Virus record (IMG/VR): IMGVR_UViG_3300009183_000101
Coordinates: 1-61,560 of that record
Reading direction: 5' to 3' (one strand)
From: a virus
Taxonomy: Duplodnaviria > Caudoviricetes
Length of the DNA: 61,560 nucleotides
Shown: piece after piece, positions 1-61,560 of the stretch
How positions within the stretch are numbered: position 1 is the first letter of the stretch
Layout: each line of letters starts with the position of its first letter
Notes under the pieces: model-generated
Database searches by the model: none
Told to the model about the DNA's origin: nothing
What the model saw: the letters and a program-made list of their open reading frames with translations, nothing else
Position numbers and translations under genes: made by a program

Positions 1-33
1 ACAAATGTAATATTATTTTTGAAAATAACAAGT
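1..33 (-). promoter_or_regulatory. Conserved extended Bacteroidota-type promoter (TTGTTATTTTCAAAAATAATATTACATTTGT), pointing out of the window
   Basis: 33-bp exact copy of 721-753; contains the TAnnTTTG -7 element. Confidence 0.75.
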
Positions 34-50
34 AAAATAAAAAATATTTT

Positions 51-455
51 TTAATCTACCTTAAATTGGGTAATTTCATCCAAAGGAATAAATACTTGCA
101 GTTCAAAACCACCATTATTTTTAAAGTTTAAGAACTTGCCATTGTTTATTATCCAATCGTTTGGAACGTTCCATGTGTTTTTACCATCTTCGATTAACAC
201 GCTATCAAATAATTGGTCATTTAACAAAGAGTGATTCATTCCATAAGCATTGAATTTTAAAAATAGGTGACGTTTTGGGTCTCGTCTAATCTCAAATCTT
301 TTTTGAGCATGGTTAATAACACCAATCTCACGCTCACGTTTTTCTTTTGAGAGTGAAAGGGTGATTCTACTTACATCTCCGTACCAATAAGCACGAAGTA
401 TGTTGCCACTACTATCTATTTTATGGCGAATTTCTTTGGGTTTATTTAGTTCCAT
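51..455 (-). CDS. hypothetical phage protein
   Basis: 134-aa ORF overlapping the end of the HNH gene. Confidence 0.7.
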   Translation of the reverse strand: MELNKPKEIRHKIDSSGNILRAYWYGDVSRITLSLSKEKREREIGVINHAQKRFEIRRDPKRHLFLKFNAYGMNHSLLNDQLFDSVLIEDGKNTWNVPNDWIINNGKFLNFKNNGGFELQVFIPLDEITQFKVD

Positions 456-717
456 GTTTACCTCCCATCGTTAATATAAATTCTTCGTGTTTGCCAACCA
501 AAAAGTCATGATATTTTTTTTTATCAGCAAAATCAATGTGACACTTGCGACAAACTGCCATTAAATTTTTCATTTCATCGGGTTTATTTGTTCCACCCAT
601 TCCTCTTGGAATAATATGGTTTATGTCAACTGCTTGATTACCACATACTTCACAAGAAATGAAGTCTGAAGTATCGTAACCGAAATAGTCCATGTAAATC
701 TTTGTGTATGATTTCAT
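442..717 (-). CDS. HNH endonuclease
   Basis: CEVCG...DINHIIPRG...NLMAVCRKCH zinc/HNH signature. Confidence 0.85.
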   Translation of the reverse strand: MKSYTKIYMDYFGYDTSDFISCEVCGNQAVDINHIIPRGMGGTNKPDEMKNLMAVCRKCHIDFADKKKYHDFLVGKHEEFILTMGGKHGTK

Positions 718-720
718 ACA

Positions 721-753
721 ACAAATGTAATATTATTTTTGAAAATAACAAGT
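721..753 (-). promoter_or_regulatory. Conserved extended promoter, 4 nt upstream of the HNH start codon
   Basis: Identical to 1-33; TACATTTG -7 box. Confidence 0.75.
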
Positions 754-759
754 GAAAAT

Positions 760-825
760 AAAAAAAGGGTTAAAATTTCTTCTAACCCTCTTTTATTAAA
801 GAACAAATTGCTTCAAATGAAAAGC
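760..825 (-). ncRNA. candidate small RNA (promoter at 830-850, no ORF, intrinsic terminator at 760-794)
   Basis: TATATTTG promoter copy followed by about 65 nt ending in a GGGTTA..TAACCC hairpin and U tract. Confidence 0.4.
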
Positions 826-890
826 AATACAAATATAATATTATTTTTCAATAAACCTCATGTATTTTTTTAAATTTTGATAAAAGATTA

Positions 891-1280
891 TTATCTGAAT
901 TTAGAAACCTTTTTTGCAATTTTACTTGGTTGCTTAGAAAATTGTTCGCCTTTTTTAAGACTTTTCTTTTTTGCAGTTGAAGTGGCTTTATATTCTTGTG
1001 GGGTTAAAGATTTGATTGCTTTTCTTGGTAAATATCTTTCACCTGTTTCCAAAGATGGTTTTCCACTTTTTGTTGTCCAATCTTGTTTAGTCCATTTAGT
1101 TAGTGAATTATTTTTGCTTTTAGCCCCAATATATTCACCTCCTTTGTCCTTATATATTTTAACGGCTAATTGGGCTTTTCTCGCACTCCACTCACCCTTT
1201 TGACCTCCTTTATCACCTCTTTTTACAGATGCTACTACGGAATCCCAAAGTTTAGGGTTTTTCTTTTTTGCCGTTTCCAT
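891..1280 (-). CDS. basic protein, DUF5872-like
   Basis: WSARKAQL..KGGEY..WTKQDW..ERYLP motif; very Lys-rich. Confidence 0.6.
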   Translation of the reverse strand: METAKKKNPKLWDSVVASVKRGDKGGQKGEWSARKAQLAVKIYKDKGGEYIGAKSKNNSLTKWTKQDWTTKSGKPSLETGERYLPRKAIKSLTPQEYKATSTAKKKSLKKGEQFSKQPSKIAKKVSKFR

Positions 1281-1792
1281 TATTTAAATGAAAAATATTT
1301 TGTTGCATCAACAGGTACATCATTTAATCTTACTACAAAATGTAAATGATTACCCGTTGACATACCCGTTGTTCCGACATATCCAATCACTTGACCACTT
1401 GTAACGACAGAACCTACTTTAATGTTTTCGGGATATTTATTTAAATGAGCAAATCCAAATTTAGGGTATCCCGAATCAATTATTAACTGATTTCCACCCG
1501 AACTATTTGTATATTTTGCTGAAACTACTCCATTTAAAGGTGCTAAAATAGGTGTATTTAAAGGTGCTCCTATATCTACTCCATTGTGAAAGCCATATAC
1601 TCTTGTTATTGGATTAATTCTACCACCAAATCCCGAACCGACCTTCCCTTTTATTGGATTTACTAAATCATTTTTCCAATTACTTTCAGTATAAGTTGTA
1701 TATATTTTTTTTGTGATAATATATAAAAACAAAATACCTCCTAATAAATAGGAAGTATATTTTACCCTTTTATCTTGGAAAATTTCTAACAT
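1280..1792 (-). CDS. M23 family metallopeptidase with N-terminal TM helix
   Basis: HNGVD (HxxxD), AHL, STGNHLHF (HxH). Confidence 0.9.
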   Translation of the reverse strand: MLEIFQDKRVKYTSYLLGGILFLYIITKKIYTTYTESNWKNDLVNPIKGKVGSGFGGRINPITRVYGFHNGVDIGAPLNTPILAPLNGVVSAKYTNSSGGNQLIIDSGYPKFGFAHLNKYPENIKVGSVVTSGQVIGYVGTTGMSTGNHLHFVVRLNDVPVDATKYFSFK

Positions 1793-1794
1793 AT

Positions 1795-2031
1795 TTAATA
1801 TCCTAAAGCCTTTTCTAATTCTTCTTTTTTCATTATACCAAATTTTATTCTATTTACTGCATTGTTTTGTAAACCTTTTAAAACTAAGTATTGTCTAAGT
1901 AATTCTTGATATTCTGCATCTTCGTTGGAAAATTCAGTAGTATTGTTTTTATCAATAAAAAAGTACACATAAGTACCCATAAATAATGCCAACACACCTA
2001 ATCCAAATAATATTACTGCTTTCTTTTTCAT
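1795..2031 (-). CDS. small membrane protein
   Basis: N-terminal hydrophobic helix. Confidence 0.7.
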   Translation of the reverse strand: MKKKAVILFGLGVLALFMGTYVYFFIDKNNTTEFSNEDAEYQELLRQYLVLKGLQNNAVNRIKFGIMKKEELEKALGY

Positions 2032-2033
2032 AA

Positions 2034-2840
2034 TTATAAAATCATATCTGCATCAACAAGAATGTAATCAAAAAATTTGCTAAATTTCTTATTTGCTCTA
2101 CGCATCTTTTGTTGCCATTTGTTACATAAAAAATATATTTTGTTTAAATCGTTGTTATCTTTAAAAACTTGACAACCTGCACTATCTCTAAACATTAAAT
2201 TACCCCAACTACGATGAATAAACATTCCTGCATTATATCTTGCAGGACTTAATTTAATTTGTTTTGCATAAGCATCAGCAGTCATACCTTCGGGAATTTG
2301 TTGTTTACCTTTTTCAACTACGTTAAATTGCCATACATTTTGCTCAGTACGACAAAGTAAAGCATTGCTATTTGCAAAGTTACCTAATTGATATAAATAA
2401 TGACCACAAAATTCGGGAATTAGTGGGGTTGGTTTCCAATTTCTTGCTATTAAATATCCCGTTTTCTTAGCCCCTGCAATTGGATTTTGTCTGTATGCCG
2501 ATGTTGGGTCAGTCGTAAATGGAAAATATTCAATCGTCCATTCTTTTAAAACGGGAAACAATGCACTTGTTTGTCTTCTCAACATCACAAACACATCATC
2601 AGCAGTTACTCCACCTTTAATGCCCGAAACACCACAAGACTTAACCCTTATACCGATAAAAATTGGTTTATCTAAATAAACATCTTCTGTCTCGTAAGCA
2701 GTTAAAGCATTTGGATAATATAATTTAATCGATTCTACAATCCTTAAAGCATCAAGTGTTTTACCATTGATGATAGGATTATATTTTATTTCGGCAGTTA
2801 TTTTTTCTCCAAAATCATTTGTAATAGTTAATGATGCCAT
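2034..2840 (-). CDS. YkuD/L,D-transpeptidase-like cysteine enzyme (possible endolysin)
   Basis: GMFIHRS...SAGCQV; motif shared with 58609-59235. Confidence 0.55.
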   Translation of the reverse strand: MASLTITNDFGEKITAEIKYNPIINGKTLDALRIVESIKLYYPNALTAYETEDVYLDKPIFIGIRVKSCGVSGIKGGVTADDVFVMLRRQTSALFPVLKEWTIEYFPFTTDPTSAYRQNPIAGAKKTGYLIARNWKPTPLIPEFCGHYLYQLGNFANSNALLCRTEQNVWQFNVVEKGKQQIPEGMTADAYAKQIKLSPARYNAGMFIHRSWGNLMFRDSAGCQVFKDNNDLNKIYFLCNKWQQKMRRANKKFSKFFDYILVDADMIL

Positions 2841-2877
2841 ACTTATAATTTATTTATTCACAAATATAATAAAAATA

Positions 2878-3471
2878 TTACACTTTTGACATTGTAGCAA
2901 TTACGCTCGGAATAGCAGGTATATTTACACTTTCAGCAACTGCTAATAATACTATATGTACATCTGTAGTGTACCATACTATTTCTAAATAATCATTTTC
3001 ATTCATTTCGCAGAAAAAATTCCACGAAGGAACTAACCTTGTATTATTATTTGCTTGAATAGAAATTGTACTTGCTGAATTAGGTATATTTTGACCATTT
3101 TTTTTAAACCAAATATAAATAATTTCTAAACTTCCACCCAAAATTTTAGTTAATTGAGCAGAAAATTGCAAATTGTAAACCCCTGCTTGGGATACTTTTA
3201 ATTGGCTATTATTAACAACGCTTACTCCATTTGAAATATATGTAGAATTAAATGTAAAAATCTTAATTTCGCTACCTAAACTTGTTTGAGTGGTTGTGTC
3301 ATAAAAACTACCTTGATAACCCGAAGCACGATTATAGTAATTATTTAAAGATTCCGTTTTGCCATAAATATCTTTAAGCATTAAGAGGTCTGATTCATCA
3401 TCTTTAAATATAGCAAGACTATTGCCTATTGGCGAAGTTATATCTTCGCTTAATGATTTAGATATTGACAT
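2878..3471 (-). CDS. virion surface protein with C1q/BclA-like beta-sandwich
   Basis: GSFYDTTTQ..AGVYNLQFSAQL..IWFKKNG..DYLEI pattern; ATG at 3471 follows a promoter. Confidence 0.55.
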   Translation of the reverse strand: MSISKSLSEDITSPIGNSLAIFKDDESDLLMLKDIYGKTESLNNYYNRASGYQGSFYDTTTQTSLGSEIKIFTFNSTYISNGVSVVNNSQLKVSQAGVYNLQFSAQLTKILGGSLEIIYIWFKKNGQNIPNSASTISIQANNNTRLVPSWNFFCEMNENDYLEIVWYTTDVHIVLLAVAESVNIPAIPSVIATMSKV

Positions 3472-3529
3472 ATACAAATATAATTGAATTTTTTATACAA
3501 AAAAAACCCCAAAAAATAGGGGCTTTAAA

Positions 3530-3937
3530 TTATCTTTCTATTGTTTCAAATAATTCAAATGCACTTCGCATAAATGCAACTTCAATTTTTAACTCTTCTA
3601 AATTTACATCATATTCATTTTTAAAACGTGCATCTTTAACAATGTTTTTAGCATAATTATTTAACCAAGACACTAATTCAAAAAACAAAATTTCTCGCAT
3701 TTTCAAAACTCCGAATTTGCCGTGAGTTTTTTCAACTTTGCAAATAATAAGTTTTTCAACTTCTTTAATTACCATTTCTAATTTTATCATTTTGAAAGCA
3801 CACAACCCAACATAATCGATAGTTAAATTACCATCATATTCAATGGTTGAAAGTTCTAATAACTCAAGTTCATTAATTTGCATTAGGTCATTCACCAATT
3901 GTGAGAAATTTTCTTCGTTTGAATTTTTGTTTTCCAT
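3530..3937 (-). CDS. hypothetical protein with its own conserved promoter (3960-3990) and terminator (about 3498-3526)
   Basis: 135-aa ORF between a promoter copy and a hairpin with U tract. Confidence 0.7.
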   Translation of the reverse strand: MENKNSNEENFSQLVNDLMQINELELLELSTIEYDGNLTIDYVGLCAFKMIKLEMVIKEVEKLIICKVEKTHGKFGVLKMREILFFELVSWLNNYAKNIVKDARFKNEYDVNLEELKIEVAFMRSAFELFETIER

Positions 3938-4012
3938 TTGTTTTGTTCTTTTGTTGAATACAAATGTAATATTATTTTACAAACAAGCAAATATTTTCAA
4001 AAATAATTTTAA

Positions 4013-4216
4013 TTATTCTATCGTTGGTGTATATTCTATTCTTTCGAGTTCTTCAAGTTGGTTGTGTATTTCTGTGAAATTTTCATCATCTAAAACTTCT
4101 AAACCCACAATATACCTATCAGAACCGTCTAAAACAAATAAAAGTTCAGAAGTATTATTTTGATAACCATTTAAAGAGTTAAACTGCTCGTTATTAGGAT
4201 GTAAAACTATTATCAT
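4013..4216 (-). CDS. small acidic protein, likely accessory to the spike gene
   Basis: ATGA overlap with the upstream gene. Confidence 0.65.
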   Translation of the reverse strand: MIIVLHPNNEQFNSLNGYQNNTSELLFVLDGSDRYIVGLEVLDDENFTEIHNQLEELERIEYTPTIE

Positions 4217-4998
4217 AATGAGGTTAAATAAGTATTAATTGCGTTATAATATAAGGTGTCTTCAGAACTTGTAAAATTTGCCCCCATAGAATAAAATCTA
4301 AAAATTCTACGACCATTATAGGTGTTTACATATCTCATAATTAATTGTTCGGTATTTATTAATGTTTGTGAGGTTTGCGTAGTTGAATTATATCCACCTA
4401 CGGTTGACGATGCTATATTAGTAGAGGTTGACCTGTATAAACCATGCCAACCACTCACATTAAGTGCTATGGGTACATTACTATTATTATTAGAATTTAT
4501 TCGTTGTTGATTTGTACTGAAATATTGGGTTGAATTATACGTACTTGCGACTATACCATCTAATGCACCACCACTACCAGAACCAAAATCCTCAATCCAA
4601 TAATTTCGTGATGCACTATTTAAGATGTAATTTGTTCCCGTAGATATGTTAAAATTTGTGTTTATGTAACTTGATGTACCATTACCTCTAAATCCACTAT
4701 TTGTCGTAAATGTCGGAGAATTCACTGCCGTATATAATGATAATCTCTTCCAATCAATTAAAGCAAAATTGGAATTTCCATCGGTTGCAAATACTGCAAA
4801 AGTATCTAATTTATTCCATATACCACCTGCTTTTAAATCTAACATTAATTGATTTTGTTTCGTGCGTTGACCAACACTTGGCAAGGTATATCCTAAAGAC
4901 GTTCCGTAGTTTAAAACGGCTTGGTAGTCTGAATCAAAACCACTTCCACCTCCACCTCCTCCACTTGAGATGCTATTGCCTATAATATTGATTAACAT
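4213..4998 (-). CDS. putative spike/receptor-binding protein
   Basis: Short N-terminal anchor, poly-Gly linker, Asn/Thr/Ser-rich beta domain; directly after the spike-base gene. Confidence 0.55.
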   Translation of the reverse strand: MLINIIGNSISSGGGGGGSGFDSDYQAVLNYGTSLGYTLPSVGQRTKQNQLMLDLKAGGIWNKLDTFAVFATDGNSNFALIDWKRLSLYTAVNSPTFTTNSGFRGNGTSSYINTNFNISTGTNYILNSASRNYWIEDFGSGSGGALDGIVASTYNSTQYFSTNQQRINSNNNSNVPIALNVSGWHGLYRSTSTNIASSTVGGYNSTTQTSQTLINTEQLIMRYVNTYNGRRIFRFYSMGANFTSSEDTLYYNAINTYLTSL

Positions 4999-5001
4999 AA
5001 T

Positions 5002-5265
5002 TTAAAATAAAGCCAATAAATTAGTAGCAGTTGTATTGGTGCTCCAAACTCTTAAAACTTGTATTGGTAAAAATGTGCCCGATGGAATATTGTTAAATAC
5101 AACAACTTGTCCACCCAACATAGTAACTTGTAAATTACCTGTAGTTCCTACATAAATACAAGCCCCTGTTTCTGTCGAAGATATTGCACCACCCGAAAGA
5201 GTTAAATCTGTAGAATTTGAAGGGGTTATTACAGATGCGTTTAATGCTTGAAAAGTATTAGCCAT
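5002..5265 (-). CDS. capsid spike-base protein, RcGTA Rcc01079-like
   Basis: ITPS..DL..IYVGTTGNL.V..G..V.F.NIPSGTFLPIQV.RV..T.TTA motif. Confidence 0.65.
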   Translation of the reverse strand: MANTFQALNASVITPSNSTDLTLSGGAISSTETGACIYVGTTGNLQVTMLGGQVVVFNNIPSGTFLPIQVLRVWSTNTTATNLLALF

Positions 5266-5396
5266 ATTATTTTATGTTAATTTAATAAGCAAATTTAATC
5301 AAAAATATACATTATACGAATTTTTACTAAATAAAACTATTTAATCACCAAAAAAATGATAACTATAAATTGGAAAATCCGAATTTTGGTGAGAAG

Positions 5397-5465
5397 AAAA
5401 AAGGGGCAACCTCCCCAAGTCACCCCTTATCAAACACAATCCTCAACTAATGAGTTCCCAAATCA
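5397..5465 (-). ncRNA. candidate small RNA ending in a GC-rich terminator
   Basis: Imperfect -7 box at 5470-5477; GGGGTGAC..GTTGCCCC hairpin and U tract; no ORF. Confidence 0.3.
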
Positions 5466-5865
5466 AATGCAAATATCATAAAAAATATGGAAAATACAAA
5501 TAATAGAATGTCTGTTATCGAGTTTAATGGCAAAATTATTGTAAAAGAATCTATCGAAATATGATTGGGTAAGTTCATTTTTGTTAATAGTTCAAAGTTG
5601 TGTTTGTTAAATAACGCTATCCACCTATGGTCTTGTAGAACGTTTATATGATTCCACTCTTAATCAAAATTTGTTAAATGTTGTGTACTGCCTTGTTATT
5701 ACAAGTAATAGAAAAACCAAGTTTATTATCAAAGAAAATAAAAATGAAATATCAATTTAATTGCAATGCTAAAACCTATATTAAAAAAGGGCTCAACACA
5801 TTTTTTTAACAAAAATTTTTTTTTAAAAATTGATTATTGTAATTTCGTCACCCCAAAACACAATT

Positions 5866-6870
5866 ATGCCCCGTAATCCTAAAGTACAAACGAAGCGAAA
5901 ACAAGCCTTAAAAACCTATAATAAGGTCTATAAAGCCGTTAAAAAATTCGCTCAAAAAAATGATTTACAATGGTCTATAAAGGAAGTTAGAGACTTTACT
6001 AAGAAGAAAGTTTATCCCGACTTCAAAGGCGAAAAATCTTATCAAGTTAGAATAAGAGATATTAAAGCCGTAATTCAAACACAACTTCAAGCCCCAACTC
6101 CTACCGAAGTAGAAGGTGTACAATCGTCACAAATATATTATAACCCTTTACTTATTAGCCCTTCAAGAACCACGGGTATTTTATGGTTTGACCTTGATGA
6201 TTATTTAAGTGTGGATTTGATTTCTGAAGTTAGCCCAATGGATTTAAGAGTTGAAGTAAATGCAGGGGAATATGGTTCAACAGGTATTTTTGATTTATTG
6301 AATTATCAATATGAATTTACAGGGGTTAACGAAATTATTGAAAGTATTCGAGAATCTTTGGAAGATGATTCAGAGCCCGAATGGGTGGGACAACCCGTGA
6401 TTCGACAAGGATTTACTGACGATGGTCAAACCGATTCTTATTTTTTGCGTTTTACACTATATATAGGTGGGAAGGAAATTACTCCAACCTTTACTGCTGA
6501 AGTTTCGACAACGGAAATTCCCTTACCTCAAGAAACTTTAGAAGAGCGTAGAGCACGAAGAAAAGAAATCACATTGCGAAAAAAAGAACTTGCAAAAGTT
6601 CGTAGACAAGCAATGAAAGAAAAGGAAGCCCGAAAACGTCAACGTCCTACCAAAAAAGAAAAACCAACTTTAGAGCCAAAAACTTCTCAAGAAACTCGAA
6701 GCAAAAATGTTCAAGAAGCACTTGAGCGTGAAAAAGAGATGTTAGCAGAATCCGAGCGTTTATTTCGTGAAGGTATTTTGACTAAAAAAGAGTTTATTGC
6801 AGAGCGTAAAGAAATTATGGCTACAACTAAAATTGCTATTTCTAAATTTAAAGATGGTGGTGTAGTGTAG
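5866..6870 (+). CDS. hypothetical protein with basic ends, acidic core and C-terminal KFKDGG motif
   Basis: Long ORF; ATG at 5866 preceded by an A-rich leader. Confidence 0.75.
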   Translation: MPRNPKVQTKRKQALKTYNKVYKAVKKFAQKNDLQWSIKEVRDFTKKKVYPDFKGEKSYQVRIRDIKAVIQTQLQAPTPTEVEGVQSSQIYYNPLLISPSRTTGILWFDLDDYLSVDLISEVSPMDLRVEVNAGEYGSTGIFDLLNYQYEFTGVNEIIESIRESLEDDSEPEWVGQPVIRQGFTDDGQTDSYFLRFTLYIGGKEITPTFTAEVSTTEIPLPQETLEERRARRKEITLRKKELAKVRRQAMKEKEARKRQRPTKKEKPTLEPKTSQETRSKNVQEALEREKEMLAESERLFREGILTKKEFIAERKEIMATTKIAISKFKDGGVV

Positions 6871-6901
6871 TTATTTTCAAAAATAATATTATATTTGTTG
6901 T

Positions 6902-7657
6902 ATGAGAACCGAATTCACAAATAGCCCCGAAGTGGTTGAGCGTGTATTCAAGCCAATTGGCAAAGACCAAGCGTTACTTGATGCACTCGTAAACCGAAAA
7001 CAAAATTTTGTAATTCGCAAGACGAAGTATTATACTTCGATTATTCACGATGGATTAGAAACTATTTATCCAAGTAAAGATAAGGAATGTCAGTTTCCCC
7101 CAAAACAACTTTGGATATTTTCAGCCGTTAAAAGAGATGCAATTAAATTCAGTCAAGAAAATCCTAATTTTGAGATAAGTAATAAATTGCCCGTGAACGT
7201 TACAAACATTGATTATGATAATTCTTATGGTCAAATTACGGGCACAGATATTGAATCAGCATATTGGACAATGGCTAATAAAATGGGAATTATTTCAGAT
7301 AAAACCTATACCAAAGGAAACGAGAAGGATTATAAAGTAACGAAATTAGCGTCACTTGCAGTTTTAGGGCGTATAAAAGCATATTATGTTTATGATAAAG
7401 GTGTGAAAATTGAAAAACCAATTATTGTAGCAACGGAGCACCACGAAAAATTAAAAAACTTATATAGAGCAATTCGTTATGGTTGCTATCATCACATGGG
7501 TCAACTTGCAGTTTTGTTGGGTAAAGATTTTGAAGCATATAGAACAGATTGTATTTACTATAGAGATTCATTTGAAAACAGAAAAAAAGTGTACGATTAC
7601 CTTACAGAACAAGGGTTTACATATCGACAAATAATTTGGGACGAAGAAAATCAATAA
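6902..7657 (+). CDS. minimal family-B DNA polymerase-like protein (palm only)
   Basis: Motif A-like TDIESAYW, B-like KLASLAVLG, C-like YRTDCIYY in the correct order; no exonuclease domain. Confidence 0.5.
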   Translation: MRTEFTNSPEVVERVFKPIGKDQALLDALVNRKQNFVIRKTKYYTSIIHDGLETIYPSKDKECQFPPKQLWIFSAVKRDAIKFSQENPNFEISNKLPVNVTNIDYDNSYGQITGTDIESAYWTMANKMGIISDKTYTKGNEKDYKVTKLASLAVLGRIKAYYVYDKGVKIEKPIIVATEHHEKLKNLYRAIRYGCYHHMGQLAVLLGKDFEAYRTDCIYYRDSFENRKKVYDYLTEQGFTYRQIIWDEENQ

Positions 7658-7720
7658 TTTTTTAAAAATATTTGCAATATTATTTTGTAAAATAAAATTA
7701 CTTTGTATATTTGTATCGAA

Positions 7721-8119
7721 ATGAGTATTACATTAGAATTAAACGAAGTAAAAATCGAGGAATTAATTGACCAAGATACCCTTGATTATTATGCTATGGG
7801 AAGAGCAAAAGATATTGCAGAAGTAAATCGTGAGTTATTTAAAGGTGGCGAAGAATTCGTTTACCAAGACTACTTATTTTGTTTTATTTTCGTTGCTGAA
7901 GATGGTCACAATTTAACATTTTTACAACCTTATCGTGCAAATGTTTCTAAACATTTATGGAAGTACAAATTCGGTTGTCAAGATAACGAAGGTAATATCT
8001 TTTGGTTTTTTAAGAATAAAGCCAAAGCAAAAAATAGAGAAATGGCAATTCAGATTTTTATTGAACTTCAAAAATATTGCCAAGACCAAAATTTAAAACC
8101 ATTTATAATAAAAAAATAA
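7721..8119 (+). CDS. hypothetical protein
   Basis: ATG at 7721 after a TATATTTG promoter. Confidence 0.7.
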   Translation: MSITLELNEVKIEELIDQDTLDYYAMGRAKDIAEVNRELFKGGEEFVYQDYLFCFIFVAEDGHNLTFLQPYRANVSKHLWKYKFGCQDNEGNIFWFFKNKAKAKNREMAIQIFIELQKYCQDQNLKPFIIKK

Positions 8120-8121
8120 TT

Positions 8122-8340
8122 ATGCAAAAAAGAACAATTGCTCAAAAAATGAATGATTTTACTCAGAAGATTTCTGATAAAATCTCAGAAAAATTATTTC
8201 CTGCACCTCAACAAGAAGCGAAACCATTTGCTGAATGGTATGCAGAAATGAAAACTTTAGATGATGTTGCACAACAACTTGCAGAAGTTTATCAACATAA
8301 CATTAACGAAAGTAAACGCTATTACAACTACTCAAAATGA
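8122..8340 (+). CDS. hypothetical protein
   Basis: ORF packed in operon. Confidence 0.65.
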   Translation: MQKRTIAQKMNDFTQKISDKISEKLFPAPQQEAKPFAEWYAEMKTLDDVAQQLAEVYQHNINESKRYYNYSK

Positions 8341-8678
8341 AAGCAGTAAAAATTGATGTTGAAAAACAAGATATTTATGAGATAGAATTTGAAGGTGGCT
8401 TAGATGCTATTTATAGAATTATCGGTAATGGATGTGATTGTTTTGAGTGTCCGATTACTTTTCCTTCAGAAAATAATTTAGGTAATGGACTCTATTGTGA
8501 TGGAGAAATTTTATTTAGAGTTCACGATATTAAAGGTGGTTTTCAATTAGATTCTTGGGATTCTCCAATCATGAATAATGCAATGATTGTTGGAACTGAT
8601 TCTGATGGATATGATGTTGACCACGATATACATATTGAAGATTTGAAAAAACAAATTAATTGGATTAAAGTAAGATAA
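8337..8678 (+). CDS. DUF3846-like protein
   Basis: KAVKID..L.AIYRIIG..E..LYCDGE..G.D..G pattern. Confidence 0.55.
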   Translation: MKAVKIDVEKQDIYEIEFEGGLDAIYRIIGNGCDCFECPITFPSENNLGNGLYCDGEILFRVHDIKGGFQLDSWDSPIMNNAMIVGTDSDGYDVDHDIHIEDLKKQINWIKVR

Positions 8679-8821
8679 TTTTAAAAGGGTGGGGAGTAGT
8701 TGGCGACTTTACCCACCCTTATTGGACAACACGACACTTCTAACGAAATGTATGTGCTTCAAAAATAATTAACAAAACATTATAATTAATTACCCCTTAA
8801 TCTATTATTTACACCTATTTT

Positions 8822-9058
8822 ATGAATATTTACAGATTTTATTTTACGGATATTGAGAAACCGATAAAAATTGAAGCAATAAATAAATACAACGCTCGAA
8901 TTAAATTACAAAATATTATTCCCAATTTGGAGTCTAAAGGTTATTTTTTAGAAAACCTTTGTCGAGAAAGCGTAGAAGCCTTATTAGATGGGGTAAGCGA
9001 AAAAAAAATCAATAATCAAAAATACATTTGGAATAACAACACTTGGAATAAGTTATGA
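8822..9058 (+). CDS. hypothetical protein
   Basis: 78-aa ORF; ATGA overlap with the nuclease gene. Confidence 0.65.
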   Translation: MNIYRFYFTDIEKPIKIEAINKYNARIKLQNIIPNLESKGYFLENLCRESVEALLDGVSEKKINNQKYIWNNNTWNKL

Positions 9059-9882
9059 TAACGACAACAATTATAGACAAATTAGAAGCAGATGCCAAAA
9101 TAACCACTAAGGTTAGTCAATCTTTAATGAAGTCTCTTCAAAAGTATTTTTTGAAGCAAGAATGTGGTCTAATTTTAAAGGCTATGTATGTAGAAAATAA
9201 AGACTTATATAAAAGCGAAGCGATGTTATTAGGTCAATACTTTGAATATGTAGCCACAGGTCAACTACCTAAATTTGGGAACGTACCTCAAGCAAAAAAA
9301 GTATATGAGGGGACTCCAAAAGAAAAATTATCAGAATCTTACCAACGTGCGTATCAAAGTGCTCAATATTGCAAAGTTTTAATTGATAAAATGGGAATTG
9401 AAATTTTAAGCACAGGCGAAACAATTGAACACAATGATGCTAAAGGAACTTTAGATATAAAAGCAAGATGGGATGGGAGATTAAGCATTATAGATTTAAA
9501 ATATTCGGGGTTATTAGATAATAAATGGGATGAAAGAGGTTGGGAATTTAACACCCTAAATGAGAAAGACCAACTAATGATTCAATCCGTTCACTACAAA
9601 TATATTGCTGAAGCATTATATGAAGAACCTGTAGATTTTTACTTTTTCCTATTTTCAAGCACCAATCCTTCTGATGTCAGAGTAGCGAAAATTGAAGTAG
9701 ACCCAATGAAAACCTTAAAGCACATTGAGGATATTAAATTAGCCAAACAGATGTGGCAAAAAATGGTGGAAACAAATAACTTTAAACCAAGACCAAGTTT
9801 ACTTAAATGTTCTACTTGCCCTCTTAATGAAAATTGCGAATCAAGAGCACTATTACCAACAATAACAACAATTTACTATTAA
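9055..9882 (+). CDS. PD-(D/E)XK exonuclease (RecE/Cas4-like recombination nuclease)
   Basis: KGTLDI..IIDLK, Q..HY, C-terminal CxxCP..C; close to recT. Confidence 0.8.
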   Translation: MITTTIIDKLEADAKITTKVSQSLMKSLQKYFLKQECGLILKAMYVENKDLYKSEAMLLGQYFEYVATGQLPKFGNVPQAKKVYEGTPKEKLSESYQRAYQSAQYCKVLIDKMGIEILSTGETIEHNDAKGTLDIKARWDGRLSIIDLKYSGLLDNKWDERGWEFNTLNEKDQLMIQSVHYKYIAEALYEEPVDFYFFLFSSTNPSDVRVAKIEVDPMKTLKHIEDIKLAKQMWQKMVETNNFKPRPSLLKCSTCPLNENCESRALLPTITTIYY

Positions 9883-10067
9883 TGGAAGCACAAGAATTAG
9901 TTGACGAACTTTTAAAAACAAAACTTGAATCAGAAGCCACAGAGCAATTAAAAAAAGAAATTGATTCATTAAATAATCAATTAAATATTTTCGGATATAC
10001 CTCTGAAGATTTAAGAAAAATAAAAATAAAAAAACAAGCCCTTAAAATATTGACAGATGGACAATGA
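9882..10067 (+). CDS. small coiled-coil protein
   Basis: TAATG coupling. Confidence 0.6.
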   Translation: MEAQELVDELLKTKLESEATEQLKKEIDSLNNQLNIFGYTSEDLRKIKIKKQALKILTDGQ

Positions 10068-10854
10068 ATTAATATTAGACCTAACTAATCAGTTAGATGT
10101 TTATGAAAAAAAGGTATTTAACGACCTACTGAAAAATCACAATATTTCGGGAGCGACATTTAAGCAGATAATACTTTCTGAAATAAAAAAATCCTACAAT
10201 ATGCAAATAGCATTTCAGACGAATCCAACTTCTTTGTTTGCTTCTATTGTTTTATGTGCTCAGTTAGGATTAATGCCGAGTAGTCAACTTGGGCAGTTTT
10301 ATTTTAGTGTAGAAAAATCAGATGCAAAAGGTTATTATGTAAATCCTATCATTGGATACCAAGGTTTAATAAGTATTTTATTAAGAAGTGGTGAAATAAT
10401 ATCGATAAGTGGTGAAAGTGTTCATGAAGGTGATATTTTTGAATATGAATTAGGATTGAATCCAATTTTAAAACATATTCCCGAAGACCCTATAAGGAAT
10501 GCATTTACTCTAACTCATGTATATTGTGTCGCAACCTTTAAAAATGGCACAAAATCGTTTAAAGTGATGACACGAAGAGAATTATTGGCAACCATCAATA
10601 TGCAAAAATCAAAAAGTGATTTTTACTTTAATGATGTTAAAGATTCAAATCATTGGATGCTGAAAAAAATTGTTTTGAAGCAACTTTCTAAATTTTTACC
10701 TAAAGACTATTCGGGAACTTTAGCAGTCAATACTGATAATGCTTTAGAAGGTGGTAATTTATTAGATTTAGATGAAGAGAATAATGTGATTGTAACTAAA
10801 TTAACAACGGATAAAAAAGAAAAATCAATGTTTGGTGATGTGGATTTAGATTAA
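10057..10854 (+). CDS. recT: RecT-family single-strand annealing protein
   Basis: AQLGL.P..LGQFY..IGYQGL..RSG..V.EGD.FEYELG..W..K.VLK. Confidence 0.9.
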   Translation: MDNELILDLTNQLDVYEKKVFNDLLKNHNISGATFKQIILSEIKKSYNMQIAFQTNPTSLFASIVLCAQLGLMPSSQLGQFYFSVEKSDAKGYYVNPIIGYQGLISILLRSGEIISISGESVHEGDIFEYELGLNPILKHIPEDPIRNAFTLTHVYCVATFKNGTKSFKVMTRRELLATINMQKSKSDFYFNDVKDSNHWMLKKIVLKQLSKFLPKDYSGTLAVNTDNALEGGNLLDLDEENNVIVTKLTTDKKEKSMFGDVDLD

Positions 10855-10939
10855 AGTACTATTTTTGCATTATACGATATTTATATTTAAATAAAGTTAT
10901 TTGATTTTTTCCAAATTTAACGACTGTTCGTTTCAAAAT

Positions 10940-10967
10940 TAAGAGGGGTAAATCCCTCTTTTTTTTT
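10940..10967. terminator. bidirectional intrinsic terminator between convergent operons
   Basis: AAGAGGG-GTAAAT-CCCTCTT followed by a T tract. Confidence 0.75.
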
Positions 10968-11340
10968 ACCAACTAATATTACCGAATTCAAATTTATCAT
11001 TTGAAGTATAAACTTGATACCCAATAGTTGTTATAAAATTCGGAAAAGCATTCCAAAAAATACCAAAATTCAAATTATTTAAACCAATCCAAATACCTTG
11101 ATATGTAAGGTTAGTATAAAAGGGCATGACATCAAAAGTTGAAGCACCTACGTTTCTGTATTGTATGTTCATAATTGGAGTATTTGCTACGTTTAAAAAC
11201 GGATATGCTATATCCCAATGATATTGAGTAAAAGCACCAACAGAAGATGCTAATGGGTCTGAGGTTGAACCAAACAAAGAAACTTGAGCATCAAACGCAA
11301 AGTTATTTGTGACATTTACTACTATTTTTCCATTAATCAT
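10966..11340 (-). CDS. virion protein; N-terminus resembles the first strands of the capsid candidate
   Basis: VVNVTN-x9-LFGS versus IVTVTN-x9-VLGS in 21064-21762. Confidence 0.6.
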   Translation of the reverse strand: MINGKIVVNVTNNFAFDAQVSLFGSTSDPLASSVGAFTQYHWDIAYPFLNVANTPIMNIQYRNVGASTFDVMPFYTNLTYQGIWIGLNNLNFGIFWNAFPNFITTIGYQVYTSNDKFEFGNISW

Positions 11341-11783
11341 TAAAAGTCGTTTAAATAGTCTGTTAAAAATTCAATCTCATCGAAATTACTTCTGCCATTT
11401 AGTAAATCATCACCACTTAATTGCGTTGTATCAATCTGATAAGTTGCAGTTGTGTTTGCTGATATAGTTGGATAAAATCCATTATTGGAATCGAAAGCAT
11501 AGTCTAATCCTATTGTTGTTTGGTTTATTGCACTTAAATTTTGATATGGGTCAATCATTGGTTGTAAAACCCTAATATGCTTATCACCAAATTTATTATA
11601 TTTTTTTAACCCTATCGGTTGTAACAATTGATTGATGTTACTCGAATAAATGTAAATATTTTTTACCAAATAATTAAATGCACCAATACTTTGATTGATT
11701 TGATTGTAACTAACTCCACTTATACTATCTACTGCAATGAATGGAGTGCTACCAACTGAAATATTTGGTGGTACACTTGGCAT
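11340..11783 (-). CDS. minor capsid protein, paralog of the capsid candidate's C-terminal part
   Basis: 19 of 61 identities, ungapped (V.Y.Q..YI.S..NQLL..G..L.P..DPYQ..S). Confidence 0.7.
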   Translation of the reverse strand: MPSVPPNISVGSTPFIAVDSISGVSYNQINQSIGAFNYLVKNIYIYSSNINQLLQPIGLKKYNKFGDKHIRVLQPMIDPYQNLSAINQTTIGLDYAFDSNNGFYPTISANTTATYQIDTTQLSGDDLLNGRSNFDEIEFLTDYLNDF

Positions 11784-12094
11784 TATTTAACCATTAAAAC
11801 ATCTTTACCATCTAAGGTACGAGCGACAAATTTGCCATCTTTACGCTTGTGAACTTTTAATCCATATTCTTTAATAAACATTCCGTTCAATTTGTTTAAT
11901 TCAGAAGCAGGTTCTTTGGCTTCATAAGCATTTAAGAAAGCATCTAATACAGTTCTTGCATTTTGAACTTGACTTACGTCACCTATAGTTGCAACTTGTG
12001 GTTTTTTAATTCCTTTGCTTCTTGGAACAAGAATTAAATAGCCAACAACGACTATACCACCAATAATTAAATAATCTCTTATTCTTGAATCCAT
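11783..12094 (-). CDS. membrane protein (N-terminal TM)
   Basis: hydrophobic N-terminus followed by basic residues. Confidence 0.7.
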   Translation of the reverse strand: MDSRIRDYLIIGGIVVVGYLILVPRSKGIKKPQVATIGDVSQVQNARTVLDAFLNAYEAKEPASELNKLNGMFIKEYGLKVHKRKDGKFVARTLDGKDVLMVK

Positions 12095-12095
12095 T

Positions 12096-12386
12096 TTAAA
12101 CTTGTTTTTTACTAAAAACTACAAATAAAGTAATTCCTATCGTTAACAACAATACACCACCTGCAACGTAGTAAGGAATGTATTTTGATTTTTTAGCCTT
12201 ATCTAATAAACTTTGAGCATACGCTTGTTTTTGCGTATTATTTTGAAAAGCCAACATTTGTTGTTGTATTTCTTTTTGGTCAGCAAGTGTTTTACCTGCT
12301 ATGTATGATTGAAGGGCTTGATTTTCTTCATTATTAAAAGCATTTATGCCTAAATTACCTACTGCCGATATTATTTCTCCTACCAT
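12096..12386 (-). CDS. membrane protein (C-terminal TM)
   Basis: Gln-rich coil plus C-terminal hydrophobic helix. Confidence 0.7.
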   Translation of the reverse strand: MVGEIISAVGNLGINAFNNEENQALQSYIAGKTLADQKEIQQQMLAFQNNTQKQAYAQSLLDKAKKSKYIPYYVAGGVLLLTIGITLFVVFSKKQV

Positions 12387-12388
12387 AA

Positions 12389-12634
12389 TTATTTTTTTTG
12401 TTCTAAATACGTTAATCGCCCATTAGTTTCGGCTTTAAATGTTTTATGGTCTTCCTTCAAGTACTCAAAGTCTTTTTGACTTTGAGCAACCATTATCTTT
12501 ATCTCCCCTAAGTCTTGGCTCATTTTTTTTATATCATTATATGTTTCAATTAAAATAAACGAAACTACTCCCATAGTGATTCTTAAAAACCAAGTCCATA
12601 AGTCTTCAATATTGAATGCTTTTTTCTCTATCAT
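12389..12634 (-). CDS. TM plus coiled-coil protein (possible lysis accessory)
   Basis: single TM followed by heptad pattern. Confidence 0.6.
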   Translation of the reverse strand: MIEKKAFNIEDLWTWFLRITMGVVSFILIETYNDIKKMSQDLGEIKIMVAQSQKDFEYLKEDHKTFKAETNGRLTYLEQKK

Positions 12635-12740
12635 TTTTTACAATAAACATTAAAGCCTTTTTGGGCTTACGCAAATTTATACTTAAAAATCAATAAAAAC
12701 AACAAGTGTCATTTTAGGCAAAAATTACCTAAAAATATAA

Positions 12741-13127
12741 TTAGAACAATTGTTCAATAGGTAAAGTTTTTATGCAATTTATTCCTTTAAATAAAGCAAC
12801 CATAATTGTTCCTTTAAATTCTTGTAAATATGCAGAAAACTCACTTGGTTCGGCATCAATTTCTTGCATTTTAGTTGCCATCGATTGAATCAAATAAGGC
12901 GTAACAAGACCTTCTTCACCAATGAGGTCAAATTTTTTGTCCATAATAGCCTTGTAAGTACTTATTTCGTAAGGTTTCCAATCTTGACACAAAGTGTAAA
13001 CTATTGGATTTTCTTGGCTTTCACCAAACGTTAATTTTATCTGAATTTGTTCAATGTTGCATTGCTTTTTTAATGCGATTTTTTCGACTCCATTGAGAAA
13101 GTCTTTTTTAATTTTGCCAACTAACAT
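12741..13127 (-). CDS. hypothetical protein
   Basis: ORF with TATTTTTG promoter 4 nt upstream. Confidence 0.7.
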   Translation of the reverse strand: MLVGKIKKDFLNGVEKIALKKQCNIEQIQIKLTFGESQENPIVYTLCQDWKPYEISTYKAIMDKKFDLIGEEGLVTPYLIQSMATKMQEIDAEPSEFSAYLQEFKGTIMVALFKGINCIKTLPIEQLF

Positions 13128-13141
13128 ATTACAAAAATATG

Positions 13142-13708
13142 TTATTTATTCAATTTTGACAACTTATAAACACTATAAACCAATCCTGCAAATAGCAAAA
13201 TTACAAACAATGCTTTTTGAGGTGAATTTTTTAAGTATTCATTAATTTTATTTTTGATAAAATCGTAGTTATATTTAATAGTTTTTATTATAATATCTGC
13301 ATAAACTGAGGTTGTAGAATATCCACTACTTTGTAATCTTCTAACTTGTTCTTCGGGTGTAGTTGCACTAAAAACTCCACCTTTTGTGTATCTTGGGTTT
13401 TCCTTTAAAAATTTAACGTAATCTTTTACAGAATCTTGGAATGAATCATAAACCCTAAATGTACCATTTACAAGACTTAAAACACCATCGTATTCTTCTT
13501 GAGTTTTTAAAGTTATGTTTTTGCCTTTCCAATCACGAGTAGATTTTATTCCAAAATAGTTGTTGTATTTTTTAGCCAATAAAGATTTTCCCCACCCACT
13601 TTCAATAGCACTTTGAATTATAGCAACTTCGGGGAATATTTTACTCCCTTCAACTGCTATCATAACATCATTGATATGCTTATTTATATAGTCTTGAGTT
13701 GCTGACAT
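13142..13708 (-). CDS. GH73 glucosaminidase/muramidase with C-terminal TM anchor
   Basis: QSAIESGWG, NNYFGIK, FRVYDS, GYSTTSVY. Confidence 0.9.
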   Translation of the reverse strand: MSATQDYINKHINDVMIAVEGSKIFPEVAIIQSAIESGWGKSLLAKKYNNYFGIKSTRDWKGKNITLKTQEEYDGVLSLVNGTFRVYDSFQDSVKDYVKFLKENPRYTKGGVFSATTPEEQVRRLQSSGYSTTSVYADIIIKTIKYNYDFIKNKINEYLKNSPQKALFVILLFAGLVYSVYKLSKLNK

Positions 13709-13710
13709 TT

Positions 13711-14214
13711 TTAATAATATGTATCGTAAAGTGCTTTTAAATCTTTTCCTGTTGTAGAATATTTTAAAGGTATTTTAACCCATCCTAAAATTGATTTAAC
13801 ATCTGCAACTCCAATAATATCAATTGGTAAATCATTTGTAGATTTAATTATGTCTTTGATTTGACCAAATCCCTCAAAAACACTTTCATAATTTATGTTA
13901 ATATTTAAACGAAGTAATGATTTTCCATTAGGCAAAATATCTAATTCTTTTGATTGAACTAAACTACCTATTTCAGCAGTTCCTGCAAATAATTTAATAT
14001 CAATGTTTTTCAAAGTCAAAGTCAAATCAGATTTATTTACTATATTTAAAGAAACCACTCCCGATAATTGTGGGGTAATACTTTTAATAATAAAACCTTC
14101 ATATTTTAATTCCATTTTTTCTGCCAAAGAAATAGTTTTATAAACATAACGGAATATTGCAAACGCACCTAATCCACCTCCTGCAATCAATAAAAACTTA
14201 CTTGCCTTATCCAT
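13711..14214 (-). CDS. LEA_2/WHy-like membrane-anchored protein
   Basis: N-terminal TM followed by a L.I.N....L...I..G..I.P beta pattern. Confidence 0.6.
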   Translation of the reverse strand: MDKASKFLLIAGGGLGAFAIFRYVYKTISLAEKMELKYEGFIIKSITPQLSGVVSLNIVNKSDLTLTLKNIDIKLFAGTAEIGSLVQSKELDILPNGKSLLRLNININYESVFEGFGQIKDIIKSTNDLPIDIIGVADVKSILGWVKIPLKYSTTGKDLKALYDTYY

Positions 14215-14215
14215 T

Positions 14216-15070
14216 TTAGTTACTTGATTTATTTCTAAATATTAAATATAAAGCAGTTAATACTACTAAACCACCGACTCCAATGAAAATCCATTTTTTG
14301 TCTAAACTTGCACTTGCACCATTAACTAATTCATCAGCCGTTGCGTTTGTTTTTACTTTTGAGCCTGTTTGTGTGTTTAATTTAGGAGTCAATTCTTTAA
14401 TCTTATCACCAATGATTTTCTTTTGAGAATTAAGAACACCTTTATTATCTAATTTTTTCCATAATTCATAAGTATTTTTTTCAAATGCATATTCTATTTG
14501 TTCTTCAATTAATTTTGATTTATCATTTAAATAATCTAAATAATTTGTTATAGATAGAGTGGCAACCCAATCAATATGATGGTCAAGTATATTTTTTATT
14601 AAATTAGAATGTTTATGATTAATATTAGGGTATCCACCTTCACTATCTCTGATATTTCTTTCTGCTATATTTTGAGCATCTCTTCGAGATGTTAATAAAT
14701 CATCATATTTATCTATCAAAGAATTTGTAGCACTTCTTTCCAAATTTGAAGAATTCTGTCTATCTTTAGCGAATTGTTCTATTAATTTTTGAAGACCTGC
14801 AATATCTAATTTTTGAAAATTTGAATTTTTATTTGCAATTTCTTTCGATTTAGAAATAATAGAATTTTTTATAACATCATTTTGTCCAAAGTTTGTTGAA
14901 TATAAATCGGCATAAGATTTATAATAAGAATCTGATAAAGTTGGGCTACCATATTTTTTTTCTAAACTATCACCATCTGCGTTTAAAAACCCATTTTTAT
15001 TATTAAACATTCCTGTCTGACGTACATTTTTATGTATTGTCGCCCCTAATTCTTTATTTATATGTTTCAT
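14216..15070 (-). CDS. helical virion protein with C-terminal TM and FLNADG motif
   Basis: ORF track; terminal hydrophobic helix. Confidence 0.7.
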   Translation of the reverse strand: MKHINKELGATIHKNVRQTGMFNNKNGFLNADGDSLEKKYGSPTLSDSYYKSYADLYSTNFGQNDVIKNSIISKSKEIANKNSNFQKLDIAGLQKLIEQFAKDRQNSSNLERSATNSLIDKYDDLLTSRRDAQNIAERNIRDSEGGYPNINHKHSNLIKNILDHHIDWVATLSITNYLDYLNDKSKLIEEQIEYAFEKNTYELWKKLDNKGVLNSQKKIIGDKIKELTPKLNTQTGSKVKTNATADELVNGASASLDKKWIFIGVGGLVVLTALYLIFRNKSSN

Positions 15071-15615
15071 TTATTAAATCTCCTATATGCTAAAAATCCA
15101 ACTAAACCAACTAAGACAACTATTGAACTAACTAAAATTATAGTAGCAGTTTTAGAATTTCCTTTTGCAAGTAATAATTGATTTTGAAAACTTTGTTCTT
15201 CTTTTTTGTTTTTTTCAATAGAGCATTGTGCTTTTTCGTAATACTTTTCAAATTCGTCTAAAGCCAATTTTGAACCTTGAATATAATCATTTAATACTCT
15301 TTTTTTATCTGCGTCTCCTTTTAATTGCTCATCTTCGTCTTTTTTGATTTGGTTTTTACAAGCAACAATATATTTTTCAATGATTTCGCAATCATATTTA
15401 TATGAAGGCTTCCAACCTGCAAATCTACCCTTGTAAGCATCTTTTTGTCTGCTTCCCAAATTACCATCGGGCTTCCCATCAGCATAAGAATAATCTACAT
15501 CTTCAAATCCATATCGTTCTTTTTTTGCAAAAGCAAAAGCATCTTTATCTAATTTTGACATTCCGTCAAATCCAAAAGACATATCATCGTTTTGGTAAAA
15601 TACATCTATTTCCAT
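15067..15615 (-). CDS. virion protein with C-terminal TM and FGFDG/YSYADG motifs
   Basis: ORF track; terminal hydrophobic helix. Confidence 0.7.
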   Translation of the reverse strand: MEIDVFYQNDDMSFGFDGMSKLDKDAFAFAKKERYGFEDVDYSYADGKPDGNLGSRQKDAYKGRFAGWKPSYKYDCEIIEKYIVACKNQIKKDEDEQLKGDADKKRVLNDYIQGSKLALDEFEKYYEKAQCSIEKNKKEEQSFQNQLLLAKGNSKTATIILVSSIVVLVGLVGFLAYRRFNK

Positions 15616-15620
15616 TTTTT

Positions 15621-16016
15621 TTATATTAATTGATTACTTAAAAATTCAACTTGTTGTTTAGTTTTTATTGGTAGCATTCTATCACCAAAAACTCTTACTA
15701 TTGCTTTTATTGTATTATTACCTAACAATCCATCTGCTTTTATTAAAGATTCACTTGAATATTTTTCTACTAATACCTTATTTAGTTTATTTTGAAATAG
15801 CATAACTTTTGTTTTAAAAATTGCATCCTTTTTTGCTTCTGTAATAGGGTCAAATGTTGTAGAAGTATATTTTGAAAAATCTTCATTTGGGTCGTAAGGT
15901 GTTTTATCACCACCACCCGTAATTAAAACAATTGGACTTTCTCCCTTAAATATTTTGTAAAGCACATATATTCCAAGAACGATAATTGTTCCATATATTA
16001 TTTTTTTATTTGTCAT
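15621..16016 (-). CDS. membrane protein with peptidoglycan-binding-like motif
   Basis: N-terminal TM; FQ..LN...ADGLLGNNT..AI resembles PG_binding_1. Confidence 0.55.
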   Translation of the reverse strand: MTNKKIIYGTIIVLGIYVLYKIFKGESPIVLITGGGDKTPYDPNEDFSKYTSTTFDPITEAKKDAIFKTKVMLFQNKLNKVLVEKYSSESLIKADGLLGNNTIKAIVRVFGDRMLPIKTKQQVEFLSNQLI

Positions 16017-16537
16017 AATTTAATTACATCCTCTCTTACATATTTGTAAACATTTGGCATCCCAAATAAATCTTTGGTCAAAAAACTTTTTTGACTTTGA
16101 ACTTCTTTGTAAACTGCATCTGTTAATTTTATTTTAACCCATTTAAATTTAGTTTTAGTTTCGGGATTAATTGCTCCACCTATATCTAAATATCCTGCAA
16201 CAACTTCACCAATTAAAGTATTTGGTTTTGATACTACACCATAAATATTATTAATTAATCCATCGTTAACTTTTATACTATCTCTAAGTTTAATTTCAGC
16301 AATTTTAGAATAAACTTTTTTGCCAACAATATCTTTATTCCAAGTTTTAGACTTAAAAACGTTTGCTAAATTAGGGTCTAATTTAACTTGTTCTTTTGTT
16401 TTATCAGAACCTTGTTGAATATCAGAAGATTCAACTTCTACCGAATCATCTTGAATAGAATTATCTTTAGTAGCGTAATACAAAGCAATTAAAACCACTA
16501 CTCCAAGTCCACCATATATTAAATATTCTCTTTTCAT
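16013..16537 (-). CDS. membrane-anchored protein
   Basis: N-terminal TM; beta-rich C-terminus. Confidence 0.7.
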   Translation of the reverse strand: MKREYLIYGGLGVVVLIALYYATKDNSIQDDSVEVESSDIQQGSDKTKEQVKLDPNLANVFKSKTWNKDIVGKKVYSKIAEIKLRDSIKVNDGLINNIYGVVSKPNTLIGEVVAGYLDIGGAINPETKTKFKWVKIKLTDAVYKEVQSQKSFLTKDLFGMPNVYKYVREDVIKL

Positions 16538-16707
16538 TTTTTGGCTTTATCAATTGCTTCAACTAACTTTTTTATCTCTTCAGCGTCAAATTCTTCTTGA
16601 GTTTTGCCACCTAATTTAACATTTTCTTTATTTTTATTAATAATTACAATACCAATAATTACAACTACACTTACTATACCTATTTTTACCCAAGTTTCTT
16701 TTTTCAT
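16534..16707 (-). CDS. 57-aa membrane protein (not in ORF track)
   Basis: MKKETWVKIGIVSVVVIIGIVIINK...; ATGA overlaps on both sides. Confidence 0.75.
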   Translation of the reverse strand: MKKETWVKIGIVSVVVIIGIVIINKNKENVKLGGKTQEEFDAEEIKKLVEAIDKAKK

Positions 16708-17153
16708 GATTGTGTTGTTTTATAAAATTTGTATCCATAGTACCCAACAACTCCAACTACTCCAATAGTCAAAATTGTTTTAATCATGTTTCCACTAAAA
16801 AACCCACTAACTCCTTTTCCAAAATTTGTAATTAAATTAGAAGCAGAATCCACTAAATCTGTACCTGCACCAATAGGTTTTAGAATTAAAGCAAAAACTC
16901 CTGCACTTGCATAAGGGTCTAAAGATTCTTGAACCATATAACTTCTAAATGCCGAGTTAAATGTTCTACAATCAAATCCTCTTGCACCATCAGTTTGAAT
17001 AGAGAAAGAATAATTCCATAATGCATTGGCTTTTTCGCCACCAAAACGCTTTTTAAGTTGTTTATGCCATTGTATCCAATTATCACAAGTCCAAGAGGTA
17101 TCAGAACCCCAAGCGTCATAATCGGGAACTACATTCCAAGTTGTTACTACCAT
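16704..17153 (-). CDS. Trp-rich virion protein with C-terminal TM
   Basis: ORF track; hydrophobic C-terminus. Confidence 0.7.
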   Translation of the reverse strand: MVVTTWNVVPDYDAWGSDTSWTCDNWIQWHKQLKKRFGGEKANALWNYSFSIQTDGARGFDCRTFNSAFRSYMVQESLDPYASAGVFALILKPIGAGTDLVDSASNLITNFGKGVSGFFSGNMIKTILTIGVVGVVGYYGYKFYKTTQS

Positions 17154-17161
17154 CTTTTTTG

Positions 17162-17947
17162 TTATTTAATTACCATATTCATTTTATCGAAGTCATTGAT
17201 AAATTTATCAATCAAATCGGCTCTATCCTTATTTAATTTTGAAGGTCTTCCTTGGAAAGTTTCCAAAAATGCTTGATATGCTTCAATCCTTGGATAACCC
17301 AAAGATAAGTAAATCAATAAACCATTCAAATCTGCTTCCATTTCATCGTTTATTTGCTCGTTTAAATAATAGTGAGAAAATTCGTGAAATAAAATTGCTA
17401 ATCTCATCGGGATGGTCATTTTTTGAAATTCTTCTTTAGATACTTCTATGATTCCTGTTTTTCTACCTATTCTTGCAGGTGTATTTAACACTTTTCCATC
17501 TTCTCCTTTAATTTGTTGACTTAATCGTATAAAATAACGATTATCGTCACTTTTATATGTATTTGGAGTTAATTCCCCAAGATTAAATGAGAATTTTTGT
17601 GAAAAATCCACAAAACTCTTAATTAATGCATTACCCATATCGTTCTCATCCAACCTTCTTTCTAAAGGTGTTTTACGAACACTTACAATCTCAAATGATT
17701 TCTCTTGTTCTCTTGGAATATTTTTACCAAGAGAAGAATTATAAACTTCAACTATTGCAACTTCGGGAGATAATGGCATACGAACATACAAAGTTTCTTC
17801 ACCATCGATAGTTTTGTACCTATCGGTAAATGTTCTTGTTTTGTCCGTTGCATCATAAACGCACAACTGCAACTTTGTTGGTTTACTCGTTTTTAAAGTA
17901 ATTGCCAAAGTTAAAGGAGCGTAGTTTGTGGTTATTTTATACTTCAT
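17162..17947 (-). CDS. zincin metalloprotease, candidate virion maturation protease
   Basis: ILFHEFSHY (HExxH) with downstream EMEAD third-ligand motif. Confidence 0.7.
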   Translation of the reverse strand: MKYKITTNYAPLTLAITLKTSKPTKLQLCVYDATDKTRTFTDRYKTIDGEETLYVRMPLSPEVAIVEVYNSSLGKNIPREQEKSFEIVSVRKTPLERRLDENDMGNALIKSFVDFSQKFSFNLGELTPNTYKSDDNRYFIRLSQQIKGEDGKVLNTPARIGRKTGIIEVSKEEFQKMTIPMRLAILFHEFSHYYLNEQINDEMEADLNGLLIYLSLGYPRIEAYQAFLETFQGRPSKLNKDRADLIDKFINDFDKMNMVIK

Positions 17948-18158
17948 TCAATTGTTGCTTAACATTTTCGGGCATTTCATTTACTTTAATTTGCCCACTT
18001 TTTAATTTTGCAATCGCTTTATCAATTGCGTTAACACCTTCACCATCAGCATTTAATGACTCTTTTGGTAGTGGCAAATTACCTCTATTTGCATAAATAA
18101 TTATTACGCAAACAACTCCAATTCCAATCCATGCTAATTGTTGATTTGTTAATGTCAT
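17937..18158 (-). CDS. small membrane protein (LNADG motif)
   Basis: N-terminal TM. Confidence 0.7.
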   Translation of the reverse strand: MTLTNQQLAWIGIGVVCVIIIYANRGNLPLPKESLNADGEGVNAIDKAIAKLKSGQIKVNEMPENVKQQLNEV

Positions 18159-18412
18159 TTTTTTTGTGATTTATAAAATAAATATATTCCAATTCCTAAA
18201 CCTAAAATAAGCAAAGTATTTCTCATTGTACTGCCACCAATAACTTCATCCTTAATATTTGTTTCGGTTTTTTCTTCTCCGTCAAAATTTTGAAACTCTT
18301 TAAGTGCTTGAGCATTTGGAATAAATTTTCCTTTATTCTTTTCACGCTCTAACCAATCTTTAAAAGGCAAAGAAGAACCACTTTGTTTATATATTTTATT
18401 AGCACTAATCAT
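18155..18412 (-). CDS. small membrane protein (FQNFDG motif)
   Basis: C-terminal TM. Confidence 0.7.
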   Translation of the reverse strand: MISANKIYKQSGSSLPFKDWLEREKNKGKFIPNAQALKEFQNFDGEEKTETNIKDEVIGGSTMRNTLLILGLGIGIYLFYKSQKK

Positions 18413-18421
18413 TTTGTAAAT

Positions 18422-18988
18422 TTAATAAAAATAAGGGAAATTATGTCCTTTGTTTTTACCACCATCAAATTGAGGTGCTCCACCACTTCCACTTTCTGTA
18501 GTATTTACCTTTTGTTTAATTCTTGGAAAATAAACATCTACATCCCATTTTAATTTAAATGACTTATTACTTTCAAGATATGTCTCTGTTGAGTCTCCAA
18601 AAGTATTAGCGACACTTACAACATCCCCTTTTTTGAATAAAGGAACAATTTGACCTGTAATAATTTTCTTACTTATATCTTTCATTATTTTTGCATTTAC
18701 AAAAGGGGCTTTCTTTGGGTCATATCCAAATCCCTTCACAGGAGTGCTTTCACCTAATTTTGTATTTACAATTGTATCAGATTTAACATTTGCTATATCT
18801 TCAACTTTTTGGTTTTCATTGCCAAATTTTAAACCTTGTGCAGTAGTTTGTTCTGCCGTTTGATTAGTTGAAGTAACATTTGGCGTAGGCTCTTCTGAAG
18901 AAGTCCCTTTATTTTTAAAATACCTTAACGCTAAATAACCACCAATGGCTAATGCTCCTAATCCTATAAAAATTGTTTTGTTTTCCAT
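18422..18988 (-). CDS. membrane-anchored protein (C-terminal QFDG motif)
   Basis: N-terminal TM. Confidence 0.7.
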   Translation of the reverse strand: MENKTIFIGLGALAIGGYLALRYFKNKGTSSEEPTPNVTSTNQTAEQTTAQGLKFGNENQKVEDIANVKSDTIVNTKLGESTPVKGFGYDPKKAPFVNAKIMKDISKKIITGQIVPLFKKGDVVSVANTFGDSTETYLESNKSFKLKWDVDVYFPRIKQKVNTTESGSGGAPQFDGGKNKGHNFPYFY

Positions 18989-19584
18989 TATCTAAAATTT
19001 GCTCTACGTCCTAATGTTTCAATTGAACCATCAAAAGGAATTATACCTCCTGTAATTATTGGAGCACCCATGCGAGTTACTGTTGAGCCCGAAGTTGAAC
19101 TCGTTCCACCACCAACTACACCACCCGAAGAGCCTGTGCTTGTTCCTGTAGATGTACCTATTCCTAATTGGTCTCCAATAGTTCCTTTAGCCTCAGTTAC
19201 AACTGTTGTTGCTTGTGCCTTTTCCATATCTTTTATCTTTTGTTGGACAAATTCCAAAGCCAATTTTCTTTTTAATTCTGCTTCTGCTTTCGCTTTTGCT
19301 TCCGATTCTGCTCGTGCTTTTGCTTCTGCTTCTGCTTCTAATCGTAGTTTTGCTTCTGCTTCTGCCTTAATTTGAGCATCAGTTTTTATTAATAATCCTA
19401 AAGGTGAAATTGGTAATCCCAAATTAGGAATCATAGGAAATCCACCTCCACCTCCACCTCCACCACCCGAAGTAGGCTCTTCTCCTTCTTCAGTAGTAGT
19501 TGTTGTTGCTTTTGGCTTTGAAAAGACTTTATTTGCAATAATTAATCCACCGACTACTAATGCTACTTTAGTTATTGTTTCCAT
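18988..19584 (-). CDS. membrane-anchored low-complexity protein (poly-Gly, AEAK coil, PFDG motif)
   Basis: N-terminal TM, Gly run and AEA repeats. Confidence 0.7.
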   Translation of the reverse strand: METITKVALVVGGLIIANKVFSKPKATTTTTEEGEEPTSGGGGGGGGGFPMIPNLGLPISPLGLLIKTDAQIKAEAEAKLRLEAEAEAKARAESEAKAKAEAELKRKLALEFVQQKIKDMEKAQATTVVTEAKGTIGDQLGIGTSTGTSTGSSGGVVGGGTSSTSGSTVTRMGAPIITGGIIPFDGSIETLGRRANFR

Positions 19585-19585
19585 C

Positions 19586-19786
19586 TTACTTTAAATTAAA
19601 TCTTGCTTTACTTTTAAAAATATTAGTTTGTGACATATCTGCCATAGAATCGTCAATAGCGTCAAAAGACAAGGTGCTTTCTTCGGTTACTTTTGCAGTA
19701 TCTACAACCTTGTCTGTTTTAGGCTTTAAAATTAGGTAGGCTATTCCTAAAACTACTATTCCTGTAATTATGTGTTCTGTTTTCAT
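19586..19786 (-). CDS. small membrane protein (LSFDA motif)
   Basis: N-terminal TM. Confidence 0.7.
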   Translation of the reverse strand: MKTEHIITGIVVLGIAYLILKPKTDKVVDTAKVTEESTLSFDAIDDSMADMSQTNIFKSKARFNLK

Positions 19787-20007
19787 TTTTTCCCTATTAA
19801 AAAATAGTTAATTGCTCCACCACCTATAGCCCCTAAAAAGCCATAAACGTATAAATTTTTTTGTTTGTACCATGCGAACATTAAACCTGCAATAGCCCCA
19901 ACTGCACTACCTTTAATAGTTTGTTTTGCAGTTGACATAAAAGAATCATGATTACTCGTTTCTTTCATGATTTTTACTTGGTCTAATGCATCTTCAAATT
20001 CAGTCAT
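19783..20007 (-). CDS. small two-TM glycine-zipper protein
   Basis: GSAVGAIAG and GFLGAIGGG helices. Confidence 0.7.
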   Translation of the reverse strand: MTEFEDALDQVKIMKETSNHDSFMSTAKQTIKGSAVGAIAGLMFAWYKQKNLYVYGFLGAIGGGAINYFLIGKK

Positions 20008-20011
20008 AGGT

Positions 20012-20593
20012 TTATTTTTTTCTTACTAAATAAATAATACCACCTAAAAGTAAAAGTCCACCTACTGACAATAAAATAATACTACCTATACCCATTCCCG
20101 ATTTTTCGTTCTTTTTAGTGCCTTGCTCTTGATAATATTGCTCTCTTGCAGTATCCATAGCACCTTGTGCAGTTGGTGCATTTTGACCTGTTTGTTTAAC
20201 TGACCATACATTTAAACCTGTATTTAAAATTGACTTAAAAACATCGGGACTAAAATATTCGCCAAATTTACTTAAAGTAGAACTTTTTGAAGTTGAGTCT
20301 GTTTTAAGGTTTGCGTCAACACCCCCAAATGGGTCTTTCCCTCCAACTGCTTGAAAAAATGCTTCTTCACCCGTAAAAGATACTGATGCTTGGGCTGACA
20401 AATCAGAAAATTCTTTTCTGAAATTATTACTTGTTTTAGCCAATGTTAAAAAAGCCGAATCAATTGTTCTATCTTCAGCGTTTGTTGATAATTCTACACC
20501 ATACTTGTTAATCAATGCGATTACTTCAGGCTTCTTTTTGTCGATAGTTGCTACTGCAACTAAGTAAATTTCTTTATCTGTTAAATTTTTCAT
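20012..20593 (-). CDS. virion protein with C-terminal TM
   Basis: ORF track; terminal hydrophobic helix plus RKK. Confidence 0.7.
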   Translation of the reverse strand: MKNLTDKEIYLVAVATIDKKKPEVIALINKYGVELSTNAEDRTIDSAFLTLAKTSNNFRKEFSDLSAQASVSFTGEEAFFQAVGGKDPFGGVDANLKTDSTSKSSTLSKFGEYFSPDVFKSILNTGLNVWSVKQTGQNAPTAQGAMDTAREQYYQEQGTKKNEKSGMGIGSIILLSVGGLLLLGGIIYLVRKK

Positions 20594-20982
20594 TTTCTTG
20601 TGATTATTGCTGATGCGATGATTATTGTTGCTACAATTAAAAATGCATTTGTTTGCATTGCTAATTTTGTAGATTCACTTACTTGGTTGTTATTTACTGA
20701 ATTACTTGCGTCTGCTCCAACAAAATTATATTTTAGGTCTTGACCCATTGATTTGTTTTGACATCCACAATTACAACCTCCGTCTGCATTTGAATATACA
20801 TCCATGATTAATTCTTTGTCGGGGTGTAAATCTGCAATTCTTCTTAATGCAGGTTCACCTTCTTGAGCGACTAACTTGCGTAAAGCCGAACCAAGATTTC
20901 TTTTATCCCTAATTTTTAATCCATAAGATTTTAACACAGATATTGCTCCATTCGGATTGTTTATTGCTATATATTCATACAT
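20590..20982 (-). CDS. virion protein with C-terminal TM, YSNADG/FVGADA motifs and CxCxC
   Basis: ORF track. Confidence 0.7.
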   Translation of the reverse strand: MYEYIAINNPNGAISVLKSYGLKIRDKRNLGSALRKLVAQEGEPALRRIADLHPDKELIMDVYSNADGGCNCGCQNKSMGQDLKYNFVGADASNSVNNNQVSESTKLAMQTNAFLIVATIIIASAIITRK

Positions 20983-21006
20983 CTTTTTACTTGTTTACAA
21001 AGTGAT

Positions 21007-21044
21007 AAAAAAAAAGGGTAGGGCGATAACACCCCACCCTTTTT
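21007..21044 (-). terminator. intrinsic terminator after the capsid candidate
   Basis: AAAAGGGTGGGG..CCCTACCCTTTTTTTTT. Confidence 0.75.
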
Positions 21045-21063
21045 ATAAAGCAAATTGTTAGGA

Positions 21064-21762
21064 TTAACCTACCAATTTAACAGGTTGTGAACGTACAATG
21101 CCTGGACTTGCGAAGTCACGAGCAACTGCTTTACCACTTAAACCACGAGACAAATTGATGTTATCACTTGGGTATAAGTATAATTTAACAGTTGTCGAAG
21201 CCAACACAGAAGAAAGGATGATTTTAGTGTAACCATCAATTCTATAACCATAACGCATAGCCAACACATTTGATTGTTGCTGATATGGGTCAAGAGTTGG
21301 AATTAACGCTTTTTGTGCAATGTTACCATTTGCATCTTTAGTGTTGATTGACAACGTCTCTAACAACTGATTTGCAGTTGCAGATTGGATGTATGTCAAA
21401 CCTACGCTAAAAGGTGAAGCAGAGAACTGCCATAACATTTGTTGGTAAGTTACATTTGGAATAGCAGAACTAATAGTTACTGCACCAATTACTAAATTAC
21501 CACTTGCGTTAAAGCCATTATTGTTAATGTATTCATAAGAACCTAATACGTCAAAATTACTAACGGCAGAACCCGTGTTAGTTACAGTTACGATGTAAGG
21601 TTGTGAAGTTGGAGCACTTGGAGCACCCATTGATGATGCATCAGCACCATAAAAATCTTCAGAGGCAGTAAATGACAAATCATCGTCAAAAAATCCGTCT
21701 GCGTTTGCGAAGCCTTCGTTTGCATTTCTTTGTGCATCGGCTAAATATTTTCTAATACTCAT
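21064..21762 (-). CDS. putative major capsid protein (jelly-roll-like) with acidic N-terminal propeptide
   Basis: Beta-strand-rich, no TM, many C-ending codons, own terminator, next to the packaging ATPase, has a paralog. Confidence 0.6.
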   Translation of the reverse strand: MSIRKYLADAQRNANEGFANADGFFDDDLSFTASEDFYGADASSMGAPSAPTSQPYIVTVTNTGSAVSNFDVLGSYEYINNNGFNASGNLVIGAVTISSAIPNVTYQQMLWQFSASPFSVGLTYIQSATANQLLETLSINTKDANGNIAQKALIPTLDPYQQQSNVLAMRYGYRIDGYTKIILSSVLASTTVKLYLYPSDNINLSRGLSGKAVARDFASPGIVRSQPVKLVG

Positions 21763-21794
21763 AATTTTGTTTTTTTAAATTTTTGTTTGTTTGT

Positions 21795-21902
21795 TTAAAT
21801 TGTAGTCTTGTTTTTGTCAATTGCTTTTTGCACTTGGTTGGCAACAAGGACACCAACTACGATAACTGATACCGATAATAAAATTTCTTTAATTTTTTCC
21901 AT
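21795..21902 (-). CDS. 35-aa membrane protein co-transcribed with the capsid candidate (not in ORF track)
   Basis: MEKIKEILLSVSVIVVGVLVANQVQKAIDKNKTTI; A-rich leader. Confidence 0.7.
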   Translation of the reverse strand: MEKIKEILLSVSVIVVGVLVANQVQKAIDKNKTTI

Positions 21903-22069
21903 TTTTATGTTTTTATATTTTTATTGTTAAACACCTTCCGAAGTCTTAACTATTCAAAATTATTTTTTATTATTGACAATAAGTTTGAATAGCATTTCTT
22001 AAATTCCAACGAATGTTTAACTATATTATAATTAAAGACGTAACTTTCAATATGTCAACAAATTGCAAG

Positions 22070-22885
22070 TTATGAATTAGTGTAAATATTTTTAATTCTA
22101 TTATACTCAAATTTTAACGCACTATCAGTTGTGTATTTACTTTTACCATTTTCACCTTTTATTTGTAATAAAGGTGTTATTATTTTACGATAGTTTTCTT
22201 CTATATATTGACGAATAGCAAAATCAAGTTTTTTATCATCTACTTTACCGACTATTTTCATCTCATCCATGTCTACATATTGAAAGAATCTTTTATTGCC
22301 ACTATTATACTCATTATCCGTTAGCATCTCTACTATACGAAGTAACTCATATTTATCTTCAAACTTTTTTGCGTGACGACCAACTGAATCTAAGTTTTTA
22401 TGAAAACGAATCCAATTCATATTTTGCCAAATTTTTGGGCTAATACGTCCAATAGATTGAAAGTGCATAATGATGTCCATATCCGTATGCCTATTTGTAC
22501 AAATTGCACCGATAACGTCATTTGGCAATGAGTCTGATATATATTTATTAATATCTTCAATTAACAATAGTCCACCTCGATATGTTTCGAGAATAATATA
22601 AAGAGTTTTGGCAATATCGTCCAAAGTCATTTTCTTACCATTCTCATGAAAAGGTCTAATTCTTCGTGCTTCAACAATAGGATGTACAGAAAATCTTACT
22701 AAATCTTTCATTTGAATTGATTTAATGTGAGAAAATTCATCGTTTACATCTAATATTAAAGCCCTCCTTGGCAAAATACCACTTGCAAGATTACCCGTTA
22801 CATAATTTAAAATCATTTTGTTGGTAGTAAAGGACTTTCCCACACCTTTTTTACCAACGGCTACCCCTAACATTGCTTCTCTCAT
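22070..22885 (-). CDS. FtsK/HerA-superfamily (A32/P9-like) genome packaging ATPase
   Basis: Walker A GKKGVGKS, Walker B LLLIED, Arg-finger NRH followed by hhhhhQ. Confidence 0.8.
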   Translation of the reverse strand: MREAMLGVAVGKKGVGKSFTTNKMILNYVTGNLASGILPRRALILDVNDEFSHIKSIQMKDLVRFSVHPIVEARRIRPFHENGKKMTLDDIAKTLYIILETYRGGLLLIEDINKYISDSLPNDVIGAICTNRHTDMDIIMHFQSIGRISPKIWQNMNWIRFHKNLDSVGRHAKKFEDKYELLRIVEMLTDNEYNSGNKRFFQYVDMDEMKIVGKVDDKKLDFAIRQYIEENYRKIITPLLQIKGENGKSKYTTDSALKFEYNRIKNIYTNS

Positions 22886-23886
22886 TTTCTCTTTTTTCTT
22901 GTAGTTGTTCTTGGTTTATTATCGTTTGCTATATCTTCCATTTGTTGTAAAATAGATTCATTACCAAATTCGGGCATAGCAGTTGGTCTTTTTGTACGTT
23001 TTGGTGCTTCTTTAACTACCTCTACTTCTACTTCTACAAATTCATTTTTAGGAACTTCTTTTTTTACTTCATCGGGTTCAACGTATTCCCTTTGAGAGGT
23101 TTGTTGTGGTTCTTGTCTTGGTGCTTCTTCTCTTGGTTGTTCTTTTTGAGGTGGTGGTGGAGTATAACTTGTACTCATATCTCTAAGTTGAGATAATAAC
23201 TGAGCATTTTGACCTCTTAATTGATAAACCATTGCACCTTTTTGAATTATATCTAAACCAAAATAATAAGCCAATAATTGCTCATCGGTCATTCCAATAT
23301 TTCTCTTTTGGAAAACACGAATCATGACAGGTCTTACCTTATCTTTGAATTCATCACTTACACTAATAACCCCTTCAGTTTGTTTGTTGTACTCTTCAAT
23401 ATAATCTAATACTCCAATAGTTTGACCTTGTATTGGAATTCTTAAACCACTATCAATTTCGCCATCAGTCATCATTTTCTGCACCTTATTCGGATTAAAC
23501 TGAATAAGTTTAGTAGCGAAGCCATTTAATTGAGTGTATCCATCTAAAACTGCTTCTACGAGTGCTTCAGACGCTTTCTTTTGGTCTTTCTTATCTAAAT
23601 TTTCCGTATATGGGTTTGCACTTCCCGATTCTTCATCAGTACCCCAAACTTTCCTACCATCGCCACTTGGTTGTTCGTCATTTTGTTGACCACCTAAATT
23701 TTGTTGAAAAGTATTATTCAAATCGTCAAAAGTTGGTGGAATAACTACGGCTTCATCAATTGGAGAAGCATCTACCATTCCCGAAACATTCGGTCTCGTA
23801 TAATCTCTTTGAACTACATTTTCTTGTAGTGGTGAAAAATCGTTTTCAAATTCTGCATTTGCGTTAAATCCTGCGTTGTTGTCCAT
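22882..23886 (-). CDS. acidic/disordered protein upstream of the ATPase (possible packaging or scaffold factor)
   Basis: 334-aa ORF with ATGA coupling to the ATPase. Confidence 0.65.
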   Translation of the reverse strand: MDNNAGFNANAEFENDFSPLQENVVQRDYTRPNVSGMVDASPIDEAVVIPPTFDDLNNTFQQNLGGQQNDEQPSGDGRKVWGTDEESGSANPYTENLDKKDQKKASEALVEAVLDGYTQLNGFATKLIQFNPNKVQKMMTDGEIDSGLRIPIQGQTIGVLDYIEEYNKQTEGVISVSDEFKDKVRPVMIRVFQKRNIGMTDEQLLAYYFGLDIIQKGAMVYQLRGQNAQLLSQLRDMSTSYTPPPPQKEQPREEAPRQEPQQTSQREYVEPDEVKKEVPKNEFVEVEVEVVKEAPKRTKRPTAMPEFGNESILQQMEDIANDNKPRTTTRKKRK

Positions 23887-23887
23887 A

Positions 23888-24340
23888 TTAATTTTTATTT
23901 AATTTTATTTTTAAGTTGTTTTCTGATTCGTTAATTTTTTCAATAATTTTTTGCTCAAAAGCATTTGTACTCGCTTTAGGAAATTTCCTAATAAAACAAG
24001 TTGACTTATAAATTGTAGCCCTACTTTTACCACTTATTTTAGCAAGGTCTTTAGGGCTATAAAGCAAATGTTTATCACATAGATAAGCCCATATCCCAAA
24101 AGCATATTTTCTTGGATATTTTTTACTTGGTGAAAAAAGTGTTTCGGGTGGCATATTAAATACTCCACATACACATTCTATAGCCCAAAGTATATCTTTT
24201 CGCTCAAAGTTGTTAGATTTATCTTTGCCATTTTCGAGAACAAGAATAGTATTTAATATCCCTATTTCTTTAATTGTAGATACCATTGTCTCCAAAAGAT
24301 TTGATACCATTTGATTATTATCATTGTTGGTCGTTTGCAT
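23888..24340 (-). CDS. DnaA C-terminal-like HTH DNA-binding protein
   Basis: VC.VF......L.S.......R....YL.......S..DLA...G.SRATI. Confidence 0.6.
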   Translation of the reverse strand: MQTTNNDNNQMVSNLLETMVSTIKEIGILNTILVLENGKDKSNNFERKDILWAIECVCGVFNMPPETLFSPSKKYPRKYAFGIWAYLCDKHLLYSPKDLAKISGKSRATIYKSTCFIRKFPKASTNAFEQKIIEKINESENNLKIKLNKN

Positions 24341-24707
24341 CTCTAAAAATAATTTTGCCTTCGTAATCCCAAAATTTCTTTGCCACAATAGTGTGTACAT
24401 TTTGGTCGCCATCGGGTAATAACGTATCCATAATAAATTTTAAAATATTATCTAAGTCGGGTTTGTTTTGATGTGGTTTACCACACATAGATGTTTTTTT
24501 CTTATTGCTCCAACTTTCGGGCATAGGAATGTAAAAATCTGCATCTAAAATTTCCGTTAATTTAAACTTAGTAATCATGGCGTAATCTTCCATGGCTTTC
24601 TTATGCAGTCTATACTTTAATACTGCTTCTCTTGGAGGTCTTAACCACTTGTCCCTTTGGGTCATTCGTGGTTTACCTATCGGTGTTACTAAAAATTCAT
24701 ATTCCAT
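24321..24707 (-). CDS. rusA: RusA-family Holliday junction resolvase
   Basis: P.GKPR..F..PMP.SWS..KPDLDNILK..D. Confidence 0.85.
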   Translation of the reverse strand: MEYEFLVTPIGKPRMTQRDKWLRPPREAVLKYRLHKKAMEDYAMITKFKLTEILDADFYIPMPESWSNKKKTSMCGKPHQNKPDLDNILKFIMDTLLPDGDQNVHTIVAKKFWDYEGKIIFRDANDQQ

Positions 24708-25347
24708 ATTTTTTCGTGAAGTTTTTGTCAGTTAATATTTTGTCTGCAATAATTAAGGAAAAATCATTATCACTTGAATAATGCAATCCTAAAAACAATC
24801 TACTAACTGATATGTCGTGTGCCAATTTTTGTAAATAATCATTATGTTCAACATATTTGTTTCCCAATACACTACAAACGAGTTTTGCTTGTAAGGTATG
24901 TCCACTTGGGTATGAAGGATTTAATGCCGACATACTTGCTGAAGGGAATAACCGAGCCTTTAAATATTGTGCCAACTGATAAGGTCTTGGTCGTTGATAG
25001 TGAAATTTTAATTTTGCAATTAAACTTTTTGACGAATTTGTTATATCATCAATAAGGTCATCTTCATTTTTACCAATTTTTTCAACGCAATAACGCTTTA
25101 AAATTGATGTTAAATCATCATCGTATGCAATATATCTATTAACGATTTTTTCGTTTTTTTGATTTTCGCTATTTTGATAATGCAATAGTTCTCTTATTTC
25201 ATCTTTTGTAGTTTCAGATGAATTAGAAGGGAAAGGAAATTCTTTTAATTCCTCATATAATGATTCAAACTCGCCCCCTTTTTTTAAGTATGGCAAGTAA
25301 ATATCATTTGGGTTTCCGTATGTAACATCGTCAAACCAACTCTTCAT
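24697..25347 (-). CDS. PAP2/haloperoxidase-superfamily phosphatase
   Basis: K.HYQRPRP, PSYPSGH, SR...GLHY.SD. Confidence 0.85.
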   Translation of the reverse strand: MKSWFDDVTYGNPNDIYLPYLKKGGEFESLYEELKEFPFPSNSSETTKDEIRELLHYQNSENQKNEKIVNRYIAYDDDLTSILKRYCVEKIGKNEDDLIDDITNSSKSLIAKLKFHYQRPRPYQLAQYLKARLFPSASMSALNPSYPSGHTLQAKLVCSVLGNKYVEHNDYLQKLAHDISVSRLFLGLHYSSDNDFSLIIADKILTDKNFTKKYGI

Positions 25348-25693
25348 ACTTGTCGCCCATTTGTTTTCTTAAATTCGTTTCGAGTTCGTTCAATTTTTTA
25401 CTCATATCAGAATCATCTTTGTCCAATTTTTGAATCTGTTTACGATTTGAAACGATACTCATGACTAAAGAAACAATAGTTAATCCAATTAAAAAAATGG
25501 TTAACCATTGTGTTTTATCCATAGCCGTGTTTTCTTCTAACGTATCAATGGTGTTATCTCTTGTAGTGCCACCCTCTGCCAACCCTTCTTGTGGAATAGG
25601 TGCAGGGTTTTGGGCTTCTACATTTGGGACATTCACGTTTGGTGAGCCACCTGCATGGTTAGTTGCTACTTGTTGTACTGCTTGTGTATTCAT
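25331..25693 (-). CDS. membrane protein with LAEGG motif and coiled coil
   Basis: central TM. Confidence 0.7.
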   Translation of the reverse strand: MNTQAVQQVATNHAGGSPNVNVPNVEAQNPAPIPQEGLAEGGTTRDNTIDTLEENTAMDKTQWLTIFLIGLTIVSLVMSIVSNRKQIQKLDKDDSDMSKKLNELETNLRKQMGDKYEELV

Positions 25694-26175
25694 TAACTTG
25701 TAAATTTAATTTTATTACCAACTCTATAAGCATTCCTTACTCGATTGGTATTTGGTTTTGCGTCAAAGTTTACTTTTGTGTCTTTTGCAAAAGCATCATC
25801 TTTAACTTTTTGAATGTCTACTTTATAGTTTCTATAAATCATTCCAATAACTGCACCTGCACCGATAGCGATTAAGCCAATTTTAGCCTTTTGTTTAAAG
25901 TCACCTTCTGTGTAATGCATAGCCCCTAAAACTAAAGTCCACCAAATTGGGTTATATAAGTAGTAAGCCGATGCCGACCTTACCCAATATTGCTTTGGCG
26001 TAATTGTTTTATTGACCCATTGGTCACGAAGTTTCTTTTCAGTATAAAAATATAAAGCGTCAGCAGGAGTAGGAATAATGTCAGATAGAATCAATCCAAT
26101 AGCCCCTGCGTAAATAATAGCAGTACCATAAGACCCTTCAGTCGCCTTTGATATTTCCTTTAAAACCCCTTGCAT
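25693..26175 (-). CDS. multi-TM membrane protein (VNFDA motif)
   Basis: three hydrophobic segments. Confidence 0.7.
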   Translation of the reverse strand: MQGVLKEISKATEGSYGTAIIYAGAIGLILSDIIPTPADALYFYTEKKLRDQWVNKTITPKQYWVRSASAYYLYNPIWWTLVLGAMHYTEGDFKQKAKIGLIAIGAGAVIGMIYRNYKVDIQKVKDDAFAKDTKVNFDAKPNTNRVRNAYRVGNKIKFTS

Positions 26176-26291
26176 TAATTATTTGCTTTTTTCCAACCTT
26201 TACCTGCAACGTATGCAAGTGCATAGATAGTAGCAAATCCTACGGCTAATGAGAATAACATCCCACCTAATCCAATTTTTTTCGTATCCAT
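26175..26291 (-). CDS. 38-aa membrane protein (not in ORF track)
   Basis: MDTKKIGLGGMLFSLAVGFATIYALAYVAGKGWKKANN; TAATG coupling. Confidence 0.7.
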   Translation of the reverse strand: MDTKKIGLGGMLFSLAVGFATIYALAYVAGKGWKKANN

Positions 26292-26294
26292 CTT

Positions 26295-26540
26295 TTAATT
26301 TATTATTTGATTATTTGTTTCTTTTTTGTTTGCAAATTTCTCTACTACAGTTCCTAAACCATAAGCAATAGAAATATATTCAACTGCTTCAATTAGTCTT
26401 TTTGCGATTTCTAATTCAAATTTAGCATAAAGAGTAATAAACATACAAATTATTAAAGCCAAAAAACCTAAAGCACCAAGCACTCTCTTATGAGAAACTT
26501 CTCCTTGTGCAGTACTTAACATATTTTTAAAAAAATTCAT
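26295..26540 (-). CDS. two-TM holin-like protein
   Basis: G.VS.KRV.G..GF ... GLGTVVEKF pattern. Confidence 0.5.
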   Translation of the reverse strand: MNFFKNMLSTAQGEVSHKRVLGALGFLALIICMFITLYAKFELEIAKRLIEAVEYISIAYGLGTVVEKFANKKETNNQIIN

Positions 26541-26559
26541 ATTACGCTAATTTAATTAT

Positions 26560-26718
26560 TTATAATTCCTTTTTATCTTCGGGAGTAATTGCTTCTATAT
26601 CTTTTGTTTCGGGAGTAATTGTTTCTGTATCTTTTTCTTTGTTTGACACATAATACCAATAGCCTATTCCAATAGCCACGGCTAAAACGCTTCCAATTAT
26701 AATATAATTTTTATTCAT
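26560..26718 (-). CDS. 52-aa membrane protein with 10-aa tandem repeat (not in ORF track)
   Basis: MNKNYIIIGSVLAVAIGIGYWYY..KDTETITPE/KDIEAITPE; promoter upstream. Confidence 0.7.
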   Translation of the reverse strand: MNKNYIIIGSVLAVAIGIGYWYYVSNKEKDTETITPETKDIEAITPEDKKEL

Positions 26719-26788
26719 AATTTACAAATTTAATCATTTTTATTTAATAGTATCATTTTGTATTAATACGTCACTAAATATTTTTTTT

Positions 26789-27082
26789 CTACCATAAAAG
26801 TTTGTCTGCATAATAGCCACGAGAATTAGGAACTTTCCTATCTTTCTCGTGCCTACTTTTATAATTTTTTCTTTTTTGGATTGCAGTACCTTTTGGCAGT
26901 TTACCTTGTTTTTCTAATTCAAGGAAAGTTGGATAATCATTGTAGCCTAATGCACCTACATCGGCTATTTTTTTGCCGTCTTTAATAACTGCAATCTTCT
27001 TACCTTTCACCGAAGAATTCTTCACTTCTACCCCAAGTTTTTTCGCTTGTTCTTTAGTGTATGCAGTTATTTTATAAGCCAT
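26789..27082 (-). CDS. basic protein, DUF5754-like
   Basis: KKIAV..GALGYNDY..R.NY..RH.KD..S.GYYA..LLW. Confidence 0.6.
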   Translation of the reverse strand: MAYKITAYTKEQAKKLGVEVKNSSVKGKKIAVIKDGKKIADVGALGYNDYPTFLELEKQGKLPKGTAIQKRKNYKSRHEKDRKVPNSRGYYADKLLW

Positions 27083-27522
27083 TATTTATTCTTCATTACA
27101 TTAACTACCCCTGCCGTTGCAATAAGTACTACTGCACCCAACAAAAACATTCCTAATCCACTTTTTTTCTCTTGTGGTTTAGGTTGGTTTTCTACTTCTT
27201 TTGCCTTTTTATCGGCTTCATCTTTTGCTTTTGTTTCACCATCTGCTTTCGCCTTATTATCGGCTTCATTTTTATATTTTTTATCTAAAAAACTTTCAAT
27301 AGCAAAAACAATACCTGCTTCCTTTGAATCAATTAATTGGGATTGTCTCTCAATTTGTTGTTCTTGTTCTTCAGTTACGTTGTCTGAATTGTCTAATTCA
27401 TCAACTTCAGCATTGTGCTTTACAATTAAGTTTTCAAGATTTTCAATAGAAGTTTGAATTTCTTGACTAAGCATACTTTCGTTTAACTTGTTCTGTTTAA
27501 GAACTTTAATAATTTTGTCCAT
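27082..27522 (-). CDS. coiled-coil protein with C-terminal TM
   Basis: ORF track. Confidence 0.7.
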   Translation of the reverse strand: MDKIIKVLKQNKLNESMLSQEIQTSIENLENLIVKHNAEVDELDNSDNVTEEQEQQIERQSQLIDSKEAGIVFAIESFLDKKYKNEADNKAKADGETKAKDEADKKAKEVENQPKPQEKKSGLGMFLLGAVVLIATAGVVNVMKNK

Positions 27523-27534
27523 GTTGTCCTATTT

Positions 27535-30500
27535 TTATTTTTTGTTGTATTTTTTTAGTTGTGCACCAATAATTTTTTGAGCCGATTCATGTGCTTCTTC
27601 TTTATTATAAGTTTTACCATACGAATTTCGGTATTTTTTCGGAACTTCTCTTTCTAACAAAGATAATTGAACAGATTCAACTTTTTCATTAAAAGTCATA
27701 CCCCCTTTTTTGTATTCATTTTTAGCAATAATATATTTCCCCGTTTCCCCATCAATACCAAATTGTTGGTCATCGTGAGAAAGGATAGGCATTACTAATA
27801 CAAAATCATTTTTTAAAGGGTTATAAGTTGCTTCAACACTTGTAAAATATATTGCATTATTCTTTTTTTCTGAATCATAATGCATTTTGCATTTTGTCAA
27901 ACCTAATAATTTTAATGTAGTCATTGTTTTTACAATAAATTCACTATTAAAGAAAATAGTCCTATGTTTTGTTTTTACGGCAACAAATGCAATTTCATTA
28001 AAATAGTTTGTATATTGATTTACTGAAAACTCTGCTAATTTTAAAAAATCATTTATATTTATTTCGCAACTATCTAATCGGTCAAATGAATTAATTATAA
28101 TGTAAGTCCATTGAGGATATTTACTTTGAGTCGCATTTTCGCTTGTCTTATCTCCTCCAATTTTTTTGCAAACATTCGAAACACAAATTTCTTTTGCTTC
28201 AACTTCGGTTTCATTGTAAATATGAATAAGAATATTTGCATCTGTTGCAACTACTGAATTGTTTTCAAACCTAACCGAAGTTAAAGCAGGTCTTAAATAA
28301 TATGAAGAATCAGAATCACTCATAGCAAATTTATTTATTTGCTTTAACCAATTTTCATCATTTTCAATATTGTATTTTTTTGCAATTGATTTTAATTTTA
28401 AAGAAGGAACATCAATATATTTTGCAGGAAATAAATTTATTGCATTTGGATTTCCATATTCTGCTAAATTTTTTGATATGATTGCTTTATTAGATTTGCT
28501 TAAAGTATTTATCGCTTCTGCGTAAACATCAATCGCTTCTGATTTTTTATTTTCCTTTATTGATTTTTCAACTGCATCTTGAAACGCAAAAGTGTTTGCT
28601 AACTCAAAAATATTTGCAATTTCTTTTGACTTTGATGTTTTGTCCGATTTAACTTTTGCAATTGCATTTTTCATTTTTGCAACTCCATCATTTTCTTCAG
28701 AACTATAACTTTCAACACTTTTTAATGATTCTTTTTTTACATAAAATCCATTGAATTTATCATCAGTTGTTTCGCCATTCTTTAAAATAACTTTGTCAAT
28801 ATTCCTTTTAGGAATATATACATAATTATCGCTCAATTTACCACCTTTGGCTAATTTGTATTCTCCACTTATAATAGATTCTCCTTTTATCAAATGTTTA
28901 ATACCATCATCGGTAGTTATTTTTAAAATAGAAATATCTCTTGGGGAAACATATTTCAGCATTAATGGTGTTTTGCCACCTCTTGCAAATTCATCTATAT
29001 CAAAAAATTCTTCAAAATCTTCCTCTTTAAACAAATGATTTGTACCATCTTTGAAATATACAGTAACTTCCGTGTATTTATACAAATTACCATTTTTAGT
29101 TGCTTTTGCAACACATTGCCCCTTTTTTACGGGTTTCTCAAATTTCCTTTCGGCATATTCTTCAGCCATTTGGCATAGGTAATTAGAATCCCCAAGTTTG
29201 CCACCTTCAGCGTATTCGCTTCTACCATCTAAATAATGCGTTACATCGCTAATATCGGTTTCGGCTCTACCTACTTTCCCAATAACCCAAGGTTCAACGT
29301 TGTTCGGGTCTTTTTTTAATGCTCTTTTTAGTTCTTCAGTATGGTGTGCAATGGCTTTGTTTTGACTTAATACCATTTTAGTGCTTTCATCTAATTTACC
29401 ACCTTCTGCCATTTTACCTTGATTATATTCTAATGGTAAAATAGTTAAATCTATTTTACTCATTCTATATGAAGTTGTTTTATTTAACATATAATCAGTA
29501 TCATATAAAACTCCATCATCATAAATATACATCTTCTCATAGTCTTGAGAAGTTAAAACTCTTTTACGAGGTGTTGATAAAGATTTGCTTTCCAAAAGAA
29601 TCATTTTCCTTTTTTCAGTTTCTCCACCTTCAGCCATTTTCCCATAATATGGAACTTTTGAAAAATCAACTATAATCGATGGTATTTCTTTTGATTGATA
29701 TTCTTTACCATTTTTATCTTCGTAAACAAATTCGCCAAAATTATTTTTGCCATCGTCAAAAATAACTAATCCTGTCGCTACATCTCCAACTTTATTTTTT
29801 GCACCTTTAAATCTTTTTGAATAAATATAATCCAAATCTATTTCATCGGCTAAAGATTCTATTTGCTTATAAGTTATTCCACCTTCTGCCATCATATTTG
29901 CTCCCGAATTATCAGAGAATACTACGCTATTACCAACTTTAGAACTTGCTTTTTTAGACAAATCACTTTTAATTCTTTGAACATCGGTTTCGCTTAATTT
30001 AAAGTGAACTTTTTTGTCACTTTGATAATGATAAGAATAAGCACCATTTGCGTGACTTTGACTCATTAATCCTTCTCCCGTACTTAAATCCAAAAACCCA
30101 AATCTTGTATCCGATTGTATCATAATAGGCTTATTGGATTGGTCAGCAGATATTGGATAAACAATAAAGTCTTGAGGCTTTCTCATTCCCTTTATTTTCA
30201 TTTGCAATGTTGTAGTACCCATAATGTTGTTTTTAACATTAATGAGTTCGGTATTTATTGTGCCTAATTCTCCTCCTTCAGCATAGTACTCGCTTTTGCC
30301 TTTTTGACCTATTTTACGCAAATCATAAGGTTCTGCATCTAAACCAAATTCAAACGTATATCCAATCTTTTTCATTTCGGCTAATAAATCATTTAAACTA
30401 TCATAATTATAATCTTCCACTTCCAAGGTAGATAATAATTCACTAACTTCTTCGGGTTGGTCTTCATAGTCCTCAAATAAATCTACTCCTTCATCATCGT

Positions 30501-30843
30501 CCATTTCGCCACCATCTTCAAATCTTTGCCCTTGTGAAGCCCCTTCATAGACTTCTAAAGCATTTCTCTCTCTAAAAGACAAATCTCTCTCTAAAGGCAA
30601 CATAAATGGCTTTATTCTTAAAGATTCAAGTTCTTTACGAGATACGCTCCCTACTTCAACTTCAAATAAGTTTACAATAGCCCATAAATAATCGGGGTCA
30701 TTAGGGTCTGAATTAATTATATACCAAACTCCACGACCATAAGGGTTAAATATTTTAGCAATTACTTTTTGATTTGCCAACTCCCCACCTTTGAAGAATT
30801 GAGCAAATAACTTTTTATCAATGTCTTTAGTAAATAATTTCAT
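27535..30843 (-). CDS. large polyvalent protein: DUF2958-like N-terminus, xxGG-linked modules, beta-clamp-like domain
   Basis: About 10 [MYF][AE]xGG-type linkers; F.P.G...WY..E.G.VS..EL..ERD; RPAL..V...ATD..KYP..FN..LVMP; probable ATG at 30843. Confidence 0.75.
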   Translation of the reverse strand: MKLFTKDIDKKLFAQFFKGGELANQKVIAKIFNPYGRGVWYIINSDPNDPDYLWAIVNLFEVEVGSVSRKELESLRIKPFMLPLERDLSFRERNALEVYEGASQGQRFEDGGEMDDDEGVDLFEDYEDQPEEVSELLSTLEVEDYNYDSLNDLLAEMKKIGYTFEFGLDAEPYDLRKIGQKGKSEYYAEGGELGTINTELINVKNNIMGTTTLQMKIKGMRKPQDFIVYPISADQSNKPIMIQSDTRFGFLDLSTGEGLMSQSHANGAYSYHYQSDKKVHFKLSETDVQRIKSDLSKKASSKVGNSVVFSDNSGANMMAEGGITYKQIESLADEIDLDYIYSKRFKGAKNKVGDVATGLVIFDDGKNNFGEFVYEDKNGKEYQSKEIPSIIVDFSKVPYYGKMAEGGETEKRKMILLESKSLSTPRKRVLTSQDYEKMYIYDDGVLYDTDYMLNKTTSYRMSKIDLTILPLEYNQGKMAEGGKLDESTKMVLSQNKAIAHHTEELKRALKKDPNNVEPWVIGKVGRAETDISDVTHYLDGRSEYAEGGKLGDSNYLCQMAEEYAERKFEKPVKKGQCVAKATKNGNLYKYTEVTVYFKDGTNHLFKEEDFEEFFDIDEFARGGKTPLMLKYVSPRDISILKITTDDGIKHLIKGESIISGEYKLAKGGKLSDNYVYIPKRNIDKVILKNGETTDDKFNGFYVKKESLKSVESYSSEENDGVAKMKNAIAKVKSDKTSKSKEIANIFELANTFAFQDAVEKSIKENKKSEAIDVYAEAINTLSKSNKAIISKNLAEYGNPNAINLFPAKYIDVPSLKLKSIAKKYNIENDENWLKQINKFAMSDSDSSYYLRPALTSVRFENNSVVATDANILIHIYNETEVEAKEICVSNVCKKIGGDKTSENATQSKYPQWTYIIINSFDRLDSCEININDFLKLAEFSVNQYTNYFNEIAFVAVKTKHRTIFFNSEFIVKTMTTLKLLGLTKCKMHYDSEKKNNAIYFTSVEATYNPLKNDFVLVMPILSHDDQQFGIDGETGKYIIAKNEYKKGGMTFNEKVESVQLSLLEREVPKKYRNSYGKTYNKEEAHESAQKIIGAQLKKYNKK

Positions 30844-30844
30844 A

Positions 30845-33800
30845 TTAGTCGTTTTTGTGTTTTTCGGTGTAAAATACTTTGCCACCTTTAGCAAATTTCA
30901 AAGTAGCACCATCATTAAAATTAATTTTACCCGATTGTAATACTTTTATTAAATCATCTTTTTGCTCTTGAGCGTAATTTTCGTTTATATCTTCGCCCAT
31001 TTTTTTATAATAATCGGAAACATCTGCAATTAAATCTAAAGTGTTATCATATTTTAAATACAAATCTTCTTTGCCCCACATCTCTTTTGTATTACGACCA
31101 TTCCAATCTTTATAAATTCTTCCACCTTTTTCCATATAACCACCATCTTCAAAACTATCAGTAAATTCATAATCATTACCTTTGTAAACTAATCTATAAC
31201 CACTAAATCCATTATTTTTAACATACCTTTCCTTTGTTTCACCTCCATCATCAGAAACAATTATTTCTCGTCCTTTTTGAGAAATTAATTTATATCCACT
31301 TGGCTTTAACTGACCATTACTTTGCCCCCCCAATAACTCTTCTCCCATCTCTCCACCTTTAGCCATATAGCCACCATCTTCGTATTTGTAATCTTTATTT
31401 AAAGCGTTTTTAAGTTCTGCCTTAAATGTCTTTAAATGAAAACTATTAATAGGTGCATTATCAAAATCAAAATTTTTCATTACCTCATCATAAGTTATAG
31501 TGCCATAAGTACCGAATTTTGTACTTCTAACTTCTTCAACCCATTTTTTATATTCTTTTTCGGTTTTTACGTTATTCCAATCGTTATATAATTTATTTAT
31601 AATTTTGCCATTACCTTCATTTAATACAACATTTACATATCCACCTTCAGCCATCATTCCACCTTTAGCGAAACGACCACCTACTTTATCAAAAAATTCA
31701 TTTGCTTGTTTTAGTTCTTCTTTAGAAGGCTCTCTTTCTACATCATCGTAAATATCAATTTCGTATCTTTTAAATCCACCAGCGTATTGATTTCGTTCAA
31801 TACTTTTCATCATAAAAGGTTTTACCACACCTCTCCATTTTGCACCATTACTTCTGTTCTCCGTCAAAATGACTTCTGTGTTTAATTTTCCACCTTCAGC
31901 CATATAGCCACCATCTTCGTATTTTTCCAAATAATTCGAAACATTATACACTTCTTTAAATCCATCTTCTTTTAATGAATTTATAATAGAATTTAATTGA
32001 ATCTTACTTTTAGCAGTACTAATACCAATAAACGGACTTCCATCTTTATGTGTTGACTTACCATCATAAACATCAACTACATATTTCGCCTTTCCTATGC
32101 TATGAGGATAAACAGAAAATAATTTTTCTTGCAATGTACCACCTTCTTCATATTTTCTTCCCCAATCTTTTTCGTAAATAGAAATATAATTATCAAATTC
32201 TTTTTCTAAAATTTCTTGAGCCTTATTTTTACTTCCATCAAACACAACAACATCGGGTTGATTTGACCAACCATATTTTTTTGCTTTTCTAACTTTTTTA
32301 AAGCCGTTGTCTTTTAAAACTTTTGCAATTTTATCTTCATCGTAGTTTGGATAAAAATCATTTACATAGTAAACCTCTTCAGCCATACCACCATGTTCGT
32401 ATTTATTAAATTCAACAATAGAAAGTTTAGCATTTGGATAAATTTCTTGAAACTCTTTATACTTTAAAGATACAAAATTTTTATTATCACTCTTAAAATA
32501 AATTATATCGGTGTTTTCATCAACTATTGCATAAGACTTTGCCTTAGTATTATCGCCTTCAGCCATACCACCATCTTCGTATTTTTTACCATCAGCAATA
32601 TAATCGTATCCATTTTTATGAGCCCAATTAATTGCTTTTTTTGACATTGGATGTTTTGGATAATAGCCCGAAGTTGGTCTTACTACTTTATTTTCTCTAT
32701 TAATAGAAGCAATCCGAACATTTTTTTCAAAATATGGCTCATATCCTAACAAGTAATCACCTTCTTCTTGAATTCGACCACCTTCAGCCATATAGCCACC
32801 TTTGGCATTTTTCGTATTTATATTTGTTATTTTTATTCTTTCTATGTAATTAACATTTCCTTGCCAAATCGGTCTGCCATAAGACCTTTTAAATGTAAAA
32901 TTAGTTCCATTATTTAAAGTAACTAAATAAGTATCTTCGGAATAAGGATTACTATTATTGTAAGGATAATTTTTTCCTTTTTCTATTACTTCTATATTTT
33001 TTACAATATATTCAGTTTTATCATAAATATAATCAGTCAAATCTTCTTCATTTTTTATCGTAACATATCCATCATCTTTCTTTCCAGCCATTACCCCCTT
33101 ATAATATGATTGCCATTCACCACCTAATGATTTTATTTTTGAAATTTCCTCCTCTAATTTACCACCTTCAGCCATACCACCATGCTCATAACGACTATCT
33201 TCCATTTCAAAGTCATAGAAATATCCATAACTTTTAAGTTCTTTTCTTAAATCTAAAGCATCGGCTTTTTTCAAAGTAATAAAAAAACTAACTTGCGAAA
33301 TATCCCCACTTGTTCTCCAATCTTTTGAATATGGTTCTACTATATTGATAACTTCATTTAAACTTATATTATCAGTATTAAACGAGAAAGAAAACACTAC
33401 TTTTTCACTTAATTTACCACCACGCTCTAACATAGGGTATTTTTTACGTTTTACATCGGCACGATTAATACGTCCTTCGTAATACGCTCTTCCTTCTGTA
33501 ATATCTGCTCTTGTAGGTTTTTTATAATTATGTTTACCCCTCATTCTCCATCCAAAAGGCTTTGCAGGTCTATTTGCATCAATATCGTTTCCTGTACCTT
33601 TTTTATCTTGGGCTTCTTTCTTTCGTTTTTCACCAAGGGCTTTCCCTCTTTCTTTTTGAGCATCTGCAAGAGCCTTTTTATATTCGGGAGTTGTCTTAAC
33701 GGCAATTGGTTTAACTTCTTTTAATTTGTTAAAAAAGTCAACGAATAATTGTTTTGCTTCTTCGTCTTTACCAATAAAATTACCTGTCGCTAAACGCAAT

Positions 33801-33889
33801 TTTTTTAATGTTTCCTTGGCTTTATCAGAAATCTTTGTTTGGTCAATAGATTTGTATAAAGTGGATAAAGTATTTGTAGTTTTTTTCAT
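30845..33889 (-). CDS. large polyvalent protein: array of about 10 unrelated modules joined by YExGG(Y)MAEGG linkers
   Basis: About 17 GG motifs in the translation. Confidence 0.8.
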   Translation of the reverse strand: MKKTTNTLSTLYKSIDQTKISDKAKETLKKLRLATGNFIGKDEEAKQLFVDFFNKLKEVKPIAVKTTPEYKKALADAQKERGKALGEKRKKEAQDKKGTGNDIDANRPAKPFGWRMRGKHNYKKPTRADITEGRAYYEGRINRADVKRKKYPMLERGGKLSEKVVFSFSFNTDNISLNEVINIVEPYSKDWRTSGDISQVSFFITLKKADALDLRKELKSYGYFYDFEMEDSRYEHGGMAEGGKLEEEISKIKSLGGEWQSYYKGVMAGKKDDGYVTIKNEEDLTDYIYDKTEYIVKNIEVIEKGKNYPYNNSNPYSEDTYLVTLNNGTNFTFKRSYGRPIWQGNVNYIERIKITNINTKNAKGGYMAEGGRIQEEGDYLLGYEPYFEKNVRIASINRENKVVRPTSGYYPKHPMSKKAINWAHKNGYDYIADGKKYEDGGMAEGDNTKAKSYAIVDENTDIIYFKSDNKNFVSLKYKEFQEIYPNAKLSIVEFNKYEHGGMAEEVYYVNDFYPNYDEDKIAKVLKDNGFKKVRKAKKYGWSNQPDVVVFDGSKNKAQEILEKEFDNYISIYEKDWGRKYEEGGTLQEKLFSVYPHSIGKAKYVVDVYDGKSTHKDGSPFIGISTAKSKIQLNSIINSLKEDGFKEVYNVSNYLEKYEDGGYMAEGGKLNTEVILTENRSNGAKWRGVVKPFMMKSIERNQYAGGFKRYEIDIYDDVEREPSKEELKQANEFFDKVGGRFAKGGMMAEGGYVNVVLNEGNGKIINKLYNDWNNVKTEKEYKKWVEEVRSTKFGTYGTITYDEVMKNFDFDNAPINSFHLKTFKAELKNALNKDYKYEDGGYMAKGGEMGEELLGGQSNGQLKPSGYKLISQKGREIIVSDDGGETKERYVKNNGFSGYRLVYKGNDYEFTDSFEDGGYMEKGGRIYKDWNGRNTKEMWGKEDLYLKYDNTLDLIADVSDYYKKMGEDINENYAQEQKDDLIKVLQSGKINFNDGATLKFAKGGKVFYTEKHKND
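31353..33189. repeat. dispersed direct repeats encoding the GG linkers
   Basis: 31353-31387 vs 31890-31924: 35 bp, 1 mismatch; shorter copies near 31641, 32377, 32555, 32777, 33161. Confidence 0.85.
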
Positions 33890-33898
33890 AATTTTATT

Positions 33899-34276
33899 TT
33901 AAAATTCTAAATCTAAAATGTCTTGTCTAATTTGTTCCAAAAATAATCTTTTTTCATCAATATTTTCACCACTATTATTTGGTGGGGTTTCTATAACTTG
34001 AACTTCTTGAATATCTTGAATCTGCTCAATTTCTTTTATCTCTTCTTCAATGTTTTCTTTTGCTTTAGGATTTAATTTATATTCATTTAAACGCTTTAAC
34101 AAAATACTTGACATTTCTGCAATAGTATGAGCAACTACATCCCTTTTACGCTCATTTGTTATTTCTTCATAAATTAACTGCATTCCATCAATTAATTTTC
34201 CACCATCAAGAATATCTTGTGGTAATTTATTTTGCTCCTCTTCGGATATATTTAAAAAATTAAAAAATCTTATCAT
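33899..34276 (-). CDS. hypothetical acidic helical protein
   Basis: ORF in operon. Confidence 0.7.
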   Translation of the reverse strand: MIRFFNFLNISEEEQNKLPQDILDGGKLIDGMQLIYEEITNERKRDVVAHTIAEMSSILLKRLNEYKLNPKAKENIEEEIKEIEQIQDIQEVQVIETPPNNSGENIDEKRLFLEQIRQDILDLEF

Positions 34277-34575
34277 ATTATTGTTGTGTTACTTACATAT
34301 TTTGCAATTAATGGTGGTGGCATAATTAAATTCATAGTTACTATTTCGCCATCAAACAAAATGTTGTAAAATATTTGTTTGGTAAAAGGAATATTTTCTT
34401 CAGACAAATCTTGAATTAAAGTTGAAACAATAGTTATACTATTATCATCTTCATTTAGACTTTTTCTAACTTCAAACGAGCAATACCTTTCAGAGCCAAA
34501 CCCTATATATTCATTAACGTTTTTATTATATTCGTTTCGTAAATTTTCTATTTTGTATTTTTGTAAATCTGTCAT
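34273..34575 (-). CDS. hypothetical protein
   Basis: ORF with ATGA overlaps. Confidence 0.7.
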   Translation of the reverse strand: MTDLQKYKIENLRNEYNKNVNEYIGFGSERYCSFEVRKSLNEDDNSITIVSTLIQDLSEENIPFTKQIFYNILFDGEIVTMNLIMPPPLIAKYVSNTTII

Positions 34576-35876
34576 GGTGTTTGCTCTAAATTTTTAATTT
34601 GTCTTATTGCCCTATCAAATGTTTTTTGTGCTTGTTGTTGGCTCAAACAAGCGTTAATAATAATTTTAGTGTTAGGATTCAAACTATCGTCTTTACTACT
34701 ACCAAAATCTTTACTTGTTTGCAATGCTTTAATAAGACTTCTTTTTGTAATATCGGCATCATTAATCGCACTACCTAAACCTATACTAATATCGCTATTA
34801 TATCCTAAATCATAGGAAGCCGTAATTATATATTTGAAAAATTGGTATCTAAAGTTTCTCGCATCAGCACTTATAATTGCCGTTGTGTTTGAGTTTAATG
34901 GGTCATTTAAGTCTTTTAGTTTAATAAAAGAACTAACAATTTTACTTTGATTATTTCCCCAAGAAGTTGCCCCACCCCCATAAATTCTAAATCTAACATT
35001 CGATTTACTTAATTTTTCAATTATTGCATTTACGGCAACGGAAGTCCAAAACATCTCATCTCTTGCTTCTACATTAGCATTATAACTTACTTGAATAACA
35101 ATATCAATTTGTGGTAATTGAAAAGGTATTTGTGGAATATAAATAAAACTCTTTTTCCAAGTAGAACTGAATTTAGGCAATCCATTAACCCCAATCACTT
35201 GCCTTTGTTGAACATCGTGACGTGGTATTTCTGCTACTTTTAAATGTATAAATTCAAATTTTCCATCAATTATTTCTTTAACCACATAAGGGCTATTTTG
35301 ATTTACGAAAATATTTAAGATGGGAGAAAATAATTTACCATTCTTTTGTTCCAAATAATGTTGTGGAATTTCGGCAACAAAGATGTGATAAAAAACCACA
35401 TCTCCGTTTCCCGTTTTATAAGAACGAACTTCATCGCCCCCAACAATTCTATTTAATAGAGGGCTAAAATATTCTACCACGGGAATAAGCCCTAAAGATG
35501 CAAGGTCAAAAGAAAATATTCCAATCTCTTGAGCAGTAAAAGTAATTTTCTTTTTTTGCTCTAAATCAATTTGCTCGATATTTGTATTGTTTCTATCAAA
35601 CGCTTCTAATTCCCTTTTTAATTCATCATTAAATTTAAAAGTATTAATATCTTGTTTGACTTCCTCAAAATCCGTAGTTCCATACCAATTTTCGTTCCTT
35701 CTCGCTCTTTGTGTTAAATAACTTTCATCAAAAATAGAATCGTAAACGGCTCTTGCATTATCCGTTAAGGTAGGAACTAAATCATTAATATAGTCTACAT
35801 AATCAAAGTAACTATCAAACAAAATTGTTTGACTATTCCTTTTAATTGACGATATGTCTACTTTGGTAAAACCCAT
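34572..35876 (-). CDS. degenerate vWA-like partner of the AAA+ ATPase
   Basis: C-terminal alternating beta/alpha pattern (IDIVIQVSYNANV..AIIEKL..RFRIY..IKLK); directly downstream of a MoxR-type ATPase. Confidence 0.5.
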   Translation of the reverse strand: MGFTKVDISSIKRNSQTILFDSYFDYVDYINDLVPTLTDNARAVYDSIFDESYLTQRARRNENWYGTTDFEEVKQDINTFKFNDELKRELEAFDRNNTNIEQIDLEQKKKITFTAQEIGIFSFDLASLGLIPVVEYFSPLLNRIVGGDEVRSYKTGNGDVVFYHIFVAEIPQHYLEQKNGKLFSPILNIFVNQNSPYVVKEIIDGKFEFIHLKVAEIPRHDVQQRQVIGVNGLPKFSSTWKKSFIYIPQIPFQLPQIDIVIQVSYNANVEARDEMFWTSVAVNAIIEKLSKSNVRFRIYGGGATSWGNNQSKIVSSFIKLKDLNDPLNSNTTAIISADARNFRYQFFKYIITASYDLGYNSDISIGLGSAINDADITKRSLIKALQTSKDFGSSKDDSLNPNTKIIINACLSQQQAQKTFDRAIRQIKNLEQTP

Positions 35877-38359
35877 TAGTCTACGATATATTTATCAGCA
35901 ATTAACCAATTAGTTGATTCGCTATAAATTTTAGAAGCCGTTTCTTTAACCATTGGAGTCAATGAATCTACAAACCCACTTTCTCCACCATTAACGATTA
36001 AATCAATAGTGGTTTTAGTTACTTTTTCAACTTCATCGTAGGTATATCCACTTTCACGAATTAATGTTTGTTTTGCATCATCGCCAAACGCAACTAAATA
36101 ACTTTCAAAAGTTGACAATACGGTTTTTCCTTTATCACTAATTCCTGTATCGCCTTGTTTTCTTGCAATCGCACGAACTAATTCTATTTCAAAACCTACT
36201 CTAAAAGCAATGATAGTACGATAAGAAACCAATGCCATATTTTTCATATTGTTGGCTTCGATAATCGTTCTTAAACCTCTTGGAGTTGGTAATGCTTTAT
36301 TATCTCTTTTCGCTTTAATGTATTCGTGATAATTACCTACAAGCATATCATACAAAAATTTATATCTGCAACTCTCTTCGTCAATATATTGAGAATAGTC
36401 TACATAGTAAACGCTACCACTAAATCTATCTAACAAAGATAAATCTTGTTGGTTATTACCAACGTATCCTGCAGGATTAGGTTTGTTTGGATATACGTTA
36501 CCCGTTCCAATAACTGCAAAATTTTCATTTCTTGGTATTGGTGGTTCACTTGGATTGGTTGAATTGATTTTAGCATTCTGTCTTGTTTTAGAAGATTTTG
36601 CCAACGCATCGTTTAACAAACCTGCCGTGTTAGGGTCAAGTTTAGGCATCTCATCTAAAATAAGTATTTTACCATCTCTCCAAGAAACAATTAATTTACC
36701 ATCCTTGTATCCTTCGATTGTTTGACCTCCTAAAATTTCAGTTGGCGAAGTATATTGAGAACAATTTAAAACCATAAAATCACGATTTAAAATTTCTGCA
36801 ACTCTTTCAGCAGTAAATGTATTGTGAGTTACAATATAATCATCGGTAAGGTACAAACTTGTAGGATTTGATACTTTGATACATCTCACTTGCTCTACAC
36901 CCTTAAATTCAATCTTTTCAATTGACCTACGAGTTTTGTATTTTGTATTATGAGTGTATTTTTTATTTGACTTTCTAAATGGATTAATATTATCGGGGAA
37001 AACACAATGTAGTCTATATGCCGTTGTTGTTTCTTTTCTAATTCCATTTTTAATGTATTTACCCATTCTTGAAGTTACACGACAAGTTCCACCTAAACTT
37101 CTTACTAATTCAGCAAAATCAATGCTTAATTTTTCACTTGAAGTTGAATATTCAAAATGAGTACTATCTGCATATCCATCAGTATCACACAACCCTTGCA
37201 ACAAAGATATTCTATCTTCTAAAGTTCCATATAAATATTGATGTGGAATATGTTTATCAATAGATTTTTTATATAATAAATTTAAATCCTTTAATTCATT
37301 TTTAAACAAATTAACACCATCTTCTCCAATTATTCCATAAGCATTAGAGCGTTCATCATTATTTCTTTTAGATAATTTAACTTTTTCGGGTAATAATCTG
37401 CTTACTTCATTTATAATATTTTCATCATTATTACTAATTGATATTGAATCTGTAGTTAAAGAACCATCTCCAATCACAACTGCTAAAACGTAAGGGTCTA
37501 TAATATTGTTGAATTTTCTATTAAAATCAACTGCTTTAGCAACGGGAATATATGCATTAGCATAACCTTTTGCAGTAAATGTTTCAATTTCACTTAATGG
37601 AATAACTTTACCTTTTCTCCCTCTACTCCTATCTAATCTCGTTTGAACTTCCCATAAATGTTCGTCACAAGTTTCCGTTGTAGCCCCGTCTGAAGTAGTA
37701 ACAATAAACACATTTTTTTCGCCTCTGTCATAAACCCCTTCAACGTGATAAATGTTTCCATCTTCGCCAAAAACTTCATCCCCTACTTGTATATTTTCAA
37801 AAGTAATGAATCCATTTGGTGTGCAAATTTTTGCCGACAATGGTTGTGCTTTACCACCACCTGCTTCACCGATTAAATATACGTTGTTACCTGCCAATAC
37901 ATCATCCAAAATTGAATAGATATTTGGTATCATTGAAGTACCTTTATCTACTGTAATTTGCAAATCATATTTTGGCAAACTCAAAACAACTATTTGATTT
38001 TTGCGTATTTCATCTAAAACGCTTTTATCTAACTCGTCTAAATTGATTTTACGGGTTGTAAGGAACTCTTCAATCATTTTCCTCACTTCGTAACTATCTA
38101 CACCTCCACCTTGATTAGAAAGCATCATAGCCCTCAATGTGGTAAGCATGGCATCAATAGTTGAAGAACCATCAGTAGTTGTTTTTGACTTTTTTTCTTT
38201 TTTAGTTTCTTTAACTACAACTTCTTCTGTAATAGGAGTCATTGCTTTTAATTCATCTAATTTTGATTGAGCATTTGAACGAATATTTTCGGGTGTACTT
38301 GGATTGCCAATAATCCTTTCCATTGCTTCAATTTTTGAATTTATTTCTTGTTGTGTCAT
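35876..38359 (-). CDS. MoxR/CobS-like AAA+ ATPase interrupted by an intein
   Basis: Walker A GEAGGGK|T split by intein; ILILDEM Walker B; GTGN; LLDRF. Confidence 0.85.
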   Translation of the reverse strand: MTQQEINSKIEAMERIIGNPSTPENIRSNAQSKLDELKAMTPITEEVVVKETKKEKKSKTTTDGSSTIDAMLTTLRAMMLSNQGGGVDSYEVRKMIEEFLTTRKINLDELDKSVLDEIRKNQIVVLSLPKYDLQITVDKGTSMIPNIYSILDDVLAGNNVYLIGEAGGGKAQPLSAKICTPNGFITFENIQVGDEVFGEDGNIYHVEGVYDRGEKNVFIVTTSDGATTETCDEHLWEVQTRLDRSRGRKGKVIPLSEIETFTAKGYANAYIPVAKAVDFNRKFNNIIDPYVLAVVIGDGSLTTDSISISNNDENIINEVSRLLPEKVKLSKRNNDERSNAYGIIGEDGVNLFKNELKDLNLLYKKSIDKHIPHQYLYGTLEDRISLLQGLCDTDGYADSTHFEYSTSSEKLSIDFAELVRSLGGTCRVTSRMGKYIKNGIRKETTTAYRLHCVFPDNINPFRKSNKKYTHNTKYKTRRSIEKIEFKGVEQVRCIKVSNPTSLYLTDDYIVTHNTFTAERVAEILNRDFMVLNCSQYTSPTEILGGQTIEGYKDGKLIVSWRDGKILILDEMPKLDPNTAGLLNDALAKSSKTRQNAKINSTNPSEPPIPRNENFAVIGTGNVYPNKPNPAGYVGNNQQDLSLLDRFSGSVYYVDYSQYIDEESCRYKFLYDMLVGNYHEYIKAKRDNKALPTPRGLRTIIEANNMKNMALVSYRTIIAFRVGFEIELVRAIARKQGDTGISDKGKTVLSTFESYLVAFGDDAKQTLIRESGYTYDEVEKVTKTTIDLIVNGGESGFVDSLTPMVKETASKIYSESTNWLIADKYIVD
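36821..37849 (-). mobile_element. 343-aa intein with LAGLIDADG homing endonuclease, class 3-type
   Basis: Begins AQPL, ends VTHN before Thr+1; LAVVIGDG and LQGLCDTDG motifs; W/C/T signature. Confidence 0.9.
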
Positions 38360-38365
38360 TTCGTT

Positions 38366-39709
38366 TTAATCTAATAATTGTAATATGTTTAAGTCGCTTA
38401 TGTACGTAGCCAATTCAAGTCTCTTTGATTCATCAGTTTCTAAATCTAAAAGCATATTTAACGCTCCAATGTACTCTTCTAAATTACCCTCTTCTTTGTT
38501 TTCTGATTTAGGTACATATTTTTCTAAATATTTAAATGGAACAGGAATAGTAACTCCATTGCCACCCCCAAAATCTATATATGCTTCTTTTTGACTATAA
38601 TCAATAGATTTAATATTACCAACATATCCTATAGGATACAATGCATCATTATAACTAAAAGGCATTTTTAATTTTATTGTATCGTTCAAATAAAATGTCA
38701 AAATTTCTCTTGGTGCTTCTTCAATAATTCTAATCTTTTTAAATGGAATGTAATATAAAAAATCGGGTACTCTTTCAGAATTCATATATGCATCCACATA
38801 AGTATTCGGTGGATAATAATCTTGTGCAAAAACACCCGTGTCCCCTTTTTTCAATGTACCATCATCTTCCATTAATTCAAATTCAGTTCCTTGAGGAATC
38901 ATAACTTGTGGTTCTTTTGGATTTTCTGCTTTTGGTTGACTCGCTCCTCCCCAATATTTGCTTAAAACATCACACGCTTTTTGTGGAATAGTATCATCGG
39001 GCATAGTAGTCCATCTTTGGAATGTTCCACTTTTGTATCCCCACATAAACCCTGCTTCTAACATATCGGCTTTAATTTCAGCCCATTGTTCTTTATTCTG
39101 CTTTGTATCTTTGTCCTTAACTACGTTATAAAGATATTTTTCTTTTGGTTTACCTACATATATTTTCCATCCATTACCACAATCTAAAACTAAATCAAGG
39201 TTATCAGTAGGGCTATATTTACCACCTTTACGTTGATATTCTTTTTTCGTAGTTTTAGGCATATCCTCGTAATTTGGAGGTGTCATATCATATTCTTTAG
39301 AATCATAAGGAGGTTTATTATCAACGTTTATATATGGTGAATCATTTTCAATTTTAGTTCCATCTATTAAAGTTGCGTTGACATTTTTACCATAAAAATT
39401 ACCATCGGGGTCACCACTACTATAATCAATATATTTTCCAAATCTATCTGCAAATTCCTTTATATCCAAAAACCACTCTCTTGGCACATTCCATAAATAA
39501 ACACTTATTCTTGAGCCCATAGAATATTTACTTGATTTAGCCCAAACTTTTATGTCGCCATACTTATTTTTAATGTATTGTTTTATGATTTGAGCAATAC
39601 CTGTTGTATCAATATATATTGAAACATCATAAGGAGTTCTATACTCATATACATCAATATTTTTGTAAGTTTCCCCAAAAACGATAATATCTTTTTTAAT
39701 TTTTGCCAT
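38366..39709 (-). CDS. polyvalent protein with LPD29-like N-terminal domain
   Basis: AQIIKQYIK.KY..IKVW..SSKYSMGS.ISVY; SH3-like C-terminal repeats. Confidence 0.6.
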   Translation of the reverse strand: MAKIKKDIIVFGETYKNIDVYEYRTPYDVSIYIDTTGIAQIIKQYIKNKYGDIKVWAKSSKYSMGSRISVYLWNVPREWFLDIKEFADRFGKYIDYSSGDPDGNFYGKNVNATLIDGTKIENDSPYINVDNKPPYDSKEYDMTPPNYEDMPKTTKKEYQRKGGKYSPTDNLDLVLDCGNGWKIYVGKPKEKYLYNVVKDKDTKQNKEQWAEIKADMLEAGFMWGYKSGTFQRWTTMPDDTIPQKACDVLSKYWGGASQPKAENPKEPQVMIPQGTEFELMEDDGTLKKGDTGVFAQDYYPPNTYVDAYMNSERVPDFLYYIPFKKIRIIEEAPREILTFYLNDTIKLKMPFSYNDALYPIGYVGNIKSIDYSQKEAYIDFGGGNGVTIPVPFKYLEKYVPKSENKEEGNLEEYIGALNMLLDLETDESKRLELATYISDLNILQLLD

Positions 39710-42612
39710 TAACAATATCCTCCTTCTTTCATTTTTCTCATTAGGTTGTGCCCGTAAGAAGTTTTATGGTTTTTCATTCCTTGTTTTTTATTATAAGTTG
39801 AATTTATTTTATTCATAATTTGATAATCTTCCATTGTTTCGCCCCCAAATTTATACATTTTACCCGAACAATTACATTGGTTAACTTCCCCACCATCTTC
39901 AAATTTAACACCTCCACCACTTTCATTTATCTTTGATAAGATTTGCTTATTTGTAAGCATCTCTCCTTCAAACTCGTATAATTCATCATCTTCAACGGCT
40001 TTTTTAGTAATAATAACTTCTCCACCTTCTACTTCTATTGGTGAATTGGTCGTTGAATTCCATGCTTTTATACCACCTTCAGCGTGACTTTTACCTTCAA
40101 AATATCCACCTCTTTTGCCACTATTAGTCAGTCCATGCTCGGTTAATACCGAACCACCTTCGGCAAATTTTGGTGTTGTTTTTTGTATCCCTAAAAGGTG
40201 TTCATATCTATCCATTTTTGTTTTGCCTCCTTCGGCATATTTATTGTCACTTGACAACATTTTTTCAACTTTGTTTTTTTGTCTTTGAACTCTATTTTTC
40301 AAATCATAAAGCCCATAAGGTGCTTTTATATTATTTGCGTTTAACCTTTTTGAAATCCAAGTTGATTCTAAATCCTCAATAGTATTTTTTGTCGGTTTAT
40401 ATTTGTTTTCATCTAAATTATCCAAATCCTTGAATAAAATATATTGATTATATGGCAAATCTTGAGGTCTAACCACATCTCCCATAGAAAAATAAATTCT
40501 ATTACTCTCTTTCTCTATTGTTTTTTGTATAACTAAAGGTAATTCATTTAATTTAGCAATTTTTATTGTTGGTTTTTTAATATTTTCAAATTCTCTTTTT
40601 GCCTCATCATATTGCTTTTGTTGTGCTTCTAAAATCGCTAATTTCATTTGTTGTTTAGCCAAAGTTTTAGAAGCCGTTGCTAAATTACCAAAAACTTTTT
40701 TAGTATCTTTATCTACAAAACCCATAATAGACAAAACACTCTCACTACTAACCGATTTTTTACTACCATCGGGCATTTCTATATCAAAAACGTGAACTAA
40801 ATCTCTTCCTGTTTCTGCACTTTCTTCTGCTTGAGCCCAATCCGAAACTCTTTTACCATATTCTTCTCCTTCTTTATTAAAAGAACTTTCAATAGTATAT
40901 TTCCATTGATAAGCAACAAGTTTTGTTCCATTTTTCCCCAATAAAGGAGGGTCAAAAACAATAGTATCACTCGGTTTAAATCTTGAACTACTACTAATTA
41001 TTTTATCAAAATTTACCTCCCCACCTTCGGCATATCTTATATCGTTATTTTCACTATCAAAGGTTGTATTTGTTCCGTCTGCAAGTTTTATTTGATTAGG
41101 GGAAAGTACAATAAATGATTTACCATCACCTTCGTATTTATTATTATAAATAAATCCAACTGAATCCCCATATTTTGATTTTATATATTCTCGAATTTTT
41201 ACATTATCTTCTCTATAATAAGCACTTAAAAACCCTTTTTCTTTGGCAATTTTTTCATCAATTATGTTGTCTGAAATTAACATATCAATATATCTTTGAG
41301 GGTATTCCCATTCTCCAATATCACTTACTTCAAACAAAGGTTTTATGTTTAAAAAATAAGAACTTACATAAGATTTAAACCCCTCTATAAAAAATTTTGT
41401 TGTAGAGCGATTTTTTGCTTGTTCTTTTGTCCCAAAATGGAAACCTAAATCGGCTTTTTCTAAATCAAATGTGTAAAATGGCTCTTTTGCATAAGTCCCG
41501 TGATAAACTACTAAAGGTTCTCCATTTTCGTCTACAACTTGACTTGCGTTTTTAGGGTCATTTTCCCAATCGCCAAACCATTTTTTAAATTCGGGGGTAC
41601 GAACAAGTTTATATTGTTCGGGAGTTAAATTACTTTTCTTGCCATTAGGAGCAATTAACCCACCTTTATCATAACGTATATCGTTATTTAAAGCACTAAA
41701 TTCAGTATTCCTACCATCGGCAAGTTTAACTTGGTTAGGTTCAAATATTGTAACGGCTCTTGTAAATTCATCTGCTTTCGTTATATCTGCATCTTCTCTA
41801 ATCTCTTCAACATACATAACCCCATCATAGCCTAATGATTGCAAAAAACTTTTGAATTCGCCTTTTCTATCTCTTGACATTAATTTCCAAAATTGAATAT
41901 CGTCAAAAAAATTATCAAACACATAATCTTTTACATACTTGTATTTATTATCTTTAGCGAATTGTTCTATTTGAGACGCATCCAAATTATTTTTTACCCC
42001 ATAATCGATAAATATTTCTGATAAAAAAGCGTATCCTTTATCAAGTTTATAATTAATATAAATATAAGGATTTTTTAAGCAAGTAAAAACGCTATACAAT
42101 GTTTTGCCTTGACTAAATTGTTCACTATATGATTTATTGAGTGCAAAATAAGAATATGGTCTTCCCAAATCTCTAACATCGGTTTTAAATTCAAAAAACT
42201 CTTCTGATTTAGTTCCGTGCCAATATGCTTGAGGTTCTAAAGTATCGTAATCAATTGTGTATGAAACATCTTTGATTTTGTATTCATGAAAATAAAAAGA
42301 TAATATAATTTGATTCCTTGAAAGATTTCCTTTGCTTTTATCATTTTGCCAAAAAGATTTTAAAAGTGTTTTTTCAACTTGACTAAATGGAGTTTCTTTT
42401 GCTCTATCTTGAACAACTTTATTAGCAAAATTTTCCCAATCTCCAAACCATTCTTTAAATGCTTTAGTTCTAACTAATAACTGTTGAATATAAGTCAATT
42501 TTGATGGAGCACCCGTTGGTGTATCTATTTTAAATAAAATAGAAGTTTCTCCACCTAACGCCATTTTTTTTATAGCGTTTTCATATTCTAAATCGTAATC
42601 AATATTTTGCAT
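39709..42612 (-). CDS. large polyvalent protein with two ADP-ribosyltransferase-like (ART-PolyVal) domains and xxGG linkers
   Basis: Two copies of VRT..FK.WFGDWE..HGT..PNQ.KLADG.N..F...NNDIRY; about 8 GG linkers. Confidence 0.8.
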   Translation of the reverse strand: MQNIDYDLEYENAIKKMALGGETSILFKIDTPTGAPSKLTYIQQLLVRTKAFKEWFGDWENFANKVVQDRAKETPFSQVEKTLLKSFWQNDKSKGNLSRNQIILSFYFHEYKIKDVSYTIDYDTLEPQAYWHGTKSEEFFEFKTDVRDLGRPYSYFALNKSYSEQFSQGKTLYSVFTCLKNPYIYINYKLDKGYAFLSEIFIDYGVKNNLDASQIEQFAKDNKYKYVKDYVFDNFFDDIQFWKLMSRDRKGEFKSFLQSLGYDGVMYVEEIREDADITKADEFTRAVTIFEPNQVKLADGRNTEFSALNNDIRYDKGGLIAPNGKKSNLTPEQYKLVRTPEFKKWFGDWENDPKNASQVVDENGEPLVVYHGTYAKEPFYTFDLEKADLGFHFGTKEQAKNRSTTKFFIEGFKSYVSSYFLNIKPLFEVSDIGEWEYPQRYIDMLISDNIIDEKIAKEKGFLSAYYREDNVKIREYIKSKYGDSVGFIYNNKYEGDGKSFIVLSPNQIKLADGTNTTFDSENNDIRYAEGGEVNFDKIISSSSRFKPSDTIVFDPPLLGKNGTKLVAYQWKYTIESSFNKEGEEYGKRVSDWAQAEESAETGRDLVHVFDIEMPDGSKKSVSSESVLSIMGFVDKDTKKVFGNLATASKTLAKQQMKLAILEAQQKQYDEAKREFENIKKPTIKIAKLNELPLVIQKTIEKESNRIYFSMGDVVRPQDLPYNQYILFKDLDNLDENKYKPTKNTIEDLESTWISKRLNANNIKAPYGLYDLKNRVQRQKNKVEKMLSSDNKYAEGGKTKMDRYEHLLGIQKTTPKFAEGGSVLTEHGLTNSGKRGGYFEGKSHAEGGIKAWNSTTNSPIEVEGGEVIITKKAVEDDELYEFEGEMLTNKQILSKINESGGGVKFEDGGEVNQCNCSGKMYKFGGETMEDYQIMNKINSTYNKKQGMKNHKTSYGHNLMRKMKEGGYC

Positions 42613-42906
42613 AAAACATTACAAATATAACAATAAGATATTAAATTCTATTTTTAAGCAATTTACAAGTTAATCAAGGTCAATAAAAATTGAGTTTTAA
42701 ATCATTTTGACATCATATCCGAATAATTGATAAAAATATTAGAAAAAAACTTTGTAAAATTAGTGTAAAATAGGGATAAAATTTTATAAGATAATTTGAT
42801 ATTTTATTTTTATATTTATAAATACCAATAACTTACTTAATAAATAATTCTAAAATATTCCAATCCATAATTTTGTATGTTTAACTAATATTATATTTGT
42901 AACACT

Positions 42907-43011
42907 ATGGGAGATTTCTTAAATATTAATTCAGACAAATTTTTAGGTGGTAACAACGTTCACAACCTAATTATTATCGGTGCACTCGCTTACATTATTT
43001 ACAAGAAGTAA
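42907..43011 (+). CDS. 34-aa stand-alone membrane peptide (not in ORF track)
   Basis: MGDFLNINSDKFLGGNNVHNLIIIGALAYIIYKK; TATATTTG promoter at 42892-42899; own terminator. Confidence 0.7.
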   Translation: MGDFLNINSDKFLGGNNVHNLIIIGALAYIIYKK

Positions 43012-43046
43012 TTCTTGCAAATAGTTAATCTGTGTTAACTGAATGG

Positions 43047-43080
43047 AAAGGGTGCGACAACGAGTTGTCGCCTTTTTTTT
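43047..43080 (+). terminator. intrinsic terminator
   Basis: GCGACAA-CGAG-TTGTCGC followed by T8. Confidence 0.8.
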
Positions 43081-43104
43081 GCCCTTAACTTTTTAAAATT
43101 ACAA

Positions 43105-44394
43105 TTACATCAACTTTTTTATTTGTTGTTTAAATTGTTCTGCAATTTTATCCCAATCGTATTCCTCAAATTTGTGTTTGTACTTATTTGGGCTAAATGG
43201 TTTATTTCTATTTTCAAATGCTTTTATCATTTGGTCTTTTACTGCAATTGGATTTAACTTAAATCGAATATTTTCAGCATCCGATATTTGAAAATGCTCT
43301 ACTAAATCCGTAACTCCATAAACTAACTTTCCATAATCAGTAATCTCATTAATAGAAGTATGTAATCCACAAATGATTGGTAATCCTGCTCCCATGGCTT
43401 CAACTATAGTTAATCCCCAACCTTCAGCCATAGTTGTATTTATAAATACGTCAAAACAATTAAAAACCTCATTCATCTCTTGAGTAGTGTATTTATTGTT
43501 TACATATTTATCTTCAATAGGAAGTATTACATCTTCTCCAATGATTAGCCCAAGTCTTTCGAGGGCTACATTCAAATTAATTCCTGTATTATCAGAATGA
43601 TAACAATGCAAATATAAAACACTTTTCTTGTTAGGGTAATTCTCTTTTAACCATTCATTAAAGTGCTTAAAAGCAATAAGGGTAGTTCCTATATCCTTTC
43701 GAGGTTGATTCTTGTTTACGTTGCCCCAAATGAATGCATTTTCGGGAATATTGTACTTTTTACGCAACTCACTTTTATTCGACAATGGCTTGAAGTTTTT
43801 TCTATCAATACCATGGTTAATAATTTCCACATTTATTTTTTTATTTGGACTTACTATTTTGTAAGCATCAAGAATTTCTTTTTTACCATATTTTGTATAT
43901 GTAATAAGCGTATCAAAAAACTCTAAATATTTAAAATATTTTGCATAAGGTTGCGAGTCAATTGGCGTGTAAAATAAGGTCTTGAAAGGCTTTTTATTTT
44001 TAAAAATTTTGTCTTCATTTAATGCTTTTAAATGACGACACATTGGACTAATAACAGGAATATCATTCATAGGAAAAAACAAATCATAGTCTCCTATTTG
44101 CAAAACCTTTAAAATACCATCTCGCCAAAAAAAATCATCTTTATTCTTTCCAAATAACTTAGGATTGAGCACCATTATTTGCTCATTGTACTTATAATGA
44201 GGGTTGTCTGCGTAATTTAAAGCACATACATCTACCTCTATGTTCATTTTTTTAAACCAAGGCGTTAATCTATCTAAAATATTATGTGCTACAGTACCAA
44301 ATCCCGTAGGGCACATAAAATCCATGTAGCACAATATTCTTTTAGTGTCTTTTTTGTCCAATTCTTTCATCATATTTTTTAAAAATTTCGTCAA
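43105..44394 (-). CDS. GT4-family glycosyltransferase
   Basis: PTGFG, HGID, N..RK, EGWGLTIVEAM..G.P. Confidence 0.9.
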   Translation of the reverse strand: MTKFLKNMMKELDKKDTKRILCYMDFMCPTGFGTVAHNILDRLTPWFKKMNIEVDVCALNYADNPHYKYNEQIMVLNPKLFGKNKDDFFWRDGILKVLQIGDYDLFFPMNDIPVISPMCRHLKALNEDKIFKNKKPFKTLFYTPIDSQPYAKYFKYLEFFDTLITYTKYGKKEILDAYKIVSPNKKINVEIINHGIDRKNFKPLSNKSELRKKYNIPENAFIWGNVNKNQPRKDIGTTLIAFKHFNEWLKENYPNKKSVLYLHCYHSDNTGINLNVALERLGLIIGEDVILPIEDKYVNNKYTTQEMNEVFNCFDVFINTTMAEGWGLTIVEAMGAGLPIICGLHTSINEITDYGKLVYGVTDLVEHFQISDAENIRFKLNPIAVKDQMIKAFENRNKPFSPNKYKHKFEEYDWDKIAEQFKQQIKKLM

Positions 44395-44495
44395 TAGTTG
44401 TTTCGTTCAAACGTGCGTATTCATTAAGGGAGGCAACACTTTTATTTTTTAAATTTTCGCCAATGGTTGCACCCCTTGAACAAATGATTAAACGC

Positions 44496-44813
44496 TTAAC
44501 TTCTTTGAAGTTCAAGTTTAGGTTTTTCTTCATACTTTCCAACTAAAAATTTCATTGCTTGTATTTCACAAGTCTGAATAGCCACAACGTTATCACCTTC
44601 TTTTGCAAGTTGCAATTTTGTGCAGTTAGTACTACACAACTCATAAGCCATAACTATTTGATTAGCCATATTCTGAGTAGGTATCGGGGCACACTTGTGA
44701 CACTTAGTATTTAATCCATCTTTTACTAAAACTTTCGCCCCCTTAACTTGAGGGTGGTCGCTAATTGAATATTGATGAAAATATTCTAATTTATTTTTTT
44801 CTTGTTCACTCAT
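44496..44813 (-). CDS. Cys-containing hypothetical protein
   Basis: ORF with promoter 4 nt upstream. Confidence 0.65.
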   Translation of the reverse strand: MSEQEKNKLEYFHQYSISDHPQVKGAKVLVKDGLNTKCHKCAPIPTQNMANQIVMAYELCSTNCTKLQLAKEGDNVVAIQTCEIQAMKFLVGKYEEKPKLELQRS

Positions 44814-44846
44814 AGTGCAAATATAATTTTATTTTAGAGAATAATA

Positions 44847-45569
44847 TTATTCGTTCAAAAAATAATTAAACTTTTGACTATATTTTTCTTCACCCACATA
44901 GTGAATATAATCAATAATATTTCGTTGAAATAACTCTGCTAAAACATTGACATCCAATGCTAAAGCCATTGCCAAAGGACTACTTTGATTGCCAATAAAA
45001 TAACCACTTGTTTTGATGTTTTTAAGCCAATCTTCAATAGTTAAAGGTGTTACTAATTTACAGTAATGCTTTAAATCAAAAAGTTCATAGTCGTGTTTTG
45101 AACCTAAAAAAACAACTTTTTCAAATTGTTCTATATACTTCAAATAAATATTTTTTGCATTATCGGTCATAGGTGTTTTATAACGTCTTGCAATAACCAA
45201 AGTATTTTGTTTTATTTTTGGGTTATGGTAATCGAGCCAAGCCCCTGTGAGTATTGAGGTATTGAATGTTCCGTTAAAAATTTCTCTCCAACAATTTTTA
45301 TATAACAAATTAGAGCGTCTGAATAGAGTAGTATTGGCTTCTATCGGCTCACCATCCCAAATTTTAAAATCTTCACAAAAAGATTGCATTTTAATAAAAT
45401 CATACAATTCCATGTAAGTATTTTGCAAACCATTTTCAAAAGGCTCAACGCTATCGGTCATATAAATTACAGACTTCTTATTAAAGTGCTTAAATAAAAC
45501 CTTGCAAACGTATAAAGAATGAATTAAATCCCCCAATTTGCCACTTATAAGTACACTAACTTTTTCCAT
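44847..45569 (-). CDS. GT9-like glycosyltransferase
   Basis: GKLGDLI N-terminus; FIGNQSSPLAMA.A. Confidence 0.65.
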   Translation of the reverse strand: MEKVSVLISGKLGDLIHSLYVCKVLFKHFNKKSVIYMTDSVEPFENGLQNTYMELYDFIKMQSFCEDFKIWDGEPIEANTTLFRRSNLLYKNCWREIFNGTFNTSILTGAWLDYHNPKIKQNTLVIARRYKTPMTDNAKNIYLKYIEQFEKVVFLGSKHDYELFDLKHYCKLVTPLTIEDWLKNIKTSGYFIGNQSSPLAMALALDVNVLAELFQRNIIDYIHYVGEEKYSQKFNYFLNE

Positions 45570-45810
45570 ACATTTTAGTGCTTCCTTGGTCGTATAATTT
45601 TTGTTTCTCGCCTTGTGAAATAAAATTCATTTCTTCGTCAATGGCTTGAATTAAATCATTGCGTTGCTGATTGGCAATATTTGTTTTTCTTGTAGCGTCT
45701 GAAATTTGTTTGTCAGTTGCACATGAGTCACGTTTAATATCTTCTGCCATCCAAATTTTTATATTGACAATAGAAAGTTCGTCAATTAGTTGTCCAATTG
45801 TTTTTTTCAT
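45556..45810 (-). CDS. DUF4254-like helical protein
   Basis: IG.LID.LSI..IKIW..ED..N..RN.LI..ID. Confidence 0.55.
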   Translation of the reverse strand: MKKTIGQLIDELSIVNIKIWMAEDIKRDSCATDKQISDATRKTNIANQQRNDLIQAIDEEMNFISQGEKQKLYDQGSTKMYGKS

Positions 45811-46430
45811 AATCTTCCATACATATAATTATATTCTATACAATGAACTAAAGCATATCCTTTAGATAACATAAATTCATTATATTTTTCATCGTATAAA
45901 TAATTTTCCAACAAAATAGCATCGGGTCGAAATTTTTCCATATCTAAACTTTTTAATACTTCTAATTCATAACCTTCTGTATCAATACTTAAAAAATCTA
46001 TTTTATCTACTTTAGCACATTTAACTAATATATCTGTCAATGTTTTAGTTTCAACTTTTATCTTTACAATATTTGTTGGCATTGAATGTTTTTCAATATA
46101 TCCTTCATGAATTTTTAAAGACGAAAATGATTCAAAACTCATGTCACTTCCTTCACCATAATAATTTACTAAATAAAAATCAACATTTTTTTTGTTTTTT
46201 TTGTCTACTGCAAATTCATAAATTTCATTTCCTACTTCACGATGCTTTTCGGCAAAAATAGGATTAGGTTCAACTCCTATACATCTCCATCCATTTTCTC
46301 TAAATAATTTTGACATAGAGTAAATATTTGGGTCGGCACAACCCACTTCAACCATAATACCCACTTTATTTGGAAAATAAGTAGTTAAAATAATATGGTC
46401 TGTTTCAAATTCAGCGTATGTTTTTTTCAT
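45807..46430 (-). CDS. FkbM-family methyltransferase
   Basis: VEVGCAD, GVEPNP, IDFLSIDTEG.E. Confidence 0.85.
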   Translation of the reverse strand: MKKTYAEFETDHIILTTYFPNKVGIMVEVGCADPNIYSMSKLFRENGWRCIGVEPNPIFAEKHREVGNEIYEFAVDKKNKKNVDFYLVNYYGEGSDMSFESFSSLKIHEGYIEKHSMPTNIVKIKVETKTLTDILVKCAKVDKIDFLSIDTEGYELEVLKSLDMEKFRPDAILLENYLYDEKYNEFMLSKGYALVHCIEYNYMYGRL

Positions 46431-47668
46431 AAATATATAGTTTCGTCTTTAGTAATAATGTGTGGATGTGGGCACGGAACTAAAAATATTCCTCCATTTT
46501 GTAGGTAATCTTTTTCTCGCTCTACAAAATAGTCAATAAATTGAAAGGGGAATACAATAGTAATATCGGGTTTATTCTCCCTCCATTCATCTTCGTTACA
46601 AATTTCAATTCCACTACCTTTCGTAAATTTGCCAAATTTTTCTTCATTGGCTTCAGCAATTTTATAAATATCATTGAAGTTTAATTCATAGTATTGTAAC
46701 AAAGTATTTGCTTTCGTTGATGCTCCGTAACCCCATATAGTATTGCCATCTACGTTTGCTTTCCTAATATAATCTATAAACTTCATTCTATTTATATGCA
46801 TATTTCTTTTGAACCTATCCCATCCAAATAAAGGGTTGTTTTCGTACATTGAAATTGCATCAATATTTACTTCCCCAATTATTTTTTGAGCAGGAGTCAA
46901 AAAACGAGGAGGTTGTTTTGATTTGTTTCTTTTTGTGCAGTAAATTCTTATAGAACCACCATTTACATCATTTAATTCTACATTAAAAATAGACAACTCT
47001 GATTCATTTGTTAATAATTGCAATACATTGCTAAATTCGTGGTAAGCATAATGCTCGTGGCAAATATTCATAAAATCCCCCATCAATAACATAGTTGGGG
47101 TGTATGTAAATTGAAATACAAAAATTCCATTCTCATCTAAACAACTACAAACATCTTTTAAAAACTTAATTGGCTCTTGTAAGTCGTAAAACATTGCACA
47201 ACAAGTAATTACTTTTGCCTTGCGTTCTACTTGATTAAAATATTTTTCAGCAGTAAAGTAATCATTTATAAACGTATCAGTATTAGATTCGCCTATTTGA
47301 GCAATAGTTCCTTTAACGGGGTCGCATCCAACTTTATGATATTTATAATTTACATTTTTAAGCATCGTACCATCATTAGATGCAATATCCAACCATACAT
47401 CTCCTTCTTGTGGCACAATCAGTTCATCAATAGCCTGTACTACTTTTTGCAAATCTTTTACCATTTTTCCATTGATACCACTTTGATACCAATATTTCCC
47501 CCACATCAAATCAAATGGTGGTTGTTTGCTCAAAACGGGGCAACCCATTTTTTCATTCCAAATCAATTTTAAAGGATATTTCTCGCCTTCAAATGATTCT
47601 TCAAATGTATCTACAAAAGCACTAACATAGTGACTCCCTAAATCTAATACTACTTCTCCGTTTTTCAT
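46427..47668 (-). CDS. NDP-sugar C-methyltransferase-like protein
   Basis: LDIASNDG.ML, ICHEH..Y, VNGGSIR, GYGASTK.NTLLQY. Confidence 0.85.
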   Translation of the reverse strand: MKNGEVVLDLGSHYVSAFVDTFEESFEGEKYPLKLIWNEKMGCPVLSKQPPFDLMWGKYWYQSGINGKMVKDLQKVVQAIDELIVPQEGDVWLDIASNDGTMLKNVNYKYHKVGCDPVKGTIAQIGESNTDTFINDYFTAEKYFNQVERKAKVITCCAMFYDLQEPIKFLKDVCSCLDENGIFVFQFTYTPTMLLMGDFMNICHEHYAYHEFSNVLQLLTNESELSIFNVELNDVNGGSIRIYCTKRNKSKQPPRFLTPAQKIIGEVNIDAISMYENNPLFGWDRFKRNMHINRMKFIDYIRKANVDGNTIWGYGASTKANTLLQYYELNFNDIYKIAEANEEKFGKFTKGSGIEICNEDEWRENKPDITIVFPFQFIDYFVEREKDYLQNGGIFLVPCPHPHIITKDETIYL

Positions 47669-48288
47669 TTTATTGTATAAAAATCATTTACTACGTTTCT
47701 TAAAATTCTTTGGTATCCCACACTTTCCATGTAATCTAAATAATGATTATCGTCATAATTATTTTCCAAAACAACTATTTTCGGCATCCATTTTTGAATA
47801 TCAAATCCCTTCATAACATCTATCTCAGTACCTTCAGTATCAATTGATAAGAAATCAATCTTGTCAATAGCAGGATACTTTTTTAGAATAGTATTCAAAC
47901 TCATCATTGGGACATTTATTTTTTTTACTTCGGGTTGCAAAAACAAATGGTCATTGTACAACCTTTGGTCTATTTGCAAACCACTAATAGCCGTTTGGTT
48001 TCCACCTTGAGCCATTAAAGTAACTACGTTAAATTCTACTTCTAACTTGTCTTCGCTACCAACTGCACAATGTATCGCATTGTGTCGGTTCATTTTTAAA
48101 CTTTCGTACATATCGGGATTTGCTTCGCAACAAATACACATCCACCCTTGTTGTTCAAAGTGATATGAGTTGCTCATTCCAATTCCATCTGTTGCACCTA
48201 CGTCAATACAAACTCCCTTGTATCCCGTTTCGAAGAAATCTTGCAAGATTTTATCTTCGCCAAATTGACTATAACTATGAATATTCAT
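47665..48288 (-). CDS. FkbM-family methyltransferase
   Basis: YSQFGED, IDVGATDG..SN, IDFLSIDTEG. Confidence 0.85.
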   Translation of the reverse strand: MNIHSYSQFGEDKILQDFFETGYKGVCIDVGATDGIGMSNSYHFEQQGWMCICCEANPDMYESLKMNRHNAIHCAVGSEDKLEVEFNVVTLMAQGGNQTAISGLQIDQRLYNDHLFLQPEVKKINVPMMSLNTILKKYPAIDKIDFLSIDTEGTEIDVMKGFDIQKWMPKIVVLENNYDDNHYLDYMESVGYQRILRNVVNDFYTIK

Positions 48289-48289
48289 T

Positions 48290-49225
48290 TTATTTTTTAT
48301 TTTTTTCTAATTCGACCATTTCAATTATCATTTCATCAAAATGCTTTTTAGGACACCATTTAATACTTTGCAAAGCCTTTGAATAATCGCCTATTAAGTT
48401 ATCTCTTTCATCTTCACGAACTAATTCAGACTCAATTACAACATAATCTTGCCACTTCAATCCTTGACTTGAAAATGAAATTTCTAAAATATCAAGAACT
48501 GAATGAGTTTTAGCCGTTGCAAATATAAGTTCTTGAGGTTCTCCTTGCATCATTTCATAAAAACCTTCTACAAAGTCGGGTGCATATCCCCAATCTCTTT
48601 TACTATGAATATTGCCTAATTTTAATTTACCTACTCTTTTGTGATTTACAATTTCAGCAACAAACTTTGTAATTTTTTTCGTTACAAATTGCTCACCTCT
48701 TAAATTACATTCGTGATTAAAAGATATTGCATTATAAACAGGGTATCCTTGCTCTCTCATATATCTTAACATCATATCTACAAGATTTTTAGCGTGAGCA
48801 TACGGAGTATGTGGATTTCTTGATGAATTTTCATTTAGCGTTAAATTTTTAATTTTGCCAAAAACCTCACTACTACTCGATTGAAAGAACTTACACTTTT
48901 TGTATTCCACCCAAGCCAATAAACGCATAACGCTTCTATAATTTACGTCCATAGTATAACTCGGCATACGAATAGAGTCGGGGCTAAAAGAAACACCACC
49001 AAAATTGTAGACCTCATCAATACTCTCGTGAACGTGAATGGATAAAAGAGAAAACACTAAATTATCATCAGATAAATCAAAAAAGAACCAATTTAAATTT
49101 TCTTGCTCTTTTAAATTTGTTTTGCTATAAAATGTAGCGTAAACAAAATATCCTTTGGAAAGCAACAAGTCCACCATAAGTGAACCATCCATTCCTGTCG
49201 CTCCAATAACCAATGCTTTTTTCAT
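48290..49225 (-). CDS. gmd: GDP-mannose 4,6-dehydratase
   Basis: GATGMDGS, SSSEVFG, PYAHAK, FNHE..RG..FVT.KI, RDWGYA.D. Confidence 0.9.
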   Translation of the reverse strand: MKKALVIGATGMDGSLMVDLLLSKGYFVYATFYSKTNLKEQENLNWFFFDLSDDNLVFSLLSIHVHESIDEVYNFGGVSFSPDSIRMPSYTMDVNYRSVMRLLAWVEYKKCKFFQSSSSEVFGKIKNLTLNENSSRNPHTPYAHAKNLVDMMLRYMREQGYPVYNAISFNHECNLRGEQFVTKKITKFVAEIVNHKRVGKLKLGNIHSKRDWGYAPDFVEGFYEMMQGEPQELIFATAKTHSVLDILEISFSSQGLKWQDYVVIESELVREDERDNLIGDYSKALQSIKWCPKKHFDEMIIEMVELEKNKK

Positions 49226-50520
49226 AATGCTTTTAATTGTATTTGAGAGTTTTTATATGTTTTTTCGGCATTTTCTATTCTTGCATTTGCAATATTAAAA
49301 TATTCTTCATCTAATTCCATACCTATAAATGAAAACCCCTCTAAAATAGCACCTTTGCCTGTAGAACCACTCCCCATATAAGGGTCTAAAACAATACCGT
49401 TTTTAGGGGTTACAAGTCTGCATAAATAACGCATTAAATCAGTTGGTTTTACTGTAGGATGGAAATTAGCCCTAATAGTTTGTCTTTCATTACCACTTCC
49501 CGTTAACATATTTGAGTTTAATGTAGCATTCATTGAACCACTTCTTTTTTTATCAAACACTTCCAATCCTTCATCTCTATCTTTTTTACTTGCTTTTGCA
49601 CAATAAAAAAACCTTGATGCACCACCTTTATCCCCTTTATGATTTACGTTTCTAAATATTGGCATTGACCCACTATAACTATTCGTGTTTTTTTGATTAT
49701 AAGGTTTTATGTCACCCGATTTACTAATACCACTCTGTTCATCTAATATTTGACCTGCTTCTTCATCTAAAATTACATTTGCAGGAAAACGACCATCTGC
49801 AATTCCCCTTCTATCCAAAGGTTTAACATTTTCACTACCTTTATTCCATATTCCACCTTTACTAACATTATTAATAAAGGGTTGTGTTTTATTATCTCTT
49901 CCTAATTCTTCTTTACTTTCTATTATACACCCATCAATATTTATTCCCCCCGTTCCCCATTTTAAAACATTTTCGGCAACTGATTTTTCACTTAATGGTT
50001 TTCTTGCTACGCATATAGGTTCGTTTGCAGGTTTAAGACCAGTTCCCCAACCTTCCCAATCACTTACCCCTTTTGTAATTCTAAAATCTTTACCTCTTAT
50101 TCCTGCTTTATAAACATCATTTTTAGGAATATTTAATCTTTCATTAGGACTTGCCCCTAAATCATTTCTTTCATTGCCTTGCATTTTATCAATAGCCTTT
50201 CCAATATTTAAACTTTTAGGGAATCCACTACCATATAACCACATAATTTGGTCACGAATTTCAAATCCTGCATCTTCAATATTTACAACCATTCGGTGAT
50301 ATGTTCTTGTCCCACCAAAAGATAAAATGTGTCCACCATGCTTCAATACACGATAACATTCCTTCCATAACTCTACACTTGGAACATCGTAATCCCATTT
50401 TTTATTCATAAAAGATAATCCATAAGGAGGGTCGGTTACAATTGAATCTACTGAATTATCTTCAAGAGTTTTTAATAAATCTAAATTGTTGCCAAGTAAT
50501 ATTGTTTTCATGTTGTCCAT
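49222..50520 (-). CDS. DNA methyltransferase (beta class, N6A/N4C)
   Basis: TDPPY ... HPTVKP ... DPYMGSGSTG. Confidence 0.9.
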   Translation of the reverse strand: MDNMKTILLGNNLDLLKTLEDNSVDSIVTDPPYGLSFMNKKWDYDVPSVELWKECYRVLKHGGHILSFGGTRTYHRMVVNIEDAGFEIRDQIMWLYGSGFPKSLNIGKAIDKMQGNERNDLGASPNERLNIPKNDVYKAGIRGKDFRITKGVSDWEGWGTGLKPANEPICVARKPLSEKSVAENVLKWGTGGINIDGCIIESKEELGRDNKTQPFINNVSKGGIWNKGSENVKPLDRRGIADGRFPANVILDEEAGQILDEQSGISKSGDIKPYNQKNTNSYSGSMPIFRNVNHKGDKGGASRFFYCAKASKKDRDEGLEVFDKKRSGSMNATLNSNMLTGSGNERQTIRANFHPTVKPTDLMRYLCRLVTPKNGIVLDPYMGSGSTGKGAILEGFSFIGMELDEEYFNIANARIENAEKTYKNSQIQLKAL

Positions 50521-50529
50521 ATTCCAATT

Positions 50530-50991
50530 TTAAAGAAGCAAAATCATTGCAAGTGCACCAACTATACCCCCAAACCAAAAAGTCTTGTAAAATGGCTTCT
50601 TTGTATCAATGGTAACATTTTTTACCGAAGTAATATCCGTGTAAGGGTTATCGGATTTAATTTCTACGATTGGTGTAGGTTTTTTAAATAATCCATTACT
50701 TTTTTCGCCAACTGAAATAGTAAAGTTATTTATCATATACATCGTATCTATTGTAATATCTAAAGGGTCAATTGTAACTTCTAATTTGCTCCAAGAATCT
50801 TGATGTACAAATGTATATGGCAACTTCATCCACTCGAAGGTATCCAAGGTATTTGAATCAACGTATTTAACAGTTTCAAAATAAACAGGTACTTTCTTTT
50901 CTACAATAGTAGTTTTCGTACCCATTTGAGTTTGTTGGGAAACTTTGGAAACGTTTTTGGTTTCTTTAAGTACTTTCATCGCCTCTTTCAT
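50530..50991 (-). CDS. C-terminal-TM protein; possibly the 3' part of a frameshifted gene
   Basis: Reading frame stays open upstream as TQNQQILS-M. Confidence 0.6.
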   Translation of the reverse strand: MKEAMKVLKETKNVSKVSQQTQMGTKTTIVEKKVPVYFETVKYVDSNTLDTFEWMKLPYTFVHQDSWSKLEVTIDPLDITIDTMYMINNFTISVGEKSNGLFKKPTPIVEIKSDNPYTDITSVKNVTIDTKKPFYKTFWFGGIVGALAMILLL

Positions 50992-51164
50992 AGAAAGTAT
51001 TTGTTGATTTTGTGTACAATTAAAGAACCATTTTTATCTCGTTCTTTAGTAATTGCATTTAAGTCACTTTCAACTTTGTCAAAGTTGTTACTAATAGCAT
51101 TTAACAACCATAACAAAACGGCTATAACTAAAATGCTAAAAAATTTATATAATTTGTTTTTCAT
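50988..51164 (-). CDS. 58-aa N-terminal-TM protein; possibly the 5' part of the same gene (not in ORF track)
   Basis: MKNKLYKFFSILVIAVLLWLL...RDKNGSLIV. Confidence 0.6.
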   Translation of the reverse strand: MKNKLYKFFSILVIAVLLWLLNAISNNFDKVESDLNAITKERDKNGSLIVHKINKYFL

Positions 51165-51165
51165 A

Positions 51166-51840
51166 TTAATCTATTTTAATTCTTCCAATACTACCATACT
51201 TATAAAACTGCTCTTCTATTTCGGGTAAAAGATAATGTTTCCTCAACGTAGGTGCTCCGTGACCTACTTTAGAACCGATTTTACGCAATGCTTCATTAAA
51301 AACTTTTGCTCTTTTTTTCTCTTCAGTCTTACCAATTCGATTCAATTCCATAACCATTAACCTATTTGCATTATATCCTCTTATATCCTTGCTTTTAGCG
51401 TTAAAATTAGAAAGATACCTATTTACTCTATCGGGCTTTATTCTAAATCCTTCTTTTGTTGTAAACACATAATCGTTTCTCCTTGCAAGTAAATCTTTAA
51501 TTATTGAGGCACTAATTGAGTCTACGAAAGACTTTTCGTGTTCTACACCACTCTTGCCAACATAGTCAAGCACCACTCTATTATCGTCTACTTTGATATG
51601 TTTGTTTTTAAATTGAGTAACTCCAAAGTGACCATTTATTGCACTCTCTCCATTCCCTACTCTCTCACTTGTAAATAACATAATACGAATAACAAGAGCC
51701 GTTAATTTATCTTTTTCATTAACCGAAAATAAATCATGCCTCACATATCTTTTTAATCTTTCAATGTTATTTCTTAAATTATATACAGAATCTCTTTTTG
51801 AGTCCCATCTCTGTTTAATTTCCTTTTCTCTTGGTATCAT
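51166..51840 (-). CDS. DNA topoisomerase IB catalytic domain
   Basis: RVGN, GKSG, KDIR, GH, KHY catalytic residues in order. Confidence 0.8.
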   Translation of the reverse strand: MIPREKEIKQRWDSKRDSVYNLRNNIERLKRYVRHDLFSVNEKDKLTALVIRIMLFTSERVGNGESAINGHFGVTQFKNKHIKVDDNRVVLDYVGKSGVEHEKSFVDSISASIIKDLLARRNDYVFTTKEGFRIKPDRVNRYLSNFNAKSKDIRGYNANRLMVMELNRIGKTEEKKRAKVFNEALRKIGSKVGHGAPTLRKHYLLPEIEEQFYKYGSIGRIKID

Positions 51841-52103
51841 AAATCATTTAATTTAGATTGTTTTGTATTCATATATATTGAACGAATATCAATCTCAAAA
51901 AAATTTTTATTCGTTTTATTTAAACAAGCACAAACTTTTGTTGCTTCTTCAAGATTAAATAATTGTGCCCCACCTTGGAACTCACATTGATACCATAAAT
52001 TACTATCTATTTCTACATCACTTAAATAAGTGTATTTGTGGTCTTTTTCTTCCCAAGGAGACCTTGTGTTAACTTTAATCAAAAAAATCTTCGGTGTAAA
52101 CAT
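51837..52103 (-). CDS. hypothetical protein
   Basis: ORF after promoter at about 52137. Confidence 0.65.
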   Translation of the reverse strand: MFTPKIFLIKVNTRSPWEEKDHKYTYLSDVEIDSNLWYQCEFQGGAQLFNLEEATKVCACLNKTNKNFFEIDIRSIYMNTKQSKLNDL

Positions 52104-52192
52104 ATCTAAATTTAACTTTAAAAGTTGCTAACCCAACAAATATAAAATTATATTGAGTGTGTGAAGTTTCGTAATAATATGAAAAGATTTTT

Positions 52193-52867
52193 TTAGCCAT
52201 TAAAAATCACATCATATCCCTCATTTCCATTAAAAGGTATTGTAAAAGTTTCTTGCATCGGCATTCCACCCCATTTGTCAATATATCTTTTTTGATTTAA
52301 AGGAAAATGTGCATTAAGAGAAGGGTCTTTTTCAATAGTTGAACTATTTCTGTAAACTTCGGGATTAAAGAAAGGGTCTGCTAAGACTTTTAAACCTAAA
52401 AGGTTCATTCTGTATGCATAATCATTGTCCTCATAATACGACCTAAAAAATCCTTCATCAAATTTACCAACCAAATCAAATGTTTTAATTGGCATTATAA
52501 AACAACACCAAGTTCCTGTTCCTTGATAAAAATCAGCAGGATGTGATTGAATAAACTCTTCTATCTCATCTGCATTTCGCTTCCAAATAATATCATCGTT
52601 CAATAAAGCAACATGAGAATACCCTTTGTTTTTTAAAGTAGTCATTAATAAATTCCAAGAACCACTAACTCCTAAATTTTTCGGCATAATCATTACTCTT
52701 TGATTAGATGATTTTGTTTGAATAGATTGATTGCCATTATCAACTATATTTACATTTCTACCATACCAAGTGTCCTTGTAAACTTCAAGTGCTTCTTGTA
52801 ATAAATCATTTCTGTTAATTGTGGGAATACCCAATGCAATTGTTACTACGTTGTCCAAGTTTGTCAT
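52193..52867 (-). CDS. GT2-family glycosyltransferase
   Basis: IPT.NR, IVDNG, N.GVS.SWN, LNDD, G.FDE.F..YYED.D. Confidence 0.9.
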   Translation of the reverse strand: MTNLDNVVTIALGIPTINRNDLLQEALEVYKDTWYGRNVNIVDNGNQSIQTKSSNQRVMIMPKNLGVSGSWNLLMTTLKNKGYSHVALLNDDIIWKRNADEIEEFIQSHPADFYQGTGTWCCFIMPIKTFDLVGKFDEGFFRSYYEDNDYAYRMNLLGLKVLADPFFNPEVYRNSSTIEKDPSLNAHFPLNQKRYIDKWGGMPMQETFTIPFNGNEGYDVIFNG

Positions 52868-52921
52868 AACATTTAATTATTTTCAAAAATAAGAATTTTA
52901 TTCAAATTTATGCAATTTATA

Positions 52922-54220
52922 TCAAAAAAGTTTTTGTTGTGTTAATAGTGGCTCTAACCTTTTATTTGCTATTTTTATATATGGAACACTCATTTCGCTA
53001 CCTATAAATAATCTATTTGACCTCAAACAACATTCAGCCGTGCTACCCGTACCCATAAATGGGTCATATATTATACCACCTTCGGGGCAACCTGCTAAAA
53101 TTGGTTTTCTAATTAATGCATCGTTGTATGATGCGTAGTGTTCATTGGATGATGGCTTGGTTGGTATATCCCAAAAATCAGAAATTGTCCCAGGATTTTT
53201 GCCATTTTCGGCATTTTTATTTATATCATCGGTTTCAATAATTATATCAGTCATTTGTAAATTAATAGTTTCAAATTCTTCATCCCAACTATCAACAAAG
53301 TCAACAATCATGTTCCAATGTTCAATTGTAGGATAGGAAAAACCTTTTTCATCATTACGATACCAATGTTCAATAGTCGTTTTGGGAATATCTACACTTT
53401 CTAATAATACACTCATTTTAATTCTTCTCCTTATAAAATCAACAAATTCAACTTGAGATGGTAAATTATTTCTTTTTTCAACTACATTTTCACCACGATT
53501 TTGGTGCATTCCTTGTCTATGTTCTTTTTCAATATCAATAGTTTGGTATTTACTTTGTGGTATTAAATGCTTTTTATATCCTTCATTATGCCCCATATAT
53601 TGTCTATCTATACCATCTTTATTACCTACAAATTTGTATTTGTATCTTTCTATAGTTCCACTTTTAATTGAATCCCTTATTGCATCTAAATCAAAATAAT
53701 ACTTTTGTGACTTTACCATAAAGAAAAAATACTCGTGTTTCTTTGTAAATCTGTCGGTGGTTGAATCGGGCATACCATTGCGTTTTGCCCAAATAACATC
53801 GTTTCGCATAATCCAACCCCTATCAATGCATCCAATTGCAAATCTATGTGGAATTAATATTAAACACTTATTAGGGAATCCTTTTTGTCCACCTCTACCT
53901 GCTTTTGTATTAGAGTTAACAATTTCAGATGCACCAAATTTGTTTTTTTTATCACCTGCCCATCCACTATTATTATATGTATCCCCAAGATTTATCCAAC
54001 AAGTTCCCGTAGGTTTTAATACACGATAAATTTCATCCATCATTTCCCAAAGATGTTCAAGATATTCTTGAAATGTAGGTTCTAATCCCCATTGCCCATC
54101 ATAACCGTAATCTCTCAATTGCCAATATGGAGGAGAAGTAATTACACAATCTAAATAATCATTTGGCATACGTTTTAATGTTTCCAAACAAGGTTCGTTA
54201 TAAATATGATTTGTTTCCAT
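52922..54220 (-). CDS. DNA methyltransferase (SPPY, likely N4-cytosine)
   Basis: TSPPYW ... DPFMGTGST. Confidence 0.9.
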   Translation of the reverse strand: METNHIYNEPCLETLKRMPNDYLDCVITSPPYWQLRDYGYDGQWGLEPTFQEYLEHLWEMMDEIYRVLKPTGTCWINLGDTYNNSGWAGDKKNKFGASEIVNSNTKAGRGGQKGFPNKCLILIPHRFAIGCIDRGWIMRNDVIWAKRNGMPDSTTDRFTKKHEYFFFMVKSQKYYFDLDAIRDSIKSGTIERYKYKFVGNKDGIDRQYMGHNEGYKKHLIPQSKYQTIDIEKEHRQGMHQNRGENVVEKRNNLPSQVEFVDFIRRRIKMSVLLESVDIPKTTIEHWYRNDEKGFSYPTIEHWNMIVDFVDSWDEEFETINLQMTDIIIETDDINKNAENGKNPGTISDFWDIPTKPSSNEHYASYNDALIRKPILAGCPEGGIIYDPFMGTGSTAECCLRSNRLFIGSEMSVPYIKIANKRLEPLLTQQKLF

Positions 54221-54238
54221 TTTTTTATCGTTCTTAAT

Positions 54239-54270
54239 ACAAATGTAATATTATTTTTCAAAATAACAAG
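54239..54270 (-). promoter_or_regulatory. conserved extended promoter for the MTase
   Basis: Near-identical to 1-32. Confidence 0.75.
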
Positions 54271-54303
54271 GCAATTAAAAAAACATTCCAATACCCTAAT
54301 ATT

Positions 54304-54561
54304 TCATAAAATATAATTACTTATAAACAATCCCGAAATACTCCCCAATGAAGCACCACAAGAATATATTATTTTATCCCATTCAGTTCCAAGAGCAACT
54401 TTCTTTACGTTGTGTGACCAAATATAACTTATTATAAAAGATGATATAAACACCATTGGTGGGTTATTTTTGGCTAAAAATATTGTATTTAAACAAATAA
54501 ATAATAATTGAACATAGGCTAATAAAAAGTTTTTCATTGCTCTACATTTATTCATTATCAC
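54304..54561 (-). CDS. small multi-TM protein
   Basis: three hydrophobic segments. Confidence 0.65.
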   Translation of the reverse strand: MIMNKCRAMKNFLLAYVQLLFICLNTIFLAKNNPPMVFISSFIISYIWSHNVKKVALGTEWDKIIYSCGASLGSISGLFISNYIL

Positions 54562-54841
54562 TTGAAGCGAATGGTCTATCTCGTAATTCTGCTTGAATCA
54601 AAATTATAGCCATCTCCCCATAAGTAAAGTTCAATGTTTTATCGCCTTGTTTTATTTTTACTTTATTTTCTATTATGTAATTTACAAATAGATTATATTT
54701 TACAAAATATTTAGAGAAGTCTTTAATTACATATCCTTTGTCATCTGTTTGCTTCAAAAATTTATTATCAATAGCATTTAACAATTCTTTTAAATCTTGA
54801 ATAGATAAAGTGTCGAGTGGGTTTATTGTTTTTGTTTTCAT
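54548..54841 (-). CDS. hypothetical protein
   Basis: probable ATG at 54841. Confidence 0.6.
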   Translation of the reverse strand: MKTKTINPLDTLSIQDLKELLNAIDNKFLKQTDDKGYVIKDFSKYFVKYNLFVNYIIENKVKIKQGDKTLNFTYGEMAIILIQAELRDRPFASSDNE

Positions 54842-54845
54842 ATTT

Positions 54846-55703
54846 TTATTGTAATAATATTTGTTTGTTATCAATGTTGCTTAACCAATCGGGTACGTTT
54901 TCTATTCCACGAAATATTTTCTTCATTACATAATAACGACCATACAATCTTCTAAATTTAGCAAATTCATTTTCTCTTTTTTCATGAGATAGTTTTGAGA
55001 ATACTTTTGCTTGAGTGCTCATTGCTTCTAATTTAATTCTATCGTCAGCCCATTGTTCTGCTTCTTCTAAATTAACTTTTGTGGGGTCTAAGTACCCAAT
55101 TCGTTTTAAAAACTCCCAAATAACGTTATTGTAGTCTCCTAAATAGGTATCATTATTCTTTACCCAATTACCATAATAGATAATTAATCGTTTTGTAGAT
55201 TCCAATCTTTCTTGAAAAGGTTTAATTTCTTTTGGGGCTTCCAATTGTTTATTGTATGATTCTTTTCTCCAAATAATTTCTTGCATCTTTTCATAATTGT
55301 AATCACAATAAGCATTCAGAATTTTAGCAATATATAAAGCACTAAAATTGCCATAACATTCAATATCTATTCCTAACTTGTTTTGTAAACTTAATTTAAT
55401 AGCCAATTGAATATCTTTAATTGTCAATTTTGGAAATAAGTCTTTTGTGATTTTTGTCAAAGCAAAAATATCTTTTTCTCCAATTTTTGAGGATAACCCC
55501 AAAGTATAAATCCATTGAACTAAAACATTCTTTAAGTTATCCATATCGGCATTGGTTGAAAAATGCTCAAGTGTTTTGCCAAAGTTGGCAAGGTAAATAT
55601 CTCTTTCATCTTGGGTTTTAACCCAAGCCCCAATCGACTGTTCTTGAGGATTCGTTAATTGCTGATTCGATTTGGCTAATTGGTTGTGATTGTGGTCTTT
55701 CAT
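54846..55703 (-). CDS. replication accessory protein (possible helicase loader)
   Basis: Follows the initiator gene; LT..DI..A....Y..FS..YI..IL.AY pattern. Confidence 0.45.
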   Translation of the reverse strand: MKDHNHNQLAKSNQQLTNPQEQSIGAWVKTQDERDIYLANFGKTLEHFSTNADMDNLKNVLVQWIYTLGLSSKIGEKDIFALTKITKDLFPKLTIKDIQLAIKLSLQNKLGIDIECYGNFSALYIAKILNAYCDYNYEKMQEIIWRKESYNKQLEAPKEIKPFQERLESTKRLIIYYGNWVKNNDTYLGDYNNVIWEFLKRIGYLDPTKVNLEEAEQWADDRIKLEAMSTQAKVFSKLSHEKRENEFAKFRRLYGRYYVMKKIFRGIENVPDWLSNIDNKQILLQ

Positions 55704-56211
55704 TTAGGTATGAATTAAATTTATTTCCGAATAATGTTTGTGGTCTAAGATAATCTTGCATTGAAGTGTTTAACCATTTTTGGCATTTTATATCAATAAC
55801 ATATTTGAAGTCATTAAAATTATATCCTTCTTTAATCCTTGCGTTAATACTATCTATCGTAGATTTAGAAGTTGCTGAAAACTTTTTATCTGCTCTATCG
55901 TTTAAATAATCAATAATCAATTTTACATTATCAATATTTGATGATTCTTGTTTAATGGCTTTTTTCTCTTGTTTAGCAAAACTAAATATATAACCATTTT
56001 TATTTGAGACAATACTAAAATTAACTTTGTTTTTAACTAAAAGTCTTGATAATTCATTAACTAATTTATAAGAATATTGTTTACTATTTCCGTGCACACT
56101 ACTAATATGAGATAGGCTCAATATCTCGCCTTCGTGTGCAAGGAACATAGTTAATACATTAAGATGATTTTGTTTTGGAATAAGTTTTTTCCAAACGTCC
56201 TTTGGTATCAT
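55618..56211 (-). CDS. phage replication initiator (wHTH plus conserved phage C-terminal domain)
   Basis: IIDYLN..I.AR..EGY..DF..VID.K...W..YLRPQTLFG.KF..YLN. Confidence 0.75.
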   Translation of the reverse strand: MIPKDVWKKLIPKQNHLNVLTMFLAHEGEILSLSHISSVHGNSKQYSYKLVNELSRLLVKNKVNFSIVSNKNGYIFSFAKQEKKAIKQESSNIDNVKLIIDYLNDRADKKFSATSKSTIDSINARIKEGYNFNDFKYVIDIKCQKWLNTSMQDYLRPQTLFGNKFNSYLNERPQSQPISQIESAINESSRTVDWGLG

Positions 56212-56441
56212 TCCAAAATGTCATCAATAGGAACACCCAAAGCATTTGCAATAGCACGAGCAGTATCAGTTTTATAGTTTCTGATTAAGCCCGAAGCAAT
56301 TTTCGACATTCGATATAATTCTATATTTACACCTGTTATATCTTTAACTCTTTTAATAAATTCCGTAAGGTTATATCCACGACTTAAAATCAAAGCATAT
56401 ACTTTCGTTTGTTTTTTTACTGAAATATCTTTTATTGTCAT
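56208..56441 (-). CDS. XRE-like HTH regulator
   Basis: MSKIASG....TA..IANALGV.IDDI. Confidence 0.7.
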   Translation of the reverse strand: MTIKDISVKKQTKVYALILSRGYNLTEFIKRVKDITGVNIELYRMSKIASGLIRNYKTDTARAIANALGVPIDDILE

Positions 56442-56833
56442 AATTTAAAATTTCTAAAAACATATCCCGACTTGCCATTTGGCATAATCAAAGTATCTAT
56501 TACCATACCTTTTTCTCTCAAACGGAAAATAAAAATACTTGCCTTTTTGCTACCCAATGAACGGAATACAATTTCGTCAGTCAAAACATCACCCCTAACC
56601 AACATCTCGTAAACCTTTGCCAATTTTGAAGATTTTAAAATATTTAATTCTTGTAATGTTGGATTTGGTAACGTTGGCTTTTCTACTTTAAGATAAATAG
56701 GTAAATTTTCAATTTCTTCATAGTTTTCTGCTTCTTGATTGAAAGTTTTCTTTGAAAAAATATATAGAGAAAGGAAAATTAAAAGCCCCAATATGCTCAA
56801 TGCAAATATTTGTAGGTTTAGAATAATCATCAT
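56438..56833 (-). CDS. N-terminal TM plus winged-HTH-like protein
   Basis: L.RG..LT......G....S..I..LR..G..I.T. Confidence 0.55.
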   Translation of the reverse strand: MMIILNLQIFALSILGLLIFLSLYIFSKKTFNQEAENYEEIENLPIYLKVEKPTLPNPTLQELNILKSSKLAKVYEMLVRGDVLTDEIVFRSLGSKKASIFIFRLREKGMVIDTLIMPNGKSGYVFRNFKL

Positions 56834-57006
56834 AATTGAAACCCTTTCTCACTTGCAGGTATTGCGTCATCTTCATAAGAAAATGGGACGTGCTCATCAT
56901 CAACTTGTACATCGTCTTGCGTGTCCTCAAACAAATCCATTTCCTCATTCATAGGACTTGGATAAATAGACAAATCGTCTTTTTTTAATTCGTGTGTGTT
57001 TTCCAT
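56830..57006 (-). CDS. 58-aa highly acidic protein (not in ORF track)
   Basis: 18 D/E versus 3 K; first gene after promoter 57013-57043; ATGA coupling. Confidence 0.7.
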   Translation of the reverse strand: MENTHELKKDDLSIYPSPMNEEMDLFEDTQDDVQVDDEHVPFSYEDDAIPASEKGFQL

Positions 57007-57012
57007 ATAGTT

Positions 57013-57043
57013 GCAAATATATAATTATTTTTGAAAATAACAA
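57013..57043 (-). promoter_or_regulatory. conserved extended promoter for the replication operon
   Basis: TTGTTATTTTCAAAAATAATTATATATTTGC. Confidence 0.75.
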
Positions 57044-57379
57044 TTAATCTCTAAAAAATATTTTATAGAAGTAATAATTGAAACAAGCACCAAGATACAA
57101 TGTGAATAATATTATAACGGAATGGTATCCAAAACTTGAATATTTTCCTTTAAATGTAAGATAGTATGGTAAAGGATGATAATAATAATATAAAATGCTT
57201 GTAACTATAGTTGTCCAAAATATAGTGGCGTAAACATTATATCTAAAATCTAAGTAGTCAAGGTCGTGGGGTTTTAAAAATATTTCATTTTCACGTTTAT
57301 AGTCAACACGAAATACTGATTGTAAAATATTTCCTGCCAAAAAAACTCCGAATAACGCATAAATAGTATCAATCATCAT
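57044..57379 (-). CDS. three-TM membrane protein
   Basis: hydrophobic segments; probable start MMIDT. Confidence 0.6.
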   Translation of the reverse strand: MMIDTIYALFGVFLAGNILQSVFRVDYKRENEIFLKPHDLDYLDFRYNVYATIFWTTIVTSILYYYYHPLPYYLTFKGKYSSFGYHSVIILFTLYLGACFNYYFYKIFFRD

Positions 57380-57536
57380 TTTTTTTAATTTTATATTTTC
57401 TAAAAATGGCATTTTCTCTTCTATCTAACATTATTGCCAAAGCACTAATTAATTTTTCTTTATCAATTGTTGGTTCGTTATCGAACTCTTCTTTCAAAGT
57501 CGCATCTTCAATGTGAAATTGAATTAATTCTTTCAT
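57369..57536 (-). CDS. 55-aa hypothetical protein (not in ORF track)
   Basis: MKELIQFHIEDATLKEEF...; ATGA overlap upstream. Confidence 0.6.
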   Translation of the reverse strand: MKELIQFHIEDATLKEEFDNEPTIDKEKLISALAIMLDRRENAIFRKYKIKKNDD

Positions 57537-57877
57537 TTCGTCCATTCTAATATAATTTTATTGTTTATTCTATCTAATTGCTCATTCCCTACGCATCCAT
57601 GATATGAACATAAACCACAAGGTTCACTACATAAAGTCGTTTTTGTTTTTGGTGTGACTTTAATAAGTTCATTTGCTAACTTTCCTAATTCTGCTGATGA
57701 CATACATCTATATCCTTGAATAAAAGTACCTCCATGAATGTATCTATCCTCTTCGCTAATTTTTACTAAAGCAAGTTCACTACCTTGGGCTACAACTTGT
57801 CTTTTGTCAAAGTCGTAAAGTTGATACACTTGTCCTTCGTGTGTACTCACTCTTCTGATTACATAGGTACTTTCCAT
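57533..57877 (-). CDS. hypothetical protein with Cys cluster
   Basis: C..PCGLC...GC. Confidence 0.65.
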   Translation of the reverse strand: MESTYVIRRVSTHEGQVYQLYDFDKRQVVAQGSELALVKISEEDRYIHGGTFIQGYRCMSSAELGKLANELIKVTPKTKTTLCSEPCGLCSYHGCVGNEQLDRINNKIILEWTK

Positions 57878-57973
57878 AATTGTAATGCAAACATAATAAA
57901 AATATTTTAAAAAAAGTTTTTATTTTCAAAAATAATATTATATTTGCAATGAATTCTATGTAAATAAGCAAAA

Positions 57974-58543
57974 ATGAAAAAATACATATTAACGATGTTT
58001 GCAATATTGGGATTTGCAACATCATTTGGACAAACATTCAATGGAATGATTATTGGGGGCACTATGGCTCAAATGAGATTTAAGTTAGAAGCAAAAGGTT
58101 TTAAGTTGGACGAAATTAAGCCTAACCTAATTTGGATGAAAGGGAAAATGGCTAATAAAAATGTTTTAGTTGGGATATTAGGTACATCCAAAACTAAAAA
58201 TGTTTGGAAGATTATTACAATATTTGATTCTCAAGAAAGTTGGAGTTCGCTAAAATCTGAATATCTTGATATGAAAACAATATTGATAAAAAAATATGGT
58301 ACACCAACTGATTGTTATGCATTTTTTAAATCCCCTTATTATGAAGGCGATGGATATGAGTTATTGGCAATTTCTAAAGAGAATGCAACATTCTCGTGTT
58401 TTTGGGAAAATATTGAAAATGGCAAAATGAATGTTTCTGTAGAAATAGGTACAAGTCAATCTGTGGTATTGCATTATGAAAATATTAAAATGATTCAACT
58501 CAAAATTAAAGAACAAGAAGAATTAGAGCAAAGTGCATTTTAA
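57974..58543 (+). CDS. secreted/periplasmic protein with Bacteroidota-type signal peptide
   Basis: MKKYILTMFAILGFATSFG|Q; L..KYG.P motif; promoter at 57921-57948, terminator at 58569-58597. Confidence 0.75.
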   Translation: MKKYILTMFAILGFATSFGQTFNGMIIGGTMAQMRFKLEAKGFKLDEIKPNLIWMKGKMANKNVLVGILGTSKTKNVWKIITIFDSQESWSSLKSEYLDMKTILIKKYGTPTDCYAFFKSPYYEGDGYELLAISKENATFSCFWENIENGKMNVSVEIGTSQSVVLHYENIKMIQLKIKEQEELEQSAF

Positions 58544-58608
58544 ATAAAATTCATATTTGATAAAAATTAAGTAGTCGTAATTGACTACTTTTTTTTTATC
58601 TTTGAATT

Positions 58609-59235
58609 ATGGAAAAACTACAAAAATATTTAAAAGACAGAGGACATTCCGAAATACAAGTAGATGGTATTATTGGAAACCAAACATTATCAGCATTGCA
58701 AATCTACATTTCAAAGAGAATCACAGAGAACAATTTTAAGTTCCCTAAAAAGGGTATAGTATGGATTAGGACTGATGAAAAGTTAACCAATACTTTTGAT
58801 GACTTCGGAGTATTGATTTTAGATGGAGTTGTTACAAGAGCATTTCCTTGTTCTACTACGGCAGGTAAGCACTACATAAAAAATCCTATTACTACAGGTG
58901 GTATTACGGGAACGGCAGTTACTATATCACCACAACAAGTATTAGGTTCGCATCAATTTAATACAAGTGGTAATTGGAAGTCACTATGGTTAGGTGCACC
59001 TTTCTTTAGACAGATTAAAAACCTAAAAATATATAGGGATGGTAATAAGGATGAAGTATTGGATAAACACACAATTACAAATGGTTTATATGGCATTCAT
59101 TTTCATAGAGGTGGATTAGGGTCTCTTATTGATAATTGGAGTGCAGGGTGTCACGTTACAAAAGATGCTATTTGGTTTGAGATTCAAAAATTATTTACAA
59201 ACGCAGAAATAATTGACTATACTATTATTTCTTAG
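58609..59235 (+). CDS. probable endolysin: PG-binding motif plus YkuD-like catalytic domain
   Basis: LQ.YL..VDGIIGNQT; GIHFHRG...WSAGC. Confidence 0.7.
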   Translation: MEKLQKYLKDRGHSEIQVDGIIGNQTLSALQIYISKRITENNFKFPKKGIVWIRTDEKLTNTFDDFGVLILDGVVTRAFPCSTTAGKHYIKNPITTGGITGTAVTISPQQVLGSHQFNTSGNWKSLWLGAPFFRQIKNLKIYRDGNKDEVLDKHTITNGLYGIHFHRGGLGSLIDNWSAGCHVTKDAIWFEIQKLFTNAEIIDYTIIS

Positions 59236-59523
59236 TTGTATATTTGCATTACGTTCTTTCAACTCGGAATTATTTAAAGCATATCAAGAGAGGTGTATGT
59301 GCTTTGTTTAATTTAGGGGGCTACAATATTTTATTTACTAAATAGATTCATTAATAATTTTTTATCGCTTACACCTATCAATTTCAAAACCTCAAGAATT
59401 AATTTTTTGAGGTTTTTTTTATTATATTTGTTATTTTGTAAAATAATATTATATTTGCATACCAAGTCGAATATCCTAACGGACAAAATAAGAAAACAGA
59501 GTGGCTGACTTACTGCTCTACAT

Positions 59524-59594
59524 TGCGAATTAGTGTAAAGGTAACACGATAGACTCATAACCTATAATACCAAGTTCGATTCTTGGATTCGCTA
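59524..59594 (+). tRNA. tRNA with CAT anticodon (Met or Ile2)
   Basis: GCGAAT/ATTCGC acceptor stem, GTGT/ACAC D stem, CTCATAA loop, CCAAG-TTCGATT-CTTGG T arm; promoter at 59430-59458. Confidence 0.8.
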
Positions 59595-59611
59595 CTAAAT
59601 TTAAAGAACAA

Positions 59612-59779
59612 ATGAGCGAAATAAAACAAACTTCAAAATTTATACCATTGGTAGGTATAATATTTATTTTATTAATAATTTGGTTATCAAAAAATAATGA
59701 AAAAAAAACCTCAGAGCATATAGTGACTGATACTATTATTTATTGGAACGGAGAAAAACTTATCAATGAATCACCATAA
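59612..59779 (+). CDS. 55-aa membrane protein (not in ORF track)
   Basis: MSEIKQTSKFIPLVGIIFILLIIWLS... Confidence 0.6.
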   Translation: MSEIKQTSKFIPLVGIIFILLIIWLSKNNEKKTSEHIVTDTIIYWNGEKLINESP

Positions 59780-59820
59780 ATTAAAACAAATGAGCAACGA
59801 AACATACGGAGGTAACTAAT

Positions 59821-60150
59821 ATGGATTTATATAATATGGGAATTGTGCCAATGATATTTGGTGTGCTTTTATCATTATCATTTATTGGTGGATTAGTTTG
59901 GTTTGTTAATTATAAAATTAGTGGACATTTATCACAAAAAGAATGGTTAACCCGATTTGTTGCTTTAATGTTAACATCGTTTTTAGGTTTATTTTTAGTT
60001 GATAAAGTAGTATCATTTAAAACACCTTTATTAACTCTCGAAATAAGTAATGGGTTATTTGAATTGATTAAAAACATTGTATTAATTGTGTTTGGCTATC
60101 AATTCCATACATCTGAAAAGGATAAAGAAAATAAAGAAACCGAGGATTAA
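59821..60150 (+). CDS. three-TM membrane protein
   Basis: hydrophobic helices and charged tail. Confidence 0.7.
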   Translation: MDLYNMGIVPMIFGVLLSLSFIGGLVWFVNYKISGHLSQKEWLTRFVALMLTSFLGLFLVDKVVSFKTPLLTLEISNGLFELIKNIVLIVFGYQFHTSEKDKENKETED

Positions 60151-60153
60151 CAA

Positions 60154-60798
60154 ATGAAAGTATTAAACGAAAACATAGACAACTTAAAATGCTTGATTAG
60201 ATTAAGCCATTTTACAAAAGATGAAGCAGATTACGATACATTTCACAAAGCATACGCTTTTGGGGTTCAATCCGTAGCAGGTAAAATTTTAACTTTTCAT
60301 ATTATGACGGATTATGGAATGTTGAGGTCACGAGTGCCTATTTCTGAAATATATTTAGAAGAGCCCGAAAATGATATACCTGCTCACTTTAAACAACTTT
60401 GGGATTGCTTTTCCGAAAATGTAAGTATGATTACTTACGACTATCTATATGAGAAGAGATGCGAAGTATTGCTTAAAGACAAAACAAAAGTTTGGGCAAC
60501 ATATTTATTTACCATTGATTGGTTTAGAAATGCGTATTCGGATGAACCTACAGATTACAAATGTGGTCATATTTTAGTTGCAGACGATGGTTATTTAATG
60601 TGCCAACCAAATAATAGAATTTTTTGGAGAGATTCAAATTGGATAACAAAAGAATTTCCATTAGATAGTAAACTTATCAAAGTTGACAATGAATTAATAA
60701 GCGTAGAAAGTTTTAGCGATAAATGGGTTGCTTCGGATGGAAACTCGTTTTACTACGATATTAATAATGTTGACGAAATCGTGAACGATTCAAAATAA
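60154..60798 (+). CDS. conserved-looking phage protein of unknown function
   Basis: QLWDCFS, YLFTIDW, KCGH, QPNNRI.W motifs. Confidence 0.7.
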   Translation: MKVLNENIDNLKCLIRLSHFTKDEADYDTFHKAYAFGVQSVAGKILTFHIMTDYGMLRSRVPISEIYLEEPENDIPAHFKQLWDCFSENVSMITYDYLYEKRCEVLLKDKTKVWATYLFTIDWFRNAYSDEPTDYKCGHILVADDGYLMCQPNNRIFWRDSNWITKEFPLDSKLIKVDNELISVESFSDKWVASDGNSFYYDINNVDEIVNDSK

Positions 60799-60872
60799 CA
60801 TTAAAAAGAACTTATCACAATAATGCATAAATAGTGATAAAAAAGAGGAGTGTGGAGACCACGCTCGGAATT

Positions 60873-60893
60873 GGGGCGAGAGCCCCTTTTTTT
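60873..60893 (+). terminator. intrinsic terminator with GAGA tetraloop
   Basis: GGGGC-GAGA-GCCCC followed by T7. Confidence 0.75.
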
Positions 60894-60919
60894 GTGGGGT
60901 AAATCGGCATTGGCAATAC

Positions 60920-61210
60920 AAAGAGTCTAAAAAATCAAGAACCAAACAATACTCCCCCTACATAAAGGGGAATAAAACCAAACAATCCTCCCCCCACAAT
61001 AACTAAGCGTAAACTAAAGTGTAAACCAATTAAATAGCAACTACCTAAAAACCAAACACATACTATAAACCAAGGTGTAAACCAATCAAATAAACCCCAC
61101 CCATAAACCAAACCAACCAAAAAATCAGAGTCCAAAATATCAAGAGTCCATAATAAATTTGACAAAGTTGACTTATAGGTTGACAAAATAGTTGACAAAG
61201 TTGACAACGA
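60920..61210. repeat. non-coding, strand-biased repeat region (AAACC runs; five TTGAC copies)
   Basis: TTGAC at 61159, 61168, 61180, 61192, 61201; AGAGTC at 60922, 61127, 61143. Confidence 0.65.
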
Positions 61211-61297
61211 AAAAAAACCTACTTTTTACAAGTTGTTGAAAATCAATGAAGTTTGAAGAGAACAAAATTTAAAGTATATTTGTCAAAAAAATAAATT

Positions 61298-61537
61298 ATG
61301 AAAACTAATGTATTATATTATATAGGTCGACCCGAGGTTTCTATTGGGGGTAGATTTGGTAGAAGGGCAACAACATATACAACGGCTACAAAAGGAGAAA
61401 ATGGTGATGTTGCTTTTGGGCAAATAACTGTATTAACATATGGGAAAGCATCAATACCAAAAAATGTAATTCACATATCACGAGTGGATTTTAAAAAACT
61501 TGTAAGCGAACAAGATTACAAGAAACTTCCCAAATAA
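61298..61537 (+). CDS. small basic hypothetical protein
   Basis: ORF after a TATATTTG promoter. Confidence 0.65.
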   Translation: MKTNVLYYIGRPEVSIGGRFGRRATTYTTATKGENGDVAFGQITVLTYGKASIPKNVIHISRVDFKKLVSEQDYKKLPK

Positions 61538-61560
61538 ACCAAAAATAAAAAATAATTCAT

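Follow-up and report, generated by a model that had tools for sequence, protein, structure and literature searches.

A short peptide motif recurs in the structural block of a 61.5-kb genome that looks like an undescribed tailless, inner-membrane phage, so far uncultivated, and we propose that it is the recognition and cleavage site of an M48-like zincin encoded by the phage itself in the same block. The genome has the same extent as the window, that is, the whole stretch of 61,560 nucleotides analysed. We give this reading a probability of about 45%; motif and protease are linked in it by co-location. Since the motif recurs in flexible parts of structural proteins and is accompanied by a conserved zinc protease, its copies may be maturation cleavage sites. 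Gene order and membrane segments suggest that the proteins carrying the motif are virion proteins. The original prediction had offered a metalloprotease-driven maturation system or, alternatively, a common capsid-docking motif; a real motif specific to the structural block and a well-conserved zincin both stood up, and docking is retained here beside cleavage.

All the motif strings named in that prediction were found in minus-strand ORFs; the start coordinates listed there are the low ends of the genes and not the positions of the motifs, which are given in Table 1. The carriers had been described as otherwise unrelated, and BLAST among the 22 minus-strand proteins of 14216-26175 agreed with this, as there was no mutual similarity beyond one marginal match between membrane segments. 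An additional core match absent from the earlier list, KADG, lies in 15621-16016. The stretch around it resembles a peptidoglycan-binding signature, and it was counted as unrelated to the motif.

Table 1. Motif-bearing proteins, zincin and neighbouring features of the structural block (positions in the window).
Feature	Position	Strand	Sites and remarks
284-aa protein, C-terminal membrane anchor	14216..15070	-	FLNADG 14972-14989
182-aa protein, C-terminal membrane anchor	15067..15615	-	SFGFDG 15562-15579; YSYADG 15475-15492
57-aa protein, N-terminal membrane segment	16534..16707	-	weak site EFDA 16582-16599
Zincin, 261 aa	17162..17947	-	HEFSH 17372-17386; EMEAD 17330-17344
73-aa protein, N-terminal membrane segment	17937..18158	-	LNADG 18042-18059
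85-aa protein, C-terminal membrane anchor, conserved N-terminal domain	18155..18412	-	FQNFDG 18278-18295
188-aa protein, N-terminal membrane segment	18422..18988	-	QFDG 18461-18478, 12 residues from C-terminus
198-aa protein, N-terminal membrane segment	18988..19584	-	PFDG 19027-19044, 12 residues from C-terminus
66-aa protein, N-terminal membrane segment	19586..19786	-	LSFDA 19658-19675
193-aa protein, C-terminal membrane anchor	20012..20593	-	variant SFTG 20366-20383 in linker
130-aa protein, C-terminal membrane anchor	20590..20982	-	two sites, YSNADG 20779-20796 and FVGADA 20707-20724, between conserved N-terminal domain and anchor
Jelly-roll capsid protein, major capsid protein candidate, 232 aa	21064..21762	-	AlphaFold2 and homologues
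Capsid leader site 1, FANADG, residues 18-23	21694..21711	-	
Capsid leader site 2, FYGADA, residues 37-42	21637..21654	-	about 10 residues ahead of first jelly-roll strand
P-loop ATPase	22070..22885	-	adjoins capsid gene; GKKGVGKS P-loop in translation
160-aa multi-pass membrane protein, upstream of ATPase	25693..26175	-	VNFDA 25759-25776, C-terminal tail

To compare structural and non-structural proteins, the structural module was taken as 14216-21762 (16 proteins, 2477 aa), and the counts for the rest of the genome took in a 1014-aa ORF. In the module, 11 of the 16 proteins together contain 15 matches to the core [AF]-D-[GA], compared with 2.25-2.38 expected from within-protein shuffles, and 15 was reached in none of 2000 shuffles (0/500 in a repeat with the 1014-aa ORF added). 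Shuffling in blocks of 10 or 20 residues, as a control for local composition, gave 2.6-2.8 expected matches and again 0/2000. Elsewhere in the genome there are 15 matches versus 9.66 expected, and 28 of 500 shuffles reach 15; the core motif is not enriched outside the structural module. The full pattern [FYL]-x-[NGS]-[AF]-D-[GA] was found 6 times in the module (0.07 expected) and 0 times elsewhere (0.3 expected). Five other orders of the core residue classes occur just 1-4 times. In an unbiased k-mer scan, ADG and FDG rank first among the tripeptides, and NADG is the top tetrapeptide, being present in 4 proteins against 0.05 expected. The codons at the motif sites differ synonymously. The predicted enrichment was thus confirmed by the shuffles and is confined to the structural block. 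It is hardly credible that the motif is an effect of chance or composition, chosen post hoc from low-complexity sequence. The pattern did originate by eye, and the proteins scored with the position-weight matrix are the same ones on which it was trained, but global and local shuffles and the unbiased k-mer ranking contradict this explanation, as does the conserved placing of the sites. Furthermore, the pattern as originally written is independently enriched in relatives: in 31 related loci it occurs 71 times in the capsid gene and the 7.6 kb downstream (2.0 expected) and 0 times upstream of the capsid gene (1.7 expected), although these loci are not independent tests because they are related to each other.

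The consensus as first written is real but too narrow. The wider form is [ED]-x-[FY]-x-[NG]-[AF]-[DN]-[GA], with V/M/L and S/T/E tolerated. Every one of 142 unique instances has a hydrophobic residue at position 0 (A 82%, F 14%, V 3%; M and L in variants), with N (41%), G (24%) or S (11%) among the residues at position -1. The footprint covers about 8 residues; its alternation at -5, -3 and -1 is what an extended strand lying in a cleft should show. We consider it improbable that the motif is instead a local structural element without a shared partner, such as a turn, a hinge or a Ca2+-binding acidic loop, arising by convergent selection near the membrane. The sites are embedded in acidic stretches, the capsid leaders of distant relatives are runs of D-D-Y-D-G, and D-G and N-G favour turns, all of which suits such an element; however, the joint conservation of an aromatic residue at -3, an acidic one at -5 and a hydrophobic one at 0 in unrelated proteins exceeds what a turn needs, the permuted residue orders lack enrichment, and the non-structural half of the genome, which also has acidic linkers, lacks the motif.

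About 11 proteins carry the motif in this genome, but so wide a spread is a trait of the lineage; the relatives have 3-10 site-bearing proteins per locus. In the loci L024, L018 and L005, ADG and NADG are outside the top k-mers and only 3-5 proteins bear a site. Conservation across the family extends only to the capsid leader and a few others. Since the zincin is equally conserved in L024, L018 and L005 despite their few sites, most of the proposed substrates must be dispensable.

Where orthologues could be aligned, the sites hold their place inside otherwise variable linkers. In the 130-aa protein the FVGADA position is kept as [FY]-x-[NG]-[AVF]-x-G, for example YLNATG or FINFNG (29 sequences including the window's), and both sites of the 182-aa protein are kept, as F-G-[FM]-[DT]-G and [FY]-[SA]-[YN]-A-x-G (12 sequences including the window's). 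VNFDA of the 160-aa protein is V-[NE]-F-x-G in most of an alignment of 15 sequences including the window's. The place of SFTG in the 193-aa protein is taken by SFDG, SFIG, DYSG or SMSG; its orthologue in L011 has a tandem array of at least four L-M-F-D-G(-S) units, and that in L023 has three Y-F-[KR]-M-S-G units. PFDG is kept as K-P-F-D-G / K-P-F-S-G in L004 and L012, and QFDG in the close relative L001, the sole sequence aligning there. LNADG is partly kept (L-D-A-D-[KNG] or L-[NS]-A-K-[ED]), the only orthologue found of the 284-aa protein has FLNLEG, three orthologues have F-S-G-E-D-D in place of LSFDA, and EFDA is not kept in one of two orthologues (L002). The location in flexible regions also agreed with the prediction: both sites of the capsid leader have pLDDT <50, and the others lie in gap-rich, length-variable stretches of the alignments.

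The capsid protein has a helix at residues 3-16, a disordered acidic leader at 18-50 and a single jelly roll at 51-232. Its AlphaFold2 model has a pLDDT of 87, falling below 50 at residues 18-26 and 29-40, and gives weak jelly-roll matches to PR772 P31 (Z 5.9), phiCjT23 (Z 5.8) and the FLiP capsid protein (Z 5.5). The protein matched no family in Pfam or PHROG and has 1110 homologues; its representative clusters number 593. At leader site 1, ADG is kept in all 30 aligned sequences (the window's and 29 orthologues), and among 64 representatives of the family there are 56 with F/Y/W, 58 with N/S/G (N 29, S 18, G 11), 43 with D and 54 with G. At site 2 the same set has A in 61, D/N/E in 48 and G/A in 60. 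Both sites are conserved among the 64 representatives, down to 28% identity.

Inside the cluster lies the HExxH protein, which had been taken for a zincin; it is well conserved, and its AlphaFold2 model and structure matches point to an M48-like fold. The model (pLDDT 89, pTM 0.88) has a beta-sandwich at residues 1-96, a linker and an M48/minigluzincin-like catalytic domain at about 107-255, with HExxH and E-x-E-A-D on consecutive helices. Among 50 sequences there is no variation at H188, E189, H192, E202, E204, A205 and D206. In the structure comparison the M48 protease BepA came out best, with a Z of 8.0, in the middling range on the scale of the tool, and an rmsd of 3.8 over 118 residues; 3c37 (Z 6.6) and abylysin (Z 5.9) are two more zincins among the matches. 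A Foldseek search of the model against the PDB gave no match at E <= 0.001, and no Pfam match reached the gathering score; the sub-threshold matches of 50 family members are all to clan-MA peptidases (PhageMetallopep 9, M56 6, M48 6, SprT-like 5). From sequence and model together, the product is a genuine-looking zincin. No further peptidase family was found in a Pfam scan of 37 window proteins.

With 1089 homologues, the zincin family is on par in size with that of the capsid protein. The gene is present in 26/26 loci on viral contigs that continue for 4.1 kb or more downstream of the capsid gene and in 13/13 metagenome loci with >2.4 kb downstream, that is, in all 39 related loci with enough flank. 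In 26/26 loci the gene of the 85-aa FQNFDG protein is upstream of it, at 0-3 nt in 11 and at about 200 nt, with one small gene between, in 15; in the window, the gene of the 73-aa protein overlaps the zincin start by 11 nt. Genomes with the motif but without the zincin, or the reverse, were not found. Small M48-like proteins of unassigned role are common in tailed phages too, so the zincin could have a role other than maturation.

We infer virion location, membrane tether, cleavage and scissile bond as follows. During assembly, the acidic leader of the capsid protein would sit between shell and membrane, together with the linkers of the small inner-membrane proteins, which face the cytoplasm; there the membrane-anchored protein encoded directly upstream would hold the protease. 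The zincin would cut the capsid leader at two sites and clip the membrane proteins, and this trimming would take off assembly-only parts to give the infectious particle. The likely scissile bond is [NG]↓[AF], which would bring a hydrophobic residue into the S1' pocket; zincins generally favour such a residue there. Processing by a host protease, or self-cleavage driven by Asn at N↓A or N↓F, seems very improbable to us. The commonest -1/0 pairs, N-A and N-F, are the bonds at which nodavirus and tetravirus capsids undergo Asn-driven self-cleavage, but Asn is dispensable at -1 (see the frequencies above, 29/64 at capsid site 1 included) and its cyclisation therefore cannot be general; a host enzyme, in turn, would give the phage no reason to retain its own zincin.

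Another possibility, less likely but to be taken seriously, is that nothing is cut and the motif is a docking peptide for one common pocket, located under the jelly-roll capsomer or else provided by a scaffold or assembly factor. The N-terminal arm of the capsid protein would tie neighbouring capsomers, the membrane proteins would copy the motif and fasten the inner membrane to the shell, and the zincin would do another job. Enrichment, conservation and disorder fit this as well as cleavage, and in jelly-roll capsid proteins the N-terminal arm often makes the contacts between subunits. All sites are on the predicted shell-facing side of the membrane segment (topology according to the positive-inside rule), 12-16 residues away from the N-terminal anchors. 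The tandem arrays of L011 and L023 would add avidity and suit multivalent binding better than cutting, whereas cleavage at the two sites 12 residues from a C-terminus would take off very little, and sites so placed are typical of binding tails. Docking, however, gives no account of why a zincin sits amid the module, strictly conserved and constantly paired with a protein that bears the motif, and no partner pocket was identified. Moreover, the order required, a hydrophobic residue, then a small or acidic one, then Gly, resembles a protease subsite pattern, although a pocket is still compatible with it.

Cleavage by the zincin would have a close parallel in adenovirus, where adenain cuts (M/I/L)-x-G-G↓x and (M/I/L)-x-G-x↓G sites in pIIIa, pVI, pVII, pVIII, pX and pTP. 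In both cases one virus-encoded protease would act on one short Gly-ending consensus in several unrelated proteins under a jelly-roll shell, the targets would include a membrane-active protein, and some sites near the termini would release small peptides. However, adenain is a cysteine protease whose cleavage is proven, while here a zincin is concerned and cleavage is proposed; the consensus here is longer, with an aromatic residue at -3 and Asp before Gly, and the capsid protein itself bears sites. In phage T4, the prohead protease gp21 cuts [LI]-x-E↓ sites in many head proteins. T4 is likewise a bacterial virus with one short site common to the capsid protein leader and several internal proteins, all of which are trimmed in the course of maturation, but it has a tail and the HK97 fold, and its protease is a serine enzyme of assemblin type; no T4-type prohead protease, portal or HK97-fold protein was detected among the proteins of this genome. 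Vaccinia is a membrane-containing virus with a metalloprotease, G1, encoded among its morphogenesis genes, and several of its core proteins have small-residue-Gly sites; yet G1 is of the inverted-motif (HxxEH) M16 type with unclear substrates, and it is the cysteine protease I7 that cuts at A-G↓x. The M48 enzymes and minigluzincins (BepA/YfgC, Ste24, HtpX, abylysin) resemble the zincin in that the helix bearing HExxH is followed by one with a conserved Glu, and M48 and M56 enzymes act at membranes. In contrast to them, the zincin has no membrane segment of its own, begins with a beta-sandwich for which those families show no counterpart, is virus-encoded within a structural module and stays below every Pfam gathering threshold.

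In gene order the block resembles PRD1, PM2 and other tailless inner-membrane phages, in which the jelly-roll capsid gene adjoins a P-loop ATPase and is followed by a series of small membrane proteins and by a cell-wall hydrolase. The ATPase is a candidate FtsK/HerA-type packaging enzyme, with sub-threshold Pfam matches only (Zot at E 0.0057, AAA_22, DUF87) and a match to phrog_2666 (E 1.7e-4); its gene is present in 30/31 related loci. PRD1/PM2-type phages have genomes of 10-15 kb and a double jelly roll, unlike the 61.5 kb found here (up to 101 kb in contigs of relatives) and the single jelly roll of the capsid candidate, and no maturation protease is known from them.

The zincin had no match to the Pfam family of polyvalent-protein zincins, and no longer forms of it were found, which is weak evidence that it stands alone. 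Iyer et al. 2017 (PMC5512222) predict that phage zincins of polyvalent proteins act on large multi-domain proteins, which they would process ahead of packaging or after it. There the zincin is part of the polyvalent protein itself, whereas the one described here is a separate protein; on the other hand, this genome also encodes proteins of the polyvalent type. A second motif, [YMF]-A-[EKRD]-G-G, recurs in linkers of three proteins of roughly 1000 aa each, two of which carry Pfam polyvalent-type domains (DUF2958, ART-PolyVal), the third being a similar protein of 1014 aa.

All the strings that the original prediction listed for the motif [FYL]-x-[NGS]-[AF]-D-[GA] are found in the window, and the positions attached to them lead to the right genes, although these values are gene ends and not the places of the motif itself. 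The core of the motif, [AF]-D-[GA], has 15 occurrences, spread over 11 of the 16 minus-strand proteins that make up the module at 14216-21762. The expected number was 2.25, and none of 2000 within-protein shuffles reached 15; when residues were permuted only within blocks of 10 or 20, the result did not change (15 vs 2.6-2.8). With the 30845-33889 protein counted, the core showed 15 matches vs 2.4 expected in the module and 15 vs 9.7 expected in the rest of the genome. The enrichment was also observed for the full pattern, which appears 6 times in the module (0.07 expected) and 0 times elsewhere (0.3 expected). When these residue classes were placed in their five alternative orders, only 1-4 occurrences were obtained, and a scan of all tri- and tetrapeptides, made with no prior pattern, placed ADG, FDG and NADG on top.

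The codons at the motif sites differ synonymously, which rules out a DNA-level repeat or a recombination linker. As had been claimed, the carriers are otherwise unrelated: common ancestry is ruled out because no similarity among them could be detected. From these two observations, the target of selection is a short peptide rather than repeated DNA or a common domain. A separate case is the 131-aa membrane-anchored protein of 15621-16016 (-), which ends in A-D-G-L-L-G-N-N-T-I-K-A; this end resembles the signature of peptidoglycan-binding domains, and the ADG in it has probably nothing to do with the motif.

The same pattern was found in related viruses. In 31 viral-contig loci, the stretch formed by the capsid gene and the 7.6 kb after it contained the pattern 71 times (2.0 expected), and the upstream non-structural half of the same loci contained it 0 times (1.7 expected). 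Orthologue alignments showed sites fixed in place, with flanks that vary in sequence and length; this applies likewise to the families of the 18155, 15067, 18988, 19586 and 25693 proteins (named by the low gene coordinate), and forms such as FLGADG, YLNATG and FINFNG stand at the second site in the 20590-20982 family. At site 1 of the capsid leader (FANADG, residues 18-23), A-D-G is kept in 30 of 30 sequences. In a survey of 64 capsid representatives with 28-58% identity, this site showed F/Y/W in 56, N/S/G in 58, D in 43 and G in 54, and site 2 (FYGADA, residues 37-42), located about 10 residues before the first strand, showed A in 61, D/N/E in 48 and G/A in 60. An iterated weight matrix gave the consensus [ED]-x-[FY]-x-[NG]-[AF]-[DN]-[GA], with 209 matches vs 12 expected in the modules, a partly circular figure, as these modules served to train the matrix, and 15 vs 16 expected upstream. 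We regard the motif as real, specific and conserved. Each relative has 3-10 site-bearing proteins out of 12-19, the spread over many proteins being strongest in the window's own lineage; in the related loci L024, L018 and L005, ADG and NADG were absent from the top k-mers. Some orthologues contain tandem arrays of the motif. In the related locus L011, the orthologue of the 20012-20593 protein (11177-12160) reaches 327 aa through a tandem 17-residue unit with L-M-F-D-G-S, and the clade of locus L023 carries three Y-F-[KR]-M-S-G units at the matching place.

The assembly with the window consists of this single contig of 61,560 bp, which has about 30% G+C, and its minus strand holds every gene called between 10966 and 57877. 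After the capsid gene there are 15 more proteins, mostly small, down to 14216. A crude hydropathy scan detected membrane segments in at least 9 of the 16 module proteins, and further ones were recognized by eye. No terminase, portal, HK97-fold or tail families were found among 37 proteins compared with Pfam and 20 with PHROGs, about half of the window's ORFs. The 827-aa ATPase received the PHROG labels terminase, primase and helicase loader because the matches cover its intein-like insert. Taking together the jelly-roll, ATPase and membrane-protein gene content and the absence of tailed-phage families among the scanned proteins, we infer that this element would be a tailless phage with an inner membrane, perhaps of the PRD1 kind.

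Features of the window, with coordinates, strand and remarks
Feature	Coordinates	Strand	Remarks
PD-(D/E)XK nuclease	9055-9882		
RecT	10057-10854		
Zincin (HExxH protein)	17162-17947	-	
Anchored neighbour of the zincin	18155-18412	-	FQNFDG
Capsid protein, 232 aa	21064-21762	-	Next after the ATPase in the direction of transcription
P-loop ATPase	22070-22885	-	Possible packaging ATPase of the FtsK/HerA type; P-loop present; adjoins the capsid gene; Pfam matches below threshold
LEA_2-like membrane protein and membrane-anchored glucosaminidase		-	After the small proteins; Pfam, LEA_2 match below threshold
RusA resolvase	24321-24707		
PAP2 phosphatase	24697-25347		
Small membrane protein	25331-25693	-	One [YMF]-A-[EKRD]-G-G site
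Protein of about 1000 aa, DUF2958	27535-30894	-	Carries [YMF]-A-[EKRD]-G-G
Protein of 1014 aa, no Pfam family	30845-33889	-	Carries [YMF]-A-[EKRD]-G-G
AAA_5 (MoxR/dynein-type) ATPase, 827 aa	35876-38359	-	LAGLIDADG homing-endonuclease region at about residues 371-449, an intein-like insert
Protein of about 1000 aa, ART-PolyVal	39709-42612	-	Carries [YMF]-A-[EKRD]-G-G
Glycosyltransferase family 4	43105-44394		Scanned
tRNA-Met, single	59524-59595		
Boxes of about 50 nt	2-53, 722-773, 3961-4012, 54240-54291, 57014-57065		Intergenic, just upstream of gene starts
Boxes of the same family	6856-6899, 57905-57948, 59416-59459		Reverse orientation

In the high-confidence model of the capsid protein (pLDDT 87), a short helix is followed by an acidic, disordered leader and a single jelly roll, which weakly resembles the viral jelly rolls of PR772 P31 (Z 5.9), phiCjT23 (Z 5.8) and the FLiP capsid protein (Z 5.5). 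The Foldseek search of this model against the PDB gave nothing at E <= 0.001, and against a viral structure library it returned only low-TM jelly-roll and C1q-like matches. The protein could be a penton instead of the major capsid protein. A second capsid-like jelly roll was observed in some relatives (L032, 944-1606; L034, 2686-3246; L036, 2073-2741). These extra copies have a basic leader devoid of the motif and a different C-terminus, and they adjoin a homologue of the family 4 glycosyltransferase; at the corresponding position of the window, 42613-43104, a copy of this kind is missing. They had been considered as a motif-free lineage, which was rejected, as they are additional paralogues in related genomes.

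The capsid family is large (1110 clusters at the 90% identity level, 593 at the 50% level) and occurs on contigs of up to 101 kb. No relative of the capsid protein, the zincin or the ATPase was present among 50,697 GenBank phage records, every cluster member that was looked up carries the name 'hypothetical protein', and no description of such a virus group was found in titles and abstract openings of the literature. This virus group seems to be undescribed.

The original prediction also placed an HExxH protease inside the cluster, and the conservation of this putative enzyme agrees with that: 50 sequences show no variation at H188, E189 and H192, which lie on a predicted helix (179-194). The protein has 261 aa and 1089 homologues of the same length; no fused or longer forms were seen in the search, which is weak evidence. 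Also invariant in the 50 homologues are E202, E204, A205 and D206, as well as T156-P157-A158-R159 on the strand before the active-site helix. The E-x-E-A-D stretch opens a predicted helix (202-215), and E-x-x-A-D on the next helix is the third-zinc-ligand Glu signature of M48/minigluzincin gluzincins (clan MA). The third ligand would thus be a Glu at the start of helix 202-215, one or the other of the two.

In the model of the zincin (pLDDT 89, pTM 0.88), a beta-sandwich at the N-terminus (1-96) is joined through a short disordered linker to a domain of a sheet plus helices. When the catalytic domain was compared with 48,161 PDB representatives, the M48 protease BepA came first with a moderate score (Z 8.0 over 118 residues); the list also contained the M48-type peptidase 3c37 (Z 6.6) and, with Z 5.9, the minigluzincin abylysin. 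In the PDB, the zincin model had no Foldseek match at E <= 0.001, and the PDB profile search gave nothing relevant. For the 50 members, the Pfam comparison produced sub-threshold matches that agree with one another, to PhageMetallopep (9), M56 (6), M48 (6) and SprT-like (5), with best E-values of 0.0051-0.013, all below the gathering score. Because the matches stay below threshold, the putative enzyme was filed as M48-like and outside Pfam M48 proper. Feature-based look-alikes of the catalytic half are viral proteins of 120-143 aa, including one cluster with M48 in 25% of its members. The beta-sandwich scored Z 6-7.8 with many carbohydrate-binding and GOLD-type sandwiches, and its kinship to the capsid jelly roll was discarded (hhalign probability 0.5%).

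Of the viral-contig loci of the relatives, all 26 that extend 4.1 kb or more beyond the capsid gene contain the zincin gene, and 0 of the 5 with 2.1 kb or less do; the corresponding counts for metagenome loci were 13 of 13 with more than 2.4 kb downstream and 0 of 9 with less than 2 kb. In all the 26 viral-contig loci the zincin gene is preceded by a gene of the 18155 family, 0-3 nt away in 11 of them and with only the 17937-family gene between in 15. The product of this neighbour bears the motif, a conserved N-terminal domain and a C-terminal anchor. Among the loci examined, we found no genome with the motif and without the zincin, nor the converse; the distant capsid representatives gave no loci in viral contigs. 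In one related locus, L059, where the capsid gene abuts the contig end, there is no HExxH ORF in 7 kb and the small proteins carry Y-M-S-A-N-G. The zincin is a credible protease candidate and a core gene.

The link between motif and protease is circumstantial. Our main reading, to which we give a probability of about 45%, is that the motif is a site cut by the zincin during maturation. According to the positive-inside rule, all sites would lie on the cytoplasm-facing side of the membrane segments. In a vesicle pinched from the cell membrane, that side would face the capsid shell, the space into which the inward-pointing capsid leader would extend, and we infer that sites and leader share it. 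The anchored neighbour could bring the soluble zincin to this space, where the enzyme would make two cuts in the leader and would also clip the linkers. An extended peptide in the zincin cleft would fit the alternation at -5, -3 and -1 and the strictly hydrophobic position 0 ([AF]), followed by Asp/Asn and Gly. As hydrophobic P1' residues are generally preferred by zincins, the scissile bond would be the one before position 0. We speculate that the motif Asp might pair with Arg159, which is invariant and lies on the strand that lines the cleft. A complex prediction with the zincin alignment, Zn and capsid residues 1-60, run without controls, gave ipSAE values of 0.34, 0.22 and 0.24 (mark, 0.32), which speak neither for nor against this reading. 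Self-cleavage at Asn was excluded as a general mechanism because the Asn is not conserved.

The tandem arrays and the near-terminal sites would be better suited to docking than to cleavage. The motif would then fit in a pocket of a capsomer or of an assembly factor, and the membrane proteins would copy the capsid protein's own arm. This main rival would leave the zincin without a role, and we consider it somewhat less probable than cleavage.

Cleavage by the zincin would resemble the maturation of adenovirus and T4 in that a short consensus recurs in several proteins, which here are presumed to be virion components, and in that a putative protease gene is conserved inside the structural module. 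Unlike the adenain (cysteine) or assemblin (serine) folds, the enzyme here would be a zincin, so that the likeness is one of mode of action only and not of family. Tailed phages typically have maturation proteases of the serine type, and eukaryotic jelly-roll viruses have those of the cysteine type, as hallmarks of each group. To our knowledge, no tailless membrane-containing bacterial virus uses one, and none was found for membrane-containing phages in titles and abstract openings. If the cleavage reading is true, a zinc protease acting at a readable consensus would be a third, independent solution, and would offer a handle to predict mature virion proteins by sequence in a large uncultivated group. 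If the motif serves docking instead, it would be the first sequence rule for tying inner-membrane proteins to a capsid shell.

A second motif, [YMF]-A-[EKRD]-G-G, was observed 20 times vs 0.75 expected outside the module and once vs 0.33 inside. It often takes the form Y-E-D-G-G-Y-M-A-E-G-G, its codons vary, and the sites are spaced 45-130 residues, between segments resembling different small domains. The large proteins of the relatives carry MAKGG, MADGG and MAEGG (68 vs 15.3 expected, counting all locus proteins). A literature search for the strings of this motif gave nothing relevant. The sites of this second motif are candidate linker or processing sites. Zincins embedded in polyvalent proteins have been predicted to process those proteins (Iyer et al. 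2017, PMC5512222); the words 'linker' and 'glycine' do not occur in that text. Since no embedded peptidase was detected with Pfam in the three proteins of about 1000 aa, the stand-alone zincin is a candidate for processing them as well. The A-[DE]-G core common to both motifs is suggestive, with preceding residues that differ. As regards gene limits, 30845-33889 overlaps the annotated TTG start of 27535-30894 by 50 nt, and the true start of the latter is probably the ATG at codon 18.

A broader reading, which we hold to be quite improbable as a whole, joins all these elements. There would be an undescribed, abundant family of tailless phages of 60-100 kb with a single-jelly-roll capsid, whose maturation would follow the adenovirus mode and depend on a zinc protease. 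A single M48-like enzyme, which the conserved anchored neighbour would hold at the inner membrane, would remove the acidic capsid leader and clip the membrane proteins at F-x-N-A-D-G. It would also free small domains of the three large proteins, two of which have Pfam domains of polyvalent type, at the related Y-M-A-E-G-G linkers, giving a packaged arsenal of host-takeover proteins.

With respect to the host, the boxes of about 50 nt contain T-A-n-n-T-T-T-G, the Bacteroidota -7 promoter element; this hints that the host may belong to the Bacteroidota and that the two genome ends may carry an early-gene regulon. The strict Bacteroidota promoter pattern had 11 matches vs 3.1 expected, few of them beside gene starts. 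Relatives in metagenomes (L063-L066) come from bins labelled Bathyarchaeia, Planktophila and Sediminibacterium, the last one on a 132-kb contig; as all three labels occur, they cannot all be hosts. Probable sugar- and methyl-transfer genes form a block at about 43-54 kb, in which the scan covered only the glycosyltransferase. Finally, a 334-aa protein upstream of the ATPase (22882-23886, -) is conserved in 30 of 31 loci. It presents an invariant N-terminal box, F-S-P-L ... Q-R-x-Y-T, a long Pro/Gln/Glu-rich region and a Lys/Arg tail, and may be a DNA-associated or terminal protein.

What the first reader, a model, noticed from the sequence alone, without database searches (positions are those of the whole stretch)
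27535..42612. xxGG-linked polyprotein arrays: a candidate modular cargo-delivery system
Seen: three ~1000-aa proteins contain about 35 copies of [MYFL]-[AEK]-[EDKRH]-G-G (about 10, 17 and 8), often doubled as YEDGG(Y)MAEGG. The copies fall between mostly 50-110-aa modules that are unrelated to each other, and at the borders of recognisable domains (DUF2958-like, two ART-like, clamp-like). Known: phage polyvalent proteins carry anti-host domains, and Gly-Gly is a cleavage site in ASFV polyproteins and ubiquitin-like precursors. Inference: these are packaged polyproteins that are cut at, or tethered through, the GG linkers to deliver more than 20 small effectors. The unknown modules are candidate anti-defence proteins.
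Basis: partly seen in the sequence, partly recalled or inferred. Interest (0 to 1): 0.9.

Follow-up and report, generated by a model that had tools for sequence, protein, structure and literature searches.

The report
Phage effector-cassette proteins joined by Gly-Gly motifs
Three large proteins of an uncultured freshwater phage are strings of small, unrelated protein cassettes joined by one short Gly-Gly motif, and related phages swap, gain and lose whole cassettes exactly at that motif, but whether the strings are cut or packaged is still untested.

Summary
Proteins A (27535-30894), B (30845-33889) and H (39709-42612) carry 35 [hydrophobic]-x-x-G-G sites: 10, 16 and 9. Shuffled sequences average 1.5-2.9.

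The sites are true cassette borders. Each B cassette recurs in a different subset of 120 metagenomic proteins and is GG-flanked there. No neighbour pair is kept, 0 of 29.

Syntenic relatives keep a conserved N-terminal head and C-terminal tail but differ greatly in cargo. B is 265-1014 aa and A is 289-1119 aa. Breakpoints between relatives, and 12 of 17 contig joints in other freshwater samples, fall on the motif.

The recognisable domains are confirmed: DUF2958, two ART-PolyVal domains and a beta-clamp-like fold with Z 14.4.

These proteins belong to the known polyvalent-protein class. The conserved junction peptide and the head-cassette-tail carrier design were not found in print. A cultured Bacteroides phage polyvalent protein lacks the motif.

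Cleavage, tethering, packaging and anti-defence roles remain inferences. No GG-specific protease was identified, and the complex test with the HExxH protein gave no answer.

The parts
30845..33889 (-). Protein B (1014 aa): head, 10 cassettes of 55-123 aa, and tail; 16 junction motifs.
33416..33889 (-). B head (residues 1-158, ending PMLERGG). It is basic (pI 10.1, net +21). It occurs in 76 of 231 homologs and always starts within the first 12 residues.
   Evidence: The fold of the minimal member P0142 is helical with pLDDT about 90 for residues 9-97 and has no PDB or BFVD match.
30896..33415 (-). B cassette array (residues 159-998, cassettes B2-B11). This part is replaced by a single cassette in relative L002.
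30848..30895 (-). B C-terminal tail, FAKGG-KVFYTEKHKND. The tail type GG(E)VFY[TK]E[KS]HK plus 3-5 residues occurs in 45 of 231 homologs, always at the extreme C-terminus.
27535..30843 (-). Protein A (ORF reaches 30894 from a TTG; the likely start is M18 at 30843). Order: DUF2958 head, cassettes, clamp-like module, conserved C-terminal module. 10 motifs.
30538..30831 (-). DUF2958 domain (A residues 22-119). It is N-terminal in all relatives that have it.
28840..30507 (-). A cassette array (residues 130-685, cassettes A3-A9). A3 is strongly acidic (pI 4.1, net -18).
27715..28839 (-). A10 module (residues 686-1060). Its C-terminal two thirds (about 27778-28383) have a beta-sliding-clamp-like fold matching domains II-III.
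27538..27699 (-). A11 C-terminal module (residues 1066-1119). It is found close to the C-terminus (within about 100 residues) of 17 of 231 homologs at 60% coverage or more (24 of the first 120 had any match) and at the very C-terminus of the distant B-like protein of L009.
39709..42612 (-). Protein H (967 aa): 21-residue N-terminal peptide ending MALGG, two ART-PolyVal domains, a 260-aa unknown module, and small C-terminal modules. 9 motifs.
41035..42549 (-). Two paralogous ART-PolyVal domains (H 22-313 and 319-526), separated by YDKGG.
40240..41019 (-). H4 module (residues 532-791). In L002 it is replaced by about 98 unrelated residues.
39844..40113 (-). H 834-923: a small domain shared with the C-terminus of the tape measure protein of Elizabethkingia phage TCUEAP1. 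There it is also followed by KFARGG.
17162..17947 (-). Candidate zincin-like metallopeptidase (HEFSH...EAD). It is conserved at 40% identity in the distant syntenic relative L009. Any link to the motif is unproven.
25331..25693 (-). Small membrane protein with a single LAEGG/MAEGG/MAQGG site. The site is conserved in three orthologs although its flanks vary.
5830..6870 (+). ORF ending ...KFKDGGVV, with a motif 2 residues from the C-terminus. The significance of this is unknown.
9055..10854 (+). Exonuclease-like ORF (9055-9882) and RecT-like annealing protein (10057-10854). They are possible agents of short-homology recombination at the linker DNA; this is inference only.

Best explanation
A, B and H are polyvalent (multi-effector) phage proteins built as carriers. 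Each has a conserved N-terminal head (the B1 domain in B, DUF2958 in A) and a conserved C-terminal end (the VFYTEKHK tail, or the A11 module). Between them lies a variable string of small, independently folding cassettes.

Every junction is the short peptide K-[M/Y/F/L]-[A/E]-x-G-G-x-[hydrophobic], often doubled at a 6-residue period.

SHOWN:
- The motif is the cassette border.
- Cassettes move independently between proteins and phages.
- Near-identical phages differ by whole cassettes.
- Recombination junctions sit on the motif-coding DNA, which carries 14-27-nt exact matches between linkers.
- The peptide is kept in a distant lineage with different codon usage, so it is selected as a peptide.

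INFERRED:
- The proteins act on the host early, probably delivered with or soon after the DNA, as proposed for polyvalent proteins.
- The exposed junction peptide is recognised in trans. Most likely it is a site of limited proteolysis at or after Gly-Gly that frees the cassettes as 55-125-aa mini-proteins, in the manner of polyubiquitin or GG-cut viral polyproteins.
- The conserved HExxH protein at 17162, or a host enzyme, is the candidate protease.

My odds: about 0.9 for the cassette-junction and carrier part, and about 0.35-0.4 for the cleavage step.
For: Motif enrichment.

Cassette independence.
- Of 123 near-full-length matches to cassettes B2-B11 among 120 homologs, 121 have GG in the left flank and 122 in the right.
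- 0 of 29 adjacent cassette pairs keep the window's adjacency, and the 120 proteins give 53 distinct module strings.
- Cassette B8 is seen with many different neighbours.

Family-wide pattern.
- 2175 sites occur in 231 proteins.
- 2118 of 2571 GG dipeptides have a hydrophobic residue at -3.
- Spacings peak at exactly 6 aa and at 60-80 aa.

Head and tail.
- B1 occurs in 76 of 231 homologs, always N-terminal.
- The tail occurs in 45 of 231, always at the C-end.
- P0142 is head plus tail with no cassette.

Syntenic relatives. B/A lengths are 265/289, 648/1106, 670/472 and 422/482, against 1014/1119 in the window.

Breakpoints and joints.
- blastn breakpoints against L002: 5 of 6 lie within 3 nt of a motif and the sixth is 10 nt away.
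- A 24-nt L002 linker is 100% identical to two window linkers.
- Contig joints in runs X4, X7 and X2: 12 of the 17 shown endpoints that fall in A or B lie within 3 nt of a motif. Only 8-13% of gene positions lie within 6 nt of one.

Peptide-level selection. The first Gly codon is GGT in 54 of 63 sites in close relatives but in 1 of 11 in distant L009, which still has the peptide.

Junction exposure. The junction and tail are predicted disordered, with pLDDT below 50 for residues 145-178 of P0142.

Motifs near protein ends. Some sit 1-2 residues from C-termini (GGL*, GGYC*, GGVV*) and some 11-21 residues from N-termini. As I recall, Ubl-type precursors look like this.

Polyvalent membership. 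ART-PolyVal is present in H. LPD11, ArdA, RelA_SpoT and DUF5661 occupy cassette positions in relatives.

Processing theme. Iyer et al. 2017 propose that zincin-like peptidases process polyvalent proteins (PMC5512222, abstract and passages).

Candidate protease. The HExxH protein is conserved in syntenic position in L009.
Against: No protease with Gly-Gly specificity was identified.
- The 17162 ORF reaches only E 0.025 on PhageMetallopep, below the cutoff.
- None of the 226 listed homologs has a precomputed Pfam peptidase domain.

The passages of Iyer et al. that I read say several characterised polyvalent proteins (N4 vRNAP, ArdC, TraC1) are transferred uncleaved.

Conserved elements at both ends suggest that the intact chain matters at some stage.

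Single junctions are only 5-6 residues long, which is short for protease access.

The hydrophobic residue sits one position further from GG than in the LxGG or (M/I/L)xGG sites I recall.

The strong GGT bias and near-identical linker DNA within the clade show that copying by recombination contributes to motif uniformity.

Packaging is unsupported by direct data.
- No capsid, portal or terminase gene was recognised in the window or in its complete relative.
- No cultured phage carries these proteins.

Joints in H lie between the two ART paralogs, not at motifs.
Confidence: 0.4

Rival explanations
1. Uncleaved beads-on-a-string. The motif is only a compact, frame-preserving hinge. Its uniformity comes from concerted evolution, because cassette exchange happens by short-homology recombination in the linker DNA. 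The whole chain acts as one tethered multi-effector, or threads through a narrow delivery channel as a string of small domains.
For: - Breakpoints and joints lie on the linker DNA.
- Exact matches of 14-27 nt occur between linkers: 29 of 590 pairs reach 14 nt or more.
- The first Gly codon is GGT in 30 of 35 motif sites, against 60 of 165 in the background (p = 1e-7).
- The phage encodes a RecT-like protein and an exonuclease-like protein.
- The head and tail are conserved at the two ends of the chain.
- Known polyvalent proteins are transferred whole (PMC5512222 passages).
- Cassette sizes peak at 60-80 aa.
Against: - A pure hinge does not need a conserved bulky hydrophobic residue followed by Ala.
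- The peptide persists in distant L009 with different codons.
- It also occurs as a single conserved site in an unrelated small membrane protein.
- Motifs 1-2 residues from C-termini cannot be serving as hinges.
Confidence: 0.3
2. Docking peptide. Each motif is a short linear motif that binds a phage or host partner, such as the capsid or membrane interior, a scaffold or a chaperone. The partner loads or holds the cargo, and many copies give avidity. This would resemble capsid-targeting sequences of T4 internal proteins or encapsulin cargo-loading peptides (both recalled).
For: - Motifs occur at extreme C-termini and near N-termini of several proteins, including non-array proteins.
- Tandem copies are common: 439 arrays of two or more copies.
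- The context is predicted disordered.
- The same peptide follows a shared domain in a tape measure protein of a cultured phage, which is a virion protein.
Against: - No partner was identified.
- The N-terminal motif of the PAP2 ORF is not kept in L006.
- Docking does not by itself explain why every cassette border, and almost only borders, carries the motif.
Confidence: 0.2
3. Chance or low-complexity artefact, or internal translation starts at the frequent Met of the motif.
For: - Met fills the hydrophobic position in 40% of family sites and in 368 of 439 last copies of tandem arrays.
- The proteins are Gly-rich.
Against: - No shuffle reaches the observed counts.
- Y, F and L fill the same position in most other sites.
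- The motif borders are conserved across 231 proteins.
- Nothing supports internal initiation.
Confidence: 0.03

Closest known systems
Polyvalent proteins of phages and conjugative elements (Iyer, Burroughs, Anand, de Souza, Aravind 2017; PMC5512222, abstract and passages read)
   Same: - Large multi-domain phage proteins that mix enzymatic and unknown domains.
- ART-PolyVal and DUF2958 are present here; LPD11, ArdA, RelA_SpoT and SNF2 are present in relatives.
- Mosaic architectures.
- Proposed delivery with the DNA and possible proteolytic processing.
   Different: - Here a single conserved junction peptide marks every border.
- The cassettes are unusually small (peak 60-80 aa).
- A fixed head and tail frame a cargo of 0 to more than 10 cassettes.
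- The words linker, glycine, spacer and boundary do not occur in that paper's main text. Its supplements could not be seen.
- The 3633-aa polyvalent protein of Bacteroides phage BF1-TP2 shows no enrichment of the motif (10 sites against 6.2 expected).
Gly-Gly-processed precursors: polyubiquitin and Ubl precursors, ASFV pp220/pp62, adenovirus protease substrates, double-glycine leader peptides (recalled, not tested)
   Same: - Repeated units that each end in G-G with an upstream hydrophobic residue.
- One or two extra residues after the last GG at some C-termini.
   Different: - The units are unrelated to each other and are not ubiquitin-like.
- The hydrophobic residue is at -3 from the first Gly rather than -2.
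- No clan CA/CE or C39 protease was found.
- Cleavage has not been shown.
Polymorphic toxin systems with short pre-toxin border motifs, such as VENN in CdiA or the PxxxxDPxGL motif of Rhs (recalled)
   Same: A short conserved motif demarcates swappable cassettes and coincides with recombination borders.
   Different: - Those systems swap one C-terminal toxin together with an immunity gene.
- Here many internal cassettes sit in series, no immunity genes are seen, and the context is a phage.
Bacterial beta sliding clamp (DnaN), compared with module A10 only
   Same: Fold of clamp domains II-III (Z 14.4).
   Different: - Only two domain equivalents aligned.
- Sequence identity is 13-17%.
- The module is embedded in a polyvalent protein.
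- It is not a clamp ortholog.

Membership tests
Polyvalent proteins (Iyer et al. 2017) | Large multi-domain protein encoded by a phage or conjugative element | tested here: met
   The proteins are 967-1119 aa with 8-12 modules each, in an IMG/VR virus record.
Polyvalent proteins (Iyer et al. 2017) | Carries domains characteristic of the class | tested here: met
   ART-PolyVal PF18760 scores E 8.9e-20 in H. LPD11, ArdA and RelA_SpoT are present in GG-linked relatives.
Polyvalent proteins (Iyer et al. 2017) | Variable, mosaic domain architecture among relatives | tested here: met
Polyvalent proteins (Iyer et al. 2017) | Protein is transferred into the host with the DNA | not testable with these tools
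   No cultured relative exists and no proteome data are available.
Polyvalent proteins (Iyer et al. 2017) | Zincin-like peptidase domain in the same polypeptide (a common theme, not obligatory) | tested here: inconclusive
   Pfam found none in A, B or H, and none is in the precomputed Pfam of the 226 listed homologs. A separate HExxH ORF lies at 17162.
Gly-Gly-cleaved polyprotein / Ubl-type precursor | Conserved G-G at every unit border | tested here: met
Gly-Gly-cleaved polyprotein / Ubl-type precursor | Dedicated GG-specific protease encoded or known | tested here: inconclusive
   Pfam or PHROGs scans of 45 ORFs found only an M23 peptidase (1280-1792) and the weak zincin match. Many ORFs have no match at all.
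Gly-Gly-cleaved polyprotein / Ubl-type precursor | Cleavage products observed | not testable with these tools
   This needs mass spectrometry or expression experiments.
DUF2958 (PF11171) | Pfam match above the gathering score | tested here: met
   44.9 bits against a cutoff of 21, over A 22-119.
Beta sliding clamp (DnaN) | Three-domain clamp protomer | tested here: not met
   Only model residues 153-354 align, to clamp domains II-III. There is no Pfam DNA_pol3_beta match. The module is clamp-like, not a clamp.

The most novel reading that the evidence does not exclude
A phage 'protein-level integron'. Dedicated carrier proteins collect small effector cassettes in frame at a universal junction peptide, whose coding DNA is the recombination joint. 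A Gly-Gly-directed protease then releases the string, polyubiquitin-style, into more than 20 free mini-effectors. This would give an uncultured freshwater phage clade a rapidly reshuffled anti-host arsenal.
Probability: 0.3. Interest if true: 0.88.

Novelty: new variant of a known kind. Interest (0 to 1): 0.74.

Why it matters
If the reading holds, the motif gives a simple sequence rule for cutting hundreds of metagenomic giant proteins into their working units. That would yield a large catalogue of 55-125-aa candidate anti-host or anti-defence domains, nearly all without a known family.

It also shows how accessory functions can be gained and lost in frame at a fixed joint between nearly identical phages in nature.

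It would make the long-standing proposal that polyvalent proteins are processed directly testable, by looking for peptides that end in Gly-Gly.

The head, junction and tail could also serve as a natural scaffold for loading foreign cargo.

Tried and rejected
- **Cultured phages.** megablast of the 15-kb region and tblastn of B against cultured phages gave no match. tblastn of A hit only the DUF2958 part in 4 records.
- **Collection scans.** The first viral-contig scan, with single-sequence patterns, gave no relative. The genome-contig scan with the B-head alignment gave none. L003, from the viral scan, is an unrelated high-GC tape-measure-like protein whose motif is not enriched (6 against 2.5), so I dropped it.
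- **PDB sequence search** of A, B and H found nothing.
- **Fold search of the B head.** The P0142 model had no match at E <= 0.001 in PDB or BFVD.
- **Cluster members.** The listing of cluster members on six NCBI-sourced hits gave no organism names.
- **Literature.** Motif strings in papers gave only irrelevant hits or none. Searches on polyvalent/linker/Gly-Gly, anti-defence cassettes, polyprotein/double-glycine and DUF2958 found no description of this junction.
- **Complex prediction.** Complex prediction of the 17162 protein with B 640-690 gave no answer, score 0.01.
- **Sequencing runs.** No RNA holder was listed among the 24 runs.
- **Multi-cassette alignment.** A multi-cassette MAFFT alignment for folding failed: few homologous segments aligned in a local trial. 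No cassette string was therefore folded, and both fold jobs went to the B head and to A10.
- **DNA signal idea.** I rejected the idea that the motif is only a DNA signal, because the hydrophobic and charged positions vary in their nucleotides and distant L009 uses other Gly codons.
- **PAP2 ORF motif.** I treat the N-terminal motif of the PAP2 ORF as probably chance, because it is absent in L006/L007 orthologs.
Full report
**What the window is.** It is an IMG/VR virus record of 61,560 nt, about 30% G+C, estimated 82% complete. Runs that hold this stretch are freshwater metagenomes. No cultured phage matches the region at DNA level, and none matches protein B.

**The observation.** Three long ORFs lie on the minus strand:
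- A: 27535-30894, 1119 aa from a TTG. A public record starts at M18, window 30843.
- B: 30845-33889, 1014 aa.
- H: 39709-42612, 967 aa.

Residue shuffles give means of 0.07-0.16 and never more than 4 in 2000 trials. With any hydrophobic residue or His at the first position the counts are 10, 16 and 9, or 35 in total. The shuffle means are then 1.5-2.9 and the maxima 6-10. The other 42 ORFs of at least 150 aa hold 2.8 such sites per 1000 aa.

Cutting at the sites gives modules of mostly 55-126 aa. These are unrelated to each other by BLASTP, apart from the two ART domains of H.

The named domains check out:
- DUF2958 (A 22-119) and ART-PolyVal (two stretches in H) match by Pfam.
- The 'clamp-like' module A 686-1060 folds confidently (pLDDT 85.7, pTM 0.81).
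- Its residues 153-354 superpose on domains II-III of bacterial beta clamps (Foldseek E 4e-7; VIA Z 14.4, rmsd 3.4 A, 173 residues).

**The motif marks real cassette borders.**
- A search of 5.8 billion proteins with B found 152 proteins of similar length, of which 120 were listed. All cover only 7-42% of B.
- Each B cassette hits its own subset of 5-30 of the 120.
- Of 123 near-full-length cassette matches (B2-B11), 121 have GG in the left flank and 122 in the right.
- The 120 proteins give 53 different module strings. Of 29 directly adjacent module pairs, none repeats an adjacency of the window.
- One cassette, B8, sits between many different neighbours at 75-100% identity.
- 109 of the 120 proteins carry at least 3 strict motifs.
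- Over all 231 homologs (155,066 aa) there are 2175 sites. The consensus is K-[M 40%, Y 30%, F 15%, L 8%]-[A 64%, E 16%]-[K 36%, D 22%]-G-G-x-[M/V/I].
- 2118 of 2571 GG dipeptides have the hydrophobic residue at -3.
- Spacings peak at exactly 6 residues (tandem copies) and at 60-80 residues.
- In 439 tandem arrays the first copy is mostly Y/F/L (335) and the last mostly M (368). A junction therefore looks like a C-flank half plus an N-flank half.
- Known domains in relatives are framed in the same way: LPD11 (454|464-532|537), DUF5661 (922|929-966|969), ArdA (860|871-1037) and DUF6496.

**Carrier design.**
- B's first 158 residues, ending PMLERGG, form a conserved basic head with 49 invariant columns in 20 sequences. 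The head occurs in 76 of 231 homologs, always at the N-terminus.
- B's last residues, GG-KVFYTEKHKND, are a conserved tail. It occurs in 45 of 231 homologs, always 3-5 residues from the end.
- P0142 (178 aa) is head plus tail with no cassette.
- DUF2958 is likewise always N-terminal, and module A11 always lies close to the C-terminus.
- An AlphaFold model of P0142 gives a confident helical head. Everything from residue 145 on, junction and tail included, has pLDDT below 50.
- The head has no PDB or BFVD fold match.

**Relatives differ by whole cassettes.** Syntenic contigs share 55-96% identical flanking genes but have very different cargo:

| Record | B (aa) | A (aa) |
|---|---|---|
| window | 1014 | 1119 |
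| L002 | 265 | 289 |
| L004 | 648 | 1106 |
| L005 | 670 | 472 |
| L006 (= L007) | 422 | 482 |

- H is 786 aa in L002, where module H4 is replaced.
- DNA homology with L002 stops and resumes at window 33417 and 30897 (B), 30506 and 27709 (A), and 41021 and 40177 (H). Five of these six points lie within 3 nt of a motif and the sixth is 10 nt away.
- A distant relative, L009, has 34% identity in the head and about 47% G+C. It keeps the gene order and a 756-aa B-like protein with 8 motifs.

Contigs from other freshwater runs (X2, X4, X7) show joints that remove or reorder cassettes:
- 29397|29623 deletes exactly cassette A6 plus one motif (225 nt).
- 31907|33417 deletes B2-B7 (1509 nt).

Of the 17 shown joint endpoints that fall in A or B, 12 lie within 3 nt of a motif. 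Five do not: 31567, 32465, 31980, 32205 and 33882. Only 8-13% of gene positions lie within 6 nt of a motif. Twenty-three further joints were not shown. Joints in H lie between its two ART paralogs, not at motifs.

**Peptide or DNA signal?**
- Within the clade the linker DNA is very uniform. The first Gly codon is GGT in 30 of 35 sites, against 60 of 165 elsewhere in the genes (p = 1e-7).
- Exact matches between different linkers reach 27 nt, and 29 of 590 pairs reach 14 nt or more.
- A 24-nt linker of L002 is identical to two window linkers.
- This offers microhomology for exchange, and the phage has RecT-like and exonuclease-like genes. That link is inference.
- However, the hydrophobic and charged positions vary in their nucleotides.
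- Distant L009 keeps the peptide with other codons: GGT in 1 of 11 sites.
- A single conserved MAEGG/MAQGG site sits in an unrelated small membrane protein whose flanks vary.
- So the peptide itself is under selection.

**What the peptide does is not settled.** I favour recognition by a protease, at odds of about 0.35-0.4. My reasons:
- The pattern is an anchor residue plus Gly-Gly in an exposed segment.
- It also occurs 1-2 residues before some C-termini (GGYC*, GGVV*, Y[ST]IGGL*) and 11-21 residues after some N-termini. As I recall, Ubl-type precursors look like this.
- Iyer et al. propose peptidase processing of polyvalent proteins (PMC5512222, abstract and passages).

A stand-alone HExxH...E protein (17162-17947) is conserved in the same gene block in L009 at 40% identity. 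Its Pfam match is below threshold, and the complex test gave no answer.

The evidence against cleavage is as follows:
- No GG-specific protease was found.
- No peptidase domain occurs in any listed homolog.
- Known polyvalent proteins are transferred whole.
- Conserved elements sit at both ends of the chain.
- The junctions are very short.

The rivals are an uncleaved hinge kept uniform by recombination (0.3) and a docking peptide (0.2).

**Packaging is an analogy only.** The one hint is that H 834-923 matches the C-terminal domain of a tape measure protein of a cultured Elizabethkingia phage, which is followed there by KFARGG.

**Comparison with what is known.** These are members of the polyvalent-protein class. 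The junction peptide is not a general property of that class: the 3633-aa protein of Bacteroides phage BF1-TP2, which shares the ART domain, has 10 loose sites against 6.2 expected. The main text of Iyer et al. 2017 does not contain the words linker, glycine, spacer or boundary. Six literature searches found no description.

**Limits.**
- The homolog set was gathered with B only, plus A10 through.
- Many metagenomic proteins are fragments.
- Contigs, not reads, were laid.
- No cassette string was folded.

**Verdict.** Processing, delivery and anti-defence roles remain hypotheses. This is a new variant of a known kind, of high interest.

Noticed in passing
window 36821-37849 (within ORF 35876-38359): The AAA_5 ATPase gene is interrupted by a 343-aa LAGLIDADG/Hom_end intein. 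Relatives L002, L006 and L007, and contigs of runs X4 and X7, lack exactly these 1029 nt. The PHROG 'terminase' hits of this ORF fall on the intein region.
   Followed up: partly
G001 (record behind L002), whole; window 22070-23886: The complete 67,810-nt relative has a 123-nt perfect inverted terminal repeat. Neither it nor the window matches Pfam Terminase_6N, HK97 Phage_capsid, DNA_pol_B, DNA_pol_B_2 or DNA_pol_A. A small, well conserved P-loop ATPase (22070-22885; weak Zot/AAA_22/DUF87 matches) abuts an unknown 334-aa ORF, and several small membrane proteins follow. The virion type is unclear. A membrane-containing, non-HK97 lineage is possible but untested.
   Followed up: partly
window 27715-28839 (-): A beta-clamp-like two-domain fold sits inside polyvalent protein A of a phage with no recognisable DNA polymerase. 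The same domain occurs in 35 representative proteins, several of them with DUF2958, RadC or DUF5661.
   Followed up: partly
window 43105-49225 (-): Sugar-modification cluster: a glycosyltransferase, two FkbM methyltransferases, a C-methyltransferase and a GDP-mannose 4,6-dehydratase.
   Followed up: no
window 49222-50520, 52922-54220 and 51166-51840 (-): Two DNA methyltransferases and a type IB topoisomerase-like protein (Pfam Topoisom_I, E 3.4e-20).
   Followed up: no
window 24697-25347 (-): PAP2-family phosphatase encoded among the small membrane proteins next to gene A.
   Followed up: no
window 18988-19584 (-) and 4213-4998 (-): Two proteins with pure glycine runs (G9 and G6). The first also has an N-terminal membrane helix and an Ala/Glu/Lys-rich repeat.
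   Followed up: no
window 30286-30507 (A residues 130-203): Cassette A3 is extremely acidic (pI 4.1, net -18, 32% Asp+Glu). It is among the most widely shared cassettes (22 of 231 homologs) and matches phrog_37263 of unknown function. Its composition fits a DNA-mimic candidate; this is inference.
   Followed up: no
window 59524-59595 (+): A tRNA-Met (CAT) gene.
   Followed up: no
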